NCBI GenBank assembly: GCA_964412895.1 | Contig: CAYPQK010000001.1 | Span: 5,041 to 69,040 of the forward strand | Length of the DNA: 64,000 bases | Reading direction: 5' to 3' | Source: an uncultured Spirochaetales bacterium | Lineage (GTDB): Bacteria; UBP6; UBA1177; JAKLFG01 | In this document: positions 1 through 64,000 of the stretch, one piece after another | Numbering within the stretch: position 1 is the first letter of the stretch | Layout of the letters: each line of letters begins with the position of its first letter | Notes under the pieces: model-generated | Databases searched by the model: none | Told to the model about the DNA's origin: nothing | Seen by the model: the letters and a program-made list of their open reading frames with translations, nothing else | Position numbers and translations under genes: made by a program

Positions 1-459
1 CTCGAGATGGAGGTCGACGAGGCGGTCGAGCTCTTCCAGCCCTTCCCGGCGATACGGCGCAAACTGGAACTGCTTCATCAGATCGGGCTGGGCTACATCA
101 CGCTCGGCCAGCCGGCCCACACGCTGTCGGGCGGCGAGGCGCAGCGCATCAAGTTATCGAAAGAACTGGCAAAAAAGAAGGCCGACCGGACGCTCTACAT
201 ACTCGACGAACCGACGACCGGGCTCCATTTTGATGACATCAAGAAACTCATCGCGATACTCGACCGGCTCGTCAGCCACGGCGCCTCGGTGCTGGTCATA
301 GAGCACAACCCCGACATCGTTAAGTGCGCCGACCATATCATCGACATCGGCCCGCTCGGCGGCAACAAAGGGGGCGAGATAGTCGCCGTCGGCACCCCCG
401 AAGAGGTGGCGAAGAACAAACGGTCGCTCACGGGTAAGATGCTGAAAGATATCCTGTAA
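1..459 (+). CDS. uvrA: Excinuclease ABC subunit A (UvrA), C-terminal fragment; 5' end lies outside the window
   Basis: C-terminal ABC signature [15 protein letters not shown] and Walker [16 protein letters not shown] are typical of UvrA ATPase domain II. The reading frame is open from base 1. Confidence 0.88.
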
Positions 460-475
460 TGATAGGAGGTCCCTC

Positions 476-1168
476 ATGAAACGGCAAGACGCGCTGTTCA
501 TCGCCGGAGTGGCGGTGTTCTTCTCCCCGTTCTTCTTCTCCGACGCGGTGCTCGAGGGCTACAAGGCCTTCAATCTCGAACACGGCATCATCATGGGTGC
601 GATAAAGTTCGGCATCCTCGCGACGCTCGGCGAGGTGATCGGCCTGCGCATCCGGACCGGCAACTACAACGCTCCCGGCTTCGGCATCCTGCCGCGCACC
701 GTAGTGTGGGGGGGACTCGGCATGGCCATCGCCTATGCCTTCATGGTCTTCCCGGCGGGAAGCATCAAGTTCCTCGGCTACATGGGGCTTGCGGTCAACG
801 CCGACACGCTGAAGGGGGCGATCACCGGGCTTCAGTTCGTGACCGCCTTCACTATCAGCGTCGGGATGAACCTCATCTTCGCGCCGTGGATGATGACGCT
901 GCACAAGATCACCGATGAACACATCGCCCGGACCGGCGGTACCATCGCCGGTTTCCTGAGTCCCATCGCGTTCGGCGATATCCTGTCGAAGATAAACTGG
1001 CAGGTGATGTGGGGCTTCGTGTTCAAGAAGACCATACCGCTGTTCTGGATACCGGCCCACACGATAACCTTCCTGCTGCCGGAACAGTACCGCATACTCT
1101 TCGCGGCGGTGTTGGGCGTGGTGCTCGGTGTGTTCCTTGCTATCGCCAGTCTGATGGGAAAAAAGTAG
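476..1168 (+). CDS. Hypothetical multi-pass integral membrane protein
   Basis: 230 aa ORF with several hydrophobic helices. A weak AGGAGG-like RBS (gataggaggtccctcATG) lies upstream. No family recognised. Confidence 0.55.
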   Translation: MKRQDALFIAGVAVFFSPFFFSDAVLEGYKAFNLEHGIIMGAIKFGILATLGEVIGLRIRTGNYNAPGFGILPRTVVWGGLGMAIAYAFMVFPAGSIKFLGYMGLAVNADTLKGAITGLQFVTAFTISVGMNLIFAPWMMTLHKITDEHIARTGGTIAGFLSPIAFGDILSKINWQVMWGFVFKKTIPLFWIPAHTITFLLPEQYRILFAAVLGVVLGVFLAIASLMGKK

Positions 1169-1174
1169 GGAGGA

Positions 1175-2872
1175 TCACTCCCAAGGCTTATTCATCTGCA
1201 TCAGTTCGATGGTGCCGACCAGCGCGGTACCCTTAAGGTCCTCGATGCCGCCGATGAGGTACATCTTGCCGCCGGCGCCCACGGTGCGGTGCAGAAGCCG
1301 TTTGACCTTGAAGTAGTCATAAGACTGGTGGACATTGAAATCCATAGAGTCAAGGCTCACATGTTCGAGGAAGTTGTTCGCCTCGACCGCCGCCTGCGTG
1401 ATGTCGGAATTGCTGGTGCCGCCGATGACGGTGAAATAGCCGTCGGCCGCGTTGAGGACGATATCGTGAAGCCAAGTGCCCCAGAAGAGCGGTCCTTCAC
1501 TCTGCGCCGAGAGCGCGACGCCGAATTTGTAGCTCTTGCCGTTCATCGAGAAACCGCCGGCGCCGTTGGGCAATTCCAGTCCGCTCGCCGCAACGATGAC
1601 ATCGTCGTTCGGATCATTCGGGTCGCCAAGATAGGAAGAGATGGCGCCTAAGAAAAGATTGGGGGCGGTGCCGCCGGTCCATTCGTCATAACTGCTGGAG
1701 GAGACGAGATAGGCGAACTTCGTATCGGAGGATTTGTGGCCGCCGAGAATGAGCACCTTGTCGGTGCCCGCCGCCGCCATCATCGGAGCGACCAGCGGTT
1801 TATCGGTGTAATATTCATTTATCACGACGGTGACCGTGTCGGCGACCGATATCTCAATGCCGTAGATGGAAGAGACCGCCGCGCCTTCCTTCACGCCGCC
1901 GGCCATGAATATCGTGCCGGCGCCGGTCGTTTCGTCGGAACGGACATAAGCGTAGCTCTGGAACGGGAAGAATTTGTCGTCGGTCAGATCGATGAACTCG
2001 ACCGCGCTGTTATCGGTGGTAACGACATCGCCGTTCTTGTCGCGGGGCCGTTCGTTCACCTTCGGAAGGTCGACCGTGTAAAGCTCGACGCCGTTGGCGG
2101 GGCTGGTGAATGTCAGCGGCATCTGGGGATAGTCGGTGACCTCCATCTTCTTGTTCTCCAACACGGTGATGCCGCCGGTGAAGATGATGCGGCCGTCGGG
2201 CAGCAGAGCCGCTATATGAAATGCGCGGAAATTCTTCATGCTGGCTATCTGGTCGATAGTGCCGCTCTCGGGGTCGATCAGTTCGACCGAGTCGGTCGCC
2301 TGCCAATTGCCGTTGGACAATCCGGAAAAACCGCCGGCCACGAGGATGCGTCCGTCGGGGAGTTCGGTCACGGTGTGGCCGAAACGCGGGACTAGGAGCG
2401 GGGTCGGGAAGCAGCCCAAACCTGAAACCGGGTAGAGAACGACCGAAACGACCGTCTCTTTCCCTTTGGCGAAATCGATGCCGCGGGCTTCGCCGCGCCA
2501 TTTCGGAGAGCTGATATTGCCCACTTCAAAACCGGAGAACACGACGCGGGCGTTCGAGATGGTCGGGATGCCCTTGACGGTGACCTCTTCCGAAAGATCG
2601 GAGGCGGTCAGCGAAACGGCGTTCTTGTTGTTCACTTTGACGATGGTGCCGTCCTCTTTGTAGAACTGAATGGCGAGCGATCCGAGCCGTTCGGCGATGT
2701 TGCCGCCGTCGATGTAGTCGCCGGCACCGTCGACATTACATTCGCCGGCAAGAAGTTTAAGCCCGATACGCGGTTCGTCGGAGGCCACCGGATCGGTCGT
2801 CTCGTCACCACCGCAGGAAAGAACGGCCATCGCCATGACCGCAAAAAGAGTGAGGAAAAACCCCTTCATCAT
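1175..2872 (-). CDS. Kelch/galactose-oxidase-like beta-propeller lipoprotein
   Basis: The true start is MMKGFFLTLFAVMAMAVLSCGG (signal peptide plus lipobox Cys), preceded by GGAGAAAG. Repeated 'LPDGRILVAGG / LPDGRIIFTGG' Kelch-like blades follow. The track ORF 1175..3643 carries a spurious GC-rich N-terminal extension. Confidence 0.7.
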   Translation of the reverse strand: MMKGFFLTLFAVMAMAVLSCGGDETTDPVASDEPRIGLKLLAGECNVDGAGDYIDGGNIAERLGSLAIQFYKEDGTIVKVNNKNAVSLTASDLSEEVTVKGIPTISNARVVFSGFEVGNISSPKWRGEARGIDFAKGKETVVSVVLYPVSGLGCFPTPLLVPRFGHTVTELPDGRILVAGGFSGLSNGNWQATDSVELIDPESGTIDQIASMKNFRAFHIAALLPDGRIIFTGGITVLENKKMEVTDYPQMPLTFTSPANGVELYTVDLPKVNERPRDKNGDVVTTDNSAVEFIDLTDDKFFPFQSYAYVRSDETTGAGTIFMAGGVKEGAAVSSIYGIEISVADTVTVVINEYYTDKPLVAPMMAAAGTDKVLILGGHKSSDTKFAYLVSSSSYDEWTGGTAPNLFLGAISSYLGDPNDPNDDVIVAASGLELPNGAGGFSMNGKSYKFGVALSAQSEGPLFWGTWLHDIVLNAADGYFTVIGGTSNSDITQAAVEANNFLEHVSLDSMDFNVHQSYDYFKVKRLLHRTVGAGGKMYLIGGIEDLKGTALVGTIELMQMNKPWE

Positions 2873-2988
2873 TATCTTTCTCCCCAAGAAAAATAGTCGA
2901 GTTTCAATTCTCGTCCGTTCATAATCGGTGTCATAATACCCGCAAGAAGGAAAAATGCAATAATTTAGGGGAGCGCGCGAAGCGGCCG

Positions 2989-3618
2989 TTATTCGGGTGC
3001 CGGATCGAGGAAGCGGAACCGGCGGTCGTCGCCCGCGAAGAACGGTCCGAGCGGCAGGCGCGAGAAGGCGGTGTCGACCATATCTTCGGCCAGCGTCGTG
3101 TACTGGGTGAACAGCGCGTTGACGGTCGCGTCGACCACCATCTTGAGCAGACTGTCGGATTGGGCTCCCGATCCTTTGGCCCGGGTCACGCTCGTCTCCC
3201 ACAGCAGGGCGCCGCTCTTCACATCGACCAGCCGGAAGGTGGCGGCGACCGTCACCGTCGAGGCGACCACCAGATATTTCGTGCTCCAGTCGGTGAGGGT
3301 CACCATCAACAGCGTGTCGGCGTGCAGCATCTCGCCCAGATCCTTGACCGAGTAGGCGTTCATCTGGCCCCCTTCGCGCACATTCTTCACCTCGGCGAGC
3401 ATCTCCAGCACCAGCAGCGGCGGGACCACATAATAATCCTTGTCCTCGAGCGCCCGGACGATCATCGGGTAGACCAGCTTCGGTGCCTCGATGTCGATGG
3501 TCTCGTTGTAGAGCGGGAGGATCGCGATGCTCTTCGGATAATGGGCGCGATGGGCGGTACTGCGGCATGAGACGGCGAGAAAGAGGATCGCGACGATGAA
3601 AAGCAGGATCCTTTTCAT
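2989..3618 (-). CDS. Lipoprotein, DUF799-like (GNA1162 family, tentative)
   Basis: Signal peptide with lipobox LAVSC. About 210 aa with motif IAILPLYNET..DIEAP. Its stop overlaps the upstream gene start by 4 bp (translational coupling). Confidence 0.55.
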   Translation of the reverse strand: MKRILLFIVAILFLAVSCRSTAHRAHYPKSIAILPLYNETIDIEAPKLVYPMIVRALEDKDYYVVPPLLVLEMLAEVKNVREGGQMNAYSVKDLGEMLHADTLLMVTLTDWSTKYLVVASTVTVAATFRLVDVKSGALLWETSVTRAKGSGAQSDSLLKMVVDATVNALFTQYTTLAEDMVDTAFSRLPLGPFFAGDDRRFRFLDPAPE

Positions 3619-3962
3619 TGGACACCTCCCGCCGCCGGTTCATTCAGTTCGAACCGTTCGCGGATGAAGGCGAGGTAATCCTTAACCAGCGGGTCCTTGT
3701 AGAGCGCATATTCCTGTTCGAGCAGGGCGACCCCCTCTTCGACGCGTCCCTGTTTGATGAGGGTGACGCCCATCGAGGCATAGGTCCCCGGCAGGATATA
3801 GCCGGTGTCGAGCGACTTCTGGAAGAACTCCTGCGCCTCGTCGGGGGAGTCGAAGTAGTAGTACTTCACCCCCTTCGCGTAATAGTGCGAGGCATACTTT
3901 TGCGGTGCGCCGCATGCCGCGACGAGGCATACCGCGCAGAAAAGAAAGATCAGTCGGGCCAT
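3615..3962 (-). CDS. Small lipoprotein, DUF4810-like (tentative)
   Basis: 115 aa with lipobox LVAACG and Tyr/Gly-rich helical repeats. It is typically paired with DUF799 lipoproteins. Confidence 0.5.
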   Translation of the reverse strand: MARLIFLFCAVCLVAACGAPQKYASHYYAKGVKYYYFDSPDEAQEFFQKSLDTGYILPGTYASMGVTLIKQGRVEEGVALLEQEYALYKDPLVKDYLAFIRERFELNEPAAGGVQ

Positions 3963-4453
3963 GTTATGATACTCCTGCGTGTCATGTCGAAGATCTCTAT
4001 TTTTGTCACCGCGCCTTTGTTCAGCGAGATGAGCGCATAGGTCTGTTTTCCGTTGATGCCGGCGCGACCCAGAGAACCGGGATTGAGGTAAAGGACGCCC
4101 TCTTTTTCGCAGACGAGCGGTTCATGGGTGTGGCCGAAGATGACCACGCGCGGCCGGTAGGCGGCGAGTTCCGCGGCGTTCGATGCCATGATGCGGTGCG
4201 GCGCGGTGAGGTTGTGGACCAGAAAGAAGCGGACGCCGTCGATGTCGGCCCGGATGGTCTCGGGGAGATCGCGCAGGGTCGCGTCGGTGTTGCCGCGGAC
4301 CGCGTGAACGGTGTCGAAACAGTGGAGAAAGGTAAGCGTCCGATCATCGCCGATGTCGCCGGCGTGAAGCACCGTGTCGGCCGGGATATCGCAGATCCAG
4401 TCGGGGAGCGTCCCGTGCGTATCCGAAATGACAAGCACCCTTTTCATAGACAA
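3950..4453 (-). CDS. Metallophosphoesterase, YfcE/MJ0936 family
   Basis: Calcineurin-like motifs VISDTHG, HAGD, RGNTD and GHTHEP are present. Confidence 0.85.
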   Translation of the reverse strand: MSMKRVLVISDTHGTLPDWICDIPADTVLHAGDIGDDRTLTFLHCFDTVHAVRGNTDATLRDLPETIRADIDGVRFFLVHNLTAPHRIMASNAAELAAYRPRVVIFGHTHEPLVCEKEGVLYLNPGSLGRAGINGKQTYALISLNKGAVTKIEIFDMTRRSIITWPD

Positions 4454-4539
4454 AAACCTCCCGCAGCGACGCGACTATAACACGCGGCGGCGCACAAGTC
4501 AAACCGACCGGAAAGGTTATGGGGGAGGCGAAGGAGGGG

Positions 4540-6291
4540 TCAGTCTTCGGCTGATACCGCGGGCGCTTCCTTCTCTTTTTCCATCATGTCGAGGAAGGCT
4601 TTGCCGGTCTCGGGACAGAACTGTTTGCCGAGATTCTCGCGGATTATCTGGAGCGCGTCCTCCCGCTGAAGCGCCTTGCGGTACGGGCGGTCGGAGGTGA
4701 TGGCATCGTAGGTATCGGCGATGGCGATGATGCGCGCGCCCAGCGGTATCTTATCGCCCTTTATCATCGAGGGATAGCCGCGGCCGTCCCACCGTTCGTG
4801 GTGGAAGAGGATGAGCGGCACGATGGTCTCGAGCAGTTTCAGCGGCCGCAGTATCTCGGCGCCGATGATGGCGTGTTCCTGTATCTTCGCGTACTCTTCG
4901 TCCGAGAGGCGTCCCGGCTTGAGCAGGATGTCGTCGCGCACGCCGATCTTGCCCACATCGTGGAGGTTGGCGCCGATCTCAAGGTCGTTAAGGGCGTACG
5001 ACGACAGGCCGAGGAATTTGCCCAGCCGCGCCGAGTAGTCGCTCACCCGCTGGGTATGGCCTTTGGTGTACTGGTCGCGCGCCTCGAGCGCCGTGATGAG
5101 CGACTTTATCGTCGAGAGCATATACTCATATTCTTTCTGGTAGATGTTGTACTTCTCAAGCAGTAGCTGCTCGACGACGATGATGAGCTTCTCGACATCG
5201 AACGGCTTGATGAAATAGCGCGAGATACCGAGTTTCTCTCCCCGCTTGATGTCGCTACGCTTGTCGCGTGTGCTCATCATGATCAGCGAGGTCTCCTTGA
5301 GATCGGGATTTTCGCGTACCTGTTTAGCCAGATCGTAGCCGTTGAGATTGGGCATCTCGATGTCGGTGATGATGATGTCGGGCCGTTCGCGCACCGCCAG
5401 CGCGTAGGCCTCCCGGCCGTCGGCGGCGTGAATGACATTCAGGCTGTTCTTGAGGAGGGCGTGGCTGATGATCTCGCTCGACACCTTGCTGTCGTCGACC
5501 AGCAGGATCTTATTGCGCCGCTTGCGGTCGAGCACCGAGAAATATTCGTCGATCTTGTGGTTGAGTTCGTCGGTGGTGGTCGGCTTGGTCAGGTAGTCGT
5601 CGGCGCCGATGTCGAAGGCGGTGTCGATATCGACCGGCTTTTTCTTGTTCGACAGAATGATGACCGGGATGTACCGCCCCCGGTTGTTCTCCTTGATCTT
5701 TTTGCAGAGCTGGAGGCCGTCCATTCCCGGCATTTCGATGTCGGTGATGACGAGGTTGGGCAGGTGCTCCTGATAGAGCTCCCACGCCTCGTTCCCGTCG
5801 GCGGCGATATAAACCGCCACCCCTTCGCGGTCGGCAAGCGTGCGGCGGAAAAAGTGACGCATGACGGCGCTGTCGTCGGCGAAGAGGATGGAGCGGTGCC
5901 CCTCGATGGCCTCGCTGACCGGCTTGTCGGGAGAATGGGAGGCGATGAGCTTCTCGAACTTCCGGGTGAAGTCGTGTTTGTCGTAGAAGAAGATGTCCTC
6001 TCCCTTTTTTCCCATGCGGGAAAGGCGCTCGACGGTATCGCGGTCGTCCTTCAGGAAAAAAACGATGATGGGAGCCGCAGTAAGGGCGCGGACCTGCGAC
6101 ACCAACTCTTCGACCGGCATATTATAATATTGATGCTGAAGCAGTACCAGGTCGGGCTTGAACTGCACCACATGCTTCTCGATGGTCTCCTTGTGCGGGA
6201 CGATGAACAAATAATCGAGTCCCTGCGCCAGATAAAATTTATTCAAGAATATCTTGAGTAGATTGAGGTCGATGATGTTTAAAATCTTCAC
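4540..6291 (-). CDS. Response regulator with degenerate N-terminal REC-like domain, two REC domains and a C-terminal HD-GYP phosphodiesterase domain
   Basis: Two canonical receiver domains (ILFADDS..., ILLVDDS... with DIEMP motifs). HD-GYP signature HDVGK...HHERWDGRGYP is present. Confidence 0.85.
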   Translation of the reverse strand: MKILNIIDLNLLKIFLNKFYLAQGLDYLFIVPHKETIEKHVVQFKPDLVLLQHQYYNMPVEELVSQVRALTAAPIIVFFLKDDRDTVERLSRMGKKGEDIFFYDKHDFTRKFEKLIASHSPDKPVSEAIEGHRSILFADDSAVMRHFFRRTLADREGVAVYIAADGNEAWELYQEHLPNLVITDIEMPGMDGLQLCKKIKENNRGRYIPVIILSNKKKPVDIDTAFDIGADDYLTKPTTTDELNHKIDEYFSVLDRKRRNKILLVDDSKVSSEIISHALLKNSLNVIHAADGREAYALAVRERPDIIITDIEMPNLNGYDLAKQVRENPDLKETSLIMMSTRDKRSDIKRGEKLGISRYFIKPFDVEKLIIVVEQLLLEKYNIYQKEYEYMLSTIKSLITALEARDQYTKGHTQRVSDYSARLGKFLGLSSYALNDLEIGANLHDVGKIGVRDDILLKPGRLSDEEYAKIQEHAIIGAEILRPLKLLETIVPLILFHHERWDGRGYPSMIKGDKIPLGARIIAIADTYDAITSDRPYRKALQREDALQIIRENLGKQFCPETGKAFLDMMEKEKEAPAVSAED

Positions 6292-6494
6292 CCGGGGGTC
6301 CTCGCTCGATAACGGTGACAGTATAGCAAAAAAATGTCTTCGCGCAAGAAGAAATATCGGTTCCCGGCAAGTTTTTTCCGTTCGACAAGCACACCATCAT
6401 CAAAAAGTAATCGTATCATATTTCTTTGTAGAGACGGCACTTTACAAACGATGTGGTTTGAATACAATCAACGCGTCACCGGATCGATACGGAG

Positions 6495-8507
6495 GTGCCG
6501 ATGAGACGGACGGAAAAATATTTCCTTTTTGAATGCATCATGGCGCTTGCGTTCTTGGCGGGCGCCTGTTCCGGCGAAAAAGCGGACAAGGAAGGCGATA
6601 TCGCCGACGCCGATGCGAGTGATGCGCTGGTGACGCCCGACGCCGACGAGAAGGTGCTGCCGGAACAGGAAAAGGACGAAAAGGACATAAGCGACATAAA
6701 GGACGAAATGGTTGATGAAGACGGCGCCGTCTTTGATGATGTCCTCGCCGAAGGCGACCCTGAGCCTGTCGAAGGGGATGAGTCCACTGAGGCTACAGTG
6801 TCCGACACGGACGAACTGTTCTTCGACGAAGATCAGACCGATCAGTCTGATCCGACCGATCAGTCCGACGAAATTATCCCCGACGCCGATGAGCCGGTCG
6901 ACGATACGCCGGTCGACGATGACGACACCGTTATCCCCGATGTCGATGTCGACGATTGGGCGCTCCTTGACAACGACGGCGACGGCATCGCCAACGAACT
7001 GGAGGGCGATGGCGACTTTGACGGCGACGGTACCCCCAACTGGCTCGACACCGATTCGGATAACGACGGGATACTCGACAGTGTGGAAAAAGGCTCCGGC
7101 ATGACGCCGGTCGATTCGGACGGCGACGGCTACGCCGATGTGGTCGACAACGACTCCGACAACGACGGACTTTCGGACGCCACCGAAAACACCATCGGCA
7201 CCGATCCGACCGACGACGACAGCGACGACGACGGCATCACCGACCTTGCCGAACATGCCTACGGATCAAATCCGCTCGATCCGCTCGATGTCATCCCGCC
7301 CGAAGATTTCTATGTCATTTTGCCGTGGGATGCGACGGCCGATGAGGTGCGCTACCTCGACTTCCACACCGACATCGTCAAGGCCGACATCCTGTTCCTC
7401 GTCGATCTCTCCGGCTCGATGGGGGAAGAGATAACGAACCTCAAGACCGGCATCACCGATGTCATCATCGACGGCGTTGCGGCGCAGATAAATGACGCCG
7501 CCTTCGGGCTGGCCACCTTCGACGATTTTCGTGGCATCAACAACAACGCCACCTATCCGAGTTTCGACGACCACATCCACCAGATAAAACAACCGGTCAC
7601 CACCGCGCAGGCCGATATCGAGGCGGCGGTGGCGGCGCTCGGCTATCTCTCCAACGGTGGACAGGAACCGCAGATAGAGTCGCTCTACCAGTCGGCGACC
7701 GGTGAAGGGTTCGACGGCAAATTCGACTACCTCTATAATAATCCCCCCAACCATTACCCCGACACCTTCTATCCGCACATTGCCTCTGCCGCCTGTTCGG
7801 GCGAAGAGGGGAGCATCGGCGGCGCCTGCTTCCGTGAACTGGCGATGCCGATCTTCATCATGATGTCGGACGAGGCCTTCACCTCGTGGATATTCAACAC
7901 CGACTATTTCGTGTGGGACGCCGATCCGCAGTACGATCAGCCGCACACCCGCGATCAGGCGATCGCCGCGATGAATGCGGTGAACGCAAAGTTCATCGGC
8001 ATCAATTCGTTCGTCTCGGCCGGGTGGAATGTTTCGCCCGAGGTTGATTTCAAGGCGGTCGGCACCGGCACCGGTTCGGTCGATGCGCTGGGGAATCCGT
8101 TCTACTACGATGTCGGCGGCGACGGGTCGGCCTTCTCGACGCAGATAGTCGACGCGATACTGGAGCTGACGCACAATGTGAAGCTCGATGTCGCGACGCA
8201 GAACGAATCGGTCGCCAACCCGCAGAGCATCGACACGACGCAGTTCATCACCTCGGTGGTGCCCCATCTGCCGCTGCCGGGGAACGGCTACGACACCAAG
8301 GACCTCGTCTCGTTCTACGGCGTCAAGCCGGGGACGCTCATCACCTTCGCGGTGACCTTCCGCAACGATATCTTCGAACCGCAGGACATGGAGGCGACGC
8401 TCTTCACGGCGTGGATACATGTCATCGGCGAGGGGACGCTCCTCGACTCGCGACAGGTGTTCATCATCGTACCGGGCATTATTCCGCAGGGCTCCGGCGG
8501 GGAATAG
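6495..8507 (+). CDS. Secreted lipoprotein with acidic linker, thrombospondin type-3-like Ca-binding repeats and a von Willebrand factor A (vWA) domain
   Basis: RBS GGAGG. Signal plus lipobox LAGAC. DxDxDGxxDxxD repeats ([34 protein letters not shown]...). vWA MIDAS-like motif [11 protein letters not shown]. Confidence 0.75.
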
Positions 8508-8576
8508 GCCCCGCTTCGTAGTCGTTCAGATAAAATTTTTAGCGGTCTGCACTACACGCCGGAAGATGTTTTGGCG

Positions 8577-8607
8577 AAAAAAAACCCCTCCCGTTGCCGG
8601 GAGGGGG
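8577..8607 (-). terminator. Rho-independent terminator downstream of the HU gene
   Basis: On the minus strand: CCCCTCCCGGCAACGGGAGGGG hairpin followed by TTTTTTTT. Confidence 0.6.
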
Positions 8608-8633
8608 CGAAAACGGCTTCGAGGAACTGACGA

Positions 8634-8951
8634 TTACAGTTCTTTCTTGAAGCTCGGGGTGGGACGGAAGCCGACGGTCTTGGAGGCCTTGATCTTGATC
8701 TCCTTGCCGGTCTGCGGGTTGCGGCCCATGCGCGCCTTGCGGTTCGACACCTTGAAGGTACCGATGCCGTTAAGGTTGAGCTTGTTCTCGGCCGAGATGG
8801 TGTCCTTCATGATCTGAACGAACACATCATACACCTTCTTGGTCTGCTCATTGGTCAGGTTCACATGCTTGGCAAGGCCGTCTTTCATGACCTTAAGGAA
8901 AGCAGTCTTCGTCTTCGCGACCATCGTCATCTTCTTCGCCATGATTTTCAC
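8634..8951 (-). CDS. HU/IHF family nucleoid-associated DNA-binding protein
   Basis: GIGTFKVSNRKARMGRNPQTGKEIKIKASK arm motif. GGGGAG RBS 8 nt upstream of the ATG at 8951. An AT-rich promoter region lies upstream. Confidence 0.85.
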   Translation of the reverse strand: MKIMAKKMTMVAKTKTAFLKVMKDGLAKHVNLTNEQTKKVYDVFVQIMKDTISAENKLNLNGIGTFKVSNRKARMGRNPQTGKEIKIKASKTVGFRPTPSFKKEL

Positions 8952-9237
8952 TCCCCAGTGAAAAGTTACTAAACAACACAGCCATTATTAATAAAGGAAA
9001 AAGCAAAGTCAACAAAAAAATGCAAAAAAAGTGAAAAAAGTTCTTTAATGTAGGGCGGTTCCCCGATTCGTATATTTTTTTGTAAGAAAAAACCTGCTAA
9101 AAATCGGCATAATTTGCCATTCGAAACCTTTTATCCGATTGTTTTCAGTAAGTTGTCAATAGCATTGTTTTGGGGAGGCCAAACTACCGGCCTTTCCAAG
9201 AGTGAAACATTGACCGCAGGGCTGATTTACGCCCTAT

Positions 9238-11442
9238 TCAGGGTGTCGGAGTGCTAAAAAGCCACGAAAGACCGCTTTTGGTCAGCACACGGTAGTGTCT
9301 TCCCTGATTCTCGATGTGGGCGACACCCTCATGGGAACAGCCCGCGGGGCAGGTGCCGCCAGCGATGCTTTTGAGGGTGCAGACGCGCGAGATGAAGAGC
9401 GGCGGGTTGAAGGCAGGACCCGTTCCGAGCAGAGGCAGAGGATAGTTGCTGTCGTCGAGAGGCCGTCCCTCCTCTATCCAGCGGTACCCGAAGAGGATCC
9501 GGTCGCCGAGAAAGTCCTGACAGAACGGTATGGTGTAGCAGTTGGCGACATAACAGAATATGTCGAGGAAAAAGAAAACATCAGTCCGGACCGCTATTTC
9601 ACGGCAGAGAGGGAGGTGGCCGATGTTGTTGATTCCCAGTACTACCGGGCCATCGACGGTATCGAGAAAAGAGGTCAGCGTGGCAAAGTATCTCTCTTCA
9701 TCAGCTACGAACGGCATGAGCGGGATGACGGTCGCACCGTCGCTGAAAAAGTTGGCGCGGTCGTGCAGTGCGGAGATGTCCGCGAAAGGCAGTTCTTTCG
9801 TAAGGTTACCGTTTATTGTATGCTTTGGCGAAAACCGGGTCCGGTCAGCGGCAAAAGAGAGCAGAGTATCGAACTTTTTTGGAGAAATATTACGCGGCAT
9901 AGGGGCGGTCGCGACCCTCTCCGCCATGTTCCGCGTCTCTTCTTTCAGGGAACTGTCGAGCGTCTGGAAAAAGGCGTTCTTAAGCCGTTTGAGGCGTGAC
10001 GGCGGAACGAATATCCGTTCCGGTAGTGCGGGATCGTTCTCCCGTTTAAAAGTGACTGTAGCGGGGATAAAACACGATTCTCCCGATTCGAAAACAAGCG
10101 GCTCGAAAATAGCGGCGAGGTCATCGCCATGGGCGGGAGAAATATCAACAGGTTCAATATGTTGTACGCAAACAGGACCTAATTCGGCCGAAATGGTGAG
10201 TTCTTTTGCCCCGGCGCGGACCGTCACCGCGATGGGCCGTTTCCACGGACGGTAACTGCCGGGAACGATCACCTTGAGATCGAGCGAACGCGAACTGACG
10301 AGGAATATCTGCGTACCGACGGCGGGCGACACCTCGGCGGCGATGGCGACTGTCTCTCCGGCGCGGGCGGTACGCCGCGGCCTTCCGGCGGCGTCGAATA
10401 GTTCACGCAGAGAGAAAACGACCGGTTCGCGGCCATCTCGCGTGAAGAACTGCAGGCCGTCGCGCAGGCCGATGGAGTGGGCGATGGTGAGGGTACAGCG
10501 ACCGTTGCCGCTCCCCGTTACGGTGCCGAGGAGGAGTCCGCGGTGTCCCGGGAAGAGGGTGTCGGTGAGCGGCGATCCGTTATTAAGAAGATGTCCTTTG
10601 CTCGGCGAGCGCGAGAAGATGATGCGGGCGGCGGTGCGCGCTTCGTCCGCCGGCGTACCATCGAGAATGGCGCGGTAGAGCCGCGCGGTGTGGTAGACAT
10701 ACTCGGGCGATTTCATCCGTCCTTCGATCTTGAGGCCGTCGATGCCGAGGTCGCGGAGGCGCCGGACATCGTCGTCGAGCGCGAGGTCGCGGCAGGAGAA
10801 CCAGTGACCGGCACGGTGGTCGTGCGAGAAATAGCTGCGGCAGATCTGGGCGCAGGCGCCACGGTTGCCGGAACGGCCGAGCGTGAGGCCCGAAGCGAGA
10901 CACTGTCCCGAGACGCTGTAGCAGAGGGCGCCGTGGATGAATACCTCGAGTTCGATGTCGGGATGGGCGGCGCGGATGCGGGCTATCGTGTCGAGGTCGA
11001 GTTCGCGGGCAAGGATGACGCGGCGGAAGCCCGCCTCCTTGAGAGCCGCGCCGCCGCTACTGGTATGGGCCGCAAGCTGGGTGGAGGCGTGGAGTGGCAG
11101 CGACGGAAAATATTTGCGGACGATGCGGGCGACGCCAAGGTCCTGCACGATGAGGCCGTCTATCTGCAAAAGGTCGAGAAGCGCGAGGGTGTCGACGAGT
11201 TCCGGCAGTTCGTCGTTGGTGACGAGCGTATTGACGGCAGCATAGAGTTTCTTCCCCTGCTGGGCGGCCATCGTTTTAAGGCGGCGCAAAGAATCGGTAT
11301 CGAAGTTGGCGGCGGCCTGCCGCGCCGAAAAGCGCGAAAGTCCGAAGTAGACGGCATCGGCGCCTCCCGCGAAGGCGTAGTGGGCGGCGGCAAACGAACC
11401 GGCGGGGCTCAGCAATTCCGGGCGGAACGGGGTATCGCTCAT
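9238..11442 (-). CDS. U32 family peptidase (long form with C-terminal DUF3656-like extension)
   Basis: N-terminal ELLSPAGS...GADAVYFG and the E(x)FxHGALC motif of peptidase U32. Confidence 0.85.
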   Translation of the reverse strand: MSDTPFRPELLSPAGSFAAAHYAFAGGADAVYFGLSRFSARQAAANFDTDSLRRLKTMAAQQGKKLYAAVNTLVTNDELPELVDTLALLDLLQIDGLIVQDLGVARIVRKYFPSLPLHASTQLAAHTSSGGAALKEAGFRRVILARELDLDTIARIRAAHPDIELEVFIHGALCYSVSGQCLASGLTLGRSGNRGACAQICRSYFSHDHRAGHWFSCRDLALDDDVRRLRDLGIDGLKIEGRMKSPEYVYHTARLYRAILDGTPADEARTAARIIFSRSPSKGHLLNNGSPLTDTLFPGHRGLLLGTVTGSGNGRCTLTIAHSIGLRDGLQFFTRDGREPVVFSLRELFDAAGRPRRTARAGETVAIAAEVSPAVGTQIFLVSSRSLDLKVIVPGSYRPWKRPIAVTVRAGAKELTISAELGPVCVQHIEPVDISPAHGDDLAAIFEPLVFESGESCFIPATVTFKRENDPALPERIFVPPSRLKRLKNAFFQTLDSSLKEETRNMAERVATAPMPRNISPKKFDTLLSFAADRTRFSPKHTINGNLTKELPFADISALHDRANFFSDGATVIPLMPFVADEERYFATLTSFLDTVDGPVVLGINNIGHLPLCREIAVRTDVFFFLDIFCYVANCYTIPFCQDFLGDRILFGYRWIEEGRPLDDSNYPLPLLGTGPAFNPPLFISRVCTLKSIAGGTCPAGCSHEGVAHIENQGRHYRVLTKSGLSWLFSTPTP

Positions 11443-13313
11443 AGGTCGGACGAGCAGCCCTCAAGGAAGGCCGCGGTGCGCTCGTGATAGGTGATGCGGT
11501 TCTTCTTTTTGCGGAAGCCGTGTCCCTCGTCGTCGAAGATGAGCATCTCGGGCTTGTTCCCGGCGGCGGTGAGTTTTTCGGCGAGGATGTAGGCGTCGCT
11601 CACCGGGACACGCGGGTCGTTGGCGCCGTGGGCGATGAAGAGCTTCCCCTTGATGCGGTCGGCCATGGTGGTGGGGCTGATCGAACGGAGGAACGCTTCG
11701 TCCTCGAGAGGCCCGTATTCGACCTCGCGCAAAGCCTTGCGGTACGACTTGGTGTTCTTGAGGAAGTTGATGAAGTCGACCACTCCCACGGTGTCGACGC
11801 CGCCGCGGAACCGGTCGGGGAACTGCGCCATCGAGGCGACTGTCATGAAGCCGCCGTAACTGCCGCCCATCGCGATGAAGCGGTCGGAGCGCGACAGTCC
11901 GGCGCGGACGAGATCGTCGAGCACCGCGCCGGCATCCTTCACCGAATCCATCCGCAGTTTGTAATTGTCCAGTTCGGTGAAGCGGCGGCCGTAGCCGGTC
12001 GAGCCGCGGACATTGGGGGCGGCGACGGCAAACCCTTTTTTAAGGTAGTATTGGAAGACGGCGTTGAAGCCGGGGACGAACTGTCCTTCGGGACCGCCGT
12101 GGAAATAGACGATGGTGCGGTAGGGGGGTGTCCCCGTTTTCGGGGTGAAGAGGAAGTAGGGGATCTCGAGGCGGTCGAACGAGGCCGTTGTGCGCAGTAC
12201 GGGGGCGGTGAAGGCGGCCACATCGATGCCGCGCGTGTCGGTGAGGCCGAATTCCTCGGGGGCGCCGCCGTCCAGCCGCAGCACGACGGGCCGCGGTATG
12301 GCGTCGGGCCGCGACAGGGTGTAGACGAGCCGCCCGTCCGTAAGGTCGCCCAGCGAGAGCACCCCGGCGCCGGTGGGGAGCACCGTCGTGACGCCGGCGC
12401 GCCACCGGCGGCAGACCGACCAGCCCGCCTCGTTGGTGCAGAAGACGATACCGGCGCGGTCGCGGCGGTCGACGAGCGCCGTATCGACGCTCCACGGGCC
12501 GGCGTGAAGCACCGTCCGTTTGCCTGCCTTGTCACGCAGTTCAAGGTATTGGGTGTCGCTTCCTTCGTCGGTGATGAGGGCGATGCGGCCGTCGTTCAGA
12601 AAGCCGACCGGCTGATAGTAGCGGTCGTCCATCGTCCCCTTGAGTTTGCGCGCGGTGCCGTTCTCGAACAGGTACGGGACGGTGGCGGTACTGCTCTGCA
12701 CCGTGTGGAAGAGGATCTGGTCGGCGCTCTTCGCGTCGTCGATGACCTGCATCCCCGTTTTGTCGGACAGAAGGCGCTTTTTGCCGGTCGCGATATCGTA
12801 GAGGTAGATATAGAAATCGCGGCGGCTTACCTCGTTGGCGGTGTAGAGGAACCGTTCTTCGTCGAGCCAGAGAACATTTCCGAAACGGACCTCGGGATCG
12901 GCGAGCAGCGGCGTTATCTTCCCGTCGGCGAACGACAGCAGGTAGATGCCGTACTGTTCATTGCCGCCGGGCGCCATGAGGAACAGGAGCCGCGTCCCGC
13001 CGGGACTGACCGTGTAGCCGTCGACCGAATCGGCGCCGCCGGTAAGTTGCCGCCGTTCGCCGCCGTTATCAAGATAAAGCTGTTTGACCTCGCCGGGACC
13101 GCGCGACAGGAAAAGTTTGCGGCCGTCGGGGAATACATGCCCCGCTGCCGAATCGACGATCTCGAGATAGTCGCGCACCCGGTCTCCCGGCACCGTTGCG
13201 GTGTCGGCGTCGACTACGGCCGGCGCGGCGCGCGAACAGGATAGAAGGAAAATAAGGAGAAAAAGACCGCCCGCGAAGAGGCGGATATAACTAGAATTCT
13301 TCGAACTGATCAT
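11439..13313 (-). CDS. S9 family serine peptidase (prolyl oligopeptidase/DPP-like) with N-terminal beta-propeller and lipoprotein signal
   Basis: Catalytic GGSYGG nucleophile motif and a C-terminal alpha/beta hydrolase with DPRV...HGF. Stop overlaps the U32 start by 4 bp. Confidence 0.85.
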
Positions 13314-14718
13314 CGTCGAAAAAGCCGTTCTCGCGCGTTTTCTGCTCGCCGGCGACGGCGGTGGGACTCCGTTTAGGCGTCGCGGCGGGGGCCGGCGGGA
13401 TGAGCGGCCGCGCGGGAAGAGCGGAAGGAGGTTGGAGGGCGGGAGCGGCCGTCAGGGTCGCCGGCGGTTCGAACCGCATGAAGGCGGCGTTCGGGTCCGA
13501 GACGCGGAACTTCTCGAGCTCTCCGGCCAGCTGGCGCGATATATTGGCCATATCCTCGGCCGAGCTCGCGAGCTCCTCGACCAGCGACGCGTTGCGCTGG
13601 GTCACTTCGTCCATCTGCATGATGGCCGAATTTATCTGATGGATGCCCGATGCCTGTTCCTTGGACCGTTTCTCGATGTCCTGTATGGAAAGGCTCGCTT
13701 CCTGTATGCGGCTCACGAGCTGGAGAAGGACCTTTGTGGTCTTGGTCGAGAGTTCGGTGGCGTTACGGATGTTCTCCTCGTTCTTCTCGACCAGTTCCTT
13801 GATCTCGGTAGCGGCGTCGGCGCTGCGGGCGGCCAGACTGCGCACTTCACTGGCGACCACCGCGAAGCCCTTTCCCTCTTCGCCGGCGCGCGCCGCTTCG
13901 ACCGCGGCGTTGAGCGCGAGCAGATTGGTCTGGAACGCGATATCGTTCACGACATTCACGATCTCCTGTATCTTATCGCCCGATTCCTTGACGGTGGTGA
14001 CGGCGGTCGCCATCTCGGCGAGCATCCGCGAACCGTTCTCGGCGTCGGTGGTGGTGCGGCGCATCTTGGTGGCCGCTTCGGCCGACAGGCTCGCTGCCTC
14101 CTGGATGGAGGCCGTTATCTCTTCGACCGACGCGGCGGTCTGCTGAAGCGATGAGGCCATCTGCTGGGTCGCAGTCGACAACTGATTGTTGCCCGAGGAG
14201 ACCTCCTGCGCCGAGGTGAGGACCTGCTCGGAGCTGGTCTTGATGGTTTTGAGGATATGCTCGATGTTACTCGCGGTCTTGTTGAAACCGGAGACCAGCG
14301 GGGCGAGATCGGGATCGTTGTGTATCTCGATGCGCTTGGAAAAATCGCCGTTCTTGAGCGATTCGAACACATGGGCCAGTTTCGTGAGCGGGATATAGAG
14401 CACCTTGCGCAGGAAGATAAGGAACAGGAAGGTCAGCAGCAGTTCAAAAAAGAGGGTGAACAGGAATGTGGGGAGGAGTCCGGCCCCTTCCCTCTTATAG
14501 TTGTCGGTGAACGCGCGCGCCTCTTCGGCGGCCCGGACTTTTGCCTGCGCGTCGCCCTTCTCGAGGGTCACCGCTTCGAGATGTTTGATGGCGCGTTCCG
14601 CGGTCCCTTCCGCCTTGGAGACGAGGAACCACTCGGAAGAAAGGAACATGACGAACAGCAGTACGGCAAAGCCGATGATGGCCTTTCGGCTGCTCAACCA
14701 GCGTATAAAGGAGGTCAT
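13291..14718 (-). CDS. Methyl-accepting chemotaxis protein (TM, HAMP, MCP signalling domain)
   Basis: Highly conserved MCP core [31 protein letters not shown]. Probable ATG start at 14718 (MTSFIRWL...). The track start at 14778 is a TTG in a non-coding-looking leader. Confidence 0.8.
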
Positions 14719-14855
14719 GGATCCCCGCGGTACCCGTTGATAACGGGGCGATTGTAACATGCCGCGCCGTTTAATCAACTTTTCTGTGACGCGCCATATT
14801 GACTTGCCGCGTATCGCAGCTACAATGCGCGACGACCAACGAAGCGGAGGAACCG

Positions 14856-15983
14856 ATGAAACGCTCTGTGATGATGTTCGCGGCCGTGGTGACGGCGCTG
14901 TTCCTGACCATGGGATGCGACAACGACAAAAAGGAGACGAACACTACCGATCTCGATTTCGCCTTCTCTGACGACACGGCGGCGCCCGACGGCGATTCGA
15001 TCGTCGCCGATACCGGGGAAACGCCCGATCTGGTGCAGGACGATCTGCTTTCCGACAGCGACACCGTGCCCGATTTCGGTTACAATGTCTTCTTTCAGGT
15101 CATGACCATGTTCACCTTCGGCCAGCCCATGGCGATGTCGTTCGGCGCCATCATGAAGACGGCACGCGAAGAGCTGGATCCCGACCAAGAGACCCATCTG
15201 CCGCTCGATACCTGCGAGTTCAGCACCGGCGGCGAGACGCCGACACCCGAATGCACCTCCGACGACGAGTGTGCGCCGGAGCAGAAGTGTCTAGCCGACA
15301 CCGATAATAACGGCAAGGCGATCGCGGGGACCGAGAGCTGCAAAACGCCCAACCGTGAACCGCTTGACCGCGGTCCGATCATCGTCACCGGCTTTGTCGG
15401 CGGCCCGGTCACCTTCCTGTACGAACCGAACGACAGGGTCTACAAGAAGGACGGGACCGGCGACGGATCGATAGACATCGCGCTGCTCGCGTTCAATCTC
15501 GACTATACCCTTGCCGCCGAAGGACAGGACGACCTCCAGGCCTTCTCGGGGACCGTCTATATGCCGCCGTCGCTCGAACTCACCTATCCCGAACTCAAGC
15601 CCGGCAGCGGTTCGATGCCCTTCCCGGCGGCCGATGTCGATCCGACCAAGGATGTGCTCATTAAATGGTCACAGCCCAATCCGGGCGCCGAGATGGACCT
15701 GACGCTGACCGGCGAAAGCGGATCGGTCGTCTGCCGCGTAACGGACGACGGCGAATTCACCATACCGGTCGCGCTCGTTTCGCAGATAACCTTCGGCACC
15801 GGCTTCAACGCCTTCGCCAACAACATCATCCTTGACCGTAAGTTCTCCGAGAACATGGAAGGGGAGAATGTCACCGCCGGCATGTTCACCGCCGAAGAGA
15901 TGATCACGGTGATGGTCAACGCCGTCACGGCTTCCGATGTCGATGTGATCTCCGATGAGGACGAACTGCTGCCCGATAACTGA
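14856..15983 (+). CDS. Hypothetical secreted lipoprotein with Asp-rich N-terminal linker
   Basis: GGAGGAA RBS. Signal plus lipobox LTMGC. No recognised family. Confidence 0.6.
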
Positions 15984-15989
15984 TCTCGT

Positions 15990-17153
15990 TCAGACGAATT
16001 TTCTGAAGACCGCCTCGTAGCCGTCCACCATCTTTTCCCACGAATAGTTCGCGGTGGTGAACTCTTTTCCCGAACGGCCCAATTCTTTCAGCCGCACCGG
16101 ATCGGCGAGCAGTTCGATGATGCGCCGCGTCCACGCGTCGGCGTCGCCGGGCGGCAGAAGTACGCCGTTCTTCCCGTCCTGCACCGCGTCGGTGATGCCG
16201 TCTATCTCGGCCGCCGCCACCGGCAGGCCGCAGATGGCCGCCTCGAGCGCCGCGAGTCCGAAGCCCTCCATGTCGCCGTCCACCTTTATATTGGGCATGA
16301 CATAGAGATCGGCGCACAGAAGCGTCTGTATGAGGTCCTTGAACGGCAGGCCGCCGAGCCGGTAGGCGCGTCCCGCCATGCCGGGGCGGGCCAGTTCGCG
16401 GCGGAGCGCCGGTTCGTCGGTGGGCATCCCGAAGATGAGGGCGAGCTGGCGTCCGAGGTCGAACGGGAGGAGCCGCAGGAGAAAATTCTTGAACCCCATC
16501 GTCGCCGACGAGGGACCGATATGGAGGCAGACCACCTCGGGGTCGAGCCGGGGGAGCACTTCGCGGACGAACCAGTTGAACCCCTTGCGCGGCACCGGGC
16601 GGCCGAGCATCACGAGCAGTTTTTTGTGCGACAGGTCGACGCCGAGCCGTCGCCCGATGACGGCGCGGTAGTTGGGGACCGCCGGCAGATCACCGAGCGT
16701 CGTATCCACGCCGTTGGGGACCACCGTCACCTTCGCCGGGTCGAAGCCGCGGTCGGTGCAGGCCTTCGCGGTGGCCGAACTGACGGCGATGACGCCGTCG
16801 TAGGCGGCGAAGCGCGGGATGATCCGCTTCTGGAACCAACCGGCCGGCATCACCACATCGAGCCCGTGAAGCGTCACGACGATAGGCAGATCGGTGATCT
16901 CGCGTAGCGGCAGGGAGAAGAAGCCCATCAGTCCGTCGTTGAGGTGGATGATCGATATGCCGGGGTTCTCTGCCAGTATTTTGCGCACCCGCCGTTTGAG
17001 CGTCAGGAAGAATTTCCATTTACCGGCGTCGCCGCCGTGGATGAGAGTGTGGACCTTCACGCGGCGCGACATCCCCCGGATGAGTTCGAAGCTTTGCTTC
17101 TGCATCCCGCCGACCGACGGAGGGTACTTATGAGTGATGAACAGGACTTCCAT
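15990..17153 (-). CDS. Glycosyltransferase family 4 (GT4)
   Basis: N-terminal ITHKYPPSVGGMQ and the C-terminal E-x7-E GT4 motif region (GLAALEAAICGLPV). Confidence 0.8.
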   Translation of the reverse strand: MEVLFITHKYPPSVGGMQKQSFELIRGMSRRVKVHTLIHGGDAGKWKFFLTLKRRVRKILAENPGISIIHLNDGLMGFFSLPLREITDLPIVVTLHGLDVVMPAGWFQKRIIPRFAAYDGVIAVSSATAKACTDRGFDPAKVTVVPNGVDTTLGDLPAVPNYRAVIGRRLGVDLSHKKLLVMLGRPVPRKGFNWFVREVLPRLDPEVVCLHIGPSSATMGFKNFLLRLLPFDLGRQLALIFGMPTDEPALRRELARPGMAGRAYRLGGLPFKDLIQTLLCADLYVMPNIKVDGDMEGFGLAALEAAICGLPVAAAEIDGITDAVQDGKNGVLLPPGDADAWTRRIIELLADPVRLKELGRSGKEFTTANYSWEKMVDGYEAVFRKFV

Positions 17154-18201
17154 AGCTCTCGGCAACGGCGGTGGAGGGATCGAGTTCCTTGCGGCGGCGC
17201 ATCATGAACAGCGAGAAGACGAGCGTGCCCATCCCGAGCCAGAACAGCTGGCGGGTACGGCGCAGTATCGAAACGCTGATCCACAGATCCGCGCCTGGCA
17301 CGCCGACGAGGTCGAGCATGAGGCGGTTGGCGTACTCTTCGATGCCGACCTGCCCCGGCACGAAGGTCCCCATCGCCTTGAAGAGCATGACGCCCACCTC
17401 CATTGCGACGCAGGAAAGGAACGACACCTCGACGCCGAGAAAGGTGAGTATCAGGAAGAATTCGGTCGCGCCGCCCAGCCAGTGAACGAGCGTCAGGCCG
17501 TAGGCGCGGGCGAGATCCTTGCGCCGGTGATGGAAGAAATAGGAGAGGTCGCCGTCGACCTTCTGCAGTTTGCGCTCGATGGCAAGCAGCCCCTTGAACC
17601 ACGGCATGAGCCGCCGCAGGGTCGCCGGGAAGAGGGCAAAGAACGAATGGCCGTTCGAGAGACGGAGAAAGAAGAAGGTCGCTCCCGCAAGCAGTCCCGA
17701 CGCGACGACGGCCATGATCACTTTGCTGCCGGCGAAGTTCAGTTTATCGAGGAAGAGGATCAGTCCGATGCCGATCAGCGTCCCGCTCGAAAGCCAGACG
17801 GTGAGCCGCGCGATGGTGAGCGCCGTGATCGAGCGGCTGTAGGGGACGCCGTGACGCGACAAGACCACCGCCTTCATCGTTTCGCCGGCGAGGAAACTCG
17901 TCGGGTTTATCTGCGCGAGACTTTCGCCCATGAGCCGGATGAAGAAAAGCCGGAAGATGCCGATGTCGGGCCGTTCGATGAAGCAGTACCGCCACGCGGT
18001 GGTGACGATCAGTTGGGCCGTGAGCGTCACGAGGATGATGAAGATGAACTTGTAGCCGATACTGCCGAGCTGCTGGGTGATGCGGCCCAGATCGGAGGCG
18101 CTCACGAACCACCAGATGAGGAAAAAGCCGAGGATGAAGAGCGATATCTTCGCCAGACGGCCGATGATCGCCTTTATTTCGGGTCTATACAGCAATCTCA
18201 T
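17128..18201 (-). CDS. Flippase-like membrane protein (lysylphosphatidylglycerol-synthase TM-region/UPF0104 family)
   Basis: About 8 TM helices. The family commonly accompanies glycosyltransferases. Overlaps both neighbouring GT genes (operon). Confidence 0.6.
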   Translation of the reverse strand: MRLLYRPEIKAIIGRLAKISLFILGFFLIWWFVSASDLGRITQQLGSIGYKFIFIILVTLTAQLIVTTAWRYCFIERPDIGIFRLFFIRLMGESLAQINPTSFLAGETMKAVVLSRHGVPYSRSITALTIARLTVWLSSGTLIGIGLILFLDKLNFAGSKVIMAVVASGLLAGATFFFLRLSNGHSFFALFPATLRRLMPWFKGLLAIERKLQKVDGDLSYFFHHRRKDLARAYGLTLVHWLGGATEFFLILTFLGVEVSFLSCVAMEVGVMLFKAMGTFVPGQVGIEEYANRLMLDLVGVPGADLWISVSILRRTRQLFWLGMGTLVFSLFMMRRRKELDPSTAVAESYGSPVHHS

Positions 18202-19393
18202 GCGCCTTCTCCGAGGGGGTGGCGGGGGTGAAACGGCCAGCGATCCGCTCGTAGGAGGAGAACATATCCTCGCAGAGCATGTCCCACTGCTGGCGGTGGG
18301 CGTATTGGGCGGCGCGGCGCGCCATCACGGCGGCCTTTTTCGGATCGTCGAGGATCCGCGCTATTTTCTGATGGAAATCGTTCGGGTCCTTGGGCGTCGC
18401 GTGGAAACCGGTGACACCGTCCTGCACGATACCCTTCGGCCCGCCCTGCGCCGCGACCACCGGCGTGAGGCCGGAGGCCATCGCCTCGAGGACGACATTG
18501 CCGAAGGTCTCGGTTATCGACGGGAAGATGAAGACATCGCTCGATGCATATACTTTCGCCAGTTCCTTCTTCACCAGTTTGCCGGTGAACACCGCGTCGG
18601 GCATGAGCCGCTCGAGTTCGCGCCGCCGCGGCCCGTCGCCGGTGACGACGAAGCGGACATCGGGATGCGATTCGGTCAGCAGTTCATAGACCCCGGCGAG
18701 CGTCTTCAACTCTTTTTCCCACACCAGACGGCTGACGAACAGCACCCGCCGCGTCCCCGCGCCGCAGAGTTTGTCCATAAAGACCGGGTCGCGGTTGTCG
18801 GGGCTGAACAGCGTCGTATCGATGCCGCGTCCCCAGATGACCATCCGGCGCCGCTCGATACCGCAGTCGAGCAGTTCATCCATGATGCTCTCGGTCGGCA
18901 CATAGACCAGATCGCACTTGTTGTAGAACCAGTTCATGTAGCGCCGGCCGCCGCGGTCGAGGAGGCGGGAAAAGAGCGGCAGGTAGCGGAAATAGTATTC
19001 GATGTAACTGATAAAGTGGGTGTGGTAGGTGGCGAGCACCGGTATCCCCTGCTCCTGACCGTAGGAGAGGGCGTAGTTGCCAAGCGTGAAAGGGGTGGTC
19101 AGGTGGATGATGTCGGGCTGGAATTCGTCGAGCGCGTCGCGGAGCTGGCTGTTGAAGAAGGGTATCGAGATCGGATAGTCGGGGTTGGTCGGGAAGGCGA
19201 TCTTCGGGACGACGACGACCGGGAAGGGGAGTTTGACATTCTCGCTGGGCGGATAGCTCGTGACGAAGAGATATTCGAACCGGTCCTTGGGGATGCGGTC
19301 GATGATCTGGTAGAGGGTGTTGGTGACGCCGTCGAGATGTTCCTTGAGCACTTCGCTGAAAAGCGCTATTTTTATCGGCCGTTTATCGGTCAC
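18185..19393 (-). CDS. Glycosyltransferase family 4 (GT4)
   Basis: GT4 C-terminal domain (FVVTGDGPRRRELE...PSITETFGNVVLEAMASGLTPV). Probable GTG start at 19393 preceded by AAGGAAGGAG. The track's longer N-terminus looks non-coding. Confidence 0.72.
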   Translation of the reverse strand: MTDKRPIKIALFSEVLKEHLDGVTNTLYQIIDRIPKDRFEYLFVTSYPPSENVKLPFPVVVVPKIAFPTNPDYPISIPFFNSQLRDALDEFQPDIIHLTTPFTLGNYALSYGQEQGIPVLATYHTHFISYIEYYFRYLPLFSRLLDRGGRRYMNWFYNKCDLVYVPTESIMDELLDCGIERRRMVIWGRGIDTTLFSPDNRDPVFMDKLCGAGTRRVLFVSRLVWEKELKTLAGVYELLTESHPDVRFVVTGDGPRRRELERLMPDAVFTGKLVKKELAKVYASSDVFIFPSITETFGNVVLEAMASGLTPVVAAQGGPKGIVQDGVTGFHATPKDPNDFHQKIARILDDPKKAAVMARRAAQYAHRQQWDMLCEDMFSSYERIAGRFTPATPSEKAHEIAV

Positions 19394-19665
19394 CGGAACT
19401 CGACTCCTTCCTTTAATTAAAAAAGGCCGCGTGTAGAAGCAAAGGATGTGCCGGAGATAACCCACTGAAATTATGTATAAGTGTCGCGGAGTCGGCGTAA
19501 AGGCCATTTACGCTGACGCCCAGCCGCCGTAAAGAATGTTTACATGAGTGACTGCCGCCTCAAACAGAAAAACGAACAGGAAGTTGAGCCAAAAGTAAAC
19601 AGGAACGGAGAGCGCCCCCGGATACCTTAAGAACAAACCCGCGAAGAGCGCGGCCGTTTTTTTTC

Positions 19666-19693
19666 TTGACAACGGGCACTTCGTCGGTACTAT
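19666..19693 (+). promoter_or_regulatory. Sigma70-like promoter for rplM-rpsI
   Basis: TTGACA, 16 nt spacer, TACTAT, about 40 nt upstream of rplM. Confidence 0.5.
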
Positions 19694-19731
19694 CACTCCG
19701 TTTTTTCGATAACTTGAGATTAGGTTAGACG

Positions 19732-20163
19732 ATGGACATTACACGAAGCTTCAGAAAAGAGGACGCGCAGCACAAATGGTACGAGATCGATGCCACCGGC
19801 AAAACTCTCGGCAGATTGGCTACCCGCGTCGCGATCATCCTTCGCGGAAAGGATAAACCGTACTTCACCCCCCATGTGGACTGCGGCGATTATGTGATCA
19901 TCACCAACGCCGACAAGATAGTGCTTACCGGCGCCAAATGGGATGACAAGATCTACTACAGCTACACCGGCTATCAGGGCGGCATGAAGGCGCGCAACGC
20001 GAAAGAGATGCAAACGCGCCGTCCCGACTTCCTCGTGATGCACGCGATCAAGGGGATGCTGCCGAAGAACAAACTGGGCCGCGCGGTCATCCAGAAACTC
20101 AAGGTTTACACGACCGCCGAACATCCGCACGAGGCGCAGTCGCCCGTGAAACTTGAGATCTAA
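19732..20163 (+). CDS. rplM: 50S ribosomal protein L13
   Basis: Full-length similarity to L13 (WYEIDATGKTLGRLAT...KGMLPKNKLGR). Confidence 0.95.
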   Translation: MDITRSFRKEDAQHKWYEIDATGKTLGRLATRVAIILRGKDKPYFTPHVDCGDYVIITNADKIVLTGAKWDDKIYYSYTGYQGGMKARNAKEMQTRRPDFLVMHAIKGMLPKNKLGRAVIQKLKVYTTAEHPHEAQSPVKLEI

Positions 20164-20180
20164 CGAAAGGAGCATACGGA

Positions 20181-20567
20181 ATGGAACAGTGGTACGCGAC
20201 CGGTAAACGGAAGACGGCTATCGCCCGGGTGTTCCTGCGCCCCGGCAACGGCGAGATGACGGTCAACGGCAAACAGCTTAAAGATCACTTCATGACCGAC
20301 GGCAATGTGATCAAGGTCCACGCCCCCTTCAAGGTGACCGGGACCGAGAATCGCTTCAATGTCCTCGCGACGGTCTCCGGCGGCGGCATTGCGGCGCAGG
20401 CCGAAGCGATGCGTCACGGCATCAGCCGCGCGCTGTGCGATTATAATAAGGAATTGCGGCCCCCGCTCAAGAAAGAGGGCTTCATCCGCCGCGATTCGCG
20501 CATGAAAGAGCGTAAGAAATACGGTCTTAAGAGCGCCCGCGCCCGCTTCCAGTTCAGCAAGCGCTAG
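20181..20567 (+). CDS. rpsI: 30S ribosomal protein S9
   Basis: S9 C-terminal signature RRDSRMKERKKYGLKSARARFQFSKR. Confidence 0.95.
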   Translation: MEQWYATGKRKTAIARVFLRPGNGEMTVNGKQLKDHFMTDGNVIKVHAPFKVTGTENRFNVLATVSGGGIAAQAEAMRHGISRALCDYNKELRPPLKKEGFIRRDSRMKERKKYGLKSARARFQFSKR

Positions 20568-20605
20568 ACCCGGGTCCTTATACCGAGATGTCGATAGTTT
20601 CTTCG

Positions 20606-20650
20606 TCCCCCTCGTCCCTTTGTGCGGCGGGGGGGATTTTTTTCTTTTAG
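20606..20650 (+). terminator. Probable rho-independent terminator after rpsI
   Basis: Imperfect CCCCC...GGGGGGG stem followed by ATTTTTTTCTTTT. Confidence 0.4.
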
Positions 20651-20662
20651 GAGGGACACGCC

Positions 20663-21823
<1,161 letters not shown>

Positions 21824-21847
21824 GTATCCGGGAACGGGAGGTGTCGG

Positions 21848-22579
21848 ATGCGCGGACTGTTCGTGACGGCGACCGACACCGGCGTCGGCAAGACATTTGT
21901 TTCGACGATACTCACCCGCGGCCTCATTTCCCGCAACCTTCCCGCCATTCATTTTAAGCCGGTACAATCGGGTCTCATCACCGTGAATGGTACCGAATAT
22001 CCGGCCGATCTCGCCTTTTCGTGGAGCCTCATCGACCCCGAGGGCGACCTCGCCGCCTACTGCGCAAAACGGTCGCTCTTCGCCTTCCGGACGCCGGTAT
22101 CGCCCGACTTTGCCGCCGAGAAAGAGGGAAAGAGCATCGATCCGGCCGCCATCGTGGCGCGGGCGAACGAGTTGGCGAAGGAGCATCTCCTCATCACCGA
22201 GGGGGCGGGCGGCGTCGCGGTGCCGCTGGCGCCGAACTATCTCATGGCCGATCTCATCGCCGACCTCGGCCAACCGGCGCTCATCGTGGCGCGGCCGGGA
22301 CTCGGGACGCTCAACCATACCTATCTGACGGTCGATCATCTGCGGCGGCGCGGCATCAGTATCGCCGGCATCGTTGTTTCGGGTTATGACGCCGGGGATA
22401 TATCGGCCGAACGGAACCTCCGGATGCTCGTGGAGATGAATGACCTGCCGCTCATCGGCATCCTGCCGCGCATCCTCGGACTCGATACCGAACGGCCCGG
22501 TTGGATCACCCCCGAAGCGGCCGACGCCCTACAGGAACGGTTCGACTGGCGGCGGATACTTGCGGCGGCGGGCGCATGA
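21848..22579 (+). CDS. bioD: ATP-dependent dethiobiotin synthetase
   Basis: N-terminal P-loop FVTATDTGVGKT. Size 243 aa. Adjacent to bioF. Confidence 0.85.
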   Translation: MRGLFVTATDTGVGKTFVSTILTRGLISRNLPAIHFKPVQSGLITVNGTEYPADLAFSWSLIDPEGDLAAYCAKRSLFAFRTPVSPDFAAEKEGKSIDPAAIVARANELAKEHLLITEGAGGVAVPLAPNYLMADLIADLGQPALIVARPGLGTLNHTYLTVDHLRRRGISIAGIVVSGYDAGDISAERNLRMLVEMNDLPLIGILPRILGLDTERPGWITPEAADALQERFDWRRILAAAGA

Positions 22580-23709
22580 ACGACTTCATAAAAAAAGAAC
22601 TTGAAAAGCTGGCGGCGGCGGGACTCACGCGGACCCTGCGCGAGTTCATACCCGCTGGATCGGCCCTGCGCGGCATGCTTAATGGACGGCGGGTTGTCAA
22701 TTTCTCCTCCAATTCCTACCTTGGGCTCGACAGTCATCCGGCGCTCAAAAAGGCGGCGATCGCGGCGCTTGAGAAGTGGCCGGTCGGCGCACCGGCGTCA
22801 CGGCTCATCACCGGTACCGGGCCGTGGGTGAGCGAACTGGAAGAGAAGACCGCCGCGTGGAAAAAACGCGAGGCGGCACTCTATTTCGGGTCGGGCTACG
22901 GTGCCAATGTCGGCATCATCGCGGCGCTCGCCGACCGCGACACCGATCTGTTCCTCGACAAACTCGATCACGCCTCCATCGTCGACGGCGCGGTGCTGTC
23001 GCGGGCGAAACTACAGCGCTACCGTCACAACGATACTCATGACCTTGAACGGCTTCTTTCCCGCTCGACCGCCGCGCGGAAACTGGTGGTCACCGATACG
23101 ATCTTCAGCATGGACGGCGACATTGCGCCGCTCGAAGATATCGTCGCGCTCTGCAAAAAACATGACGCCCTCCTCATCGTTGACGAGGCGCATGCCGGCG
23201 GCGTGTATGGAAAAACCGGCGCCGGAATGATGGAAGAGCGGGGGCTTGCGGGGACGGCGTTCATCGACATGGGGACCTTCTCAAAAGCGCTTGGCGTTTC
23301 GGGTGGTTATGTCGCCGGCGACCGCGCCGTGATAGAGTATCTGGTGAACCGTGCCCGCAGTTTCATCTTTACCACCGCTACCTCGCCGATGGTCTGCGCC
23401 GCGGCGTCGGCCGCGATCGATATCGTCGGGTCGGACGAAGGGGCGCAACTCCGCGAGCGGCTTCAGCACCATATCGCGACGCTCCGCACGGTCATCCCGG
23501 CCGCCACCACGCAGATAGCGCCGCTTATTACCGGCGATATCCCCGCGACGATGGCGCGTTACGAACAATTTCTGGACAGGGGGCTTCTCGCCCTGCCGGT
23601 GCGGCCGCCGACGGTGCCGCCGGGGACCAGCCGCCTGCGCATATCGCTTTCGGCGGGACATACCGACGCAGAGATCTCGCTACTTATCGAGGCATTAAAA
23701 GAAAATTAA
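22576..23709 (+). CDS. bioF: 8-amino-7-oxononanoate synthase (alpha-oxoamine synthase family, PLP-dependent)
   Basis: Start ATG overlaps the bioD stop (ATGA). PLP-lysine region GTFSKALGVSGGY. AONS-like N-terminus. Confidence 0.82.
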   Translation: MNDFIKKELEKLAAAGLTRTLREFIPAGSALRGMLNGRRVVNFSSNSYLGLDSHPALKKAAIAALEKWPVGAPASRLITGTGPWVSELEEKTAAWKKREAALYFGSGYGANVGIIAALADRDTDLFLDKLDHASIVDGAVLSRAKLQRYRHNDTHDLERLLSRSTAARKLVVTDTIFSMDGDIAPLEDIVALCKKHDALLIVDEAHAGGVYGKTGAGMMEERGLAGTAFIDMGTFSKALGVSGGYVAGDRAVIEYLVNRARSFIFTTATSPMVCAAASAAIDIVGSDEGAQLRERLQHHIATLRTVIPAATTQIAPLITGDIPATMARYEQFLDRGLLALPVRPPTVPPGTSRLRISLSAGHTDAEISLLIEALKEN

Positions 23710-23737
23710 AGAGAAAAGCCCGGAATAGGGCGATGGG

Positions 23738-24848
23738 TCAGGTGCACTCGTAGCCGGTCGGACAGGCGCCGAAGTTGTCGGCGTTCTGGCCGTTGTCGTT
23801 GTCGCAACCGGACCAGTCGGTCCAGTGGCAAGTGTTTTCGTCGCAGTAGCGGATGCGGTATTCGGTGCCGGGATCGCAGCCTCCGCCGCCGCTGCCGGTG
23901 CAGTACTGCGCGTTGCTGTCGGTCTCGCACTCTTCCCCTTCGGTATCATCGATATTGCCGTCGCCGCAGTAGGGGGCCATGCCGTCGGCACAGCCGGTGT
24001 TGCAGTGGCCGTAGGTGCCGTCGTTGACCGTGTCGTCGCAGTCCTCGCCCTCTTGGTCGTCGACCGTGCCGTCGCCGCAGTAGGGGCCCATGCCGGAGGC
24101 ACAGCCGGGGTTGCAGTAGCCGTAGGTGCCGTCGTTGACCGTGTCGTCGCAGTCTTCGCCCGCTTCGGTGTCGATATTGCCGTCGCCGCAGATGGGGCCG
24201 GGACCCTGACAGTCGATGGCACAGTAGCCGTAGGTGCCGTTGAGGATGACGCCGTCGTCGCAGTCCTCATAGCCGGTGTCGGTGTTACTGTCGCCGCAGC
24301 GCGGGCCGGGTCCGGTGCAGATGGCGTTGCAATGACCGTAGGTGCCGTTGAGCGTCTCGCCGTCGTCGCACGCTTCGGTCCCGTTGATCGTACCGTCGCC
24401 GCAGAAAGCGATAACGATGTCGTTGTCGGGCGTTATGGTGCCGTCGTCGGTGACGATGCCGTCATCGGTCGGCGTTTCGTCGGTGTCGGTCGTGGCATCG
24501 GGTTCGATCGTGTCGTCGTCGGAGGGGAGGATGTCATCGTCGGTATCGTCGGGCTGGACGATGTCGTCGTCGGGCGTTATGGTGTGGTCGTCGGTCACCG
24601 GCTTGTCCGATTCGACGGGCGGCGTATCCTTGTCGAGGCCGTCGCCGTCGCCGGTATCGTCGGCGTCGGTCGCGGTATCGGTCACGGGGTCGTCGATGAG
24701 CGGATCGTCGATCAGAAGCTCGTCGGAATCGTCGAGCAGGTCGGAGTCGCCCGGCACGGCATCTTTATCGCTCGGGACGATATTGTGGGTGTTCTCACTG
24801 CACGCGAACGCCGCGAAACAAAGCGACACAAGGATGAACCACTTCATG
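23738..24848 (-). CDS. Secreted lipoprotein with acidic linker and tandem Myxococcus-type cysteine-rich repeats
   Basis: GGGGAG RBS. Signal plus lipobox FACS. About 4 repeats of CGDGxxxxxExCDDGxxxNGTYGxCxxxC. Confidence 0.7.
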
Positions 24849-24933
24849 AAATTCTCCCCTATACATACCAATTACCAGTCGAGTATGCATCCGATTCTCC
24901 CTGAAATCAAGTGTTTTTTCTTTGCCGGTCGAT

Positions 24934-24962
24934 TTGACAGATGCCTCGTTTTTTATTAGACT
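24934..24962 (+). promoter_or_regulatory. Sigma70-like promoter for the 25008 gene
   Basis: TTGACA, 17 nt spacer, TAGACT, in the divergent intergenic region. Confidence 0.45.
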
Positions 24963-25007
24963 CACTCCATTCTATGGTTTTTTTACCAAACGAGGGGGAG
25001 AATGATC

Positions 25008-27227
25008 ATGAAGAAGATGTTGTTTGTGTGTCTTTTCGTCGGCTTGATGCCGTGCCTGTTGAGCGCCTTACCGCAGTTGTCTGTCACCAAGAGCGGCAGC
25101 GGCGCCGGCGTGGTGACCGACGATGGCGGAGTCATCGATTGTGGCGACACCTGCTCGTCCGGTTATGCCGCCGATACGGTGGTGACGCTCGCCGCCGCCG
25201 CCGCCACCGGCAGTCATTTCGTCGAATGGACCGGCGCCTGCACCGGTTTCGGCGCCTGCGTGGTGACGATGGACGCGGACAAGACGGTCAATGCGAAGTT
25301 CGACTGCGATAACGGTACCATCAACCCGCTCGATGGTCTCTGCGGACTCAACGGCCGCGGCGATCACTACGAAGAATGCATTGAAGGCGCGTGGGAGGAG
25401 CAGTGCGACGATCCCGATACCTGCACCAGCGGCGCTACCCAGTGCGACGGCAGCAATAACTATAATCTCTGCGAAATGCAGTTGGATACCGGCAACTACG
25501 ACTGGACCGTCGTCTCCTGCACCGACGAACATGACTGTACCGTCGATTCGTGCGACGACACGCTCGGCTGTGTCAACGCTCTTGCCGACACCGACACCGT
25601 CTGCGCTCCGGCCGCCGGGGTGTGCGATGCGGTCGAATACTGTGACGGCACCCATCCCGACTGTGTGTTCGATCTGAAACTGACCATAGAATGCAACGCC
25701 AAGGTCGGCGACTGCGATGTGGCCGAGAATTGCGACGGCATCGAGAACGACTGTCCGATCGACGGGGTCGCCGGCAATACCGTCGTCTGCCGTGACGCCG
25801 ACGGTGATTGCGATGCGGTCGAAAAATGCACCGGCTCGTCGAAATCATGTCCCGGTGACGGCGTGAAGGGTTCCGACATCGTCTGCCGCCCGATAGCCGG
25901 CGTCTGCGATGTGGCCGACAACTGCGACGGGATGAACAAGAGTTGTCCTACCGACGAATTCGCGGCCAACACCGTTCCCTGCCGCACCGCCGACGGAGAA
26001 TGCGATGTCGCCGAGAACTGTCCCGGCAACGCCGCCGCCTGTCCCGTTGACGAATTCGTCGCGATCGACACCCCGTGCGGAAGCGGCGTGGATGTGGTCT
26101 GTAACCGTGCCGACACCTGCGACGGCGAAGGGACCTGTCAGCCCAACTATTCAGACATTGAGACCATCTGCCACGTATCCACCGGCATTTGTGATCCGGC
26201 CGAGACCTGTGACGGCGCCGGGAATTGTCCGGTCGATCTCCTTGCCGGTACCGACACCGTCTGCCGCTCCGCCGTCGATGTGTGCGATGCCGACGAGGTC
26301 TGCGACGGCGCGAATGTCGACTGTCCCGCCGAGGATTACACCGCGGTCAACGGAGACGAGTGTGTCGATGGCTACGATTACACCGACACCGAGACCTGTG
26401 CCGACGGCGTCTGTTCCGGTGCCGAAGTGGTCGGTTCCTGCGCGGCGGCCTACACCGTGACGACGCTCCCCTACACGCTGGAGAGCACCACCATCGGCCG
26501 TCCGAGCCACATCGACACCTATGGCCTCAACTGCCCGCTGTCGAGCGCGCCGCTGGGTGACGCGGTCCTCAATGTTGCGATGGATTCGTCGAAGGATTAC
26601 ACCATCTCCATCACCCGCACCGGCGGCTGGACCGGCTTCATCGCCGTTATCCCGATGTGCACCGAATTCTTCACCAACACCACCTGTCTGAACTCGAACT
26701 CCGCCGCCGATTCGTTCACCTACTCGCCCGCCATCAGCGGGAACGCCACCATCGTCGTTGAATCGAACAGCGCCGAGGGCGACTTCACCCTCACCATCGA
26801 AGAGGTCGAGGTCATCGTCCCCGACGATACGCCGATCACCGACGACGACACCATCCTGACCGACGAGATAGCCACCGACGACATCGTGACCGATGATGTG
26901 GTGACCGACGATATCGTGACCGATGAAATACTGTCCGACGAAGCGGGCGACGATGGCGATTTCCTTCCGGGTGAGTTTGACGAGCCGGTCACCGACGACG
27001 GCACGGTGCAGGACACAGACACGGTCGTCGCCGACAACCAGACCGACACTGACACCGTCGTGACCGACACCAAGCCCGATACCGACACCACGGTCACCGA
27101 CAACGAGACACCGGACGAGGCGAGTGACGCGCTCCTCGGCGATGAAGACAATATCACCACCGACACGACCGGCACCGATACCGACAAACCGGGCGACGAT
27201 GGTTGCGGCTGTAGCGTGGTGTTCTAA
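25008..27227 (+). CDS. Secreted cysteine-rich repeat protein with N-terminal InlB-B-like bacterial repeat domain and C-terminal Asp/Thr-rich tail ending GCGCSVVF
   Basis: GGGGGAG RBS 7 nt before the ATG. Signal peptide. At least 8 repeats of CDxAExCDGxxxxCPxD. Low-complexity TDDxVTDD tail. Confidence 0.7.
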   Translation: MKKMLFVCLFVGLMPCLLSALPQLSVTKSGSGAGVVTDDGGVIDCGDTCSSGYAADTVVTLAAAAATGSHFVEWTGACTGFGACVVTMDADKTVNAKFDCDNGTINPLDGLCGLNGRGDHYEECIEGAWEEQCDDPDTCTSGATQCDGSNNYNLCEMQLDTGNYDWTVVSCTDEHDCTVDSCDDTLGCVNALADTDTVCAPAAGVCDAVEYCDGTHPDCVFDLKLTIECNAKVGDCDVAENCDGIENDCPIDGVAGNTVVCRDADGDCDAVEKCTGSSKSCPGDGVKGSDIVCRPIAGVCDVADNCDGMNKSCPTDEFAANTVPCRTADGECDVAENCPGNAAACPVDEFVAIDTPCGSGVDVVCNRADTCDGEGTCQPNYSDIETICHVSTGICDPAETCDGAGNCPVDLLAGTDTVCRSAVDVCDADEVCDGANVDCPAEDYTAVNGDECVDGYDYTDTETCADGVCSGAEVVGSCAAAYTVTTLPYTLESTTIGRPSHIDTYGLNCPLSSAPLGDAVLNVAMDSSKDYTISITRTGGWTGFIAVIPMCTEFFTNTTCLNSNSAADSFTYSPAISGNATIVVESNSAEGDFTLTIEEVEVIVPDDTPITDDDTILTDEIATDDIVTDDVVTDDIVTDEILSDEAGDDGDFLPGEFDEPVTDDGTVQDTDTVVADNQTDTDTVVTDTKPDTDTTVTDNETPDEASDALLGDEDNITTDTTGTDTDKPGDDGCGCSVVF

Positions 27228-27250
27228 TTATTCCCGGAAGCTCTGCTGAT

Positions 27251-27280
27251 AAAAAAAACGGCCCCTCGGGTGAGGGGCCG
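27251..27280 (-). terminator. Rho-independent terminator of groESL
   Basis: On the minus strand: GGCCCCTCACCCGAGGGGCC hairpin followed by TTTTTTTT. Confidence 0.6.
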
Positions 27281-27306
27281 TAGCATGGACAAAGCCTAAG
27301 TTTTGA

Positions 27307-28962
<1,656 letters not shown>

Positions 28963-28974
28963 TCAACTCCCTTA

Positions 28975-29265
28975 TTATTTAGAAACTATCGCCAGCACAT
29001 CCTCTTCGCGGAGGATAAGGTGCTCTTCGCCTTCGATCTTGATGTCGGTGCCGCCGTACTTGCTGAACAGTATCCGGTCGCCCTTCTTCACTTCCATCTT
29101 CATCCGCTCGCCGCTGTCCAGCATCTTGCCGGGACCGACCGCGACCACTTCACCCTCGACCGGTTTCTCTTTCGCCGTGTCGGGAATGATGATGCCGCCT
29201 TTGGTCATGGTCTCGCTCTCAAGCCGCCGCACGATGATGCGGTCATTCAGGGGTCTCAGTTTCAT
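28975..29265 (-). CDS. groS: Co-chaperonin GroES (10 kDa)
   Basis: Full-length GroES ([29 protein letters not shown]...). Confidence 0.95.
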
Positions 29266-29305
29266 GGTGCCCTCCGTTATAGGTTTGGTGAACTATTTCA
29301 ATAAC

Positions 29306-29332
29306 CTAGCACTCACCACAGGCGACTGCTAA
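29306..29332 (-). promoter_or_regulatory. CIRCE operator (HrcA binding site) in the groES leader
   Basis: On the minus strand TTAGCAgTC-N9-GAGTGCTAg against the consensus TTAGCACTC-N9-GAGTGCTAA. It lies immediately downstream of a promoter. Confidence 0.8.
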
Positions 29333-29340
29333 CGGCGGTA

Positions 29341-29367
29341 GTTATAATCGCGGCCGGGCCGTTGTCA
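29341..29367 (-). promoter_or_regulatory. Sigma70-like promoter of groESL
   Basis: On the minus strand: TTGACA, 16 nt spacer, TATAAC. Confidence 0.6.
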
Positions 29368-29432
29368 AGTTATTTGCCAGCCGTTTTTTTATATGCTAGG
29401 ATGCCTGCGGGCAACCGAAGGAGGGACAACTC

Positions 29433-30299
29433 ATGAAATGGTTCATCGTTATGCTGACGGCGTGCGCTACCTTATCTATAGCAGCGTGCGACGACGGTAC
29501 CACCAATACCGGCACCGACCATGGCGTCGATGCCGACATCCCGCTCTGGGATAACACGGCCGGGGGCGATACGACGACCGACATGGATGCGGCGGTGTCG
29601 GACGATCCGACAGATCAGTCAGATCAAACGATAACTCCCGACGATACCGTCACCGATACTACCGTCACCGACGACACGGTGACCGACAACGACGCCGAGC
29701 AACCCGACATCGACACCGCGCCGGGCTACAAGTACTGCTACCGCGTCTGTCCGTCGGGAGTGGCCGACTGCGTCGTCGCCAACGCGACGGCGATCACCGA
29801 TGGCGATAATTATACCTGCGACAATGGTCTGTGCGTCTACACAGGGTGCAACAATTCGGCCGAGTGCGAAACGACCTACCAGACGACCACCTACGGCTGC
29901 AACACCGATCCGGGCTACGGTACGCCGACCTGCGCACAGAAGTGTTCGACCGCCGGCGACTGTGTGACCCAATACTCCCAGCCCGCCTACGATCTCGACA
30001 ACTACTCCTGCACCGGACAGGGTTTCTGCAAGTATAACGGGTGCAACACCGATCAGGAGTGCATCGACACGATGAGTTCGACCGGCAAGATATACGGCTG
30101 TTTCCTGAACGAGGCGATGGGGGCGAAATTCTGCGAGATCCGCTGTTCCTCCTACCTCGACTGCGGCTCAACTTCGACCCCCGCCTACACGCCGGACCGC
30201 TACACCTGCGAAGGAGAACGGTGCATCTATCACGGGTGCCAGACGGCGCAACAGTGCATCGACTCGATGGGCGCCGGTTACGACTGCCGCGAACCGTAA
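29433..30299 (+). CDS. Secreted lipoprotein with Thr/Asp-rich linker and 4 cysteine-rich repeats
   Basis: GGAGGG RBS. Signal plus lipobox IAAC. Repeats of the type C..DC....Y..D.Y.C..G.C.Y.GC....EC. Confidence 0.65.
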   Translation: MKWFIVMLTACATLSIAACDDGTTNTGTDHGVDADIPLWDNTAGGDTTTDMDAAVSDDPTDQSDQTITPDDTVTDTTVTDDTVTDNDAEQPDIDTAPGYKYCYRVCPSGVADCVVANATAITDGDNYTCDNGLCVYTGCNNSAECETTYQTTTYGCNTDPGYGTPTCAQKCSTAGDCVTQYSQPAYDLDNYSCTGQGFCKYNGCNTDQECIDTMSSTGKIYGCFLNEAMGAKFCEIRCSSYLDCGSTSTPAYTPDRYTCEGERCIYHGCQTAQQCIDSMGAGYDCREP

Positions 30300-30474
30300 C
30301 TCTCCTGAAATAAATTCTTCGCCCCGCCGGTTGATGCCTCGTCGGGCGGCTCAGACCGCTCAGTTCATTTCCCTCTTTGCCGCATCAACGGGGGAGCATA
30401 CAAAGGGGCGATGCGGTCTCACCGCAAAGATCAACCCCCCCCAAACAGCCCCGCTCCCCCACCTATTTTTCAAG

Positions 30475-30502
30475 TTGACACTTCGCCGCCGGCGGGTATA
30501 GT
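30475..30502 (+). promoter_or_regulatory. Sigma70-like promoter upstream of the ychF-like gene
   Basis: TTGACA, 16 nt spacer, TATAGT. Confidence 0.45.
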
Positions 30503-30531
30503 TGAGACTCCTTATTTGTAGTGGAGGCACC

Positions 30532-31554
30532 ATGCGCGCGGCGCTCATCGGACATCCGTTCTCGGGAAAAACGACCGTTTTCGAAGCGCTTACCGGCATC
30601 CCGGAGGCGAAGAAAGAGGAAAATATCGGGACGATAAAGGTTCCCGATGCCCGGATCGACCGGCTCGCCGAGATCTACAAACCGAAGAAGAAGACCTACG
30701 CCGAGTTCGTCCTGACCGACTACAATATCGCGGCGTCGAAGGATGCGCTCCTCGCCTCGCAGGTGAAGAACCTCATCCAGAAGGCCGATCTGCTCATCTT
30801 CGTTCTGCGCAACTTCGACTCCATCATGACGGCCGAGCCGAAGGACCCGCTCGCCGAATACCGGAAACTCAAGGACGAACTGCTCCTCACCGACCTCATC
30901 ATCGCCGAGAAGCGGATAGAGCGCGAGGCGAAGGAGAAGAAGAATCCGCCCGAGATGCCGGCGATAAAGAAGCTCCACGCGATACTCGAAAAAAGCGAGT
31001 TCCCGATGCCCGGCACCTTCACCGCCGATGAACTGGCCCACATCTCGAACTACAGTTTTCTGACGCTCAAGAAGCGCATCGCGCTGGTCAACGAGCCGGA
31101 AGGGGGTGCGCCGCTTTCGCCCGAATTCACCGCCGCCATCGCGGCCGACGGAGTGCTCTCGTTCCCCGTCTCGGCGACGCTGGAAAAGGATCTGTCGCAG
31201 ATGGCCGAGGAGGAACAGCTTGAATTCCTCAAAGGGTACGGCCTCACCGAATCGGCGCGTATCCGTTTCATCCGGACCGCCTACGAGACGCTCGGGCTCA
31301 TCTCCTTCCTGACGGCGGGCGAGGACGAGGTGCGGGCGTGGCCTATCCGCAAGGGGCTCCCGGCGGTCGAGGCGGCGGGCAAGATACACAGCGACATCCA
31401 GCGCGGCTTCATCCGCGCCGAGACGATACCCTTCGACGATTTCAACAAGTACGGCTCCGAGGCCGAGTGCAAAAAGGCGGGACACTACCGGCTCGAAGGG
31501 AAGGAGTACATCGTCAAGGACGGCGACATCATCAACTTCCGGTTCAATGTCTAG
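30532..31554 (+). CDS. YchF/Obg-family ribosome-associated ATPase/GTPase (divergent)
   Basis: GGAGG RBS. P-loop GHPFSGKTT. C-terminal TGS-like end GDIINFRFNV. Confidence 0.72.
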   Translation: MRAALIGHPFSGKTTVFEALTGIPEAKKEENIGTIKVPDARIDRLAEIYKPKKKTYAEFVLTDYNIAASKDALLASQVKNLIQKADLLIFVLRNFDSIMTAEPKDPLAEYRKLKDELLLTDLIIAEKRIEREAKEKKNPPEMPAIKKLHAILEKSEFPMPGTFTADELAHISNYSFLTLKKRIALVNEPEGGAPLSPEFTAAIAADGVLSFPVSATLEKDLSQMAEEEQLEFLKGYGLTESARIRFIRTAYETLGLISFLTAGEDEVRAWPIRKGLPAVEAAGKIHSDIQRGFIRAETIPFDDFNKYGSEAECKKAGHYRLEGKEYIVKDGDIINFRFNV

Positions 31555-31563
31555 CCGGGGCGC

Positions 31564-32457
31564 ATGAGTCACGATCACGGCCACGACCATCACGATCACG
31601 ACGAAAGCGGCAATATCGGCGTCGCCTTCTTTCTCAATCTTTCGTTCGCGCTGATAGAAGTTGTCGGCGGCCTGTTTACCAATAGCGTTGCGATACTCTC
31701 CGACGCACTGCACGATGTCGGCGACAGTTTGGCGCTCGCGCTGGCGTGGTATCTGCAGAAGGTGTCGGACAAGGGGCGCGACCGCCGGTTCACCTACGGA
31801 TACCGCCGTTTTTCGCTCCTCGGGGCGCTCATCAACAGCGTCATTCTCATCATGGGATCGCTTTTCATTTTCGCGATGGCGATATCGCGCCTCATCGCTC
31901 CGCAACCTACCATCGCCCTCGGGATGCTGGCGCTGGCGGTGCTCGGGATCGTGGTCAACGGCGCGGCGGTCCTGCGGCTTAGAAAAGGTCATTCGCAGAA
32001 CGCGAAGGTGGTGTCGTTGCATCTGCTGGAGGATGTGCTCGGCTGGGGGGCGGTGCTCGTCGGGGCTCTTATCATTCACTTCACCGGCTGGTTCTGGATA
32101 GATCCGCTCCTGTCGCTCGGTATCGCCGTCTATATTCTTATCAATGCCTACCACAACCTCCGTTCGGCCGCGAAGATACTCCTGCAGGGGATACCAGAGG
32201 GGCTGGATCTTGCGGCCATCGAGGCGCGACTGACGGCGGTCGCCGGGGTCGCCTCGTTCCATGACCTGCATCTGTGGAGTCTCGACGGCGAAACAACGAT
32301 CCTGACGGTCCATCTGGTGCTCGACGGCCCGGTGACGCAGGATGCCGCCTGCCGCATCAAGCGGGAAACGAGCGGCGCGATGGAGGAGCTCGGCATCGGC
32401 CACTGTACCATCGAACTCGAAGGAGCCGACGAATCCTGCGCCCGGTGCTGCCGATGA
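31564..32457 (+). CDS. Cation diffusion facilitator (CDF) family metal efflux transporter
   Basis: His-rich N-terminus HDHGHDHHDHDE. CDF TM signature ILSDALHDVGDS plus C-terminal cytoplasmic domain. Confidence 0.9.
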   Translation: MSHDHGHDHHDHDESGNIGVAFFLNLSFALIEVVGGLFTNSVAILSDALHDVGDSLALALAWYLQKVSDKGRDRRFTYGYRRFSLLGALINSVILIMGSLFIFAMAISRLIAPQPTIALGMLALAVLGIVVNGAAVLRLRKGHSQNAKVVSLHLLEDVLGWGAVLVGALIIHFTGWFWIDPLLSLGIAVYILINAYHNLRSAAKILLQGIPEGLDLAAIEARLTAVAGVASFHDLHLWSLDGETTILTVHLVLDGPVTQDAACRIKRETSGAMEELGIGHCTIELEGADESCARCCR

Positions 32458-32526
32458 AAAATCCCGTTGACTTTGGGACCGATTGTTTATAGCCTTTTTC
32501 CGGTGGGTATTGCGGGAGGGGAGAAA

Positions 32527-34434
32527 ATGCCGAACAAAGGGAAACGGACCGAGGCGCTCGTCCGGTCCAGCGCGCATCAGATGGCCCAGATACTCGACGG
32601 GCTGTACCAGTTCATCGGCCTGCTCGATACCGATGGGACGATCCGTTACCTCAACCGCGCGCCGGTCGAGGCGGCGGGCCTTTCCGAAGAGGAGCTGCTC
32701 GGCATCAAGTTCTGGGATTCGTTCTGGTGGCAGGGCGGCGACCATGAACTGCTGAAGGAGAATGTCGGCCGCGCGGCGGCGGGCGAGCTCATCCGGCGCG
32801 AGACGAAGGTCCTCACCAAACACGGTCCCATCCTCATCGAATTCGGCCTCTACCCCATCCGCGACGACACCGGGAAGGTGGTGCAGATGGTGGCCGAGGG
32901 ACGCGACATCAGCGAGCGGCGGGAGGCGGAGAACGCCCTTCGCGAGAACGAACAGCTCCTGCGGCAGATCATCGATCTGGTGCCGCACTTCATCTTCGCC
33001 AAGAACCGCGACAGCCGCTTTATCCTCGTCAACAAGGCGGTCGCCGACAACTACGGCACCACCGTCGAGGCGCTCACGGGGAAGAGCGATGTCGACTTCG
33101 GCGCTTCTCCGGCGGAGGTGGAGCATTTCCGCGCCGACGATCAGGCGGTCATCGACTCGGGGCTGCCCAAACTGATACCCGAAGAACCGATCACCGACGC
33201 GACCGGGGCGATCCATCTCCTCACGACGGTAAAGATACCGTTCAATTTCTCCGGGATGCCGGCCCTGCTGGGCGTCTCGGTCGACATCACCGAGAAGAAG
33301 AAACTCTGGGAAGAGGCGCAGAAAGGGCAGAAACTCGAATCGCTCGGCGTGCTGGCGGGCGGCATCGCGCACGACTTCAACAATCTGCTCGGCGGGATAT
33401 TCGGTTTCATCGACCTTGCCCGGATGGTGTCGAAGGAGCCGCAGACGGTCCACTATCTTGAAGAGGCGCTGCAGGCGATGGGACGGGCGCGGGGACTGAC
33501 CCGTCAGCTCCTCACTTTCGCCAAGGGGGGCGCCCCGATGCGGCGGACCGGCGCGCTCCAGCCGCTCATCTACGAGACGGCGCGCTTCACCCTCTCCGGT
33601 TCGAATGTCTCGTTCCGCGCCGATCTGCCCGACGATCTGCCGCTGTGCGACCACGATCCCGATCAGATCGGACAGGTGCTCAACAATATCTTTCTCAACG
33701 CCCAGCAGGCGATGCCGGCGGGCGGCGTGATACAGGTCGACGGGGCGGCGATATCGATCGGTCCCGAAGAGCACCCCGCGCTCGCTCCGGGCCGCTATAT
33801 AATGCTTTCGATACGCGATCACGGGGTGGGGATCCCGCCCGAGATACTGCCGCGCATCTTCGACCCGTTCTTCACCACCAAGCAGAAGGGGAGCGGGCTC
33901 GGACTCGCCATCTCTTACTCCATCATGATGCGGCACGGCGGCGTCATACTGGCTGAATCGCATCAGGGAAAAGGGGCGACCTTTCATGTCTATCTGCCCG
34001 CTTCGGAAAGCACGGCCGCGGCGCCGGGCGGCGGCGTCGGGGTGGTCCACCGCGGGACCGGCACGGTGCTGGTCATGGACGACGAGGAGGTCATTCTCAA
34101 GATGCTCGCGCCGATGCTCGAACGGATCGGCTATACGGCGACCTGTGTGAAGGACGGCGCGGCGGCGATCATCGCTTTCAACGAAGCGCGGACGGCGGGA
34201 AGACCTTTCGCGGCGGTACTGCTCGATCTTACCGTACCGGGCGGCATGGGGGGCAGGGAGGCGGTCGGATTACTGCGGGCGATAGACAGCACGGTACCGA
34301 TATTCGTCATCAGCGGTTACGCCGAGGATCCGGTCATGGCCGATCCCCGGAAGTACGGATTCACCGACAGCATCGCGAAACCGTTCACGATGGGAGACCT
34401 CGCGCGGCTGCTGGAGCGGCACCACCACAAGTAG
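32527..34434 (+). CDS. Hybrid sensor histidine kinase (PAS, PAS, HisKA, HATPase_c, REC)
   Basis: GGGAGGGGAG RBS. H-box AHDFNNLL. G-box GSGLGLAISY. C-terminal receiver VLVMDDEE. Confidence 0.85.
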   Translation: MPNKGKRTEALVRSSAHQMAQILDGLYQFIGLLDTDGTIRYLNRAPVEAAGLSEEELLGIKFWDSFWWQGGDHELLKENVGRAAAGELIRRETKVLTKHGPILIEFGLYPIRDDTGKVVQMVAEGRDISERREAENALRENEQLLRQIIDLVPHFIFAKNRDSRFILVNKAVADNYGTTVEALTGKSDVDFGASPAEVEHFRADDQAVIDSGLPKLIPEEPITDATGAIHLLTTVKIPFNFSGMPALLGVSVDITEKKKLWEEAQKGQKLESLGVLAGGIAHDFNNLLGGIFGFIDLARMVSKEPQTVHYLEEALQAMGRARGLTRQLLTFAKGGAPMRRTGALQPLIYETARFTLSGSNVSFRADLPDDLPLCDHDPDQIGQVLNNIFLNAQQAMPAGGVIQVDGAAISIGPEEHPALAPGRYIMLSIRDHGVGIPPEILPRIFDPFFTTKQKGSGLGLAISYSIMMRHGGVILAESHQGKGATFHVYLPASESTAAAPGGGVGVVHRGTGTVLVMDDEEVILKMLAPMLERIGYTATCVKDGAAAIIAFNEARTAGRPFAAVLLDLTVPGGMGGREAVGLLRAIDSTVPIFVISGYAEDPVMADPRKYGFTDSIAKPFTMGDLARLLERHHHK

Positions 34435-34450
34435 CTGAAATTCTTTTCTC

Positions 34451-36052
34451 TTAGCCTTTGACCGGTTCTTTGGGGTTGACCCATTTCCGGAGGATGATCA
34501 TGCCGATGGGCGAGGTGACGGCGAGCGCCGCTATCCAGACCCACACCATCCGGTGGTTCGATACATCGCCCACCGCCTGCACCACCTGTCCCGCCTCGTT
34601 GAGGACCGCCTTGCCGTCGGGACCGATCTTATCCTGCACCGGGACATAATTCGCGAGCAGTTGTCCCGACATGAGGGCGACCAGCGGCTGTGAGATGAAC
34701 TTCGGGAGCATCGACAGGGTCATGTAGCTCGCCTCCTGTCCTTCGGGGGCGATGCGGGCGGTGTATTCCATCAGACGCGGCGACCAGATCGCCTCGCCGA
34801 CGGTGAACAGGCCGACGAATATCGTCAGAGCGATGTAGATGGCCAGCTTCCCCTCGCCGATGGCCGGGTCGAGTCCCAGCCACACCTGCCAGATGAGACG
34901 GCCGAACACCGTGTCGACCAGCGGTATGAAGAACCGTTCGGGAAGCGTCACGAGGAACACGGCGAAGGCCGAGACGAACGAGCCGAAGGTGATCATCAGG
35001 TAGGGACTCCAAGTACGGGTCGCCCACGCGATGAGCGGTACGAAGAAGATGACGATGACCGGGTTGAGCATCCCGTAGACACTGCCCACCTTTGCCCCCT
35101 CGCCCAGCACGCGGATGCCGTATTTGGGGAAGGTGTAGTGGAAGTGGAAGAAGACATAGTTGACCCCGAGCAGTATCGTGAGGAGCAGCATGAATTTCCA
35201 GAAGGCGGGCTGTTTCATGACATCGACAAAGATGCGGTAGGCGTCGGTAAAGGCGTCGCGCACCGTTTTCCCGAGCGCCGGGAGGAAGGCCCCCTCGCTC
35301 TTTTTGGGCGGCGTTATCTCGAGCCGGCCATTGTCGTGCAGGTTGATGCCGTCGCGCAAAAGCGCGATGAATATCATCGCCGGTATCGACATGAAGAAGG
35401 CGACGAGCATGATGAAGCGGTAGGTCGACATGGTGCCCAGCAGCGGGACCACCGTGGTGCCGTATTCGCCCAGAGAGTTGCGGATGTAGTCGAACATCCA
35501 GCCGCCGACGGCGAAGCCGACATTCATCAGGGTATAGAACATCGCGAAGCCCATCGCCGAGGTGTCGGACTTGGTGTAGCGCTTGATGGCGACGGTGATG
35601 ACCGGCGACAGGAAGGCGACCGACACCGCCTGCACCGCGAAACCGAAAAGAATAAGCGTGTAAATATTGGTCGAGACGGCGAAAACCAGACGCGAGGCGA
35701 TGGCGAGCACCGTCCCGATGACGAGCACCCGTTTGACCCCCACCGCGTCGACGAGCGCGCCGACCCCGAACATGAGCACCGTGTAGGAGACATTCCACCC
35801 GCCGACCACCTGACTGGCGGCGATATCGGACATCCCGACATCGCTCGATAAGAAAAGGGTGAGCGTCGAAAGCATCAGCGACCACGCGACGAACTCGGTC
35901 ACCTGCGAAATGGAGACGAACCATATCTCGCGCGGAGAATCCTTAAGCCCCCGGCCGTACTGATAAATGATGAAGACCAAGTACCCGGCGGCGGCGGCCA
36001 GCACCGGATAGAGGAAATAATAGATCCAGCTGATATCGCGTTCGGGGATCAT
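34451..36052 (-). CDS. MFS-type transporter (POT/peptide-transporter-like)
   Basis: 12 or more TM helices. ATG at 36052 with a GGAG RBS. Confidence 0.75.
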   Translation of the reverse strand: MIPERDISWIYYFLYPVLAAAAGYLVFIIYQYGRGLKDSPREIWFVSISQVTEFVAWSLMLSTLTLFLSSDVGMSDIAASQVVGGWNVSYTVLMFGVGALVDAVGVKRVLVIGTVLAIASRLVFAVSTNIYTLILFGFAVQAVSVAFLSPVITVAIKRYTKSDTSAMGFAMFYTLMNVGFAVGGWMFDYIRNSLGEYGTTVVPLLGTMSTYRFIMLVAFFMSIPAMIFIALLRDGINLHDNGRLEITPPKKSEGAFLPALGKTVRDAFTDAYRIFVDVMKQPAFWKFMLLLTILLGVNYVFFHFHYTFPKYGIRVLGEGAKVGSVYGMLNPVIVIFFVPLIAWATRTWSPYLMITFGSFVSAFAVFLVTLPERFFIPLVDTVFGRLIWQVWLGLDPAIGEGKLAIYIALTIFVGLFTVGEAIWSPRLMEYTARIAPEGQEASYMTLSMLPKFISQPLVALMSGQLLANYVPVQDKIGPDGKAVLNEAGQVVQAVGDVSNHRMVWVWIAALAVTSPIGMIILRKWVNPKEPVKG

Positions 36053-36185
36053 GGGACGCTCCGTGAACCGTTGATGTCGCGCGATGCTAGCAGAAACGGC
36101 GGGACGAGTCAATGCGCCCAGATTTTATTTGAAAAACGGGACGCGGCGCATACAATGGGCCCCTGTTCTTGAGGGAGAGAACCGT

Positions 36186-36488
36186 ATGAACGATCATGTC
36201 TACCGGGTCCGTGAAGAGATCGCGTGGCGCAAGATGAAGGACGGGACGGTGACCATCGTTTCGCCGCTCGTCGAAAAGATCATATCCATCAACACGACGG
36301 CGGGGGTCATCTGGGAACTGCTCGACGGAAAGCGGACCGTCGCCGCGGTCATCGACAGCCTGTATGAAAAATTCAAAGGCGAAGAGGGGGTCGACCGGGC
36401 GGTGTTGGAACGCGATACCCATGAGATGTTACGCGACCTTATCGACCGTCAACTTGTCGAACAAATTGTTGACAATTCCGGCGGGTGA
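36186..36488 (+). CDS. PqqD-family protein (RiPP precursor peptide recognition element, RRE)
   Basis: GGGAGAG RBS. About 100 aa with PqqD-like core VSPLVEKIISINTTAGVIWELLDGKRTVAAVIDSL. First gene of a co-directional operon. Confidence 0.72.
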   Translation: MNDHVYRVREEIAWRKMKDGTVTIVSPLVEKIISINTTAGVIWELLDGKRTVAAVIDSLYEKFKGEEGVDRAVLERDTHEMLRDLIDRQLVEQIVDNSGG

Positions 36489-36539
36489 GGTTATCATCCG
36501 CAACCGGTTTCGATAGTGAACCATGAGTGGGAGTATAGC

Positions 36540-39500
36540 ATGAAGCGTATCGTTGTTGCTCTTATCTGGATTATGTTCCTGTCCCTCGTAGTAGGCGGCT
36601 GTTCCACCAAGGATCAGTGTAACGCCGACACCGACTGCAAGACGGGCTACGCCTGCGGTGACGACAAGAAGTGTCACGAGATACAGGTGGCGCTCCTCTT
36701 CCAGGACATCGCCGACGGTCAGACCCTCACGGTCGCCGACGATCTGGACAAGAGCGACGAGGCCATCCAGATCAATGTCACCGTTGCCGCGCAGGCGACG
36801 GCCGGCTCGATAAAGGACGGCACGGCGATCACCCTCGAGGTGAAGAGTTCCGCGGCCGAGACCTCCGACGGCGACACCGTGAACGGCACCGCCGCGACCG
36901 CGACGAAAAGCTATGCCGGGATACTCGTCAACGGCTTCGCCCGTTTTCTCAATATCCCCTTCGCGGAAGGACAGCATACCGTGACCGCCTATCTGACCCT
37001 GAGTCCCGCCATCAAGGTGACGGCGACCCTCACCGCCACCTATGAACAGACCGATACGCTGGTCATGCGCTACTATAAAGGCGGCACCACTCCGACGATG
37101 CTCGAAGGGGCGACGCTCGACGACAACGACGATCTCAACAAAGAGGCGGCGAATTTTCAGGTGAAAATGGAAGCGGTGACCACCGGGTATGCCGACGGGC
37201 AGGTGGTCGAGATATTCATCGAAGGCTACAGCATCACATGGGCGCCGGCCATCATAGAGGACGGCGTGGCGTCGTTCCCGTCGTTCGTCGTGCCGATATG
37301 GGCCGACATCGTGATGCGGGTGAAGGTGGCCGATGTCGAGGATACGCTCGCCTTCAGCGCCGTTTCGGCGGAGTCCTGCGGCTTTGCGCTCGATATCCAG
37401 AACAACGACCGGTTCGGCATGGCCGACGATACGAGTGCCGGACTCAGCGGTCTCCAGAAGATGCTCACCATCAGCGATGTCACCCTCTGCTCTACCGGTT
37501 CCGAGATAGAGATATACATCGACGGCGTGCCGGGCACCGACGAACCTGACGAAACGCTGACTCTCGGCGCGGCGTCGGTCCAGCAGTCGATCACCCTGCC
37601 CGAAAGCGCGAACCAGACCGATACCCGCACCGTCACGGTGGTGATGAAGGATGACGACAGCTCGGCGACCGGCCAGATGACCGTCACCGGTCTGTTCGTC
37701 GACATCACGGCGCCGACACTGAGTGTCACTGCGCCGCTTGATAACACCACCCTTACCCCGGTCGACGACACCAATACTTCGCTGGAAGGGGTCCAGATAG
37801 CGGTCACCGGTTCGGCATCCGACTCGTTGTCGGACGAGGTCACGGTCGAGGTGCGCGACGGCACGACGCTGTTGGGCGATACGACCGGTACCGGCGACTA
37901 CTCCGTGGACGATGTCTCCTTCACCGCGACCAACGAGGCGCTGACGCTCGCGGTCACCGCCCGCGACGCCATCGGCAACGAAACGGTCGTCGAGGTCCCG
38001 CTCAAGGTCTATGTGAACGATCCGGTGATAGCCTTCCAGACCATCTGCGCCCGGACCCCGGTCATGAATATGCAGCTTTCGTCGGCCGACGACGGCGACC
38101 AGCTCGCCGGCGGCGTCCAGTGCGCCGTCATCGTCCGGACCACCGACATCGAATCGGCCTCGACCGAGGTGTCGCTGAATATCAACGATGAAGATCCGAT
38201 AGTCGAAACGATAGGGACCGGCGGCCTCACGCTGTTCGACATGGTCACCCTGCCCGACGGCGAGGATTCGCTCACGGCCCGGGTCATGCATCTGGGGACC
38301 GCATACCAAACCGGGATCACCGTGCAGGTCGATGCGACCCTGCCGGTGGTGACGCTCACGCTCACCCCGACGGTCGACGGCGGGTTCGCGCAGTCGGTCG
38401 ACGCCGACTTCGCCTTCTCGTGCAGCGAAGCCGATTGCGAATACAGCTACCGTATCGACAGCGGAGCTTTGTCGGCCTACGCGACGACCGCCACCGCCGA
38501 ATACACCGCGCTGGCCGAAGGGCTTCATACCTTCGCCGTTCAGGCCCGCGACCCGTTCGGGAATGTCGGCGATCTGACCGTCTTCAACTGGACGATCGAT
38601 CACACGGCGCCCGCCGCCCCGACGGTGACCGGAGTAACGCCGACCAACGATACGACCCCCGAATGGTCGTGGAACACCCCGACCGGCACGGTCGAATTCC
38701 GTTACAGCACCGACCAGACGAACTGGACGACGACCGCCGTCACCGCCTTCACCCCGGCCCCGGCGCTCGCCGAGGGCGACCAGATACTCTATGTGCAGGG
38801 CCGTGACGCCGCCGGCAACTGGTCGGCGAGCGGATCGTTCACCATCACCATAGACACCACCGCCCTTTCCGCCCCGGTCGTGAGCGGCACCACGCCGACC
38901 AACGACACCACCCCCAAATGGTCGTGGGACGCGATAACCGACGCGGTCGAATATCGCTACAGTTACACCGACGGCTCCGGCTGGACGACGACCGCCGACA
39001 ACTTCTTCATTCCGGTCACGGCGCTCACCGCGGGCGACCACACCCTCTTCGTTCAGGCCCGCGACGCGGCGGAGAACTGGTCCGACAGCGGCTGGTTCAC
39101 CATCACCATAGACCTCACCGCTCCCGCCGCCCCGGAGGTGCTCGGCACCACGCCGACCAACGACACCACGCCGAACTGGTCGTGGATACCGGTCGCCGAC
39201 GCGGTCAACTACCGCTACAGCTACGATGAGATGACTTGGACCGAAACCGTCGATACGACCTTCACCCCGACCACGCAGCTCGCCGCGGGGACTTATACCC
39301 TTTTCGTTCAGGCGCAGGATGCCGCCGGCAACTGGTCGCTTTCGGGATCGAAGGAGGTTGTGATCGACCTGTCGACGCCCAATGCGCCGGTGGTTACCGG
39401 CGTAACGCCGACCACCGATACGACGCCGACCTGGTCATGGGGCGCGGTGACCGACGCGGTCGAATACCGCTACAGTTACACCGACGGCTCCGGCTGGGCG

Positions 39501-42500
39501 ACGACGACCGCTCTTTCCTTCACGCCGTCCGCGGCGCTCGCCGAGGGCTTTGTCACGCTCTTTGTGCAGGCCCGCAACGGCGTCGGCACTTGGTCGGGCA
39601 GCGGGCTTTTCACCATCGAGATAGATATCACCGCCCCGGCGGCGCCGACGGTGACCGGCATAACGCCCACCAGCAACACCCAGCCGACTTGGTCGTGGGA
39701 CACCCCGACCGACGCGGTCGAGTTCCGTTACAGCTACGACGAATCTTCGTGGACCGTTACGACGGCCAATTCTTTTACCCCGGGCAGTGCGCTGATCGAC
39801 GACGCCTATACCCTTTATGTCCAAGCCCGCGACGCGGTCGGCAATTGGTCGACGAGCGGATCGTTCGAGATCGTGGTGGACACCGAGGCGCCGGTCGCGC
39901 CGACGGTGACCGGTACCACGCCGACCAACGACACGACGCCAACTTGGTCGTGGAATACCCCGGTCGGCGCGGTCAACTTCCGCTACAGCTACACCGATGG
40001 ATCGGGCTGGACCGAAACAACCGGCACCAGCTACACCGCCGCCCCGGCCCTTACCGCCGGTACCTACACGCTCTATGTGCAGGCCGCCGACGCTACCGGT
40101 AACTGGTCGACGAGCGGCAGTTTCGCCATCACGATAGACACCACCGCGCCGACGCTGGTTATCGGTGCGCCGTCGGCGACCGTTGCGAAGAACGGGACCG
40201 ATGTGACCTATACCGTCACTTACTCCGGCGCCGACACCGTGACGCTGGCGAACGGCAACATCACGCTCAACGCGACCGGCGGCGCCTCGGGCTCCGTCGC
40301 AGTGACCGGCACCGGCACGGTGACCCGCACCGTGACGATATCGAACCTGACCGGGAACGGCACGCTCGGCATCAGCATCGCGGCCGGAACGGCGAGCGAC
40401 ACGGCGGGGAACACCGCCCTCGCGGCCGGTCCGTCGGCCACCTTCACGGTCGATAACACCGCGCCGACCGTGGTCATCGATCCGGTCAATGCCTGCACCC
40501 GCCGGACGACCGGCACGATCTCGTTCACCGTGACCGGCGCGACCACCACCACCTGCCGGTTCGACACCCCCGCCGGGCTCGGCACACCGGGCGCCTGCGG
40601 CGGCTCCTACGGATATACCCTCGTCGATGGCGACGGCACCTATACCCTCACCGTCACGGCGACCGACGATGCCGGCAACAGCGGCTCGGACGATGCCTTC
40701 TTCTCGCTCAACACCACCACGCCGACCGTCCAGTGGTTCCTGCCGGCCAGCGGCACCAGCTACAAGGCCGGTTCTGCGGTGCCGAGTTTCGTCTACCGCA
40801 CCAAGAACCTCGAGGCGGGCGAAATGGTCGAGATCATAGATGCTGACACCGGACTTGCCTTGGCCAGCGGGATCACCGCCGGATCGCTCTGCAACGCGAC
40901 CGAGGATGTCTCGATACCGCTCGATCTGCCCGACAAGTGCGGCACCTACAAACTCTACGCCAAGGTCAACGACGGCGTCGACTCCGTTGATCGCTACACC
41001 GATAATCTTACGGCACTTCCGGCGACCCAGCGTACCTACACCTTCGACCGCGACGAGCCGGTCATCTCCTCCTTCGTGGTGAATAACGACGCCGACAGCA
41101 ACAATGTCCTCATCTCGACCGAGGATGCCGACGGCATCGCGGGCAACGGGATGCAGGCCGATATCACCATCACGGTACAGGACGCCATCGACATCGGCCG
41201 CACCGTGACGCTCCGCAACAAGACGACCGGCAACACCTACACCGCGACGGTCGTGGGCGATAAAACCGCCACCTTCACCGGCATCACGATACCGGAAGGG
41301 ATCAACTCCTTCGGCGCGACGCTGGTCGACTGCGGCGGCAACACCTCCGCCGAGAGCGCGAAGACCATCACCGTCGATACCACCCCGCCGAGCGTCCTGT
41401 TCCAAGGCCCGACCGGCGTGACGCCGGGCCATCCGCTCTGGCTCACCTCGCGCGATGGCACCGTGGTCGGCGACGAACTGATCGGACAGGAGCTGAAGTT
41501 CAAGATAACGGGCGACTGGGATAACGCCACCCCGGTGGTCAAGCATTTCGTGTACGACTATGCCGATGCGCCCGTGGGTGCGGCCCATACCTATACCCTC
41601 GGCGAAATGGACATCGTCGGCACCGAGGTGAGCATCGACCTCGACGGCTCGGACGATCCCGCCGCGCCGCTCGCCTACAACAAACACAAGTTCGAGATCA
41701 CCGTCGAGGACGCGAACGGCAACATCCGCGTCGCCTCGCGCACCTACGAGGGCGACCCCAAGATCCCGAACGCCGTCATTTCCTATCCGACCGACGAACT
41801 GGTACTCGATGTCACAAAAGATGAGGACGCGGTCGCGTCGGGCGTCCAGTTCACGCTGCACCTCGATCTGACCAAGCTCGCCACCCCGACCGGCACCGAC
41901 TCGACCATCGATATCCTCGCGATACCGATAACGGCGCTCGGCGGCACCGAGGATGGTACCCGCAGCCGCAAATCGTGGAACGGTTTCATCGCCGACACCG
42001 ACGGCGCCGCTCAGACCTTCCCGAACGACGGCACCTTCCTGCGGCTCGGTGACGGCTTCTGGCGCCTGACGGTCAAGGTGACCGACGACCACCAGAATGT
42101 CTACGACACCGCTCTCCTGCCGGTCGCTCAACAGATCGATGTCGATGTGGTGACCGATGTTGCCTCTTCGTCGCTCTATCTCAGTAACGATAAACTCATC
42201 AACGGTACCCAGACCGCCCCGACATGGCTCAACAGCAACGACGGCGGTCCCACCTACGATCTGTATGTCGAGACCGATTCCCCGAACGGCACGAACAACG
42301 CCTGCATAAATGTCAACGCCGGAGGCGACATCTGCGCTGATGTGGACGCCGGCCGTGCCGAATTCACCGCGGTGGCGCTCACCACCGGCGGGGTCGAGAA
42401 CACCATCGTGTTGACGGTCAACAACGGCGTTGCGGTCGCGACCGACACCTACTATGTCCGCGCCGACAACACCGATCCGACGCTCGATCCGGCGACCGAT

Positions 42501-44597
42501 GTCAATCCGGAGCCCTATGTCCACGGCGCCGGTATCTGGGAGATCGGCTACGGTTATGACGACGACATCGACCATGACACCACCGCGATACTCGAACTCG
42601 ACGGCGCCTCGGTGAACCGGCTCATCTTCGTCATCGGCAACATCGAGGATGTGGCGGGCTACACGACCCACGGGACCGTCGTCCTGACCCCGGTCGACGC
42701 GATCGGCGGGACCACCACCGTCAATATCGCCGAGGACGGCGCCGACATGATGGCCGAATTCACGAACCTCACCTTCGAGGACAGCGTCATCGGCGGTCAG
42801 ACCGACATCGAGATGCTGGTGACGATAACCGAACAGCCCTCCGGCAACACCTACACCAAAACGATCTTCGTCCATGTCAATCTGGAGAAACCCGAAGGTA
42901 TCACCCCGACCGTGACCACCGATCCGGCCCGCGGCGAATCTTTCGTTCAGTGGAATGCCGTCGTCGGCAACAATTCGGCCTACGCCGGTGCGTTCCAGAA
43001 CCGCGTGTACGAATATCAGGTGAAGTATGAACAGTATGGCGGCGCCTGTTCGCTCGATGACAGCGAAAGTGCGTTCGACACCGGCGTCGCGATCACTCCG
43101 CTGGCCGACTTCTCGGTGGCCGATCCGTCGCTCAACGGCGATGATTTCGTCGCGCCCAAAGCGGCGGGCGAAGCGCAGAACTACATGTTCTACCTAAAGA
43201 AACGGTCGAATATCGCCCTCACCCAGACCGCCGACATCCACCGGAACGGCGATCCCTACTGCTTCGCGGTCCGCGCCAGCGACGGCATCTATGCGCAGGA
43301 CGGCACGATACTTGTGACAAATACCTCGCCCATCTTGTCTACCAATGTTGTGGATAAGGGAGCGATACAGTTGACCTCTAATGAGCTGATAGCAACGGCC
43401 GCGGGTGCCCATTCAACCATGAATATCAAGAATATGGGCGACATCAACGGCGATACCAAGACCGATTTTGTCATTTCCGATTCGGGTCGGCAGAAAGCGT
43501 ATGTGTTCATCAGCAACGCGGTAGGCGCTCCGACAAAACTGGAACTGGTCAATCCGGTGGATGTCGGTATCACCTCTTTCGGGTATCGTCTCGCCCTCGC
43601 CGACCTTAATGGTGATGGATTCACGGATGTTCTGGTAAGCGATGTCGGCACGAAGAGCATCCATATTTATTATGGTATAGCCAATTCGGTCAATACCGCT
43701 CGCGGCGATAAGATCACCTTTGTCGATACCATATCCGACCTTTCTGGTATCGGCGATTTCAATGGCGACGGATGTCATGATCTTGTTGTCGGGCAGGCAT
43801 CGTATGACGATCCGGGGAATGCGGCCCCCGGCGACCAGACGGGGCGGGCTTTCGTGGTTTATGGTGACGACAAAGGCGCCGCGGGAAAGACCTGCATCGG
43901 CGATTATACTACGCAGGTCGGCGTCTCTTATCTCGGTTCAGCCGCCGGCGAACGGTTCGGATACAATGTCCGGAAAATCGGGAACATCAAGAACGAAATG
44001 AATGGCACCGTGCCCTACGGTTGTTTTGTCGGCGGACATTATGACAATGTCAATCCGGCATCCGCCAAGATCACTAAGGCCAAAGTGTTCTATGGTTCCG
44101 CTGCTCCGGTCGGCGGCAATATCACCTCCTATGATGTCACCGTTAACGGTCTTGCTCAACTTCGCACCCTCTTCTTCGGGAAACTCAACGGTGACGATTT
44201 CTCCGATTTCGGCATCATTGACAGCGGTAAGATAAAATTCTTCTACGGGTCGGCCGCCGGTACCGTTTTCCCGGGCGTATGGACCGAAGGGACCAATCAG
44301 ATCACCCGTAGCGACATCATGGATGAAGTGGCGGGCGTCGAAAGCGGCGTGTGGGGATTGGGCAGTTCCGGATATGCCGAAGATATCAACGACGATGGGC
44401 TGACCGATTTCTTCATCAACGGAGAAAAGGATCAGTATATGTATAGCGGGATGGGCACCTTCTTTACGATGCACCCCGCTCTCTATATGGGTCTTCCCAT
44501 AGGGGCAGGCAGTTCACAGTCGACGATCCTTTCCTACGGACTGGTGGTGTGTAACCGCAACACCGATGCCGGTAATTGTATGTTGTATTATCGTTAA
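36540..44597 (+). CDS. Giant (2693 aa) surface adhesin-like lipoprotein with tandem Ig-like repeats and C-terminal FG-GAP/VCBS repeats
   Basis: GGGAG RBS. Signal plus lipobox VGGC. Six tandem repeats of about 85 aa (TPTNDTTPxWSW...YRYSxxDxxxW...). C-terminal GDxNGDGxxD integrin-alpha-like repeats. Confidence 0.85.
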   Translation: MKRIVVALIWIMFLSLVVGGCSTKDQCNADTDCKTGYACGDDKKCHEIQVALLFQDIADGQTLTVADDLDKSDEAIQINVTVAAQATAGSIKDGTAITLEVKSSAAETSDGDTVNGTAATATKSYAGILVNGFARFLNIPFAEGQHTVTAYLTLSPAIKVTATLTATYEQTDTLVMRYYKGGTTPTMLEGATLDDNDDLNKEAANFQVKMEAVTTGYADGQVVEIFIEGYSITWAPAIIEDGVASFPSFVVPIWADIVMRVKVADVEDTLAFSAVSAESCGFALDIQNNDRFGMADDTSAGLSGLQKMLTISDVTLCSTGSEIEIYIDGVPGTDEPDETLTLGAASVQQSITLPESANQTDTRTVTVVMKDDDSSATGQMTVTGLFVDITAPTLSVTAPLDNTTLTPVDDTNTSLEGVQIAVTGSASDSLSDEVTVEVRDGTTLLGDTTGTGDYSVDDVSFTATNEALTLAVTARDAIGNETVVEVPLKVYVNDPVIAFQTICARTPVMNMQLSSADDGDQLAGGVQCAVIVRTTDIESASTEVSLNINDEDPIVETIGTGGLTLFDMVTLPDGEDSLTARVMHLGTAYQTGITVQVDATLPVVTLTLTPTVDGGFAQSVDADFAFSCSEADCEYSYRIDSGALSAYATTATAEYTALAEGLHTFAVQARDPFGNVGDLTVFNWTIDHTAPAAPTVTGVTPTNDTTPEWSWNTPTGTVEFRYSTDQTNWTTTAVTAFTPAPALAEGDQILYVQGRDAAGNWSASGSFTITIDTTALSAPVVSGTTPTNDTTPKWSWDAITDAVEYRYSYTDGSGWTTTADNFFIPVTALTAGDHTLFVQARDAAENWSDSGWFTITIDLTAPAAPEVLGTTPTNDTTPNWSWIPVADAVNYRYSYDEMTWTETVDTTFTPTTQLAAGTYTLFVQAQDAAGNWSLSGSKEVVIDLSTPNAPVVTGVTPTTDTTPTWSWGAVTDAVEYRYSYTDGSGWATTTALSFTPSAALAEGFVTLFVQARNGVGTWSGSGLFTIEIDITAPAAPTVTGITPTSNTQPTWSWDTPTDAVEFRYSYDESSWTVTTANSFTPGSALIDDAYTLYVQARDAVGNWSTSGSFEIVVDTEAPVAPTVTGTTPTNDTTPTWSWNTPVGAVNFRYSYTDGSGWTETTGTSYTAAPALTAGTYTLYVQAADATGNWSTSGSFAITIDTTAPTLVIGAPSATVAKNGTDVTYTVTYSGADTVTLANGNITLNATGGASGSVAVTGTGTVTRTVTISNLTGNGTLGISIAAGTASDTAGNTALAAGPSATFTVDNTAPTVVIDPVNACTRRTTGTISFTVTGATTTTCRFDTPAGLGTPGACGGSYGYTLVDGDGTYTLTVTATDDAGNSGSDDAFFSLNTTTPTVQWFLPASGTSYKAGSAVPSFVYRTKNLEAGEMVEIIDADTGLALASGITAGSLCNATEDVSIPLDLPDKCGTYKLYAKVNDGVDSVDRYTDNLTALPATQRTYTFDRDEPVISSFVVNNDADSNNVLISTEDADGIAGNGMQADITITVQDAIDIGRTVTLRNKTTGNTYTATVVGDKTATFTGITIPEGINSFGATLVDCGGNTSAESAKTITVDTTPPSVLFQGPTGVTPGHPLWLTSRDGTVVGDELIGQELKFKITGDWDNATPVVKHFVYDYADAPVGAAHTYTLGEMDIVGTEVSIDLDGSDDPAAPLAYNKHKFEITVEDANGNIRVASRTYEGDPKIPNAVISYPTDELVLDVTKDEDAVASGVQFTLHLDLTKLATPTGTDSTIDILAIPITALGGTEDGTRSRKSWNGFIADTDGAAQTFPNDGTFLRLGDGFWRLTVKVTDDHQNVYDTALLPVAQQIDVDVVTDVASSSLYLSNDKLINGTQTAPTWLNSNDGGPTYDLYVETDSPNGTNNACINVNAGGDICADVDAGRAEFTAVALTTGGVENTIVLTVNNGVAVATDTYYVRADNTDPTLDPATDVNPEPYVHGAGIWEIGYGYDDDIDHDTTAILELDGASVNRLIFVIGNIEDVAGYTTHGTVVLTPVDAIGGTTTVNIAEDGADMMAEFTNLTFEDSVIGGQTDIEMLVTITEQPSGNTYTKTIFVHVNLEKPEGITPTVTTDPARGESFVQWNAVVGNNSAYAGAFQNRVYEYQVKYEQYGGACSLDDSESAFDTGVAITPLADFSVADPSLNGDDFVAPKAAGEAQNYMFYLKKRSNIALTQTADIHRNGDPYCFAVRASDGIYAQDGTILVTNTSPILSTNVVDKGAIQLTSNELIATAAGAHSTMNIKNMGDINGDTKTDFVISDSGRQKAYVFISNAVGAPTKLELVNPVDVGITSFGYRLALADLNGDGFTDVLVSDVGTKSIHIYYGIANSVNTARGDKITFVDTISDLSGIGDFNGDGCHDLVVGQASYDDPGNAAPGDQTGRAFVVYGDDKGAAGKTCIGDYTTQVGVSYLGSAAGERFGYNVRKIGNIKNEMNGTVPYGCFVGGHYDNVNPASAKITKAKVFYGSAAPVGGNITSYDVTVNGLAQLRTLFFGKLNGDDFSDFGIIDSGKIKFFYGSAAGTVFPGVWTEGTNQITRSDIMDEVAGVESGVWGLGSSGYAEDINDDGLTDFFINGEKDQYMYSGMGTFFTMHPALYMGLPIGAGSSQSTILSYGLVVCNRNTDAGNCMLYYR
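38600..40140 (+). repeat. Six tandem repeats of about 255 bp (85 aa) inside the giant adhesin gene
   Basis: Repeated protein motif APAAPTVTG(V/T)TPTNDTTPxWSW...(E/N)(F/Y)RYS...FTP..AL..G.YTL(F/Y)VQA(R/Q)DA(A/V)GNWS.SGSF.I.ID. Confidence 0.8.
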
Positions 44598-44611
44598 ATC
44601 GGGAGGAACTG

Positions 44612-44740
44612 ATGTATAAGAAGCCTTGCGTCCTGGAAGAAAAGACCATAGAAAAAAGGATCCTTTTCGCCTGCACCCTTGATACGCCGGAAGACGAGTT
44701 CTGCGTAGACAGCATTTCTACCGCCGGCAGTCAAGGCTGA
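44612..44740 (+). CDS. Small ORF (42 aa) encoding a candidate RiPP precursor peptide (not in the ORF track)
   Basis: GGGAGGAA RBS 5 nt upstream of the ATG. Sequence MYKKPCVLEEKTIEKRILFACTLDTPEDEFCVDSISTAGSQG with 3 Cys. Locally lower GC. Sits 15 nt after the giant gene and 19 nt before the peptidase gene. Confidence 0.5.
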   Translation: MYKKPCVLEEKTIEKRILFACTLDTPEDEFCVDSISTAGSQG

Positions 44741-44759
44741 ACGACTCAGCTTTTCTTCT

Positions 44760-45203
44760 ATGAATAATTTTTCCATCGACGAACTCATTGCAACCTTCTC
44801 TACCGATGGCGGTCTCGGCGTGGTGCTGTTCGGCGCACAGAACTCCATGCTGCCTTCCATTCGCCCCGGAGAACTCATCCACATCGCGCCGGTGGATCGC
44901 GACCGTCTGCGTTCCGGCGATGTGGTGGTCTTCCGCACCGGCGAAGTGCTCGTGGCGCACCGGCTCGTCTGGAAACGCGGCTTCGTCGCGCGGACCAAGG
45001 GCGACAACAATCCCTATTGCGACCCAGCCATACCGGTGTTCGACATCGTCGGCGTGGTCGAAGGAAAGAAGTCGCGGTGGGCGTTCTGCTACTATCTCGT
45101 GCGGAACCGGCTTCGCCACTACACGCCCCGTCCGGCGCGACTGCTGTTCTCGGAGTTGAAGAATAAACTGCTCGGCCGGAAACGGTGGATGGAACACCTA
45201 TGA
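44760..45203 (+). CDS. Clan SF (signal-peptidase I / LexA-like S24/S26) serine peptidase-like protein
   Basis: Motifs GAQNSMLPSIRPGELI, GDVVVFRTGEVLVAHRLVWKRG and VARTKGDNNP resemble the Ser-Lys dyad boxes of S24/S26 peptidases. Its 3' end overlaps the rSAM gene. Confidence 0.55.
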   Translation: MNNFSIDELIATFSTDGGLGVVLFGAQNSMLPSIRPGELIHIAPVDRDRLRSGDVVVFRTGEVLVAHRLVWKRGFVARTKGDNNPYCDPAIPVFDIVGVVEGKKSRWAFCYYLVRNRLRHYTPRPARLLFSELKNKLLGRKRWMEHL

Positions 45204-46213
45204 CCATCAAACGCCCCGGCATCCTTTTCGAGGTGGCGGACCGCTGCGATGCGCGGTGTCTGCACTGTTACCAGCCGCGGGAATGCGCTCACCGGCTCAT
45301 GTCGCTCGCCGAGATCGAACGGGTGCTCGACATCCTTGCCGATAACGAATATCTCGATGTCACCTTCAGCGGCTACGAGCCGTTCACCAATCCCGACCTG
45401 TTCAAGATCATCGAGGCGGCCCGCAAGCGCCGGTTCTTCGTCAATCTCAAGACCAACGGTCTCCATCTCACCGCCGACAATGTCGCGCGGCTGAAGGCGC
45501 TCCATATCGGCACGGTCCATGTCTCCCTCTATTCGCCCGACCGCGATGAACACGACCGCGCCGCCGGTGTCCCCGGGGCGTACGACCGTATCATGACCGG
45601 CCTCGACCTTCTGCGTGAGGCAGGCATAAAGGCCATGCTTGCCGCGCCGCTTTTGCATCCGCTCCCCGATCTCGCGCGGCTCACCGCCTTTGCCAAAGAG
45701 CGCGATCTGCAGCTGGTCATCGACTACGGTTTGTTCAGTTCGTTCGACAAACGGCCCGAAGTCGAGGCGGTGAAGCTGACCGAAGCGGAGCTTGAGACGG
45801 CGATCCGTTTTCAGTACGGCATAGAAGGCGACGAGATGAATTTCTATGCGCCGAAGGAGGCTTCGTTCCTTTGCCACTACGGTGATCCTTCCACTTTCCG
45901 CATAGACTGCGCGGGCGGCATTTATGCCTGCGGCAAATGCACCGTGCCGCTCGGCAACCTGCTGACCGACGATTTTGCCGCGTTGGTGCAGAGGGCGGCG
46001 GCGGAACGGCCGCGCATCATCCGCGACCGGGAATGCAACGACTGCGACCTGTTCCCGTACTGTAGCCCCTGTCCCGCCGAAGCGTTATTGGACGGCGGCT
46101 TTCTCTGCGGCTGTTCGGCGGTACGCAAACGGATCGCCCAGATCAAGCGCCGGATCGGCAGCGCAGGAACAAAAAGGACCGGCGATGCCGCGGAGGGTCC
46201 GTGTCAGGTTTGA
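45185..46213 (+). CDS. Radical SAM enzyme with C-terminal SPASM domain (peptide-modifying maturase-like)
   Basis: CxxxCxxC motif in RCDARCLHCY. A C-terminal Cys cluster (CAGGIYACGKC...CNDCDLFPYCSPC) is typical of SPASM/twitch domains. Confidence 0.85.
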   Translation: MDGTPMTIKRPGILFEVADRCDARCLHCYQPRECAHRLMSLAEIERVLDILADNEYLDVTFSGYEPFTNPDLFKIIEAARKRRFFVNLKTNGLHLTADNVARLKALHIGTVHVSLYSPDRDEHDRAAGVPGAYDRIMTGLDLLREAGIKAMLAAPLLHPLPDLARLTAFAKERDLQLVIDYGLFSSFDKRPEVEAVKLTEAELETAIRFQYGIEGDEMNFYAPKEASFLCHYGDPSTFRIDCAGGIYACGKCTVPLGNLLTDDFAALVQRAAAERPRIIRDRECNDCDLFPYCSPCPAEALLDGGFLCGCSAVRKRIAQIKRRIGSAGTKRTGDAAEGPCQV

Positions 46214-46953
46214 AGACCCGCTGTTTTTCGATAGCAGGCTATCTCCTGAATATATCGTATGCCCCCCGGATGATCTTTCCCGCGCCGTTCCGGTTGTTTG
46301 AGACCGCAACACCGAATGAACTTCTTCTTCCTATAACCACCCAAGAACATTCCGATATCAACGACATTCGACGAGTCAACGGCGCATGGCGGATATCACG
46401 GCACCGGCCGTACCTCTATCTGCCCAAAGTGCTGGCCTACGAAGGCTTCGAGCGCGAGGAACTGTTCCTGCTCGTCCATTCCTGCTTTCTTGTTGATCGA
46501 GGGGGATGGAGCCATCTCTTTCTCGCCACTTCGGGGACCGGGAAGAGTACGTTGGCCCGCAAGATGCGCGGCCTCATGACCGGCGGCAACGACGAGACCA
46601 ATGTCCTCTGCCGTCGCGCCGGTATTCTTTACGGTTATTCGACCCCCTTCTACACGATATCGAAGCTCAAGAACGCCGTCATCTCCAATATCTCCGCGCC
46701 GCTCAAACGGGTCTATCTCCTGCGCAAGACCGAAGAGCCGTCGCGTATCGGTGAGCCGGTCGCCGGAGATGTACTGTGGCGCTATCTGGTCGAGGGACAG
46801 GTGAGCACACCGTACAGTAAACGCGAATATTTTTCCGCCTACCACCGCATGGTGAACGACCTCTGCGACTGCCACCCCGTCCATCCTTTCCATCACAACT
46901 TGACCGATCCGCCCGAACGGATCGCGGCGCTCCTCGAAAGCGGCGACCGGTAA
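46201..46953 (+). CDS. HPr kinase/phosphorylase-like (HprK C-terminal domain) P-loop protein
   Basis: P-loop LATSGTGKSTLA in an HprK-like context. GTG start overlapping the rSAM stop. Exact start uncertain (alternative ATG at 46270). Confidence 0.55.
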   Translation: MSGLKTRCFSIAGYLLNISYAPRMIFPAPFRLFETATPNELLLPITTQEHSDINDIRRVNGAWRISRHRPYLYLPKVLAYEGFEREELFLLVHSCFLVDRGGWSHLFLATSGTGKSTLARKMRGLMTGGNDETNVLCRRAGILYGYSTPFYTISKLKNAVISNISAPLKRVYLLRKTEEPSRIGEPVAGDVLWRYLVEGQVSTPYSKREYFSAYHRMVNDLCDCHPVHPFHHNLTDPPERIAALLESGDR

Positions 46954-46973
46954 AACATACTAAAAGAATCGTT

Positions 46974-47031
46974 AGTAGGCCCCGGCCTACTTGTTGTCGA
47001 TAGGCGTCGGCCTACAAGTGTTGCTTTTTTG
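46974..47031 (+). terminator. Probable rho-independent terminator ending the PqqD-to-HprK-like operon
   Basis: Two GC hairpins (GTAGGccccggCCTAC and TAGGCgtcgGCCTA) followed by TTGCTTTTTT. Confidence 0.45.
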
Positions 47032-47132
47032 ATTGCGGAGATTACTTCTTAGAATCATAGAGCTTTTCTATTAAAGATCATCAAGGATGTTTATTTGCAG
47101 AGTATTTTCAAGCTGTTATAACATTTTTTCTG

Positions 47133-47161
47133 TTGACAAAGTTCCCTTACGAGGATATGCT
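47133..47161 (+). promoter_or_regulatory. Sigma70-like promoter upstream of the second small peptide ORF
   Basis: TTGACA, 17 nt spacer, TATGCT. Confidence 0.45.
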
Positions 47162-47202
47162 TGCGCTGTTTTGTTTGTTGAAAAAAGATATTTTTTGAAA
47201 TC

Positions 47203-47352
47203 ATGATGAATTCTCGCGGCTACGAAAAACCGGTTATAATTGAAGAACTCGTACTGGAAAAAGAACTTCTCTTTGCCTGCCTTTTTCATAACCGGAATCA
47301 GTGCGAACCTATCTGCCGCAACCCCGGGCAAAGCGCTGGGGAGCCTTGTTGA
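47203..47352 (+). CDS. Small ORF (49 aa), second candidate precursor peptide paralogous to 44612..44740 (not in the ORF track)
   Basis: MMNSRGYEKPVIIEELVLEKELLFACLFHNRNQCEPICRNPGQSAGEPC. Shares Y-x-K-P-x-[VI]-[LI]-E-E-x-x-[IL]-E-K-x-[IL]-L-F-A-C with the first peptide. 4 Cys. Lies in an AT-rich intergenic region. No clear SD. Confidence 0.42.
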   Translation: MMNSRGYEKPVIIEELVLEKELLFACLFHNRNQCEPICRNPGQSAGEPC

Positions 47353-47441
47353 CACCGTCGAACACCGGTAACCTCCGCTCTTCTTGCTTTTCCGAACCGA
47401 AGAAGATATAAATCACCGGTACTCTTTGGCGTGGCAGGGAA

Positions 47442-48593
47442 ATGAAGAAGAACGCCGGAAATGAAAAAACGACCATACTTATAGTGGAAGACGATCCCGG
47501 ACTATCGAAGCTCATCGACATCTCTCTCAAAGCTCACGGGTGGGGAACGATAGCGGCCTTTTCGGGCGAAGAGGCGTTGGCGATGTCCCGGGACCGGCGG
47601 CCGCGGCTGATCCTCCTTGACTACTCACCCCCCGATATGTCGGGGTCCGACTTCATCGACGCCGCCGAACGGATAGCGTTCCCGTTGCCCCCTTTTATAG
47701 TGGCGACCGGCCGCGGAGACGAACGGATAGCGGTCGAGATGATGAAACGGGGCGCCCGCGACTACATCGTCAAGGATTCTCAGTTCCTCAACACTTTGAG
47801 CATAGCGGTCGAACGGGTATTGGAACAACTGGAAACGGAGCGGCGGCTGAAAGAGACCGAACGACTCCTGCGGGAACACGACGCGGCGCTCATCGCCTCC
47901 CGGGAACAGCTCCAGATATTCGCCGAACGGTTGCTCATCGTACCGGAACAGGAGCGGGCCCGCATCGCCCGCGAGATCCACGACCTGTTGGCGCAGGACC
48001 TGATCCGCCTGAAGATAGATCTGGTCTGGCTGAACGGACAGTTCGCCAAGATGACCCCGCTTCCCGTTCTTCTCAAAGAACGGGTCGTCGAGATGATCCA
48101 GATAGCGGACGGCGCGATCACCTGCGTGCAAAAGATCGCCACCGAACTGCGTCCGGCGGTGCTCGACAGTCTCGGGCTGTGCGCCGCGGTGGAATGGCAG
48201 GCCCGTGAATTTCAGGAACGGACCGGCATTCAGTGTCTGGTGAAAGTGCCGGAAAAAGATCTTCCGGTGGACAGGGATTTCACTATTGCCATTTTTCGTA
48301 TCCTGCAGGAGAGTCTGACCAATGTACGGCGGCACGCCAACGCAACGCGGGTGGATGTCCTGCTACGGCAAAAGGCCGGATATCTGTTCCTCAGGGTACA
48401 GGATAACGGATCCGGCATAACACCGACGGCGCTCCACGATCCGCTTTCCATCGGGCTTACCGGTATGCGGGAGCGGGCGGTGCTTCTCGGTGGTCGGATC
48501 GAGATCACCGGCAAGCCGGGGGCGGGGACGACGGTCGAGGTCCGGTTGCCGCTTTCGAAAATAGGAAAAAAACGGGAGGCGGCTCCGTTATGA
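47442..48593 (+). CDS. Hybrid REC-HisKA_3-HATPase_c sensor kinase (NarL-partner type, no extracytoplasmic sensor)
   Basis: N-terminal receiver ILIVEDDP...LLDYSPPDM. HisKA_3 H-box ERARIAREIHDLLAQ. HATPase G-box. Confidence 0.85.
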   Translation: MKKNAGNEKTTILIVEDDPGLSKLIDISLKAHGWGTIAAFSGEEALAMSRDRRPRLILLDYSPPDMSGSDFIDAAERIAFPLPPFIVATGRGDERIAVEMMKRGARDYIVKDSQFLNTLSIAVERVLEQLETERRLKETERLLREHDAALIASREQLQIFAERLLIVPEQERARIAREIHDLLAQDLIRLKIDLVWLNGQFAKMTPLPVLLKERVVEMIQIADGAITCVQKIATELRPAVLDSLGLCAAVEWQAREFQERTGIQCLVKVPEKDLPVDRDFTIAIFRILQESLTNVRRHANATRVDVLLRQKAGYLFLRVQDNGSGITPTALHDPLSIGLTGMRERAVLLGGRIEITGKPGAGTTVEVRLPLSKIGKKREAAPL

Positions 48594-49213
48594 ATATTCT
48601 GATCGCGGACGATCATGCCATTGTGCGGAAAGGGTTAGCCCAACTTTTGGTCGACGAGTTCCCCGGCGTGTCGATCGGCGAGACCGCCGGCACGCAGGAA
48701 ACGCTGGCCGAGCTGTCGCTCCGGCGGTGGGATGTATTGGTGCTCGACATCTTCATGCCGGGGTCCGGCGGACTCACGGTGCTTGACGAAGTGAAGCGCC
48801 AACAGCCGCGACTGCCGGTGCTGGTCCTGAGCACCGCGCCGGAAGAACAGATGGCGGCCCGGGTCCTGAAAGCGGGGGCGAGCGGCTATCTCAATAAACA
48901 GTGCGCTCCCGAGGAATTGGTCAATGCGGTCAGAAAGATACTCGCTCACGGCCGCTATGTCAGCGTCACGATGGCGGAACGGCTCGCCGCCGATATCGGC
49001 CGGCCCGAACGATCCCTGCAGGAAGAACTCTCCGATAGGGAATACACCGTCCTACGGATGCTCGTGGCGGGCAGATCGATCAAAGATATCGCGGCCGAAC
49101 TGAATATCAGCCCGAAAACGGTGAGTACCTTCCACACCCGGATATGGGGCAAGCTCCGCGTCACCAACGACGCCGACATGGTCCGTTACGCGCTGGATCA
49201 CGGCATCTCCTGA
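48590..49213 (+). CDS. NarL/LuxR-family response regulator (REC plus HTH_LuxR)
   Basis: ILIADDH...VLVLDIFMPG receiver. C-terminal LuxR HTH LSDREYTVLRMLVAGRSIKDIAAELNISPKTVSTF. ATGA overlap with the upstream kinase. Confidence 0.9.
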   Translation: MNILIADDHAIVRKGLAQLLVDEFPGVSIGETAGTQETLAELSLRRWDVLVLDIFMPGSGGLTVLDEVKRQQPRLPVLVLSTAPEEQMAARVLKAGASGYLNKQCAPEELVNAVRKILAHGRYVSVTMAERLAADIGRPERSLQEELSDREYTVLRMLVAGRSIKDIAAELNISPKTVSTFHTRIWGKLRVTNDADMVRYALDHGIS

Positions 49214-49341
49214 CCGTTTCACGCTCTTCGTAAGCGCAATCCTACAAAAGAAAAGGCGTCGTCCTACAGAAAAGCGACCGTGAAAAAGATATTCTGTTCC
49301 CAGTGAGGTGAATGGTCCGGGAATGGAAAATGGAGGTCGTC

Positions 49342-50850
49342 ATGAAAGGAATTGTTGGGCTTGGCGCATGGTTGATGGCGGTTATGTTCGTCTCCTCCTG
49401 TGGGGGCGAGGAGCCGGAGCAGGAGGTTTTCGTTTCGCTTTCCGGCCGCACCGCGACGGCGCTCGCCACGGTAAGCAATATCATAGAGGTCAATCAGAAA
49501 GCGGCCAACTTCGGCATTGCGGTCACCTCGGTGGGCGATGTGAACGGTGACGGTTATGGCGATGTGGCCGTCGGGGCCAATTTTTATGACAACGGGCAGA
49601 TCGACGAGGGGATGCTGTTCATCTATCACGGAACGGCGACCGGGATCAAGACCGCCTATGCCATACGGCTCGAATCGAATCAAAAGGATGCCCGTCTCGG
49701 CTGGTCGGTCGCCTCTGCGGGCGATGTGAACGGCGACGGCTACGGCGATATGATCGTCAGCGCGTACCGGTACGACAGCGGCCAGACCGACGAAGGAGTG
49801 GCGTTCGTATATCACGGTTCTGCGACCGGCATCGGTCCTGTCTACGCCCGACGGCTCGAAGTTGATCAGGCGAACGCCTCTTTCGGCATTTCGGTCGCGG
49901 CGGCGGGCGATGTGAACGGCGACGGCTACGGTGATGTGATCGTCGGTGCCTTCTTGTACGACAACGGACAGAACGACGAAGGGGCCGCCTTCATCTATCA
50001 CGGATCGGCGACCGGCATCGGTGCGCAGTATGCCCGGAGACTGGAAATGGATCAGGCGGGCGCGTGGTTCGGTTATTCGGTCGCGTCGACGGGTGATGTG
50101 AACGGCGACGGGTACGACGATGTGGTCGTCGGCGCTTTTCTGTACAACAACGGACAGAACGACGAAGGGGCCGCGTTCATCTATCATGGTTCGGCGACCG
50201 GCATCGGCACGACTGCGGACCGCAGGATCGAACCGGATCAGGCGGGCGCCTACTTCGGCTATTCGGTCGCGTCGGCGGGCGATGTGAACGGCGACGGCTT
50301 CGACGATGTGGTCGTCGGCGCTTATTTGTACGACCACGGACAGACCGACGAAGGAGCCGCTTTTATGTATCACGGCTCGGCGAATGGCTGCGGTACGGTA
50401 TACGACCGGATGATCGAACCGGATCAGGCGGGAGCGAATTTCGGCGCCGCGGTCGCGTCGGCGGGCGATGTGAACGGTGACGGGTACGGCGATGTGGTCG
50501 TCGGCGCCCGCTCGTATGACGGCAACAAGACCGACGAGGGGGCCGTTTTCATCTATCGCGGCTCGGCTAACGGCCTGAATGTAGCGACGAACCAGATGTT
50601 CGAATCGAATCAGGCGGATGCCTTTTTCGGCCGGTCGGTCGCGTCGGCGGGCGACATGAACGGCGACGGCTACGGCGATGTGCTGGTGGGGGCAAGTCTG
50701 TACGATAACGGCCAATATGACGAAGGCGCCGCGTTCTTCTATCACGGTTCGTCGTCCGGGCTCTGTATAGGCCGTTGCCCGGAAGATAGCGGCACTTCCA
50801 GCGAAACGACAACGGAACTCTCCTCCCCTCCCAAAAATAAGCGGCACTAA
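49342..50850 (+). CDS. FG-GAP repeat (integrin-alpha-like 7-bladed beta-propeller) lipoprotein
   Basis: GGAGG RBS. Signal plus lipobox VSSCG. Seven about 61-aa repeats with GDVNGDGYGDVxVGA...DEGAAFIYHGSATG. Confidence 0.8.
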   Translation: MKGIVGLGAWLMAVMFVSSCGGEEPEQEVFVSLSGRTATALATVSNIIEVNQKAANFGIAVTSVGDVNGDGYGDVAVGANFYDNGQIDEGMLFIYHGTATGIKTAYAIRLESNQKDARLGWSVASAGDVNGDGYGDMIVSAYRYDSGQTDEGVAFVYHGSATGIGPVYARRLEVDQANASFGISVAAAGDVNGDGYGDVIVGAFLYDNGQNDEGAAFIYHGSATGIGAQYARRLEMDQAGAWFGYSVASTGDVNGDGYDDVVVGAFLYNNGQNDEGAAFIYHGSATGIGTTADRRIEPDQAGAYFGYSVASAGDVNGDGFDDVVVGAYLYDHGQTDEGAAFMYHGSANGCGTVYDRMIEPDQAGANFGAAVASAGDVNGDGYGDVVVGARSYDGNKTDEGAVFIYRGSANGLNVATNQMFESNQADAFFGRSVASAGDMNGDGYGDVLVGASLYDNGQYDEGAAFFYHGSSSGLCIGRCPEDSGTSSETTTELSSPPKNKRH

Positions 50851-50862
50851 GAAGAGGTCACG

Positions 50863-51486
50863 GTGAAGATATTGATCGCGGATGATCATGCGGTCGTGCG
50901 GAAAGGATTGGCCCGTCTTCTGGTCGACGAATTTCCCGATGTAACGATAGGCGAAGCCTCCGATTCTCAGGAAACGCTGAACGAGATATCCTTTCAACGG
51001 TGGGACCTGCTGGTGCTCGATCTTTTCATGCCGGGGATCGGCGGATCGGCGGTGCTCGACGAAGTGCGCCGGCTGTATCCGAAAATGCCGGTGCTGATTC
51101 TCAGCACCGCGCCGGAAGAACAGATGGCGGCGCGGATGCTTAAAGCGGGCGCGAACGGCTATCTCAACAAACAGTGCGCTCCCGAAGAGTTGGTGGGCGC
51201 GGTCAGAAAGGTTCTGGCGGGCGGCCGGTATGTCAGTTCCGGCATGGCGGAGCGGTTGGCCGAACAGATGGACCGCACCAGAAAAAGTCCGCAGGAAGAG
51301 CTCTCCGACCGGGAATACACCGTACTACGGGCGTTGGTCGCGGGCAGATCGGTCCGAGACATAGCGCAGGAATTGGGCATCAGCCCCAAAACGGTCAGTA
51401 CTTTTCACACCCGGATCTGGCGCAAACTGGGCGTCCGAAACGATGCCGACATGATCCGCTATGCACTGGGAAAAGGGTGGTCCTGA
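50863..51486 (+). CDS. NarL/LuxR-family response regulator, paralog (about 75% aa identity) of 48590..49213
   Basis: Same architecture and near-identical motif blocks (STAPEEQMAAR, GYLNKQCAPEEL, LSDREYTVLR, ISPKTVSTFHTRIW). Confidence 0.9.
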   Translation: MKILIADDHAVVRKGLARLLVDEFPDVTIGEASDSQETLNEISFQRWDLLVLDLFMPGIGGSAVLDEVRRLYPKMPVLILSTAPEEQMAARMLKAGANGYLNKQCAPEELVGAVRKVLAGGRYVSSGMAERLAEQMDRTRKSPQEELSDREYTVLRALVAGRSVRDIAQELGISPKTVSTFHTRIWRKLGVRNDADMIRYALGKGWS

Positions 51487-51561
51487 TGTACTCACACATA
51501 ATGTTGCAAGTTGTTCTTTGTTTCGTTATAATCCAACGATCTTCAGGGAGGCTCGTTCAGC

Positions 51562-52434
51562 ATGAACCAGCTTAAAATATACACCGCACTGCGGGATGCG
51601 CAGTTCGAGAATCAGGTACATGCGCTCATCCACGCCAACGATCACGAGGCTCATCAGATACATCTCGACGACATCATCAACGATGTGCGGGCCTATGACG
51701 GCCTGTTCATCGTCGAGGAGAGTTATCACGGCATCCTTGAACTGATAGAGTTCCACAATTCCTGTAAATTCAATCTCTTGCCGGTCATCTTCGTGTTCGA
51801 TCCCAAATCGCCTGACAAAGAATGGGTGAACTCTGTTCGCTATCCCTATAAATACTTTGCCGTCGAGCACAAACTGTTGCCGCTCCTGTTCACCCGCATC
51901 GTCGCCCACATGGACGAACTGCGGCGCACCAAATTCAACGAATTCGTCCTTGAGCACCACAAACCGGTGCTGGAACCGTTCTTCAACGAGAAGCTCTCGT
52001 TCCGCGGGGCGTTGGGGCAGGCGCTCGCTCATCTGCTCGACTTCCTGTTCGCCGATAAGGGGTCCATCATGCTCCTCAACGACAAGGGGAATCTCGTCAT
52101 CGAGGCGTCGACCAAACCGCACCTCATCGGGCTGGAGGTGGTGCCCGATCCCAACTCGCCCGCGTGGAGCGTCATGGAAACGAAAAAGCCGTTGTTCGTC
52201 GAGGACATCTCGAAGGATCAGCGTTTCAAGAAGAAAAGCGACGGCTACAGCAAGGATTACTTTCTCATCGTCCCGATATTCTTGAACGGCGAGATCCACG
52301 GCGTGCTCAATCTCACCGACAAGATGGTGTCGCTCTTCTTCGACCGGAGCGACCTCCTGCGTGCCCGGAATTTTCTGCGGCTGTTGGAGCCGATGCTCGC
52401 CCTTCATAGCGGCATAGCGGTAGATATAACCTGA
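51562..52434 (+). CDS. GAF domain protein with degenerate N-terminal receiver-like region
   Basis: C-terminal GAF-like block GSIMLLNDKGNLVIEAS...PLFVEDISKDQRF...HGVLNLTDK. Confidence 0.6.
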   Translation: MNQLKIYTALRDAQFENQVHALIHANDHEAHQIHLDDIINDVRAYDGLFIVEESYHGILELIEFHNSCKFNLLPVIFVFDPKSPDKEWVNSVRYPYKYFAVEHKLLPLLFTRIVAHMDELRRTKFNEFVLEHHKPVLEPFFNEKLSFRGALGQALAHLLDFLFADKGSIMLLNDKGNLVIEASTKPHLIGLEVVPDPNSPAWSVMETKKPLFVEDISKDQRFKKKSDGYSKDYFLIVPIFLNGEIHGVLNLTDKMVSLFFDRSDLLRARNFLRLLEPMLALHSGIAVDIT

Positions 52435-52464
52435 TATCGTGGCCGTCTCTGGGGAGGGGCGTAG

Positions 52465-54144
52465 ATGCCGTCATTTCGCAAATATGTCCGTTATATGCCC
52501 GATCTCGCCGGGATACTTTTCTTTATCGCCGGCGTGGCCGGTACGGCGGACGGCCGATTCCCGTTCTGTTTTCTTATGGCATGGGTGCTTATCGGTCTGC
52601 CGATATTCGCCCGTTTATTGCGCAATATCGAGCAGGGTCGTTTTCTCGATGAATATTTCCTGATAACCATCGCCACCGGCGGTGCGGTCGCCATCGGTAG
52701 GTATCCCGAGGCGGTGCTCGTCATCCTGCTCTACCGGCTGGGCGATCATCTGCTGTCCCGCGCGGTGGACCGGACGCATGCCGCGATCCGGTCGCTCATC
52801 GACCGGCGGCCGGACCGGCCCGATGAGAACGGCGACGATCCCACGAAGGTCGAACCGGAATCGACACCGGCCGATCGGGCGCAAAGTCTGGCGCTGGTAA
52901 CACGGGCGGCGGCGCGGAAAGCCCGCTCGGAGCGGTTCATCACCCGTTTCGCCCGCTGGTATACGCCGGTCATAGTGTTCGCGGCGGTCGTCATGACCTT
53001 TCTGCCGCCGCTCCTGTCGGCCGACATAACGCACGCCCAAAGCGTCTACCGCGCCCTGACCTTTCTGGCGATCGCCTGTCCCAGCGCCCTGCTCGTATCG
53101 ATACCGCTGGGCTGGTACGCCGCCATCGGCACCGCATCGCAGAGGGGAATTCTCATCAAAGGGGCCGATCATCTCGATATCCTGAGCCGCGCCGGCGCCA
53201 TACTCTTCGGTAAGACCGGCACGCTTACCAGAGGACGGTACACGGTCGTCGAGGTCCTTCCGGCGGAAGGGATGCCCAAAGATCGGTTCCTCTACTATGC
53301 GGCGCTGGCCGAATCGCAGGCGGCGCATCCCATCGCCGCCGCCATCCGCGCCGCCTACGGCAAACCGATACCCTACGGCACGGCCTCCGAGATAGCCGAA
53401 ACGCCGGGAAAAGGGGTGAGCGCGCAGGTGGAGGGACAGGAGATACTGGCCGGTACCGCCGGTTTTTTGCGTGAACAGGGGGTGCCCCCGGGTCCCGACG
53501 CCGTTTTCGGGACCACCATCCATGTAGCGCTCAGCCGCTACTACATCGGCCGTCTGGTGGTCGCCGACGAACTGCGCGAAGTGGTCGTCGCGCTGGTCGC
53601 CGCTCTCAAGAAAAAGGGGATCCGATACCTAGCGCTCCTTTCGGGCGACAATGAGAACATGGTGCGTCAAACGGCCCGCGCGGCGGGGATAGCCGAAGCG
53701 TACGGAGCGCTTTCGCCGGCCGCCAAGCTGGAAAAAATGGAACAGATCCTTTCCACGGTCCGCGGACCGGTCGTCTTCATGGGCGACGGTATCGACGACG
53801 CGCCGCTTCTTGCCCGCGCCGATGTCGGTATTTCTCTCTGCGCCGCGCCCGGTACGGTCGCCATCGAGACGGCCGATATCGTACTGAAAGGGGGCGATCC
53901 CACGCTTCTTACCGAAGTTCTGCATCTTGCCCGCCGCGCCCGCGCCATCGTCGGACAGAATCTATTCTTGGCGCTCGCGGTGAAAGGGACGCTTCTTTTT
54001 CTCGCCGCGGTCGGCATCGCGTCGCTCTGGGAAGCGGTCTTCGCCGACACCATCGCGGCGCTTACCACCATTCTCAACGCCTCGCGCCTTATCGCCGGGG
54101 GAACGGCCAAAGAAGAAATAACGAATTCGAGGATAGTGCCATGA
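52465..54144 (+). CDS. Truncated/degenerate P1B-type (heavy-metal) P-type ATPase homolog lacking the actuator domain and the phospho-Asp
   Basis: CPS in TM (IACPSALL). Phosphorylation-site motif reads FGKTGTLT where DKTGTLT is expected. Hinge GDGIDDAP. No TGES actuator domain. Only 559 aa. Confidence 0.7.
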   Translation: MPSFRKYVRYMPDLAGILFFIAGVAGTADGRFPFCFLMAWVLIGLPIFARLLRNIEQGRFLDEYFLITIATGGAVAIGRYPEAVLVILLYRLGDHLLSRAVDRTHAAIRSLIDRRPDRPDENGDDPTKVEPESTPADRAQSLALVTRAAARKARSERFITRFARWYTPVIVFAAVVMTFLPPLLSADITHAQSVYRALTFLAIACPSALLVSIPLGWYAAIGTASQRGILIKGADHLDILSRAGAILFGKTGTLTRGRYTVVEVLPAEGMPKDRFLYYAALAESQAAHPIAAAIRAAYGKPIPYGTASEIAETPGKGVSAQVEGQEILAGTAGFLREQGVPPGPDAVFGTTIHVALSRYYIGRLVVADELREVVVALVAALKKKGIRYLALLSGDNENMVRQTARAAGIAEAYGALSPAAKLEKMEQILSTVRGPVVFMGDGIDDAPLLARADVGISLCAAPGTVAIETADIVLKGGDPTLLTEVLHLARRARAIVGQNLFLALAVKGTLLFLAAVGIASLWEAVFADTIAALTTILNASRLIAGGTAKEEITNSRIVP

Positions 54145-57100
54145 CCGTTGCTTGGGGTCTTGTTTTGAATATCTTTTTCTGGGGCGGACTCGGTATCGTT
54201 GCTTTGATCGCCGGTCTGCGATACCACCGGCGATGGCTCGCCGATTATCGAGAGAAAGACATTAAATATCGCCTTTTGGTTGAAAACGCCAACGACATCG
54301 TCTACTCGTTGACGATGGGAGGCGTTTTTACCTATGTTTCGCCCACATGGACCAAGCTCTTGGGACATACCGTAGACGAAGTGGAAAATCATCCATTCCA
54401 AGGCTTTGTGCACCCCGACGACCTGCCGCTATGTCTGGAAGCGCTTAACAACGCCGTTAAAACGGAAAACAGACCGGTCGGCGTTGAATATCGAGTTCTC
54501 CACAAGGATGGCTCTTGGCGATGGCATATCTCGAATGCCGCGCCGATATACGATGCCGAGGGTACCGTTGTTTCGTATATGGGTATCGCCCGCGATATCA
54601 CCGAAGGCAAGCAGGCCGAGGCGAAACTGCGAGAAAGCGAGCGGCGGATGACCTCAATACTGGAAAACATCTCTCTCCTCAGCATCATGCTTGACCGTGA
54701 GGGGAGGATTACGATGTGTAATGACTTCTTCCTTGACCTGACTGGATGGCGGCGACAGGAGGTATTACACGAGAGTTGGTTCGAAGTGTTCTTGCCAGCC
54801 GATATCCGCGCTACTATCAAGGAATCTGTTTTCCTCAACAATATACATGCGGGAACCGTACCGATCCATTTCGAGAACGAGATCATTACCAAGGCAGGCG
54901 CTCGCCGGTTGATCCGTTGGAACAATATGCTTTTGCGGACGAAAGAAGGCGAGGTGGAAGGGATTGCTTGTATTGGCGAGGACATCACCGACCGTTATCG
55001 TGCCGAAGAAGCCTTGCGGGAAAGCAAGGAACGGTACCGCCTCATCGCCGAAAACACTGCTGATTCAGTCACGGTCCAAGACCTTTCCCTAAAGTTTGAG
55101 TATGTCTCTCCCTCCACGACAAAGATGAAAGGATTTTCCGTTGAAGAGGTTTTGGCTCAAACAATAGAGCAGGTCATGACGCCGGAATCGCTCCAAAAAG
55201 TGTATCGGGCTTTTGAAGAAGAGATGGCGCTGGAACAAAGCGGCACCGCCGACCCCGCCCGAAGCCGGGTTTTGGTGCTCGAAGAATACTGTAAAGACGG
55301 TTCCACGCTCTGGGTAGAGAACACTCTTTCCTTTATCCGGGACGAGAAACAGACTCCGACGGGGATCCTCTCCGTTTCAAGAGATGTTACCGAACGCAAG
55401 CAGGCCGATGAGGCGTTGCGCGAAAGCGAATTCAGGTTCAATCAGTTGGCCGAACAGAGCCGCATTATCGCATGGGAAGTGGATGCGCGTGGTCTCTATA
55501 CCTATGTCAGCCATGTGGCCGAGACCGTTTTTGGCTATACGGCGGACGAACTGGTGGGTCGAAAACACTTTTACGATCTGCACCCTGAAGAAGGCCGCGA
55601 GATGTTCAAGACAGCGGCCTTTGCGGCTTTCGAACGAAAGGAAACTTTCGAGAACCTGATCAATCCCGTACAGGCCAAGGACGGTCATCAAGTGTGGCTT
55701 TCCACCAACGGTATCCCTCTTCTGAACGCAAATGGAACCCTGCGGGGATATCGCGGTTCCGATACCGACATCACCGAGCGTAAGCAAGCCGAGGAGGCTC
55801 TGCAAAAAAACAAAGAAGCCTACAAGACGCTGGCCGAAAATCTTCCCGAACTTATCTATCGAGTGCATCTTCACGAGAAAGGAAGAATGGAGTTTTTCAA
55901 CGATAAAGTGAAAGAATTGACGGGCCGAACCGAGAAGGAACTCAGGAAAGGAGAGATTTGCTCCATAGAACCGAACATACATCCCGAAGATATTTCCCGA
56001 GTCGTCTCGACAGTTAAACGGGCTATAGAAAAAGGTACGGCATTCGAGGTTTCTTACAGGTATATTCATAAAGATGGGAAAACCGTACATTTCTACGAAC
56101 ATGGACAGATAATAAAAGACGCGACCGGAAAACCGCACTATATCGACGGCATCATACAGGACATCACCGACCGCAAACGGGCCGAAGAGGCTTTAAGGAA
56201 AAACGAGGCGCTTCTAAGGACATTGATCGACACGCTTCCCGATCTGGTCTGGCTGAAAGATCCGGAAGGAGTGTATCTGACCTGCAACCGCCGTTTTGAG
56301 GTTTTTTTCGGCGCGAAGGAAGCGGAGATCGTTGGGAAGACCGATTACGATTTTGTGGACAAAGACCTAGCCGATTTTTTCCGGCGACACGATCAGGCGG
56401 CCATGTCCGCCGGGAAGCCGACAAAGAACGAAGAACAGGTCACCTTCCCGAGTGACGGTCACCAAGAGATACTCGAGACGATCAAGACGCCGATCCATGG
56501 AGAAGCGGGAACGCTCATCGGCGTTCTTGGTATCGGCCGCGATATCTCCGAACGCAAAAGAGCCGAAGAGTCTTTGCAGAAGAACGAAGAGAAGTTTCGC
56601 AAGGCCTTTCACCTCATTCCCGAATCGGTGGTTCTTTCCCGCTTGGATGACGGCGTCATGGTCTCGGTCAACGAAGGTTTTCTGAATGGTGTCGGATATT
56701 CCCGCGAAGAGGCCATCGGGAAAAGCGCCGAAGAATTGAGGATATGGAACGATCCGAACGATCGACACCGGATAATCGACATGGTGCGGGGACACGGACT
56801 TGTCGAAAATATAGAAACGACATTCCGCACCAAGAACGGCGATATCCGCTATGCGCTTATATCGGCGACCGCCATCGACATTGACGACATACCCCATCTC
56901 CTCAATATCTCACGCGACATCACTGATCGGAAAAAACTCGAAAATGCATTACGGGAATCGGAACGGTCCCTGCGATCGACGATAGACGGCCTTTCGGCCC
57001 ACATCGCCGTGTTGGATGAGAGCGGCACGATCATTCTGGTGAACAAAGCGTGGCGAAACTTCGCCGAGAAGAACGGCATCCCGGCCGGAAAGGTCTCCGA

Positions 57101-58148
57101 AGGAACGAACTACCTTCAGGTCTGCGACGGCGCCGACGGCAACCATGCGCAGGAGGCAGCTCTCTTCGCTCAGGGGGTCCGCGATGTCCTTGCGGGCAAG
57201 AGCGAGCGGTTCTCGATGGAATATCCCTGCAACAGTCCGCAGAAACCGCGCTGGTTCATCGGCCGCGTGACGCCATTCCCCGGCGAGGGAACGCGCCGCG
57301 TGGTGGTCGCCCACGAGAACAATACCGAACGCAAACTGTTCGCATTGGAGCGCGAGGAACTCATTAAGGCGTTGCAGGACAAGAACGACGAGATGGAAAG
57401 CATGCTCTACGCCAGTTCGCACGATCTGCGGACCCCGCTGGTGAGCATCATGGGCTTCAACAGTCTGATACAGCACGCCATTAAAGAGCTGTCTCTGCTT
57501 CTGGATAAGGAGCGCCCCGCCGCCGATATCTGTGCCGAAGCGCGGCCTATCATCACCGAAAAACTGCCGACCGCCAGTACCTATATTGGCAAAAGCGCCG
57601 AGAAGATGCAGGGACTCGTCGACGGTATCCTGAAACTCTCGCGGCTCGGCCGCGCCACCCACACATCGGAAATGATCGACATGAACGCATTGGTACGGCG
57701 GGTGCTCGCCACGCTCGATTTCCAGAAACAGCAGGCACATGCCGCGGTGAGCGTGGGTGATCTTCCCCCCTGCTGGGGCGATCCGCGCGAACTGGAACAG
57801 GCGTTCACCAATATCATCGACAATGCCGTCAAATACCGCGATCCGGCCCGCCCGCTTACTATTGCCATCACCGGGTCCTTGGCGGGACACTGTTCCCGCT
57901 ACGATATCGTCGATAACGGTATCGGCATGAAACCGGACCACTACGACCAGATATGGGGCCTTTTCTCGCGGCTCGACCCTAACGGGCCGGTACCGGGCGA
58001 AGGTATCGGGCTGGCGATGGTCAAGCGGATCGTCCAGCGCAACCACGGCAAGATATGGGTCGAGAGCGAAAAGGGCGTTGGAAGCAAATTTTATCTCTCG
58101 TTGTCGCGCGAAGGGAAAGAAAGTAATTACGAGAAGGAAAAGGGGTAA
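54141..58148 (+). CDS. Multi-PAS (at least 8 PAS/PAC) sensor histidine kinase
   Basis: Repeated PAS S-box modules separated by coiled LRESE(R/K) linkers. C-terminal HisKA (SHDLRTPL) and HATPase_c. Confidence 0.85.
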   Translation: MTVAWGLVLNIFFWGGLGIVALIAGLRYHRRWLADYREKDIKYRLLVENANDIVYSLTMGGVFTYVSPTWTKLLGHTVDEVENHPFQGFVHPDDLPLCLEALNNAVKTENRPVGVEYRVLHKDGSWRWHISNAAPIYDAEGTVVSYMGIARDITEGKQAEAKLRESERRMTSILENISLLSIMLDREGRITMCNDFFLDLTGWRRQEVLHESWFEVFLPADIRATIKESVFLNNIHAGTVPIHFENEIITKAGARRLIRWNNMLLRTKEGEVEGIACIGEDITDRYRAEEALRESKERYRLIAENTADSVTVQDLSLKFEYVSPSTTKMKGFSVEEVLAQTIEQVMTPESLQKVYRAFEEEMALEQSGTADPARSRVLVLEEYCKDGSTLWVENTLSFIRDEKQTPTGILSVSRDVTERKQADEALRESEFRFNQLAEQSRIIAWEVDARGLYTYVSHVAETVFGYTADELVGRKHFYDLHPEEGREMFKTAAFAAFERKETFENLINPVQAKDGHQVWLSTNGIPLLNANGTLRGYRGSDTDITERKQAEEALQKNKEAYKTLAENLPELIYRVHLHEKGRMEFFNDKVKELTGRTEKELRKGEICSIEPNIHPEDISRVVSTVKRAIEKGTAFEVSYRYIHKDGKTVHFYEHGQIIKDATGKPHYIDGIIQDITDRKRAEEALRKNEALLRTLIDTLPDLVWLKDPEGVYLTCNRRFEVFFGAKEAEIVGKTDYDFVDKDLADFFRRHDQAAMSAGKPTKNEEQVTFPSDGHQEILETIKTPIHGEAGTLIGVLGIGRDISERKRAEESLQKNEEKFRKAFHLIPESVVLSRLDDGVMVSVNEGFLNGVGYSREEAIGKSAEELRIWNDPNDRHRIIDMVRGHGLVENIETTFRTKNGDIRYALISATAIDIDDIPHLLNISRDITDRKKLENALRESERSLRSTIDGLSAHIAVLDESGTIILVNKAWRNFAEKNGIPAGKVSEGTNYLQVCDGADGNHAQEAALFAQGVRDVLAGKSERFSMEYPCNSPQKPRWFIGRVTPFPGEGTRRVVVAHENNTERKLFALEREELIKALQDKNDEMESMLYASSHDLRTPLVSIMGFNSLIQHAIKELSLLLDKERPAADICAEARPIITEKLPTASTYIGKSAEKMQGLVDGILKLSRLGRATHTSEMIDMNALVRRVLATLDFQKQQAHAAVSVGDLPPCWGDPRELEQAFTNIIDNAVKYRDPARPLTIAITGSLAGHCSRYDIVDNGIGMKPDHYDQIWGLFSRLDPNGPVPGEGIGLAMVKRIVQRNHGKIWVESEKGVGSKFYLSLSREGKESNYEKEKG

Positions 58149-58151
58149 ATC

Positions 58152-60260
58152 ATGCTACGAACGGCCGGTACCGGGAAAGATCATCGGTTCATCATCGCAC
58201 TGGTGATAATAGTAACGGCCGGGGCTCTGGTCACCGCATGGATGGTGAAGCGTGCCGACCGTGAACTGCGGATCGAAATGCTTCACGAGGCACTTCTGGT
58301 AGCACCGGCGATCGATCTCGACAGTGTCAAGACGCTTTCCGGCACCGAGGCGGACCTCGTTTCGCCCGAGTACCTCCGCCTGAAAAAACAATTCAGCGCC
58401 GTTCGGTCGGCCGACGAGCATATCCGGTTCATCTATCTACTGGGGCGGACAAATGACGGCGCCGTATTTTTCTTTGTCGATAATGAGCCGGCCGACTCCG
58501 AGGATTATTCGCCTCCCGGTCAGGTCTATGGTGAGGTTTCGGAGAACATCCGTCGCGTGTTCGACACCAAGACGGCGATAATCGAAGGGCCGGTCATCGA
58601 TCGATGGGGAAAGTGGATATCGGCTTTGGTGCCCCTTCCCGATCCGGCCACCGGTGCGATCGGTGCCGTAATGGGAATGGATGTCGACGCCCGCAACTGG
58701 AAATGGAAGGTCGCCGCGCGGGCGGCATTGCCCGTAACGCTGGTGCTGGTACTGGTGCTTCTCATGATACTGGGGCTTGCCAGAGTCCGGGGCGCGGCAA
58801 AACTGCGGGAAAGCGAAAAGAGATATCGTCTCATCGCCGAGAACACCGCCGATTCGATCGCGGTCTTGGATCTTTCCCTGAAAAATATTTATGTCTCACC
58901 TTCTACAACAAAAATGAAAGGAATCCCTGTTGAGGAAATATTGGTTCAAACGGTAGAACAAAGTATGACACCGGAGTCGGTTCAAATAGTGTATCAAGCT
59001 TTTCAAGAAGAGATGGCCTTGGAGCAAAGCGGTACCGCCGATCCCGCGCGCAGTCGTATTCTGGTACTTGAAGAGTACCGTAAGGATGGGTCTACGATTT
59101 GGGTGGAGAACACGCTTTCTTTTATTCGTGACGAGAAACAAAGTCCCACGGGGATCCTTTCCATCTCAAGAGATATTACCGAACGCAAACGGGCCGAAGA
59201 GGAGATCCGTCGGGTAAATGAGCGGCTTTCGATCATGGTAAAACACTTGGAAGCGCAACATGCCCAGAATAAGATCATGACCGAGATGCGCGAATTCCTA
59301 CAGGCCTGTTCCACGGCTGTCGAGATAGGTCCGATCATCGCACGGTCGATGGAAAAGCTGTTCCCCGATTCCGACGGCGCGCTGTTCCTGCTGAGTCCTT
59401 CCCGAACCGACCTTGAATCGATCGCCCGTTGGGGGAACTATCCCGATACGATGGAAGAAAATATTCTTTCCCCCGACGAGTGTTGGGGCCTTCGGCGCGG
59501 CAGTCAGTACATCGTTGAAAAGAGGGGAGGAGGAATCCTCTGTTCCCATGTCAAACAACTGACCAGCGGCACCTATGCCTGCCTGCCGTTCATGGCAAAG
59601 GGTGAAGTGTTGGGACTTCTTCATCTGCGGTCGCATCCGGAACTGGCCGACGGACAGAAACTGAAGGAGGAGCTGAAAGAGGTCTCCTCCGCCCTGATCG
59701 AACTTCTGTCTCTGGCGATATCGAACATCAAACTGCGCGAGATGCTGAGCCTGCAATCCATCAAGGACCCGCTCACGGGGCTCTTCAACCGGCGTTATCT
59801 GGAAGAGTCCTTCCTGCGAGAGGTCGTCCGCGCCCGGCGAAAAAATGGCCCTATCGGCGTCATCATGGTCGATATCGACCACTTCAAGAAGTTCAACGAT
59901 GTATTCGGCCACGCCGCCGGCGATAAGGTGCTGGCCGAGCTCGCCAAGTTCTTCACCACCAGTCTGCGCGGCACCGATATCATGTGCCGTTACGGCGGCG
60001 AGGAGTTCGCACTCATCATGCCGGAAGCGTCGCTTGAGAATTCCTTTATCCGCGCTGAACAGATGGTCGCGCAGGTAAAGAGCCTTCTCATTTCATACAA
60101 CGGGCAAACGCTCGGCCCCATCACCCTGTCGATGGGAGTGGCGGCATATCCGCTGCATGGCGAAAAGTTGGAAGAACTGTTGAGGGCGGCCGATCTGGCG
60201 CTTTACCGGGCGAAGCAAGCGGGCCGCGACCGTGCCCTTTTGGCAGAGATTTCTTCTTGA
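58152..60260 (+). CDS. Membrane sensor diguanylate cyclase (periplasmic domain, TM, PAS, GAF, GGDEF)
   Basis: GGDEF active-site RYGGEEF. A PAS module is near-identical to one in the upstream kinase. Confidence 0.85.
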   Translation: MLRTAGTGKDHRFIIALVIIVTAGALVTAWMVKRADRELRIEMLHEALLVAPAIDLDSVKTLSGTEADLVSPEYLRLKKQFSAVRSADEHIRFIYLLGRTNDGAVFFFVDNEPADSEDYSPPGQVYGEVSENIRRVFDTKTAIIEGPVIDRWGKWISALVPLPDPATGAIGAVMGMDVDARNWKWKVAARAALPVTLVLVLVLLMILGLARVRGAAKLRESEKRYRLIAENTADSIAVLDLSLKNIYVSPSTTKMKGIPVEEILVQTVEQSMTPESVQIVYQAFQEEMALEQSGTADPARSRILVLEEYRKDGSTIWVENTLSFIRDEKQSPTGILSISRDITERKRAEEEIRRVNERLSIMVKHLEAQHAQNKIMTEMREFLQACSTAVEIGPIIARSMEKLFPDSDGALFLLSPSRTDLESIARWGNYPDTMEENILSPDECWGLRRGSQYIVEKRGGGILCSHVKQLTSGTYACLPFMAKGEVLGLLHLRSHPELADGQKLKEELKEVSSALIELLSLAISNIKLREMLSLQSIKDPLTGLFNRRYLEESFLREVVRARRKNGPIGVIMVDIDHFKKFNDVFGHAAGDKVLAELAKFFTTSLRGTDIMCRYGGEEFALIMPEASLENSFIRAEQMVAQVKSLLISYNGQTLGPITLSMGVAAYPLHGEKLEELLRAADLALYRAKQAGRDRALLAEISS

Positions 60261-60334
60261 AAATGGAATCTTTGGGTTGACTTTTTACAAAATTCCGTAA
60301 TAATACGATTGTAATTTTACGAAGGAGCGCTGTC

Positions 60335-61660
60335 ATGAAACGGTTGATAGAATCGCAACTACTTGAATGGAAAAATAGTTCTCCGCGAAAGCCGCTTCTT
60401 GTGCGCGGCGCCCGGCAGGTCGGCAAGACTTACACGGTACGGCAGTTCGGTCGGGAACATTTCAAACAGCTTGCCGCCATCGATCTGGAACGCGATACCG
60501 CCCTGCGCGCCATCTTCGACGGATCGCTTGCCGCCGCCGGCATCGTGACACAGTTGGAGGCATTTACCGGCATTTCCCTTTCGGGCGGCGAGGCGCTCCT
60601 GTTCATCGACGAGATACAGGCGTCTCCCCGCGCGATCATGGCGCTCCGCTACCTGTATGAAGAGCGGCCCGATATCCCGGTCATCGCGGCGGGGTCGGCG
60701 CTTGAATTTGCGCTCGGCGACATCTCTTTCCCGGTGGGACGCGTCATCTTTGCGTGGATGCGGCCGATGACTTTTGCCGAATATCTCATCGCCGCCGGTC
60801 ACGATCCGCTCGCCCGCGCTCTGCCGACACTTGATGCGCCCTATGCCGGCTCTGCGCCGGTACACGACAAGATACTCGGCGAACTCCGGAAGTATCTGCT
60901 CGTCGGCGGTATGCCCGAGGCGGTGCGCCGGTTCCTTGAGGGCGGTTCGTTCGACGCGGCGGGCGCGGTGCATGCCGAACTCGCGGTATCGCTCGCCCAG
61001 TCTTTGGTGAAATACCGCATCCGTACCGATCCCGAAAGCGTGGCGCAGGTGTTCCGCCAGTTGCCGCGCAGTGTCGGGTCGCAGGTGCGTTTTTCCCATC
61101 TCGATCCCGACCGGCGCGTCGAGAAGACCAAGTCGTCGGTACAGGCGTTGGCGCGGGCGCTTCTCTACCATCCGGTCCATAGTGTCGACGCTCACGGCGT
61201 ACCGCTGGGCGGCACCGTCTCCGAAAAACGGTTCAAGCCGCTCTTTCTCGATGTCGGGCTCATGCAGTATCTGCGCGGGATCACCGCCAAAGAGCTCCTC
61301 GCGGCAGCCGATATCGGGGCGCTCCATCAGGGTGCCGTCGCCGAACAGTTCGTCGGGCAGGAACTGCTGGCGGCGGGCGGCACCGAGAACGGCGAGCTTT
61401 ACTACTGGTCGCGGGCCGAGAAACGGGGGAATGCCGAGATCGACTATCTCCTCGTGCGGGACGGCGTGGTCTACCCGATAGAGGTCAAAAGCGGCGCGGC
61501 GGGACGCCTGCGGAGCATGCATCAGTTCCTCGCGGAGCATCCGGCGACACCATTCGGCATCGCCTTCTCGCCGACCGCGCAGGAGAAACGGCAGGAGGGA
61601 CGCATCCTGTTCGTGCCGCTCTACACACAGTTCGGCGCCGCGGGAGTGCCAAAACCATAG
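60335..61660 (+). CDS. AAA-family ATPase (COG1373-like, DUF4143 C-terminal domain)
   Basis: P-loop GARQVGKTY. Walker B LLFIDEIQ. AAGGAG RBS. Confidence 0.8.
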   Translation: MKRLIESQLLEWKNSSPRKPLLVRGARQVGKTYTVRQFGREHFKQLAAIDLERDTALRAIFDGSLAAAGIVTQLEAFTGISLSGGEALLFIDEIQASPRAIMALRYLYEERPDIPVIAAGSALEFALGDISFPVGRVIFAWMRPMTFAEYLIAAGHDPLARALPTLDAPYAGSAPVHDKILGELRKYLLVGGMPEAVRRFLEGGSFDAAGAVHAELAVSLAQSLVKYRIRTDPESVAQVFRQLPRSVGSQVRFSHLDPDRRVEKTKSSVQALARALLYHPVHSVDAHGVPLGGTVSEKRFKPLFLDVGLMQYLRGITAKELLAAADIGALHQGAVAEQFVGQELLAAGGTENGELYYWSRAEKRGNAEIDYLLVRDGVVYPIEVKSGAAGRLRSMHQFLAEHPATPFGIAFSPTAQEKRQEGRILFVPLYTQFGAAGVPKP

Positions 61661-61664
61661 ACTC

Positions 61665-61697
61665 CGTGTAGGCGCAATCCTACACGGATTTCTGCCG
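61665..61697 (+). terminator. Possible terminator hairpin / conserved intergenic motif after the ATPase gene
   Basis: CCGTGTAGG-cgcaat-CCTACACGG hairpin followed by ATTTCTGCC. The core GCGCAATCCTACA also occurs at 49234. Confidence 0.4.
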
Positions 61698-61832
61698 TCG
61701 CCTTCTACCAATGAAAAGGCAGTCATGATATACTCCCTGCCGCTAGGGCGGAGGTTTCTTCTTGCTAATTAGGACCGGTTCGGATATCATTCCGGAGCCA
61801 CGGGCGGTGCAAGCAACGATCTAAGGAGCATC

Positions 61833-64000
61833 ATGACGCGACCGGACGGTATCTTTCAGCGCGTGCCCCCCACGATATGGATACTGTTCACGGCGCTCCT
61901 GCTTTTTTTCGTTATCGGCGGCACCTTCTTCTACCGGTCGCAGGAAGAGCACCTGCGGGCCGATGAAGAACAAAAGCTCTTGGCCATCGCACAACTCAAG
62001 GTCGACGAGATAACGCGTTGGCGGATGGAGCGGCGGGGCGACGCCACGGTCGCCTTGGCGGGGCCCTTTTTCTCCACCGCGGTAAAACAGTGGCTGTCGG
62101 CGCCCGATCCGGCGCTGGCGGCGCAGATCACCGAACGGCTGGAATCGTATCGCCGGGGTTATCGGTATGCTTCAGCGTTCATAGTCGATGCTACGGGGCA
62201 TGTCCGCCTCAGCGCCGGGATACCCGAAGGTCACATCGGTCCCGAAACGAAGCTCTATCTGGAAACCGTACTGCGTGAACGGCGGCCGCTTCTGTCCGAA
62301 TTATATCGCTGTTCCGTTCATCACGCCGCTCATCTCGATGTCATCGCGCCGCTTATTTCCGATACGGCGGAAGGGAGAACGGCGGTCGCCGCGCTGATAC
62401 TGCGGGTCGATCCGGAGGAGTTTCTCTATCCGCTCATCAAACTGTGGCCGGAACAGAGCGACAGCGCTGAAACGCTTCTGGCGCGGCGCGACGGCGACGA
62501 TGCCCTGTTCCTCAACGAACTGCGTCATAAGAAAGGGACCGCGTTGAACCTGCGGATCCCGCTTTCCCGGTTCGATGTCCCCGCGGTGCGTGCGGTGCGC
62601 GGAGAGGAGGGGGTGGTCGAAGGTCTGGACTATCGGGGGGTACCGGTCCTTTCGGCGCTCAAACATATTCCCGGATCATCGTGGTGTCTGATCGCCAAGA
62701 TTGATACCGCCGAGGCCTTTTCCGCATGGCGCTTCCGGGCAAGCGCCATCATAATCGGACTTTTCCTGTTGCTGGGGCTCTCTTTCGCCGGCATCGGGTT
62801 TTATTGGTACCGGCAACAGGGGCATCACTATCGGGCGCTCTATCTGACCGAAACGGCGCGCAAGAAAAGCGAATCCCAATATCGCGCCATTTTCATGAAT
62901 TCGCGGGACGCGCTTATGACCTTGGCGCCGCCGTCGTGGCAATTCTCTTCCGCAAATCCATCTACCATAGAGATGTTCCAGACGAAGGATGAGGCGGAAT
63001 TCATATCGCTTGCTCCGTGGGAACTTTCTCCCGAACGCCAACCGGACGGGCGGCTTTCGGTCGAAAAGGCGAAAGAGATGATAGAGATCGCCGTGCGGAG
63101 GGGGTATCACTTTTTTGAATGGACCCACCGGCGGCTCAAGGGCGAAAATTTCGCCGCCACGGTCCTGCTCACCCGCATGGAGCTTGACGATAAAGTGTCG
63201 CTTCAGGCCACGGTACGCGATATCACCGAATGGAAGCGGCAGGAAGAAATGCTTCGGCAAAGCGAGGAAAAGTTCAACAAAGCGTTCCACGCGAGCCCCG
63301 ATACGCTTATTATCACCCGCGTTTCCGATGGCCGGATCATCGATTCCAATGAAGAATTCTGTCACATGACCGGCTATACCAAGGAAGAGGCGCTTAAAAC
63401 CTCCACCATTGCGCTCGATCTGTGGGCCGACCCCGCGGAACGGGACCGCGTGGTGGCGATACTGCGGGAAAGGGGCAGTGTCCGAGATCACGAAGCATCG
63501 TTCCGCGCCAAGGACGGGCATCTCATCTATTGTCTGTATGCCGGGGAGATCATCCGCCTGCACGGCGAGCCGCATGTCATATCCATCGTCCGCGACATCA
63601 CCGACCGCAAGCGGGCCGAGGCGGCGTTACAGAAAAGTGAGGAGAAATATCGCACTATCGTTGAGAACACGAATGATGCCATCTACATTCACGATCTCAA
63701 GGGGAACATTATCGATGTGAATGAACAAGCATGCAGTATGCTCGGCTACAAAAGGGAAGAACTGGTAGGCGCGAACCTCCAAAAGATCGATACCCAAGAG
63801 ATTTCAAAAGTTATGCCTGAGCAGATACGAAGTCTTTTGATCAAAGGTGCCTCTTATTTTGAAGGAGCACAGGTAAAAAAAGACGGAACAATTATTTTTG
63901 TGGATATCGGCAGTAAGGTCATAAGCCAAGAGGGAAACGGGATCATCGTAGCTTTCGTGAGAAATGTCACCGACCACAAGGTGCTGGAACTGGCGCGCGA
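61833..64000 (+). CDS. Membrane sensor protein (two TM segments flanking a periplasmic domain, then at least 3 PAS domains), 3'-truncated by the window end; missing from the ORF track
   Basis: Manual translation from the ATG at 61833 (AAGGAG upstream) reads open to base 64000. TM helices IWILFTALLLFFVIGG and IIIGLFLLLGLSFAGIGFYW. PAS S-box blocks with RDITEWKR, RDITDRKRAE and VRNVTDHK linkers. Confidence 0.7.
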   Translation, partial: MTRPDGIFQRVPPTIWILFTALLLFFVIGGTFFYRSQEEHLRADEEQKLLAIAQLKVDEITRWRMERRGDATVALAGPFFSTAVKQWLSAPDPALAAQITERLESYRRGYRYASAFIVDATGHVRLSAGIPEGHIGPETKLYLETVLRERRPLLSELYRCSVHHAAHLDVIAPLISDTAEGRTAVAALILRVDPEEFLYPLIKLWPEQSDSAETLLARRDGDDALFLNELRHKKGTALNLRIPLSRFDVPAVRAVRGEEGVVEGLDYRGVPVLSALKHIPGSSWCLIAKIDTAEAFSAWRFRASAIIIGLFLLLGLSFAGIGFYWYRQQGHHYRALYLTETARKKSESQYRAIFMNSRDALMTLAPPSWQFSSANPSTIEMFQTKDEAEFISLAPWELSPERQPDGRLSVEKAKEMIEIAVRRGYHFFEWTHRRLKGENFAATVLLTRMELDDKVSLQATVRDITEWKRQEEMLRQSEEKFNKAFHASPDTLIITRVSDGRIIDSNEEFCHMTGYTKEEALKTSTIALDLWADPAERDRVVAILRERGSVRDHEASFRAKDGHLIYCLYAGEIIRLHGEPHVISIVRDITDRKRAEAALQKSEEKYRTIVENTNDAIYIHDLKGNIIDVNEQACSMLGYKREELVGANLQKIDTQEISKVMPEQIRSLLIKGASYFEGAQVKKDGTIIFVDIGSKVISQEGNGIIVAFVRNVTDHKVLELAR

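Follow-up and report, generated by a model that had tools for sequence, protein, structure and literature searches.

A predicted cytoplasmic S26B-type serine peptidase without membrane anchor, probably an LppS-like leader peptidase of a radical SAM pathway outside the Bacillota

Introduction

The proteases known to remove the leader in RiPP pathways were listed in a 2023 review as cysteine proteases, metalloproteases, serine proteases of families S8 and S9 and a few others, with no S24/S26 enzyme among them, and leader peptidases of the S24/S26 type are likewise unmentioned in the RRE-Finder papers and in the radical SAM compendium. An enzyme of this kind has since been described: LppS, a 151-aa SipW-like and recognition-element-dependent leader peptidase of the linear polyphosphorylated peptide (LPP) RiPPs of Bacillota (PMC13381572, Nat Commun, May 2026). 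LppS cuts the leader after T-1 of YxxPxVLxHQxIxFET, only when the discrete recognition element LppB, which is contacted by a helix of the peptidase, is present; the cleavage depends on positions -1 to -3 and -10 of the leader, activity is abolished by the substitutions S29A, H68A or D93A, and the product is linear (PMC13381572). The authors, who used SipW as the housekeeping comparator, state that such peptidases were previously undescribed in RiPP pathways and that LPPs are restricted to Bacillota (PMC13381572). [quoted passage not shown]

A comparable division of labor is found in lasso peptide biosynthesis, where B1, a discrete recognition element of the PqqD type, binds leaders of the YxxP type and offers them to B2, a dedicated cytoplasmic peptidase which, unlike the enzyme dealt with here, is a cysteine protease of the unrelated transglutaminase fold. 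Concerning the other members of clan SF, the S24 proteins (LexA, UmuD, lambda cI) and the S26A enzymes (LepB, SpsB) share a beta-barrel and a Ser nucleophile placed in an SM-like box; the former cleave themselves and are attached to DNA-binding or polymerase-accessory domains, and the latter are anchored in the membrane. Finally, the SynChlorMet cassette (SCM; TIGR04248-TIGR04251), on which a literature search found no paper, combines ScmC-family (PF27840), PqqD-family and radical SAM/SPASM parts.

The locus described here lies in a stretch of 64,000 nucleotides (hereafter "the window") from an uncultured Spirochaetales bacterium. Its initial annotation proposed that one of its genes encodes a leader peptidase of the S24/S26 type and regarded such an enzyme as unusual for RiPP clusters; the idea that it would be unprecedented there is outdated since the description of this very class in PMC13381572 (May 2026).

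The gene cassette

The peptidase gene belongs to a cassette whose features, all genes being on the forward strand, are the following:

36084..36488, + strand: PqqD-family protein that probably serves as the discrete recognition element of a RiPP pathway (Pfam PqqD at E=1e-11, exceeding the gathering score)
36516..44597, + strand: giant predicted lipoprotein of ~2690 aa containing Ig-like repeats and, towards the C-terminus, an FG-GAP region (open reading frame, N-terminal signal)
44612..44740, + strand: precursor peptide A, 42 aa, MYKKPCVLEEKTIEKRILFACTLDTPEDEFCVDSISTAGSQG (Shine-Dalgarno-like motif, orthologues, leader motif)
44760..45203, + strand: S26B-type serine peptidase without transmembrane (TM) segment, 147 aa (fold, catalytic residues, homologues)
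44844-44846, 44958-44960, 45003-45005 and 45021-45023, + strand: codons of the predicted catalytic residues Ser29, His67, Asp82 and Asp88, respectively (read from the sequence)
45200..46213, + strand: radical SAM enzyme whose C-terminal part carries a SPASM-like cluster of Cys, CNDCDLFPYCSPC (Pfam Radical_SAM, E=4e-23)
46201..46953, + strand: ScmC-like P-loop protein (SGTGKST), possibly an HprK-like kinase (homologues with PF27840 ScmC)
47133-47161: promoter-like site 5' of the peptide B gene (sequence signal)
47203..47352, + strand: precursor peptide B, 49 aa as called, MMNSRGYEKPVIIEELVLEKELLFACLFHNRNQCEPICRNPGQSAGEPC (leader motif, orthologues)

The PqqD-family protein, whose true start may be the internal Met35 near position 36186, also gives sub-threshold NCBIfam matches to PqqD, GeoRSP PqqD, ScmD and lasso PqqD. 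Its gene is followed by that of the giant lipoprotein, whose N-terminal signal contains a VGGC lipobox-like motif and which stands between the PqqD gene and the peptide A gene; the orthologues of the giant protein have Big_13 and FG-GAP Pfam matches and are always encoded upstream of a peptide gene. At its C-terminus the giant protein carries a hydrophobic-C-x6-8-C motif resembling that of the peptides. Peptide A, preceded by a GGGAGGA Shine-Dalgarno-like motif 5 nt 5' of its ATG, contains two Cys, a leader of the form Y-x-K-P-x-[VIL] and the conserved motif LLF-x-C. A hairpin (44733-44753) in the gap between the peptide A and peptidase genes was considered as an attenuator and rejected, being unconserved in the orthologous loci and only ~1.8 sd below shuffles.

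The SPASM-like cluster of the radical SAM enzyme has the pattern CxxCx5CxxC, and the best NCBIfam matches of the protein are radical SAM/SPASM maturases of peptides and cofactors, all far below their cut-offs. The longest open reading frame of this gene starts at GTG 45185 and only in this case does it overlap the peptidase gene by 19 nt, as initially annotated. All four orthologues checked (L002, L009, L010 and L012) begin with MTIKR from an in-frame ATG, so that the start in the window is more likely ATG 45200, with the overlap reduced to the 4 nt of an ATGA stop/start that couples the peptidase and radical SAM genes.

The ScmC-like protein matches TIGR04249 ScmC at E=5.5e-4 and is possibly related to HprK-type kinases, as suggested by weak hits: HprK_rel_A at E=0.019 for the protein itself, Hpr_kinase_C (E=2e-4) and HprK_rel_A (E=1.2e-5) for its relatives and, when its profile is compared with the PDB, HprK at E ~3e-3 among many P-loop matches; the structure model has a pLDDT of 42. 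Peptide B has a leader of the same type as peptide A and four Cys, and orthologues of it occur in L002, L009, L010 and L012. Downstream of the cassette there are genes for two-component regulators and for FG-GAP, GAF, HAD-ATPase and GGDEF proteins.

The ScmC-family, PqqD-family and radical SAM/SPASM parts are what the window has in common with SCM. On the other hand, the window has one radical SAM enzyme instead of two (ScmE/ScmF) and its cassette additionally has an S26B-like peptidase and identifiable precursors; furthermore, the scores in the window remain far below the SCM cut-offs, amounting to 19.4 of 125 bits for ScmC, 22.5 of 100 for ScmD, 50.4 of 400 for ScmE and 50.7 of 400 for ScmF.

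Fold, membrane anchor and catalytic residues of the peptidase

The open reading frame 44760..45203 is a real gene. It is the longest possible in its own frame, so that a hidden N-terminal extension is impossible, and its product has 20 homologues (44-80% identity) all of similar length, the two for which a source name is available being both annotated as "S24/S26 family peptidase". Open reading frames that overlap the gene on the opposite strand are without support and are a usual by-product of ~58% G+C.

Several comparisons bear on the fold. The Pfam family Peptidase_S24 matches the protein just below its curated cut-off (E=1.3e-4), and the curated sequence family nearest to it is the archaeal/ER-type signal peptidase I represented by NCBIfam TIGR02228, whose cut-off of 51.85 bits is narrowly missed (48.1 bits, E=1.1e-12); by sequence, the nearest solved structures are SEC11A/C, the catalytic subunits of the human signal peptidase complex. 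A model of moderate quality (pLDDT 72.4), obtained with AlphaFold2 from the 20-sequence alignment, has a beta-barrel core superimposable on the LexA C-domain or signal peptidase I, and the top Foldseek matches of this model belong all to clan SF, those with LexA and SipA being the highest. Taken together, these family matches and the predicted structure confirm the clan SF (S24/S26) fold that the initial annotation had suggested and proposed to verify by structure prediction; its LexA/S24 flavor, instead, gives way to the archaeal/ER-type signal peptidases as the nearest families in sequence.

The absence of a membrane anchor, also proposed initially, is borne out by a 19-residue hydropathy scan, which found no TM segment in the peptidase: its highest Kyte-Doolittle window has a value of 1.19 and corresponds to the beta-strand running into Ser29, whereas nine genuine archaeal-type signal peptidases subjected to the same scan reach 1.7-2.8 near the N-terminus. 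The place where the TM helix would stand is occupied in the model by a short N-terminal helix (residues 6-14), and the C-terminus is modeled as two basic helices, poorly defined and of lower confidence. The protein resembles the archaeal/ER-type signal peptidases I (S26B: SEC11A/C, SipW) in its SM-x-P, HR and (T)KGDNN motifs and in a downstream Asp, and differs from them in having the two basic C-terminal helices but not the N-terminal anchor and in being encoded within a peptide-modification cassette instead of a protein-secretion context. It is predicted to be a cytoplasmic, anchor-free S26B member of clan SF.

The active site can be read from the alignments. Ser29, contained in the sequence NSMLPS, aligns with the nucleophile of both SEC11 and LppS, so that the Ser box recognized initially (NSMLPSI) stands. 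The same does not hold for the Lys box, sought by the initial annotation in VAHRLVWKRG/ARTKGD, because the general-base position is occupied by His67 (VAHRLV, compared with IVHRV in SEC11A and VAHRF in LppS) and Lys73 (VWKRG) is replaced among the homologues, where K, R, E, T and I are found; Lys80, which is invariant, is the counterpart of the structural Lys that SEC11, too, has in its TKGDNN box. Asp82 matches a further conserved acidic residue of SEC11, and altogether S29, H67, D82 and D88 align with the positions of the SEC11A catalytic set, which by our own count on the human sequence we take to be S56, H96, D116 and D122. All four belong to the residues invariant in the 20 homologues (S29, M30, P32, H67, R68, K80, G81, D82, N83, N84, C87 and D88). 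The alignment, which the initial annotation had proposed as a check, failed to find the Ser/Lys dyad of S24/S26A in the peptidase and revealed in its stead the Ser, the His base within an HR motif and the conserved Asp of S26B. The predicted catalytic set is Ser29/His67/Asp88, together with Asp82, in the S26B arrangement of the ER, archaeal and SipW-type enzymes, and it is in this respect that the protein departs from the S24 and S26A enzymes, which have in common with it the barrel and the Ser nucleophile.

Comparison with LppS and the LPP pathway

The sequences of LppS and of six homologues were taken from the supplement of PMC13381572. The window peptidase is 33% identical to LppS over a 79-residue core (BLASTP E=4e-8), and hhalign yields a probability of 95.9% with LppS and, family to family, of 98.6% with the seven LppS homologues (E=1.1e-15). 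The essential residues S29, H68 and D93 of LppS align with Ser29, His67 and Asp88; the two proteins, both of ~150 aa and TM-less, therefore have Ser/His/Asp at nearly equal positions and, in addition, the N-terminal helix of the window model (residues 6-14) is found where LppS has its recognition-element helix.

Two observations place the enzyme at some distance from LppS. The profile of the window peptidase family scores the LppS homologues (34-49 bits) no higher than housekeeping archaeal-type signal peptidases (30-56 bits), which means that the TM-less, PqqD-linked lifestyle could be convergent, and the pairwise E-value of 4e-8 falls short of the edges that define the LppS cluster in the published network (E<1e-23; PMC13381572). 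For these reasons we file the window peptidase as a distant homologue that would work like LppS and that lies outside both the LppS sequence cluster and the LPP gene clusters.

Concerning the pathways, a discrete PqqD-type element, an HprK-like or ScmC-like P-loop protein and precursors with a YxxPx[VIL] motif are encoded in both, and one cassette related to that of the window (L026) has a PF14907 nucleotidyltransferase, an enzyme of the same general kind as the LPP NTP transferase. Nevertheless, the gene content is not that of an LPP cluster: the pathway of the window has a radical SAM/SPASM enzyme and Cys-rich cores, its ScmC-like protein is only weakly HprK-like, and a scan covering part of the window ORFs detected close to the cluster neither an MsbA-like exporter nor a nucleotidyltransferase. 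The hosts also differ, those of the window type being uncultured lineages outside the Bacillota.

Precursor peptides and leader recognition

Orthologues of peptide A occur 3' of the giant gene in L002, L009, L010, L004, L014, L006 and L015, and L012 has only a short tblastn match at this position. The 12 precursors collected from the cassette loci share the sequence M-x-Y-x-K-P-x-[VIL]-[VIL]-x-E-E, followed after ~six residues by LL[FY]-x-C and then by variable cores containing two to five Cys. All 12 thus have, as Y-x-K-P-x-[VIL], an N-terminal motif of the type [Y/W]xxPx[L/V/I/F/A], and its Tyr and Pro are invariant when the precursors are aligned jointly with those of the LPPs.

Discrete recognition elements of the PqqD type bind the leaders of lasso peptides and LPPs through the motif Y-x-x-P-x-[L/V/I], and in the case of LppB residues N33 and D70 hold the kink at the Pro and form hydrogen bonds with the Tyr of this motif (PMC13381572). 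The PqqD-family protein of the window is 26% identical to LppB (E=1e-7), and its Asn70 and Asp111 align with these two residues.

The stretch between YxxP and the conserved aromatic residue is ~4 residues longer than in the LPPs. The site at which a leader might be cut is less clearly indicated. If the spacing from the Tyr were that of the LPPs, P1 would be a bulky Ile or Leu; if similarity to the LPP motif (aromatic at -3, small at -1) is followed instead, P1 would be the invariant Cys, 3 of the 12 precursors misfitting the aromatic -3.

Conservation across lineages

The genes for the giant protein, peptide, peptidase, radical SAM enzyme and ScmC-like protein recur together in MAGs of unclassified bacteria (L002/L011, L009, L010 and L012), and the cassette is found also in Spirochaetales-labeled MAGs (L004/L013/L014) and in a third group (L006/L015/L026); one host has TolB/TonB/OmpA neighbor genes. 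Altogether, at least five lineages have the peptide, peptidase, radical SAM and ScmC genes together, arranged in three orders, namely peptide-peptidase-rSAM-(peptide)-ScmC, peptide-ScmC-rSAM-peptidase and peptide-ScmC-rSAM-methyltransferase-peptidase(-nucleotidyltransferase). A linkage that survives this shuffling of the genes argues for a shared function. Across these lineages the peptidase is 57-80% identical and the radical SAM enzyme down to 32%; the PqqD gene is part of the same gene string as the peptidase in the window, in L002 and in L011. A second radical SAM gene of L002 was considered as a cassette member and discarded, since it belongs to an AmmeMemoRadiSam system, and a longer paralogue of the peptidase (P0020/L008, L016) occurs outside any such cassette.

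A wider profile search in 1.84 billion cluster representatives produced 15,649 matches at E<1e-3, 519 at E<1e-10 and about six at E<1e-27, numbers which place the window peptidase in a narrow subfamily of a family that is itself very large. Among the best 148 representatives, 82% are without a TM-like window, SM-x-P is present in 142 and the [H]R[hydrophobic] motif downstream of it in 138. The genomic contexts of seven more distant relatives were looked up and six were informative, the contig of the seventh (P0069) being too short at 963 bp. One of the six (P0021) is a giant-lipoprotein cassette with radical SAM and ScmC genes, near which no PqqD gene was found within the stretch fetched. Outside the giant-lipoprotein cassette, all five informative contexts (P0026, P0034, P0027, P0041 and P0127) have a PqqD gene adjacent to that of the peptidase or at most two genes away, accompanied in three of them by a radical SAM gene and in one by an ScmC gene; in P0127 the order is peptidase-ScmC-PqqD-rSAM/SPASM. 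Co-localization with a discrete recognition element of the PqqD family is thus found both in the window and among these relatives.

Proposed role of the peptidase

The linkage conserved through gene shuffling, the translational coupling with the radical SAM gene, the PqqD-type protein, the leaders of the YxxP type and the homology to LppS favor, as the initial annotation had suggested, a role in leader removal. On these grounds it is probable that the peptidase is an LppS-like leader peptidase of a RiPP-like radical SAM pathway outside the Bacillota. The 8 kb of the giant gene, by which the PqqD gene is separated from that of the peptidase, count against this assignment. The constant association of the cassette with a giant secreted lipoprotein is left unexplained by it.

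According to the mechanism that we propose, the PqqD-type protein (36084..36488) would bind peptides A and B, the presumed substrates, by their N-terminal Y-x-K-P-x-[VIL] motif, and the radical SAM/SPASM enzyme would modify the Cys-containing core, probably by cross-linking, as its family suggests; the ScmC-like P-loop protein may act too, possibly as a kinase phosphorylating the peptide. The complex of PqqD protein and leader would then present the region around LL[FY]-x-C to the peptidase, by which the leader would be removed in the way LppS does with LppB, the peptidase being in this scheme dependent on the PqqD protein and the order of the steps a putative one.

A second possibility, which we judge unlikely although it fares better than the remaining ones, is that the enzyme belongs to the pathway and cuts the peptide elsewhere, that is at a C-terminal follower, within the core or in the course of degradation of the product (immunity or turnover). 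The small-residue motifs at the C-termini of the precursors (TAGS, TASE, GQSA/GQSE) would suit the preference of S26 enzymes for small residues at -1 and -3, and the leader/core junction offers no uniform small -1 residue unless the invariant Cys is P1; nevertheless, LppS, the sole characterized homologue, removes an N-terminal leader, and it is the N-terminal YxxP leader and the PqqD linkage that are kept across the wider clade.

Distinctly less probable is that we are dealing with a dedicated SipW-like signal peptidase acting on the giant FG-GAP lipoprotein or on further FG-GAP proteins that are secreted, as SipW does on TasA/TapA, the substrates with which it shares an operon. The archaeal-type signal peptidase I/SipW is indeed the nearest curated family, and in the narrow subfamily the peptidase gene always adjoins that of a giant secreted protein. 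However, an enzyme without TM anchor (1.19 in the hydropathy scan against 1.7-2.8 for the archaeal-type enzymes) should be unable to bring its active site to the trans side of the membrane; the lipobox-type signal of the giant protein would make it a substrate of signal peptidase II; and the more distant relatives lacking the giant gene keep PqqD, radical SAM or both.

The precedent of TraF, an S26-type enzyme that cyclizes the TrbC pilin, could also suggest a transpeptidase or cyclase, the fold being common to S26 peptidases and the substrates being short peptides; yet TraF is a bacterial-type Ser/Lys enzyme and the window peptidase a predicted Ser/His one, nothing points to head-to-tail cyclization and the LppS product is linear, so that a role of this type appears very improbable. 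Least credible of all is a self-cleaving regulatory module like LexA/UmuD or, after the model of S. pyogenes SipA, a scaffold devoid of catalytic activity since, in spite of LexA and SipA being the top structural matches and of the sub-threshold Peptidase_S24 match, the protein has no DNA-binding domain, its general base is His and not the Lys of S24, its nearest sequence families are signal peptidases and not S24, and the invariance of all its catalytic residues argues against a dead scaffold.

Implications

With the class of signal-peptidase-like leader peptidases already known from LppS (2026), the leader peptidase predicted here would be an uncharacterized variant and not the first of its kind; what appears to be new is that it is paired with a radical SAM/SPASM enzyme and occurs outside the Bacillota, how large the clade of TM-less, PqqD-linked enzymes is, and that the operon encloses a giant adhesin gene. 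A more general proposition, which at present we hold as speculative and rather doubtful, is that the TM-less S26B peptidases are a large class of leader peptidases, distributed across phyla and dependent on recognition elements, which would serve radical SAM/SPASM (SCM-like) peptide pathways in addition to the phosphorylated linear peptides of Bacillota, and that in this subfamily the pathway may be functionally tied to the giant FG-GAP lipoprotein. The modified peptide could be, in this connection, a ligand, cofactor or partner of this integrin-like (FG-GAP) surface lipoprotein.

Should these propositions be true, the signal-peptidase-like leader peptidase would be spread much more widely than one peptide family of Bacillota, reaching the radical SAM pathways of uncultured diderms, and would constitute a useful marker for the genome mining of RiPP clusters as well as a source of new sequence-specific proteases for peptide engineering. 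Cassettes of the SynChlorMet type, so far precursor-less, would gain both candidate substrates and a processing enzyme, and the adhesin gene of 8 kb that the operon encloses is a hint that the product may have a role at the cell surface.

The giant lipoprotein gene and its C-terminal tail

The giant lipoprotein, which combines Ig-like repeats with FG-GAP sequences, is encoded by an 8-kb gene embedded in the string of peptide-modification genes (window 36084..47352), having the PqqD gene on one side and the first precursor gene on the other. At all loci of the subfamily, the peptide gene begins within ~10–25 nt of the stop of the giant gene.

The C-terminal end of the protein is conserved at the equivalent position in L002 (from an unclassified MAG), L004 (from a Spirochaetales-labelled MAG) and L006 (from the third group):

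Window 44520..44597: conserved C-terminal end of the giant protein

In these three loci and in the window the final ~20 residues conform to Y-G-L-V-[VI]-C-[ND]-R-N-x-D-x-G-[ND]-C, so that the tail contains a hydrophobic-C-x6-8-C motif whose loop is polar or acidic. This motif resembles the cores of the small peptides, LLF-x-C-x6-9-C. The likeness could be accidental, or the tail could form a disulfide hairpin or serve as a second substrate.

The start of the ScmC-like protein and candidate expression signals

The NCBI gene call assigns 227 aa to the ScmC-like protein, with Met24 as the start. The 23-residue N-terminal extension beginning at GTG 46201 (window 46201..46270) shows protein-level conservation in three orthologous loci from unclassified MAGs (L009, L010 and L012), which suggests that the longer version is genuine.

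Three sites resembling expression signals are found within the cassette:

Window 44733..44753: terminator-like hairpin with an 8-pair stem and a T-rich tail behind it
Window 47133..47161: sigma-70-like promoter match (10/12 positions) directly upstream of peptide B
Window 36469..36497: sigma-70-like promoter match (11/12 positions) directly upstream of the giant gene

The hairpin is placed after the peptide A stop and before the start of the peptidase gene; hairpins between the precursor and the next gene are seen in many RiPP operons. Its stability is only ~1.8 sd above that of shuffled sequence, and comparison with the orthologous loci revealed no conservation. The promoter match preceding the giant gene falls within the 3′ end of the PqqD gene.

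Cassette variants and a longer peptidase paralogue

Two loci of the third group, L006 and L026, encode additional enzymes. A longer form of the peptidase (175–202 aa, with an extended C-terminus) is encoded in L008 and L016:

L006 6851..8011 and L026 6791..7936: PrmA/PRMT-like methyltransferase, flanked by the rSAM gene and the peptidase gene
L026 8494..9480: PF14907 nucleotidyltransferase, additional to the methyltransferase
L008 3750..4358 and L016 8001..8324: longer peptidase paralogue

The nucleotidyltransferase is of the same general enzyme kind as the NTP transferase of the linear polyphosphorylated peptide (LPP) and paeninodin-type clusters. The longer paralogue lies outside any rSAM cassette, its neighbours in L008 including an OLD-like AAA/TOPRIM protein and a PilZ protein, and one MAG possesses both this paralogue and the cassette peptidase, L012 and L016 belonging to the same assembly.

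Other large ORFs in the window

A 741-aa ORF (window 25002..27227) matches the Pfam Disintegrin domain (E=2.5e-20), which is uncommon in bacteria. Two large ORFs are located near it:

Window 1175..3643: Kelch
Window 6495..8507: bacterial TSP3 repeats

Signalling genes downstream of the cassette

The cassette is followed by these genes:

Window 47442..48593: hybrid receiver/histidine kinase
Window 48590..49213: LuxR-type response regulator, 207 aa
Window 49312..50850: secreted FG-GAP repeat protein, 512 aa
Window 50863..51486: LuxR-type response regulator, 207 aa
Window 51562..54144: GAF protein and HAD/P-type-ATPase-like protein

The two response regulators, which flank the FG-GAP protein, are very similar to each other, and the kinase gene stands immediately upstream of this regulator/FG-GAP/regulator set.

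The GAF and HAD/P-type-ATPase-like proteins are also neighbours of the cassette, on its downstream side, in the Spirochaetales-labelled loci L004, L013 and L014 (49% and 40% identity, respectively), where they are followed by histidine kinase and GGDEF genes. Since these two genes are kept beside the cassette in the latter loci, a c-di-GMP or signalling module seems to travel with it.

What the first reader, a model, noticed from the sequence alone, without database searches (positions are those of the whole stretch)
46201..46953. HprK-like kinase at the end of the operon: possible Ser phosphorylation of the peptides
The last gene has a GTGKST P-loop in an HPr-kinase C-terminal-domain-like context. 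From established knowledge, HprK homologs in lasso-peptide clusters (e.g. paeninodin-type) phosphorylate a C-terminal Ser of the precursor. Both candidate peptides end with Ser-containing tails (SISTAGSQG, GQSAGEPC). The start codon is ambiguous (GTG at 46201 overlapping the rSAM stop, or ATG at 46270).
Basis: inference. Interest (0 to 1): 0.6.

Follow-up and report, generated by a model that had tools for sequence, protein, structure and literature searches.

The report
ScmC-type HprK-fold kinase in peptide-modification cluster
The gene encodes a small enzyme with the same fold as the bacterial HPr kinase, from a little-studied family (ScmC) that sits in peptide-modifying gene clusters; it probably adds phosphate to one of two neighbouring small peptides, but nobody has tested that for any member of the family.

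Summary

Direct HMMs for HprK families fail: PF07475 gives no hit and TIGR04352 gives E=0.019. The protein belongs to Pfam PF27840 'ScmC'. The family's catalytic set (His93, Ser111, Gly114, Lys115, Thr117, Asp131, Glu/Asp132) is conserved, and its register matches His / GxSGxGKS / ADD of HprK/P.

The start is at GTG 46201 (or TTG 46210), not ATG 46270.

The gene is one component of a conserved cassette: PqqD, a giant adhesin-like protein, precursor 1, an S24/S26-type peptidase, a radical SAM/SPASM enzyme, ScmC and precursor 2. Related ScmC genes elsewhere always sit beside a PqqD protein, a radical SAM enzyme or an S24-like peptidase, and some are fused to the S24-like peptidase.

Peptide Ser phosphorylation is the most plausible function, by analogy with lasso-peptide kinases, but it remains an inference. 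Precursor 1 has an invariant Ser, but no precursor in this clade ends in Ser and no lasso machinery is present. I found no experimental work on any ScmC protein.

The parts
46201..46953 (+). ScmC-family (PF27840) P-loop phosphotransferase with PEPCK/HprK fold, 250 aa. The start is GTG 46201 (or TTG 46210), not ATG 46270.
46528..46551 (+). Walker A / P-loop T110-S-G-T-G-K-S-T117
   Evidence: Sequence. S111, G114, K115 and T117 are invariant in 107 of 107 family members. The motif aligns with GDSGVGKS of L. casei HprK/P through P0252.
46477..46479 (+). His93, the family-invariant histidine on the strand before the P-loop. It corresponds to the conserved His of HprK/P ('MHGVLV') and of PEPCK ('HsSA').
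   Evidence: 107 of 107.
46588..46596 (+). N130-D131-E132, the family signature [S/N]-D-[E/D]. It corresponds to A-D-D of HprK/P, the catalytic and metal-binding acidic pair.
   Evidence: D131 in 105 of 107; position 132 is E in 73 and D in 32.
45185..46213 (+). Radical SAM enzyme with a SPASM-type Cys-rich C-terminus. It is translationally coupled to the ScmC gene.
   Evidence: PF04055 at E=4e-23. The best NCBIfam hits are rSAM/SPASM peptide maturases, all far below their cut-offs. The motifs CX12CX6C and CX2CX5CX2C are visible in the translation.
44760..45203 (+). S24/S26-type (SipW/archaeal signal-peptidase-like) serine peptidase, 147 aa; candidate leader peptidase.
   Evidence: TIGR02228 at 48.1 bits (cut-off 51.85) and PF00717 at E=1.3e-4. 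The motifs NSMLP, AHR and GDNN are present. Homologous partners occur beside ScmC in L006 and L020, and the domain is fused to ScmC in P0026 and P0216.
44612..44740 (+). Precursor peptide type 1: MYKKPCVLEEKTIEKRILFACTLDTPEDEFCVDSISTAGSQG
   Evidence: Five distinct orthologous sequences were aligned; in the core, C21, D28, E29, C31, S40 and G42 are invariant.
47203..47352 (+). Precursor peptide type 2: MMNSRGYEKPVIIEELVLEKELLFACLFHNRNQCEPICRNPGQSAGEPC
   Evidence: Six distinct orthologues share four invariant Cys; a Ser 5-6 residues after the third Cys is conserved only if a 1-residue shift is allowed. In L002, L008 and L009 this gene lies between the rSAM and ScmC genes.
36084..36488 (+). PqqD-family protein (RiPP recognition element). 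The likely start is ATG 36186.
   Evidence: PF05402 at E=1e-11. A PqqD gene sits at the same place upstream of the giant gene in L002 and L003.
36516..44597 (+). Giant (2693 aa) Big_13 / FG-GAP surface protein lying between the PqqD gene and precursor 1.
   Evidence: Its orthologues carry Big_13 and FG-GAP domains and hold the same position in L001, L002, L011 and L016.
46954..47202 (+). Conserved intergenic region with a terminator-like hairpin (about 46974-47031) and a promoter-like site (TTGACA-17-TATGCT, 47133-47161) ahead of precursor 2.
   Evidence: It is 76-82% identical to L001 and L011; the hairpin z-score is only -1.5.
47442..49213 (+). Two-component pair: a receiver-HisKA_3-HATPase kinase (47442-48593) and a LuxR-type response regulator (48590-49213). 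It is syntenic with the cassette in the closest relatives.

Best explanation
ORF 46201-46953 encodes a catalytically intact ScmC-family phosphotransferase. It has an N-terminal beta domain and a PEPCK/HprK-type P-loop domain.

It is one component of a ribosomal-peptide maturation cassette. In that cassette a PqqD protein binds the conserved leader (Y-x-K-P-x-I-x-E-E...L-L-F-x-C). The radical SAM/SPASM enzyme cross-links the Cys-rich core. The S24/S26-like peptidase removes the leader.

The ScmC protein most likely uses ATP (possibly PPi, as HprK/P can) to phosphorylate a hydroxyl group of the precursor. The best candidate site is the invariant Ser three residues from the end of precursor 1 (S40, ...TAG-S-QG). 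The second candidate is the Ser after the third Cys of precursor 2.

Shown here: the fold, the family, the conserved catalytic residues and the cassette association. Inferred: the substrate, the site and the order of steps.
For: Fold:
- Foldseek's top 50 hits are all PEPCK or HprK/P.
- The model has pLDDT 91.6.

Family:
- Every homologue carries PF27840 ScmC.
- The orthologue-only profile finds 239 relatives among 1.8 billion representatives. Of the 100 members of alignment A2 scanned, 80 match ScmC, 48 match HprK_rel_A, 43 match HprK_rel_B, 13 match HPr(Ser) kinase and about 10 match PEPCK. ABC families match only 1-4.
- The family profile hits PEPCK at 2.6e-7 and HprK/P at 6.6e-5 in the PDB.

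Active site:
- H93, S111, G114, K115 and T117 are invariant, D131 is present in 105 of 107, and position 132 is E or D in 105 of 107.
- The register matches the His / P-loop / ADD of HprK/P.

Cassette:
- The gene overlaps the rSAM stop codon here and in the orthologues.
- ScmC-PqqD-rSAM/SPASM recurs in L006, L018 and L022, and peptide-ScmC-rSAM recurs in L016 and L011.

Peptide kinase precedent:
- The only characterised HprK homologues in RiPP clusters phosphorylate a precursor Ser (PMC8498205).
- The L018 cluster pairs ScmC with an NTP_transf_5 nucleotidyltransferase, a sulfotransferase and an ABC exporter. These are the partner genes found alongside kinases in lasso-peptide clusters. Its precursor shares this leader motif and ends in Ser.
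- The extra precursor next to the ScmC paralogue in L011 also ends in Ser.
- Ser40 of precursor 1 is invariant.
Against: - No ScmC-family protein has been characterised. Searches of the paper library for ScmC and SynChlorMet found nothing, so kinase activity on peptides is an extrapolation from distant relatives. HprK_rel_A scores only 14 bits on this protein.
- The precursors of this clade do not end in Ser, which is the feature lasso kinases recognise.
- The Ser of precursor 2 is not in an invariant column, and a Ser in a 20-residue core is weak evidence by itself.
- ScmC is a constant core component. It is sometimes fused to the S24 peptidase (P0026, P0216) and sometimes found with PqqD and S24 but no rSAM (L020). 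That fits a role in leader recognition or cleavage at least as well as a decorative phosphorylation.
- No phosphatase, lyase or phospho-dependent partner is present in the window.
Confidence: 0.45

Rival explanations
1. ScmC is an ATP-dependent core partner of the PqqD protein and the S24/S26-like peptidase rather than a tailoring kinase. It would bind or transiently phosphorylate the precursor, or the peptidase, to gate leader cleavage or hand-over to the radical SAM enzyme. The final product would then carry no phosphate.
For: - ScmC-S24 peptidase fusion proteins exist: P0026 (S24 and SPase hits) and P0216.
- ScmC-S24-PqqD occurs without any rSAM in L020, a cluster with 1032 member sequences.
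- A homologous S26-like gene follows ScmC-PqqD-rSAM in L006.
- ScmC is present in every cassette examined, as a core gene would be.
Against: - All characterised members of this fold are true phosphotransferases, and the full catalytic set is conserved.
- L016 and the extra L011 module have ScmC and rSAM without an adjacent peptidase.
- There is no precedent for kinase-gated leader cleavage.
Confidence: 0.25
2. The kinase acts on something other than the precursor peptides. Candidates are a protein of the locus (the giant Big_13/FG-GAP protein, or the receiver domain-containing kinase) or a small molecule.
For: - PEPCK, the best structural match over both domains (218 aligned residues), acts on a small molecule.
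- HprK/P acts on a folded protein.
- The giant surface protein is always next to the cassette.
- The P0216 fusion sits among housekeeping genes with no visible peptide.
Against: The linkage to the PqqD, rSAM and precursor genes is tight and conserved across very different genomes. The giant protein is presumably exported, while ScmC has no signal peptide or membrane segment in the model.
Confidence: 0.12
3. Phosphorylation serves as an activation step. The phospho-Ser would be eliminated to dehydroalanine, as in class III/IV lanthipeptide synthetases, and then attacked by one of the conserved Cys to give a lanthionine-type ring.
For: Both precursors combine conserved Cys with a conserved Ser. 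Phosphorylation followed by elimination is established chemistry in lanthipeptide biosynthesis (general knowledge).
Against: There is no lyase or cyclase domain in the cluster. The radical SAM/SPASM enzyme already accounts for Cys cross-linking. No HprK-fold enzyme is known to take part in such a route.
Confidence: 0.08
4. The ORF is an unrelated P-loop protein (an ABC ATPase fragment) or a genuine carbon-catabolite HPr kinase/phosphorylase.
For: Single-sequence searches give weak P-loop-centred hits to ABC ATPases: ABCD4 at E=0.096 and 0.014, and the NCBIfam ABC families at E 0.03-0.14.
Against: - No LSGGQ signature or Walker B motif is present in the sequence.
- The ABC hits cover only 20-70 residues around the P-loop.
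- Against a genuine HprK/P: PF07475 and TIGR00679 do not hit, only the 117-129 residue kinase core aligns, and the genomic context is a peptide-maturation cassette.
Confidence: 0.02

Closest known systems
ScmC, the conserved hypothetical protein of the SynChlorMet (SCM) cassette (NCBIfam TIGR04249; Pfam PF27840)
   Same: It is the best direct HMM hit (TIGR04249, E=5.5e-4). This protein and all 100+ relatives carry PF27840 in the precomputed annotation. Like ScmC, it is associated with a PqqD protein and a radical SAM/SPASM enzyme in a presumed peptide-maturation cassette.
   Different: It scores 19 bits against the 125-bit equivalog cut-off. The window has one rSAM/SPASM gene rather than the ScmE/ScmF pair. 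The PqqD gene is separated from the cassette by an 8-kb adhesin-like gene. The cassette also has an S24/S26-like peptidase and two identifiable precursors. This clade is tiny: 10 clusters at 90% identity and 4 of 185,579 species genomes. I found no experimental function for ScmC itself.
Lasso-peptide precursor kinases (PadeK/ThcoK of the paeninodin type; proteobacterial HprK-related kinases A/B, TIGR04352/TIGR04355; PsmK of pseudomycoidin)
   Same: They are HprK-fold P-loop kinases encoded in RiPP clusters beside a PqqD-type leader-binding protein. Many relatives found with this protein's profile also match TIGR04352 or TIGR04355. Other ScmC clusters carry the same accessory genes as those lasso clusters: NTP_transf_5, a sulfotransferase and an ABC exporter.
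   Different: TIGR04352 scores only 14 bits here. There is no lasso cyclase or B2 protease; the cross-linking enzyme is a radical SAM/SPASM protein. Lasso kinases act on the C-terminal Ser (PMC8498205), whereas these precursors end in Gly or Cys.
HPr kinase/phosphorylase (HprK/P, PF07475, TIGR00679) and ATP-dependent PEP carboxykinase (PF01293)
   Different: There are no significant direct HMM hits. The protein has no MurE-like N-terminal domain of HprK/P and none of the large substrate-binding insertions of PEPCK. The context is unrelated to PTS regulation or gluconeogenesis.

Membership tests
ScmC family (Pfam PF27840) | Match to the Pfam model | tested here: met
   The precomputed PF27840 hit is unmarked (E<=1e-5) on the identical protein P0001 and on all orthologues. 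The model is absent from the local Pfam copy, so it could not be re-run.
ScmC equivalog (NCBIfam TIGR04249) / SCM cassette | Score at or above the 125-bit equivalog cut-off | tested here: not met
   19.4 bits, E=5.5e-4.
ScmC equivalog (NCBIfam TIGR04249) / SCM cassette | PqqD homologue (ScmD) in the cassette | tested here: met
   PF05402 at E=1e-11 on 36084-36488. The gene is not adjacent: it lies 8 kb upstream, before the giant gene.
ScmC equivalog (NCBIfam TIGR04249) / SCM cassette | Two radical SAM/SPASM proteins (ScmE and ScmF) | tested here: not met
   Only one rSAM gene is present (45185-46213). It scores about 50 bits on TIGR04250 and TIGR04251 against cut-offs of 400.
Lasso-peptide kinases / HprK-related kinase A and B (TIGR04352, TIGR04355) | HMM score above the cut-off | tested here: not met
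   TIGR04352 gives 14.1 bits against a cut-off of 200; TIGR04355 is not listed.
Lasso-peptide kinases / HprK-related kinase A and B (TIGR04352, TIGR04355) | Lasso cyclase (Asn-synthase-like) and B2 protease in the cluster | tested here: not met
   None is found among the ORFs scanned between 34451 and 54144, or at 58152-61660. The giant gene at 36516-44597 was not scanned itself; its L001 and L002 orthologues carry only Big_13/FG-GAP-type domains.
Lasso-peptide kinases / HprK-related kinase A and B (TIGR04352, TIGR04355) | Precursor ends in Ser, the phosphorylation site | tested here: not met
   In this clade type 1 precursors end in G, L or Q, and type 2 precursors end in C, V or P.
Lasso-peptide kinases / HprK-related kinase A and B (TIGR04352, TIGR04355) | ATP-dependent phosphorylation of the precursor peptide | not testable with these tools
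   This needs a biochemical assay or mass spectrometry.
HPr kinase/phosphorylase (PF07475, TIGR00679) | HMM match | tested here: not met
   There is no PF07475 hit at E<=1, and TIGR00679 is not listed.
HPr kinase/phosphorylase (PF07475, TIGR00679) | C-terminal kinase-domain fold with P-loop, conserved His and acidic pair | tested here: met
HPr kinase/phosphorylase (PF07475, TIGR00679) | N-terminal MurE/F-like domain and an HPr substrate | tested here: not met
   Only the kinase core aligns to HprK/P (117-129 residues). The N-terminal beta domain aligns to PEPCK instead (218 residues). No search for ptsH was made.
ABC transporter ATPase | ABC fold with signature motif (LSGGQ), Q-loop and Walker B | tested here: not met

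The most novel reading that the evidence does not exclude
ScmC proteins are not optional tailoring kinases. They would be the ATP-using core of a widespread, uncharacterised peptide-maturation module made of ScmC, PqqD and an S24/S26 peptidase, with or without a radical SAM/SPASM enzyme. In the clade found here, that module would make a phosphorylated, Cys-cross-linked peptide tied functionally to a giant Big_13/FG-GAP surface protein and an adjacent two-component system. Examples would be a secreted signal or an adhesin-associated factor.
Probability: 0.15. Interest if true: 0.75.

Novelty: new variant of a known kind. Interest (0 to 1): 0.5.

Why it matters
The ScmC family has been catalogued by curated HMMs (NCBIfam TIGR04249, Pfam PF27840). 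I found no experimental study of it, and its substrates are unknown.

This locus offers something most SCM-type cassettes lack: two clearly identifiable precursor peptides with a shared leader, a single radical SAM partner and a small peptidase. That makes it a compact system for reconstitution.

If ScmC phosphorylates the precursor, peptide phosphorylation by HprK-fold kinases would extend from lasso peptides to radical-SAM-modified peptides. If instead it gates leader cleavage, as the fusions to S24 peptidases hint, that would be a new logic in RiPP maturation.

The practical correction for annotators is that gene callers truncate this protein. The database versions start at 46270 or later, whereas the N-terminal hairpin is part of the fold.

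Tried and rejected
- Single-sequence searches against Pfam, NCBIfam and the PDB gave only sub-threshold hits, and ABC ATPases ranked among the top ones. On their own these would have wrongly suggested an ABC fragment.
- The first AlphaFold run used only the 10 orthologues and gave an unusable model (pLDDT 36.5). It was replaced by a run with a 107-sequence family alignment.
- The afdb50 fold library was not available.
- Literature searches for ScmC, SynChlorMet, and HPr kinase combined with radical SAM, SPASM or PqqD found nothing on this family. The primary papers on the paeninodin kinase (PMC4919450) and the Haft and Basu survey (PMC3133131) are not held.
- Rfam and tRNA scans of the window were empty.
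- Taxonomy could not be obtained. All source records are labelled only 'bacterium'.
- The conserved intergenic region is no more conserved than the flanking genes, and its hairpin is not statistically unusual, so I make no RNA-element claim.
- A leader-motif scan found no precursors with this leader in L004, L006, L020 or L022.
Full report
**1. The observation**

The window has an ORF at 46201-46953 (+) of 250 aa. Its residues 110-117 read T-S-G-T-G-K-S-T, encoded at 46528-46551. The GTG at 46201 lies 13 nt inside the preceding radical SAM gene, whose stop codon is TGA 46211-46213. An in-frame ATG is at 46270.

**2. Direct family tests**

- Pfam-A gives no PF07475 (Hpr_kinase_C) hit at all.
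- NCBIfam gives ScmC (TIGR04249) at E=5.5e-4 and 19 bits against a cut-off of 125.
- NCBIfam gives HprK-related kinase A (TIGR04352) at E=0.019.
- It also gives a tail of ABC ATPases at E=0.03-0.14, aligned only around the P-loop.
- The PDB sequence search gives only ABC-type P-loop hits, at E about 0.1 for the single sequence and 0.014 for the orthologue profile.

Taken alone, this would leave the ABC-fragment alternative open.

**3. Homologues**

The protein has very few close relatives.
- There are 10 clusters among 5.8 billion sequences, at 57-100% identity, all unnamed.
- Loci occur in only 4 of 185,579 species-representative genomes, all labelled 'MAG: bacterium'.
- Five metagenome contigs carry it, from activated-sludge and similar samples.
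- All carry the precomputed Pfam domain PF27840, which another output names 'ScmC'. That model is newer than the local Pfam copy.

A profile of the orthologues was searched exhaustively against 1.84 billion representatives and found 239 proteins at E<=1e-3. I aligned 98 of these with the window protein and one orthologue and scanned all 100 members:
- 80 match ScmC;
- 48 match HprK-related kinase A;
- 43 match HprK-related kinase B;
- 13 match HPr(Ser) kinase/phosphatase;
- about 10 match PEP carboxykinase;
- individual ABC families match only 1-4.

A 107-sequence family profile hits ATP-PEPCK (E=2.6e-7, including the helix and the 'lHsSa' strand before the P-loop) and L. casei HprK/P (E=6.6e-5) in the PDB.

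**4. Structure**

AlphaFold with only the 10 orthologues failed (pLDDT 36.5). With the 107-sequence family alignment it gave pLDDT 91.6 and pTM 0.89.

Foldseek's top 50 are all PEPCK or HprK/P. No ABC ATPase appears in either list.

**5. Active site**

P0252, a family member, aligns to L. casei HprK/P as LHASAVEVEGRAIAILGPSGTGKSTIAALLCTAGARLVADDV against [42 protein letters not shown].

In the family alignment:
- the window's H93, S111, G114, K115 and T117 fall in columns that are invariant in 107 of 107 sequences;
- D131 is present in 105 of 107;
- position 132 is E in 73 and D in 32.

The window's N-D-E is thus the family's normal version of the HprK 'A-D-D' motif. From general knowledge of HprK/P, the P-loop lysine and this acidic pair carry out phosphoryl transfer. 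I infer that the protein is an active phosphotransferase.

**6. Start codon**

- The N-terminal 23 residues (MSGLKTRCFSIAGYLLNISYAPR) are conserved in the orthologues' extended ORFs. Examples are MSDLKTRCFAIAGYLLKISY in L011, MPNLKNRQFSIGGFLLNISY in L001 and MRSRRFDIADTSLSVSG in L002.
- Distant family members start with the same F-x-I-a-G-x-x-l-x-I pattern.
- Residues 5-20 are modelled as a beta-hairpin with block pLDDT 89-95.
- A GGAGG lies 4 nt upstream of GTG 46201.

The start is therefore GTG 46201 (or the conserved TTG at 46210), not ATG 46270. Database gene calls of 211-232 aa are truncated.

**7. Context in the window**

Upstream to downstream:

| Coordinates | Feature | Evidence |
|---|---|---|
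| 36084-36488 | PqqD protein | PF05402, E=1e-11, |
| 36516-44597 | 2693-aa Big_13/FG-GAP surface protein | |
| 44612-44740 | precursor 1 | |
| 44760-45203 | 147-aa S24/S26 (SipW/archaeal signal-peptidase-like) peptidase | 48 bits on TIGR02228, cut-off 51.85; motifs SMLP, AHR, GDNN; |
| 45185-46213 | radical SAM enzyme with a SPASM-type Cys pattern | |
| 46201-46953 | ScmC | this finding |
| 46954-47202 | conserved intergenic region with a terminator-like hairpin and a promoter-like site | |
| 47203-47352 | precursor 2 | |
| 47442-49213 | two-component pair | |

The same order holds in L001, L002 and L007-L015. In L002, L008 and L009 the precursor 2 gene sits between the rSAM and ScmC genes. 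There is no lasso cyclase or B2 protease.

**8. The peptides**

Both types share a leader, Y-x-K-P-x-[IV]-x-E-E...[EK]-x-L-L-F-x-C. In type 1 (5 distinct sequences) the invariant core residues are C21, D28, E29, C31, S40 and G42. Type 2 (6 distinct sequences) has four invariant Cys, and a Ser 5-6 residues after the third Cys that aligns only with a one-residue shift. No peptide of this clade ends in Ser.

**9. ScmC elsewhere**

| Locus | Gene order |
|---|---|
| L006 (Anaerolineales) | ScmC-PqqD-rSAM/SPASM-S26-like peptidase |
| L016 | giant Big_13/FG-GAP protein-39 aa peptide (same leader motif)-ScmC-rSAM |
| L011 | an extra module, peptide (ends ...SPLTS)-ScmC paralogue-rSAM paralogue, in front of the standard cassette |
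| L018 | ScmC-PqqD-rSAM/SPASM-52 aa peptide (leader WEKPVIES...ALAC, ends ...CGYYFS)-sulfotransferase-ABC exporter-NTP_transf_5 |
| L022 | NTP_transf_5-ABC-ScmC-PqqD-rSAM/SPASM |
| L020 (a cluster of 1032 sequences) | ScmC-S24 peptidase-PqqD-methyltransferase, no rSAM |

P0026 and P0216 are ScmC-S24 peptidase fusion proteins.

ScmC thus behaves as a core partner of PqqD, of an S24/S26-like peptidase and usually of an rSAM/SPASM enzyme. In some clusters it is joined by the partner genes (a nucleotidyltransferase, a sulfotransferase, an exporter) that accompany HprK-type kinases in lasso-peptide clusters. In those clusters the kinase phosphorylates the precursor's C-terminal Ser and the nucleotidyltransferase glycosylates the phosphate (PMC8498205).

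**10. Interpretation**

- Shown: the fold, the family, the intact catalytic residues, the corrected start and the conserved cassette.
- Inferred: the substrate.

The best reading is ATP-dependent phosphorylation of a precursor hydroxyl. The first candidate is Ser40 of precursor 1. The analogy is to the only characterised RiPP-associated HprK homologues, and it gains some support from the L018 and L011 precursors that do end in Ser.

The main rival is that ScmC is an ATP-using core partner of the peptidase and PqqD (gating leader removal or substrate hand-over). The fusions and the rSAM-less L020 cluster suggest this.

Phosphorylation followed by elimination, and non-peptide substrates, are less likely. 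An ABC fragment and a true HprK/P are excluded.

**11. Novelty and score**

The family is catalogued (TIGR04249, PF27840). I found no experimental paper on it in the library. This protein fails the ScmC equivalog cut-off, and its cassette differs from the SCM definition: one rSAM, an added S26-like peptidase, two precursors, and a giant adhesin gene between PqqD and the rest. I rate it a new variant of a known (bioinformatically defined) kind. Interest is moderate at 0.5. It is not surprising to a RiPP specialist, but it is a compact, testable entry point to an uncharacterised enzyme family.

Noticed in passing
window 36516-44597; L001 1-6269; L002 286-6090; L011 2-1705; L016 1-5856: A giant Big_13/FG-GAP surface protein (1900-2700 aa) always lies directly upstream of the precursor, ScmC and rSAM genes. 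This holds both in this clade and in the sister clade (L016). A second FG-GAP protein follows the two-component genes (window 49312-50850). The link between an adhesin-like protein and a peptide-maturation cassette is unexplained.
   Followed up: partly
L011 1718-3560: One relative carries an extra tandem module in place of precursor 1. It consists of a 44-aa peptide (MTVPYATPKIISEIAMSQKMIYAGCNIENDWDETDPCFSSPLTS, which ends in Ser), a ScmC paralogue (242 aa) and a second rSAM/SPASM gene (327 aa). ScmC and the rSAM gene therefore seem to duplicate as a pair together with their peptide.
   Followed up: partly
P0026 (395 aa), P0216 (380 aa; L004 6001-7143): Fusion proteins exist with ScmC at the N-terminus and an S24/S26 peptidase at the C-terminus. 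P0216 lies among housekeeping genes (dnaE, PRPP synthetase, thyX), with no rSAM, PqqD or visible precursor nearby.
   Followed up: partly
L020 4513-7568: An abundant cluster (1032 member sequences) has a 160-aa protein, ScmC, an S24-like peptidase, PqqD and a methyltransferase, with no radical SAM gene. ScmC, PqqD and the peptidase may therefore form a module of their own.
   Followed up: no
L018 6001-12894; L022 1827-7371: These loci have ScmC-PqqD-rSAM/SPASM cassettes with an NTP_transf_5 nucleotidyltransferase, a sulfotransferase and an ABC exporter. These are the accessory genes seen in kinase-containing lasso-peptide clusters. The L018 precursor shares the E-K-P-x-I leader motif of the window's peptides and ends in Ser.
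   Followed up: partly
window 46954-47202: The intergenic region between ScmC and precursor 2 is 76-82% identical to those of L001 and L011, about as conserved as the flanking coding DNA. It contains a hairpin followed by a T-run, and a TTGACA-17-TATGCT promoter-like site at 47133-47161. This suggests separate, possibly regulated, transcription of precursor 2. No Rfam family matches.
   Followed up: partly
window 36429-39041 (-), 39435-42875 (-), 39236-40102 (+): Very long ORFs (870 and 1146 aa) run antisense or out of frame inside the giant repeat-rich gene. Their Arg/Gly/Asp-rich low-complexity translations suggest artefacts of composition rather than genes.
   Followed up: no
window 47442-48593, 48590-49213, 50863-51486: The histidine kinase next to the cassette has an N-terminal receiver domain and no obvious membrane segment. 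Two nearly identical-length LuxR-type response regulators flank the second FG-GAP gene. The same arrangement occurs in L001.
   Followed up: no

Follow-up and report, generated by a model that had tools for sequence, protein, structure and literature searches.

Families of precursor peptides for radical SAM (rSAM) enzymes are described regularly. In the SCIFF/ranthipeptide and sactipeptide systems (SkfA/SkfB, CteA/CteB), a short precursor with a conserved N terminus and a Cys-rich C terminus is encoded next to a SPASM/twitch rSAM enzyme, and the maturases typically carry an N-terminal RRE. For SCIFF-type peptides, which are rich in Cys and have conserved cores, the role of rSAM substrate is established. 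In the SynChlorMet (SCM) cassette, a ScmC-family protein (TIGR04249) is found beside two rSAM/SPASM proteins, ScmE and ScmF (TIGR04250/04251), a PqqD-like protein, ScmD, and a small peptide. To our knowledge, no function is known for ScmC-type proteins, and a literature search returned nothing relevant on SynChlorMet, on ScmC, or on an HPr kinase together with SPASM. Two further systems share single features with the locus described here. In thuricin CD (TrnA/TrnB with TrnC/TrnD), a single rSAM cluster contains a pair of paralogous precursors (PMC12093266), and HPr-kinase homologues phosphorylate Ser residues of RiPP precursors, with the lasso peptide pseudomycoidin being tailored by both a kinase and a nucleotidyltransferase (PMC8498205).

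Here, we describe a small gene, pepB, in a 64,000-nt stretch of DNA (the window) from a rare, uncultured bacterial lineage. The original prediction took pepB for a member of a RiPP precursor family, paralogous to an upstream peptide gene (pepA); similarity, selection, and linkage to an rSAM gene support that interpretation, and we infer the RiPP function of pepB, every chemical step, and its biological role from context. We find that pepB is a genuine gene with its own promoter and consider it probable that it encodes the second of two anciently duplicated RiPP-like precursor peptides. The system resembles an rSAM/SPASM RiPP cluster, and judged from its gene content, the SynChlorMet cassette appears to be the nearest described system.

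Results

The pepB ORF lies on the plus strand at positions 47203 to 47352 (49 codons plus a stop), and its translation is exactly the peptide originally given for it. The start codon kept among relatives is the second ATG (47206), which gives a peptide of 48 amino acids (aa). The surroundings are AT-rich, as had been claimed, with a GC content of 0.335 to 0.355 across 47000 to 47300 versus 0.595 over the whole window; the GC3 of pepB itself (0.47) is atypically low, with neighboring genes at 0.69 to 0.80. No Shine-Dalgarno sequence was found ahead of pepB, in contrast to pepA, which has a GGGAGG 6 nt upstream; one orthologue has AGGATG at the pepB start position. The peptide consists of a leader-like segment (YEKPVIIEELVLEKELLFAC; 47221 to 47280, plus strand), which is common to pepA, and a core-like segment (LFHNRNQCEPICRNPGQSAGEPC; 47281 to 47349, plus strand) with invariant Cys residues and a near-conserved Ser. 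Counting from the Cys at the end of the leader, the invariant Cys pattern is C-x7-C-x3-C-x10-C, and the last residue is a Cys.

To compare pepB among relatives, we used the contigs of the only ten relatives (55 to 100% identity) that the neighboring rSAM protein has among 5.8 billion clustered proteins, and an HMM profile built from all peptides was run over every fetched locus. An exact look-up of the window's rSAM protein itself matched no record. Two of the loci, L001 and L023, come from activated-sludge and digester samples. An intact pepB orthologue occupies the same place in two groups of loci, L001/2/15/19/23 (rSAM enzyme 85% identical) and L006-8/22 (83% identical). Pairwise comparisons among the window, the L001 group, and the L006 group gave dN/dS values of 0.10, 0.14, and 0.06, and third codon positions accounted for 20/30, 16/25, and 20/31 of the differences. 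Three-way invariance was 85%, 83%, and 44% at codon positions 1, 2, and 3, respectively, while the two shifted frames of the region gave dN/dS values of 0.9 to 3. The intergenic region outside the ORF is also conserved (63 to 75% three-way invariance). An antisense ORF of 79 aa (47116 to 47355, minus strand), which one public annotation calls at the orthologous locus L002, was considered and rejected, as a stop interrupts it in L006 and the periodicity by codon position agrees with the plus strand. An Rfam scan of 46500 to 47900 matched no RNA family. Beyond these loci, B-type ORFs persist at 44 to 58% protein identity and at another position in the locus. Given the low dN/dS, the codon periodicity, the interrupted antisense ORF of L006, and the negative Rfam scan, pepB is a protein-coding gene under purifying selection; the expectation that relatives would keep an intact ORF was borne out.

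A sigma-70-type promoter-like site precedes the ORF on the plus strand, just as originally described, with TTGACA at 47133 to 47138, a 17-nt spacer, and TATGCT at 47156 to 47161 (10/12 matches; predicted transcription start near 47168). Among sigma-70-like sites, it scored best over the 3.4 kb examined. When the three loci are aligned, the −35 hexamer does not vary, the −10 hexamer reads TATACT in the two orthologous loci, and the spacing is fixed while the spacer has accumulated substitutions. Where the B gene occupies its other position, a promoter-like TTGACT-17-TATCTT is found just past the rSAM stop in L003 and L012, and a TTGACT −35 hexamer is found at the same place before the B gene in L004 and L021. 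The window as a whole contains 14 sites with at least 10/12 matches, compared to 3.0 ± 1.9 in block shuffles, and most of them lie just upstream of genes; thus, the organism appears to use such sigma-70-type promoters. The first gene of the upstream operon also has its own site of this kind (TTGACA-17-TATCAT at 36469).

Upstream of the pepB promoter, a terminator-like hairpin (GTAGGCC...GGCCTAC) followed by a T-tract spans 46972 to 47031 on the plus strand (ΔG of −30 kcal/mol; z score of −2.4). The hairpin is 72% invariant in the three-way alignment; a consensus scanner made no call there. It plausibly ends an operon that comprises the genes for a giant surface-type protein, pepA, a peptidase, an rSAM enzyme, and ScmC. 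The T-tract ends near 47031 and the pepB ORF begins about 170 nt later, not about 250 nt past the terminator as first stated; the figure of 250 nt is reached by counting from the ScmC stop (46953). The heptamer GTAGGCC/GGCCTAC occurs in three or four copies of alternating orientation between 46975 and 47017, which makes alternative hairpins possible, and this region is kept in L001 and L006, where it shows a single G-U pair and a single mismatch. After pepB, we found no significant hairpin (z score of −0.64) and no convincing terminator before the kinase gene that follows; transcription that starts at the pepB promoter could therefore continue into the downstream two-component genes. These alignments indicate that pepB has its own conserved promoter-like site, and it is probably transcribed separately from the upstream operon.

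The A-type precursor gene, pepA (44612 to 44740, plus strand), starts 15 nt past the stop of the giant gene and encodes 42 aa, MYKKPCVLEEKTIEKRILFAC-TLDTPEDEFCVDSISTAGSQG (in full, MYKKPCVLEEKTIEKRILFACTLDTPEDEFCVDSISTAGSQG). Residues 7 to 26 of pepB (YEKPVIIEELVLEKELLFAC) align with pepA (YKKPCVLEEKTIEKRILFAC) at 11/20 identical positions, the number originally reported, with a BLOSUM62 local score of 69. This similarity is well beyond shuffled expectation (mean of 20.2, standard deviation of 4.2, and maximum of 44 in 5,000 shuffles of pepB), and the best unrelated ORF among the 1,229 six-frame ORFs of the window scored 36 to 39. The segment common to both peptides is Y-x-K-P-x3-E-E-x3-E-x3-[LF]-F-A-C; the first two Cys residues of A and B align, and the conserved block runs beyond the "leader" to the second of them. 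At the DNA level, the two leaders are no more than 55% identical, and third positions match at random (6/20); we conclude that the A/B duplication is old and that the likeness has been upheld at the protein level.

Across relatives, the A-type and B-type peptides form separate orthologous groups. A-type peptides start with M-Y-I/K-K-P and have an acidic core and two conserved Cys residues, and B-type peptides start with G/R-Y-E-K-P and have four or five Cys residues, four of which are invariant. Over seven distinct B sequences, the invariant positions comprise Y-E-K-P, E-E, E, and F-x-C together with another three Cys residues (C-x3-C-x10-C), and a near-conserved Ser occurs in the contexts QS[AED], RSD, and KSD. 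The view of these peptides as a conserved leader with variable cores therefore needs to be split: the leader is indeed shared, but within each type the core is conserved and does not vary freely. A C-terminal S-x-A-G motif said to be shared by the two peptides did not hold up, since the position reads STAG in pepA and QSAG in pepB and QSEG, TASEG, or KGSEG in orthologues.

An exhaustive hmmsearch of 1.84 billion representative proteins, with an A+B profile made from the two window peptides, returned only four true matches, all from these loci. A word-indexed homologue search with pepB gave no match, and short peptides seem poorly covered there. We found no match to a peptide in Pfam or in NCBIfam, where 10 peptides were searched at E ≤ 10 with the SCIFF precursor model (TIGR03973) included, and most public annotations of the relatives leave the B gene uncalled. 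On these searches, the peptide family appears not to be covered by curated libraries and was found only in this cluster.

The genes of the upstream operon all lie on the plus strand. The first (36516 to 44597) encodes a giant FG-GAP/Big_13 surface-type protein of 2,693 aa with a lipoprotein-like signal, and a homologous gene directly precedes the A-type peptide gene in all relatives. The giant protein is made up of tandem modules of about 90 aa (TPTNDTTP.WSW...YRYS). After pepA comes the gene for a soluble SipW/SEC11-type (S26/S24-like) signal-peptidase homologue (44760 to 45203), a candidate leader peptidase in which the SM.P, HR, and GDN motifs are invariant over seven orthologues; it scores 48.1 bits against TIGR02228 (cutoff, 51.85), and its best PDB match is SEC11. 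The rSAM enzyme (45200 to 46213) has a CxxxCxxC motif at residues 16 to 23, no N-terminal RRE extension, and a C-terminal seven-Cys SPASM-like motif in which the invariant Cys residues fit G-x4-C ... C-x2-C-x5-C-x2-C ... C. The Pfam SPASM model does not match this C terminus. The best NCBIfam matches of the enzyme are SPASM maturases, far below cutoff and with an alignment that covers the N-terminal half only, and its nearest solved relatives are the peptide-modifying enzymes SkfB (5e-12), followed by PqqE and CteB.

The last gene of the operon encodes the ScmC-family protein (46201 to 46953), which has an HPr-kinase-related P-loop (SGTGKST) that is invariant among homologues, and precomputed assignments to the Pfam ScmC family (PF27840) cover the window protein and all relatives. 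Weak matches to TIGR04249 (ScmC) and to HprK_rel_A (HprK-related kinase A) were obtained for 10/10 and 8/10 homologues, respectively; the window protein scores 19.4 bits against TIGR04249 (E value of 5.5e-4; cutoff, 125 bits), and the best of the 10 homologues reaches an E value of 1.1e-6. Because an AlphaFold2 model made from a 10-sequence alignment had a pLDDT of 36.5, the proposed kinase-like fold of ScmC rests on these weak HMM matches (E values of 1e-6 to 5e-4), which lie far under the curated cutoffs. No PqqD/RRE domain was detected in the peptidase, the rSAM enzyme, or ScmC (Pfam at E ≤ 1; NCBIfam at E ≤ 0.1), and the cluster contains no exporter or immunity gene.

Comparison with the described systems showed both shared and differing features. 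Like SynChlorMet, it has a ScmC-family protein beside an rSAM/SPASM-type enzyme and a small peptide; unlike SynChlorMet, it scores far below the equivalog cutoffs (19 bits versus 125 for ScmC and about 50 versus 400 for ScmE/F), has one rSAM/SPASM protein instead of two, has no detected counterpart of ScmD, and includes as extra components the SipW-type peptidase, the giant FG-GAP gene, and a conserved pair of precursor paralogues. With the SCIFF and sactipeptide systems, it shares the layout of precursor and neighboring enzyme, and the nearest solved relatives of the window enzyme include the maturases SkfB and CteB; however, none of the 10 peptides matches the SCIFF precursor model, and an N-terminal RRE, as is typical of those maturases, is missing from the window enzyme. 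Two paralogous precursors in one rSAM cluster recall thuricin CD, from which the locus differs in having a single rSAM enzyme, precursors in separate transcription units, and no sequence similarity. Finally, an HPr-kinase homologue is also a cluster member, and a tailoring enzyme, in the lasso peptides paeninodin and pseudomycoidin (PMC8498205), and the most distant relative, L014, pairs ScmC with an NTP_transf_5 nucleotidyltransferase encoded after it, reminiscent of pseudomycoidin and of the tailoring of phosphoglycosylated lasso peptides. In contrast to those clusters, the window has no lasso cyclase or B protein, and its ScmC is only a putative kinase. The last residue of pepB is a Cys and not a C-terminal Ser acceptor, but an internal Ser is near-conserved.

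In close relatives, the cluster consists of the giant FG-GAP protein, pepA, the SipW-like peptidase, the rSAM/SPASM-like enzyme, and ScmC, and a B-type gene lies less than 1 kb from the rSAM enzyme in all lineages. The B gene follows ScmC in the window, in L001/2/15/19/23, and in L006-8/22, and it lies in a gap of about 250 nt between rSAM and ScmC in L003/16/25, L004/5/17/20/26, L012/13, and L018/21/24. The suggestion that related genomes carry peptide genes next to the rSAM module was right as to their presence and wrong as to a variable number: each of the seven close lineages in which both regions can be seen had exactly one A-type and one B-type peptide.

Two loci, L009 (3726 to 7742) and L022 (1694 to 6147), the latter being the L006 lineage on a longer contig, carry a double module in the order giant, A', ScmC', rSAM', peptidase, rSAM, and ScmC, followed in L022 by pepB. 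The A' leader is divergent, and ScmC' and rSAM' are 33 to 34% identical to the conserved pair. These double modules suggest that rSAM and ScmC duplicate, diverge, and travel as a pair with their cognate peptide. Among the peptides of L022, only pepB has a canonical leader for the rSAM/ScmC pair that is orthologous to that of the window, which favors pepB being itself a substrate over its being a bystander. In L014 (4147 to 7487), where the rSAM enzyme is 55% identical, there is a single peptide of hybrid type (MKYERPRIIDESNIDKRLVFACSLEPFGDGCDGCGSTSGSAECA).

Discussion

Our analysis points to pepB as, most likely, a precursor that is modified by the neighboring radical SAM enzyme set. The features generic to rSAM-dependent precursors that we found at the locus are a coding small ORF linked to an rSAM gene across relatives and a leader common to paralogues, joined to a distinct core with modifiable residues; an RRE/PqqD-like leader-recognition domain was not found in the cluster. 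The conserved promoter hexamers and their spacing, the strict co-occurrence of A and B, and the invariant rSAM and peptidase motifs count in favor of a RiPP-like precursor. Counting against it are the lack of an RRE/PqqD domain, of a Pfam SPASM match, and of an exporter or immunity gene, the missing Shine-Dalgarno sequence and low GC3 of pepB, and the fact that four Cys residues could equally bind metal.

As a working mechanism, the shared N-terminal segment would dock both A and B onto the same machinery, the rSAM/ScmC pair encoded just upstream of pepB. The rSAM/SPASM-like enzyme may then cross-link or otherwise modify the Cys-containing core, with thioether chemistry of the sactipeptide or ranthipeptide type on the four invariant Cys residues being the most likely. 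ScmC could act with the rSAM enzyme as an ATP-dependent partner or as a kinase, for example, on the conserved Ser of the core; alternatively, it may be a leader-binding subunit that substitutes for the missing RRE. The soluble SipW-type peptidase would cut off the leader, and the separate transcription of pepB from its own strong promoter might supply this substrate in excess of the enzymes or under different control.

On balance, it seems unlikely that A and B together make up an obligate two-component product of the thuricin CD kind, with neither half active alone. The strict content of one A plus one B in the seven close lineages fits such a product, and sactibiotics made from two precursors are known (PMC12093266). 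The single rSAM enzyme of the window is harder to reconcile with it, as are the single peptide of L014 and the divergent A' peptides, with enzymes of their own, that stand in place of A in L022 and L009. An obligate pair would refine our preferred explanation of pepB as a second precursor rather than exclude it.

A more far-reaching version of the precursor model, in which the locus represents a new class of RRE-less, ScmC-dependent radical SAM peptide system, is rather doubtful. In such a system, the HPr-kinase-like P-loop protein and the rSAM enzyme would be an obligate pair that recognizes the Y-x-K-P...F-A-C leader, and maturation of the acidic two-Cys A and the four-Cys B, anciently diverged, would yield two functionally coupled products. 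These products would be linked to the giant FG-GAP surface protein and might serve as a cell surface or signaling module and not as an antibiotic, and expression of pepB would be uncoupled from that of the enzymes and would feed the adjacent two-component system.

We regard it as improbable that pepB stays unmodified and, as a small Cys-rich protein, uses its four invariant Cys residues to bind Zn or Fe while docking on the partner of pepA by the shared N-terminal segment, as a regulator, chaperone, or decoy and not as a substrate. The fixed spacing of these residues, a core that is conserved and not hypervariable, and a cluster in which no exporter or RRE was detected would all suit such a protein. 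Against this, pepA, the paralogue of pepB, has just two conserved Cys residues, and B genes are strictly adjacent to the rSAM/ScmC pair in all lineages, with pepB providing the only canonical leader beside that pair in L022. Moreover, conserved, Cys-rich cores also occur in the SCIFF-type peptides, which are established as rSAM substrates.

Immediately downstream of pepB, positions 47442 to 49213 (plus strand) encode a soluble REC-HisKA_3-HATPase kinase and a LuxR-type response regulator, which raises the question of whether pepB is primarily a signaling peptide of this two-component system and is cotranscribed with it. Autoinduced bacteriocin loci offer a parallel. The order of pepB, kinase, and regulator is kept in three lineages, and no terminator separates pepB from the kinase gene; however, the kinase gene has a candidate promoter of its own that is conserved in the three-way alignment (TTGCTT-17-TATAAA; 47384 to 47412, plus strand), and by sequence and domains, the kinase contains neither a transmembrane nor an extracytoplasmic sensor region. 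The linkage is also limited to lineages in which pepB follows ScmC: in four others, where pepB occupies the gap between rSAM and ScmC, PilZ and unrelated genes come next, with no two-component system. A primary signaling role is, on this evidence, quite improbable. Finally, the notion that the ORF is a chance reading frame within a conserved noncoding regulatory region or small RNA, which the conservation of the whole intergenic region and the missing Shine-Dalgarno sequence might have favored, is effectively refuted by the codon-position periodicity and low dN/dS within pepB, by the retention of B-type ORFs in divergent relatives and at a different locus position, and by the absence of an Rfam match.

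The B-type peptide is a constant and separately promoted part of a ScmC-plus-rSAM cluster. With two clear candidate substrates and no RRE, the locus offers a tractable entry to the role of the ScmC/rSAM pair. The peptide family is absent from curated libraries and mostly missed by gene callers, and genes of the pepB type, here in the genome of a rare lineage, are passed over by most annotation pipelines; they make a concrete case for better annotation of small ORFs beside rSAM genes.

Some observations concern the flanks of these clusters. In L003 (8099 to 11639), L004 (4091 to 7603), and L021 (5781 to 9293), all with the B gene between rSAM and ScmC, no two-component genes follow; next come genes for a PilZ-domain protein, a Fer4_12-type rSAM enzyme, and a protein of about 675 aa without a family. 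The second, downstream rSAM gene of L003-type loci was considered as a paralogue of the cluster gene and rejected, as the two enzymes are unrelated. In the window, two LuxR-type response regulators (48590 to 49213 and 50863 to 51486) are 75% identical to each other and flank a 512-aa protein with seven FG-GAP repeats (49312 to 50850), an arrangement also present in L001 and L019. The region from 51562 to 60260 is dense in signaling genes, encoding a GAF protein, a P-type ATPase-like protein, a 1,335-aa multi-PAS histidine kinase, and a PAS-GGDEF cyclase.
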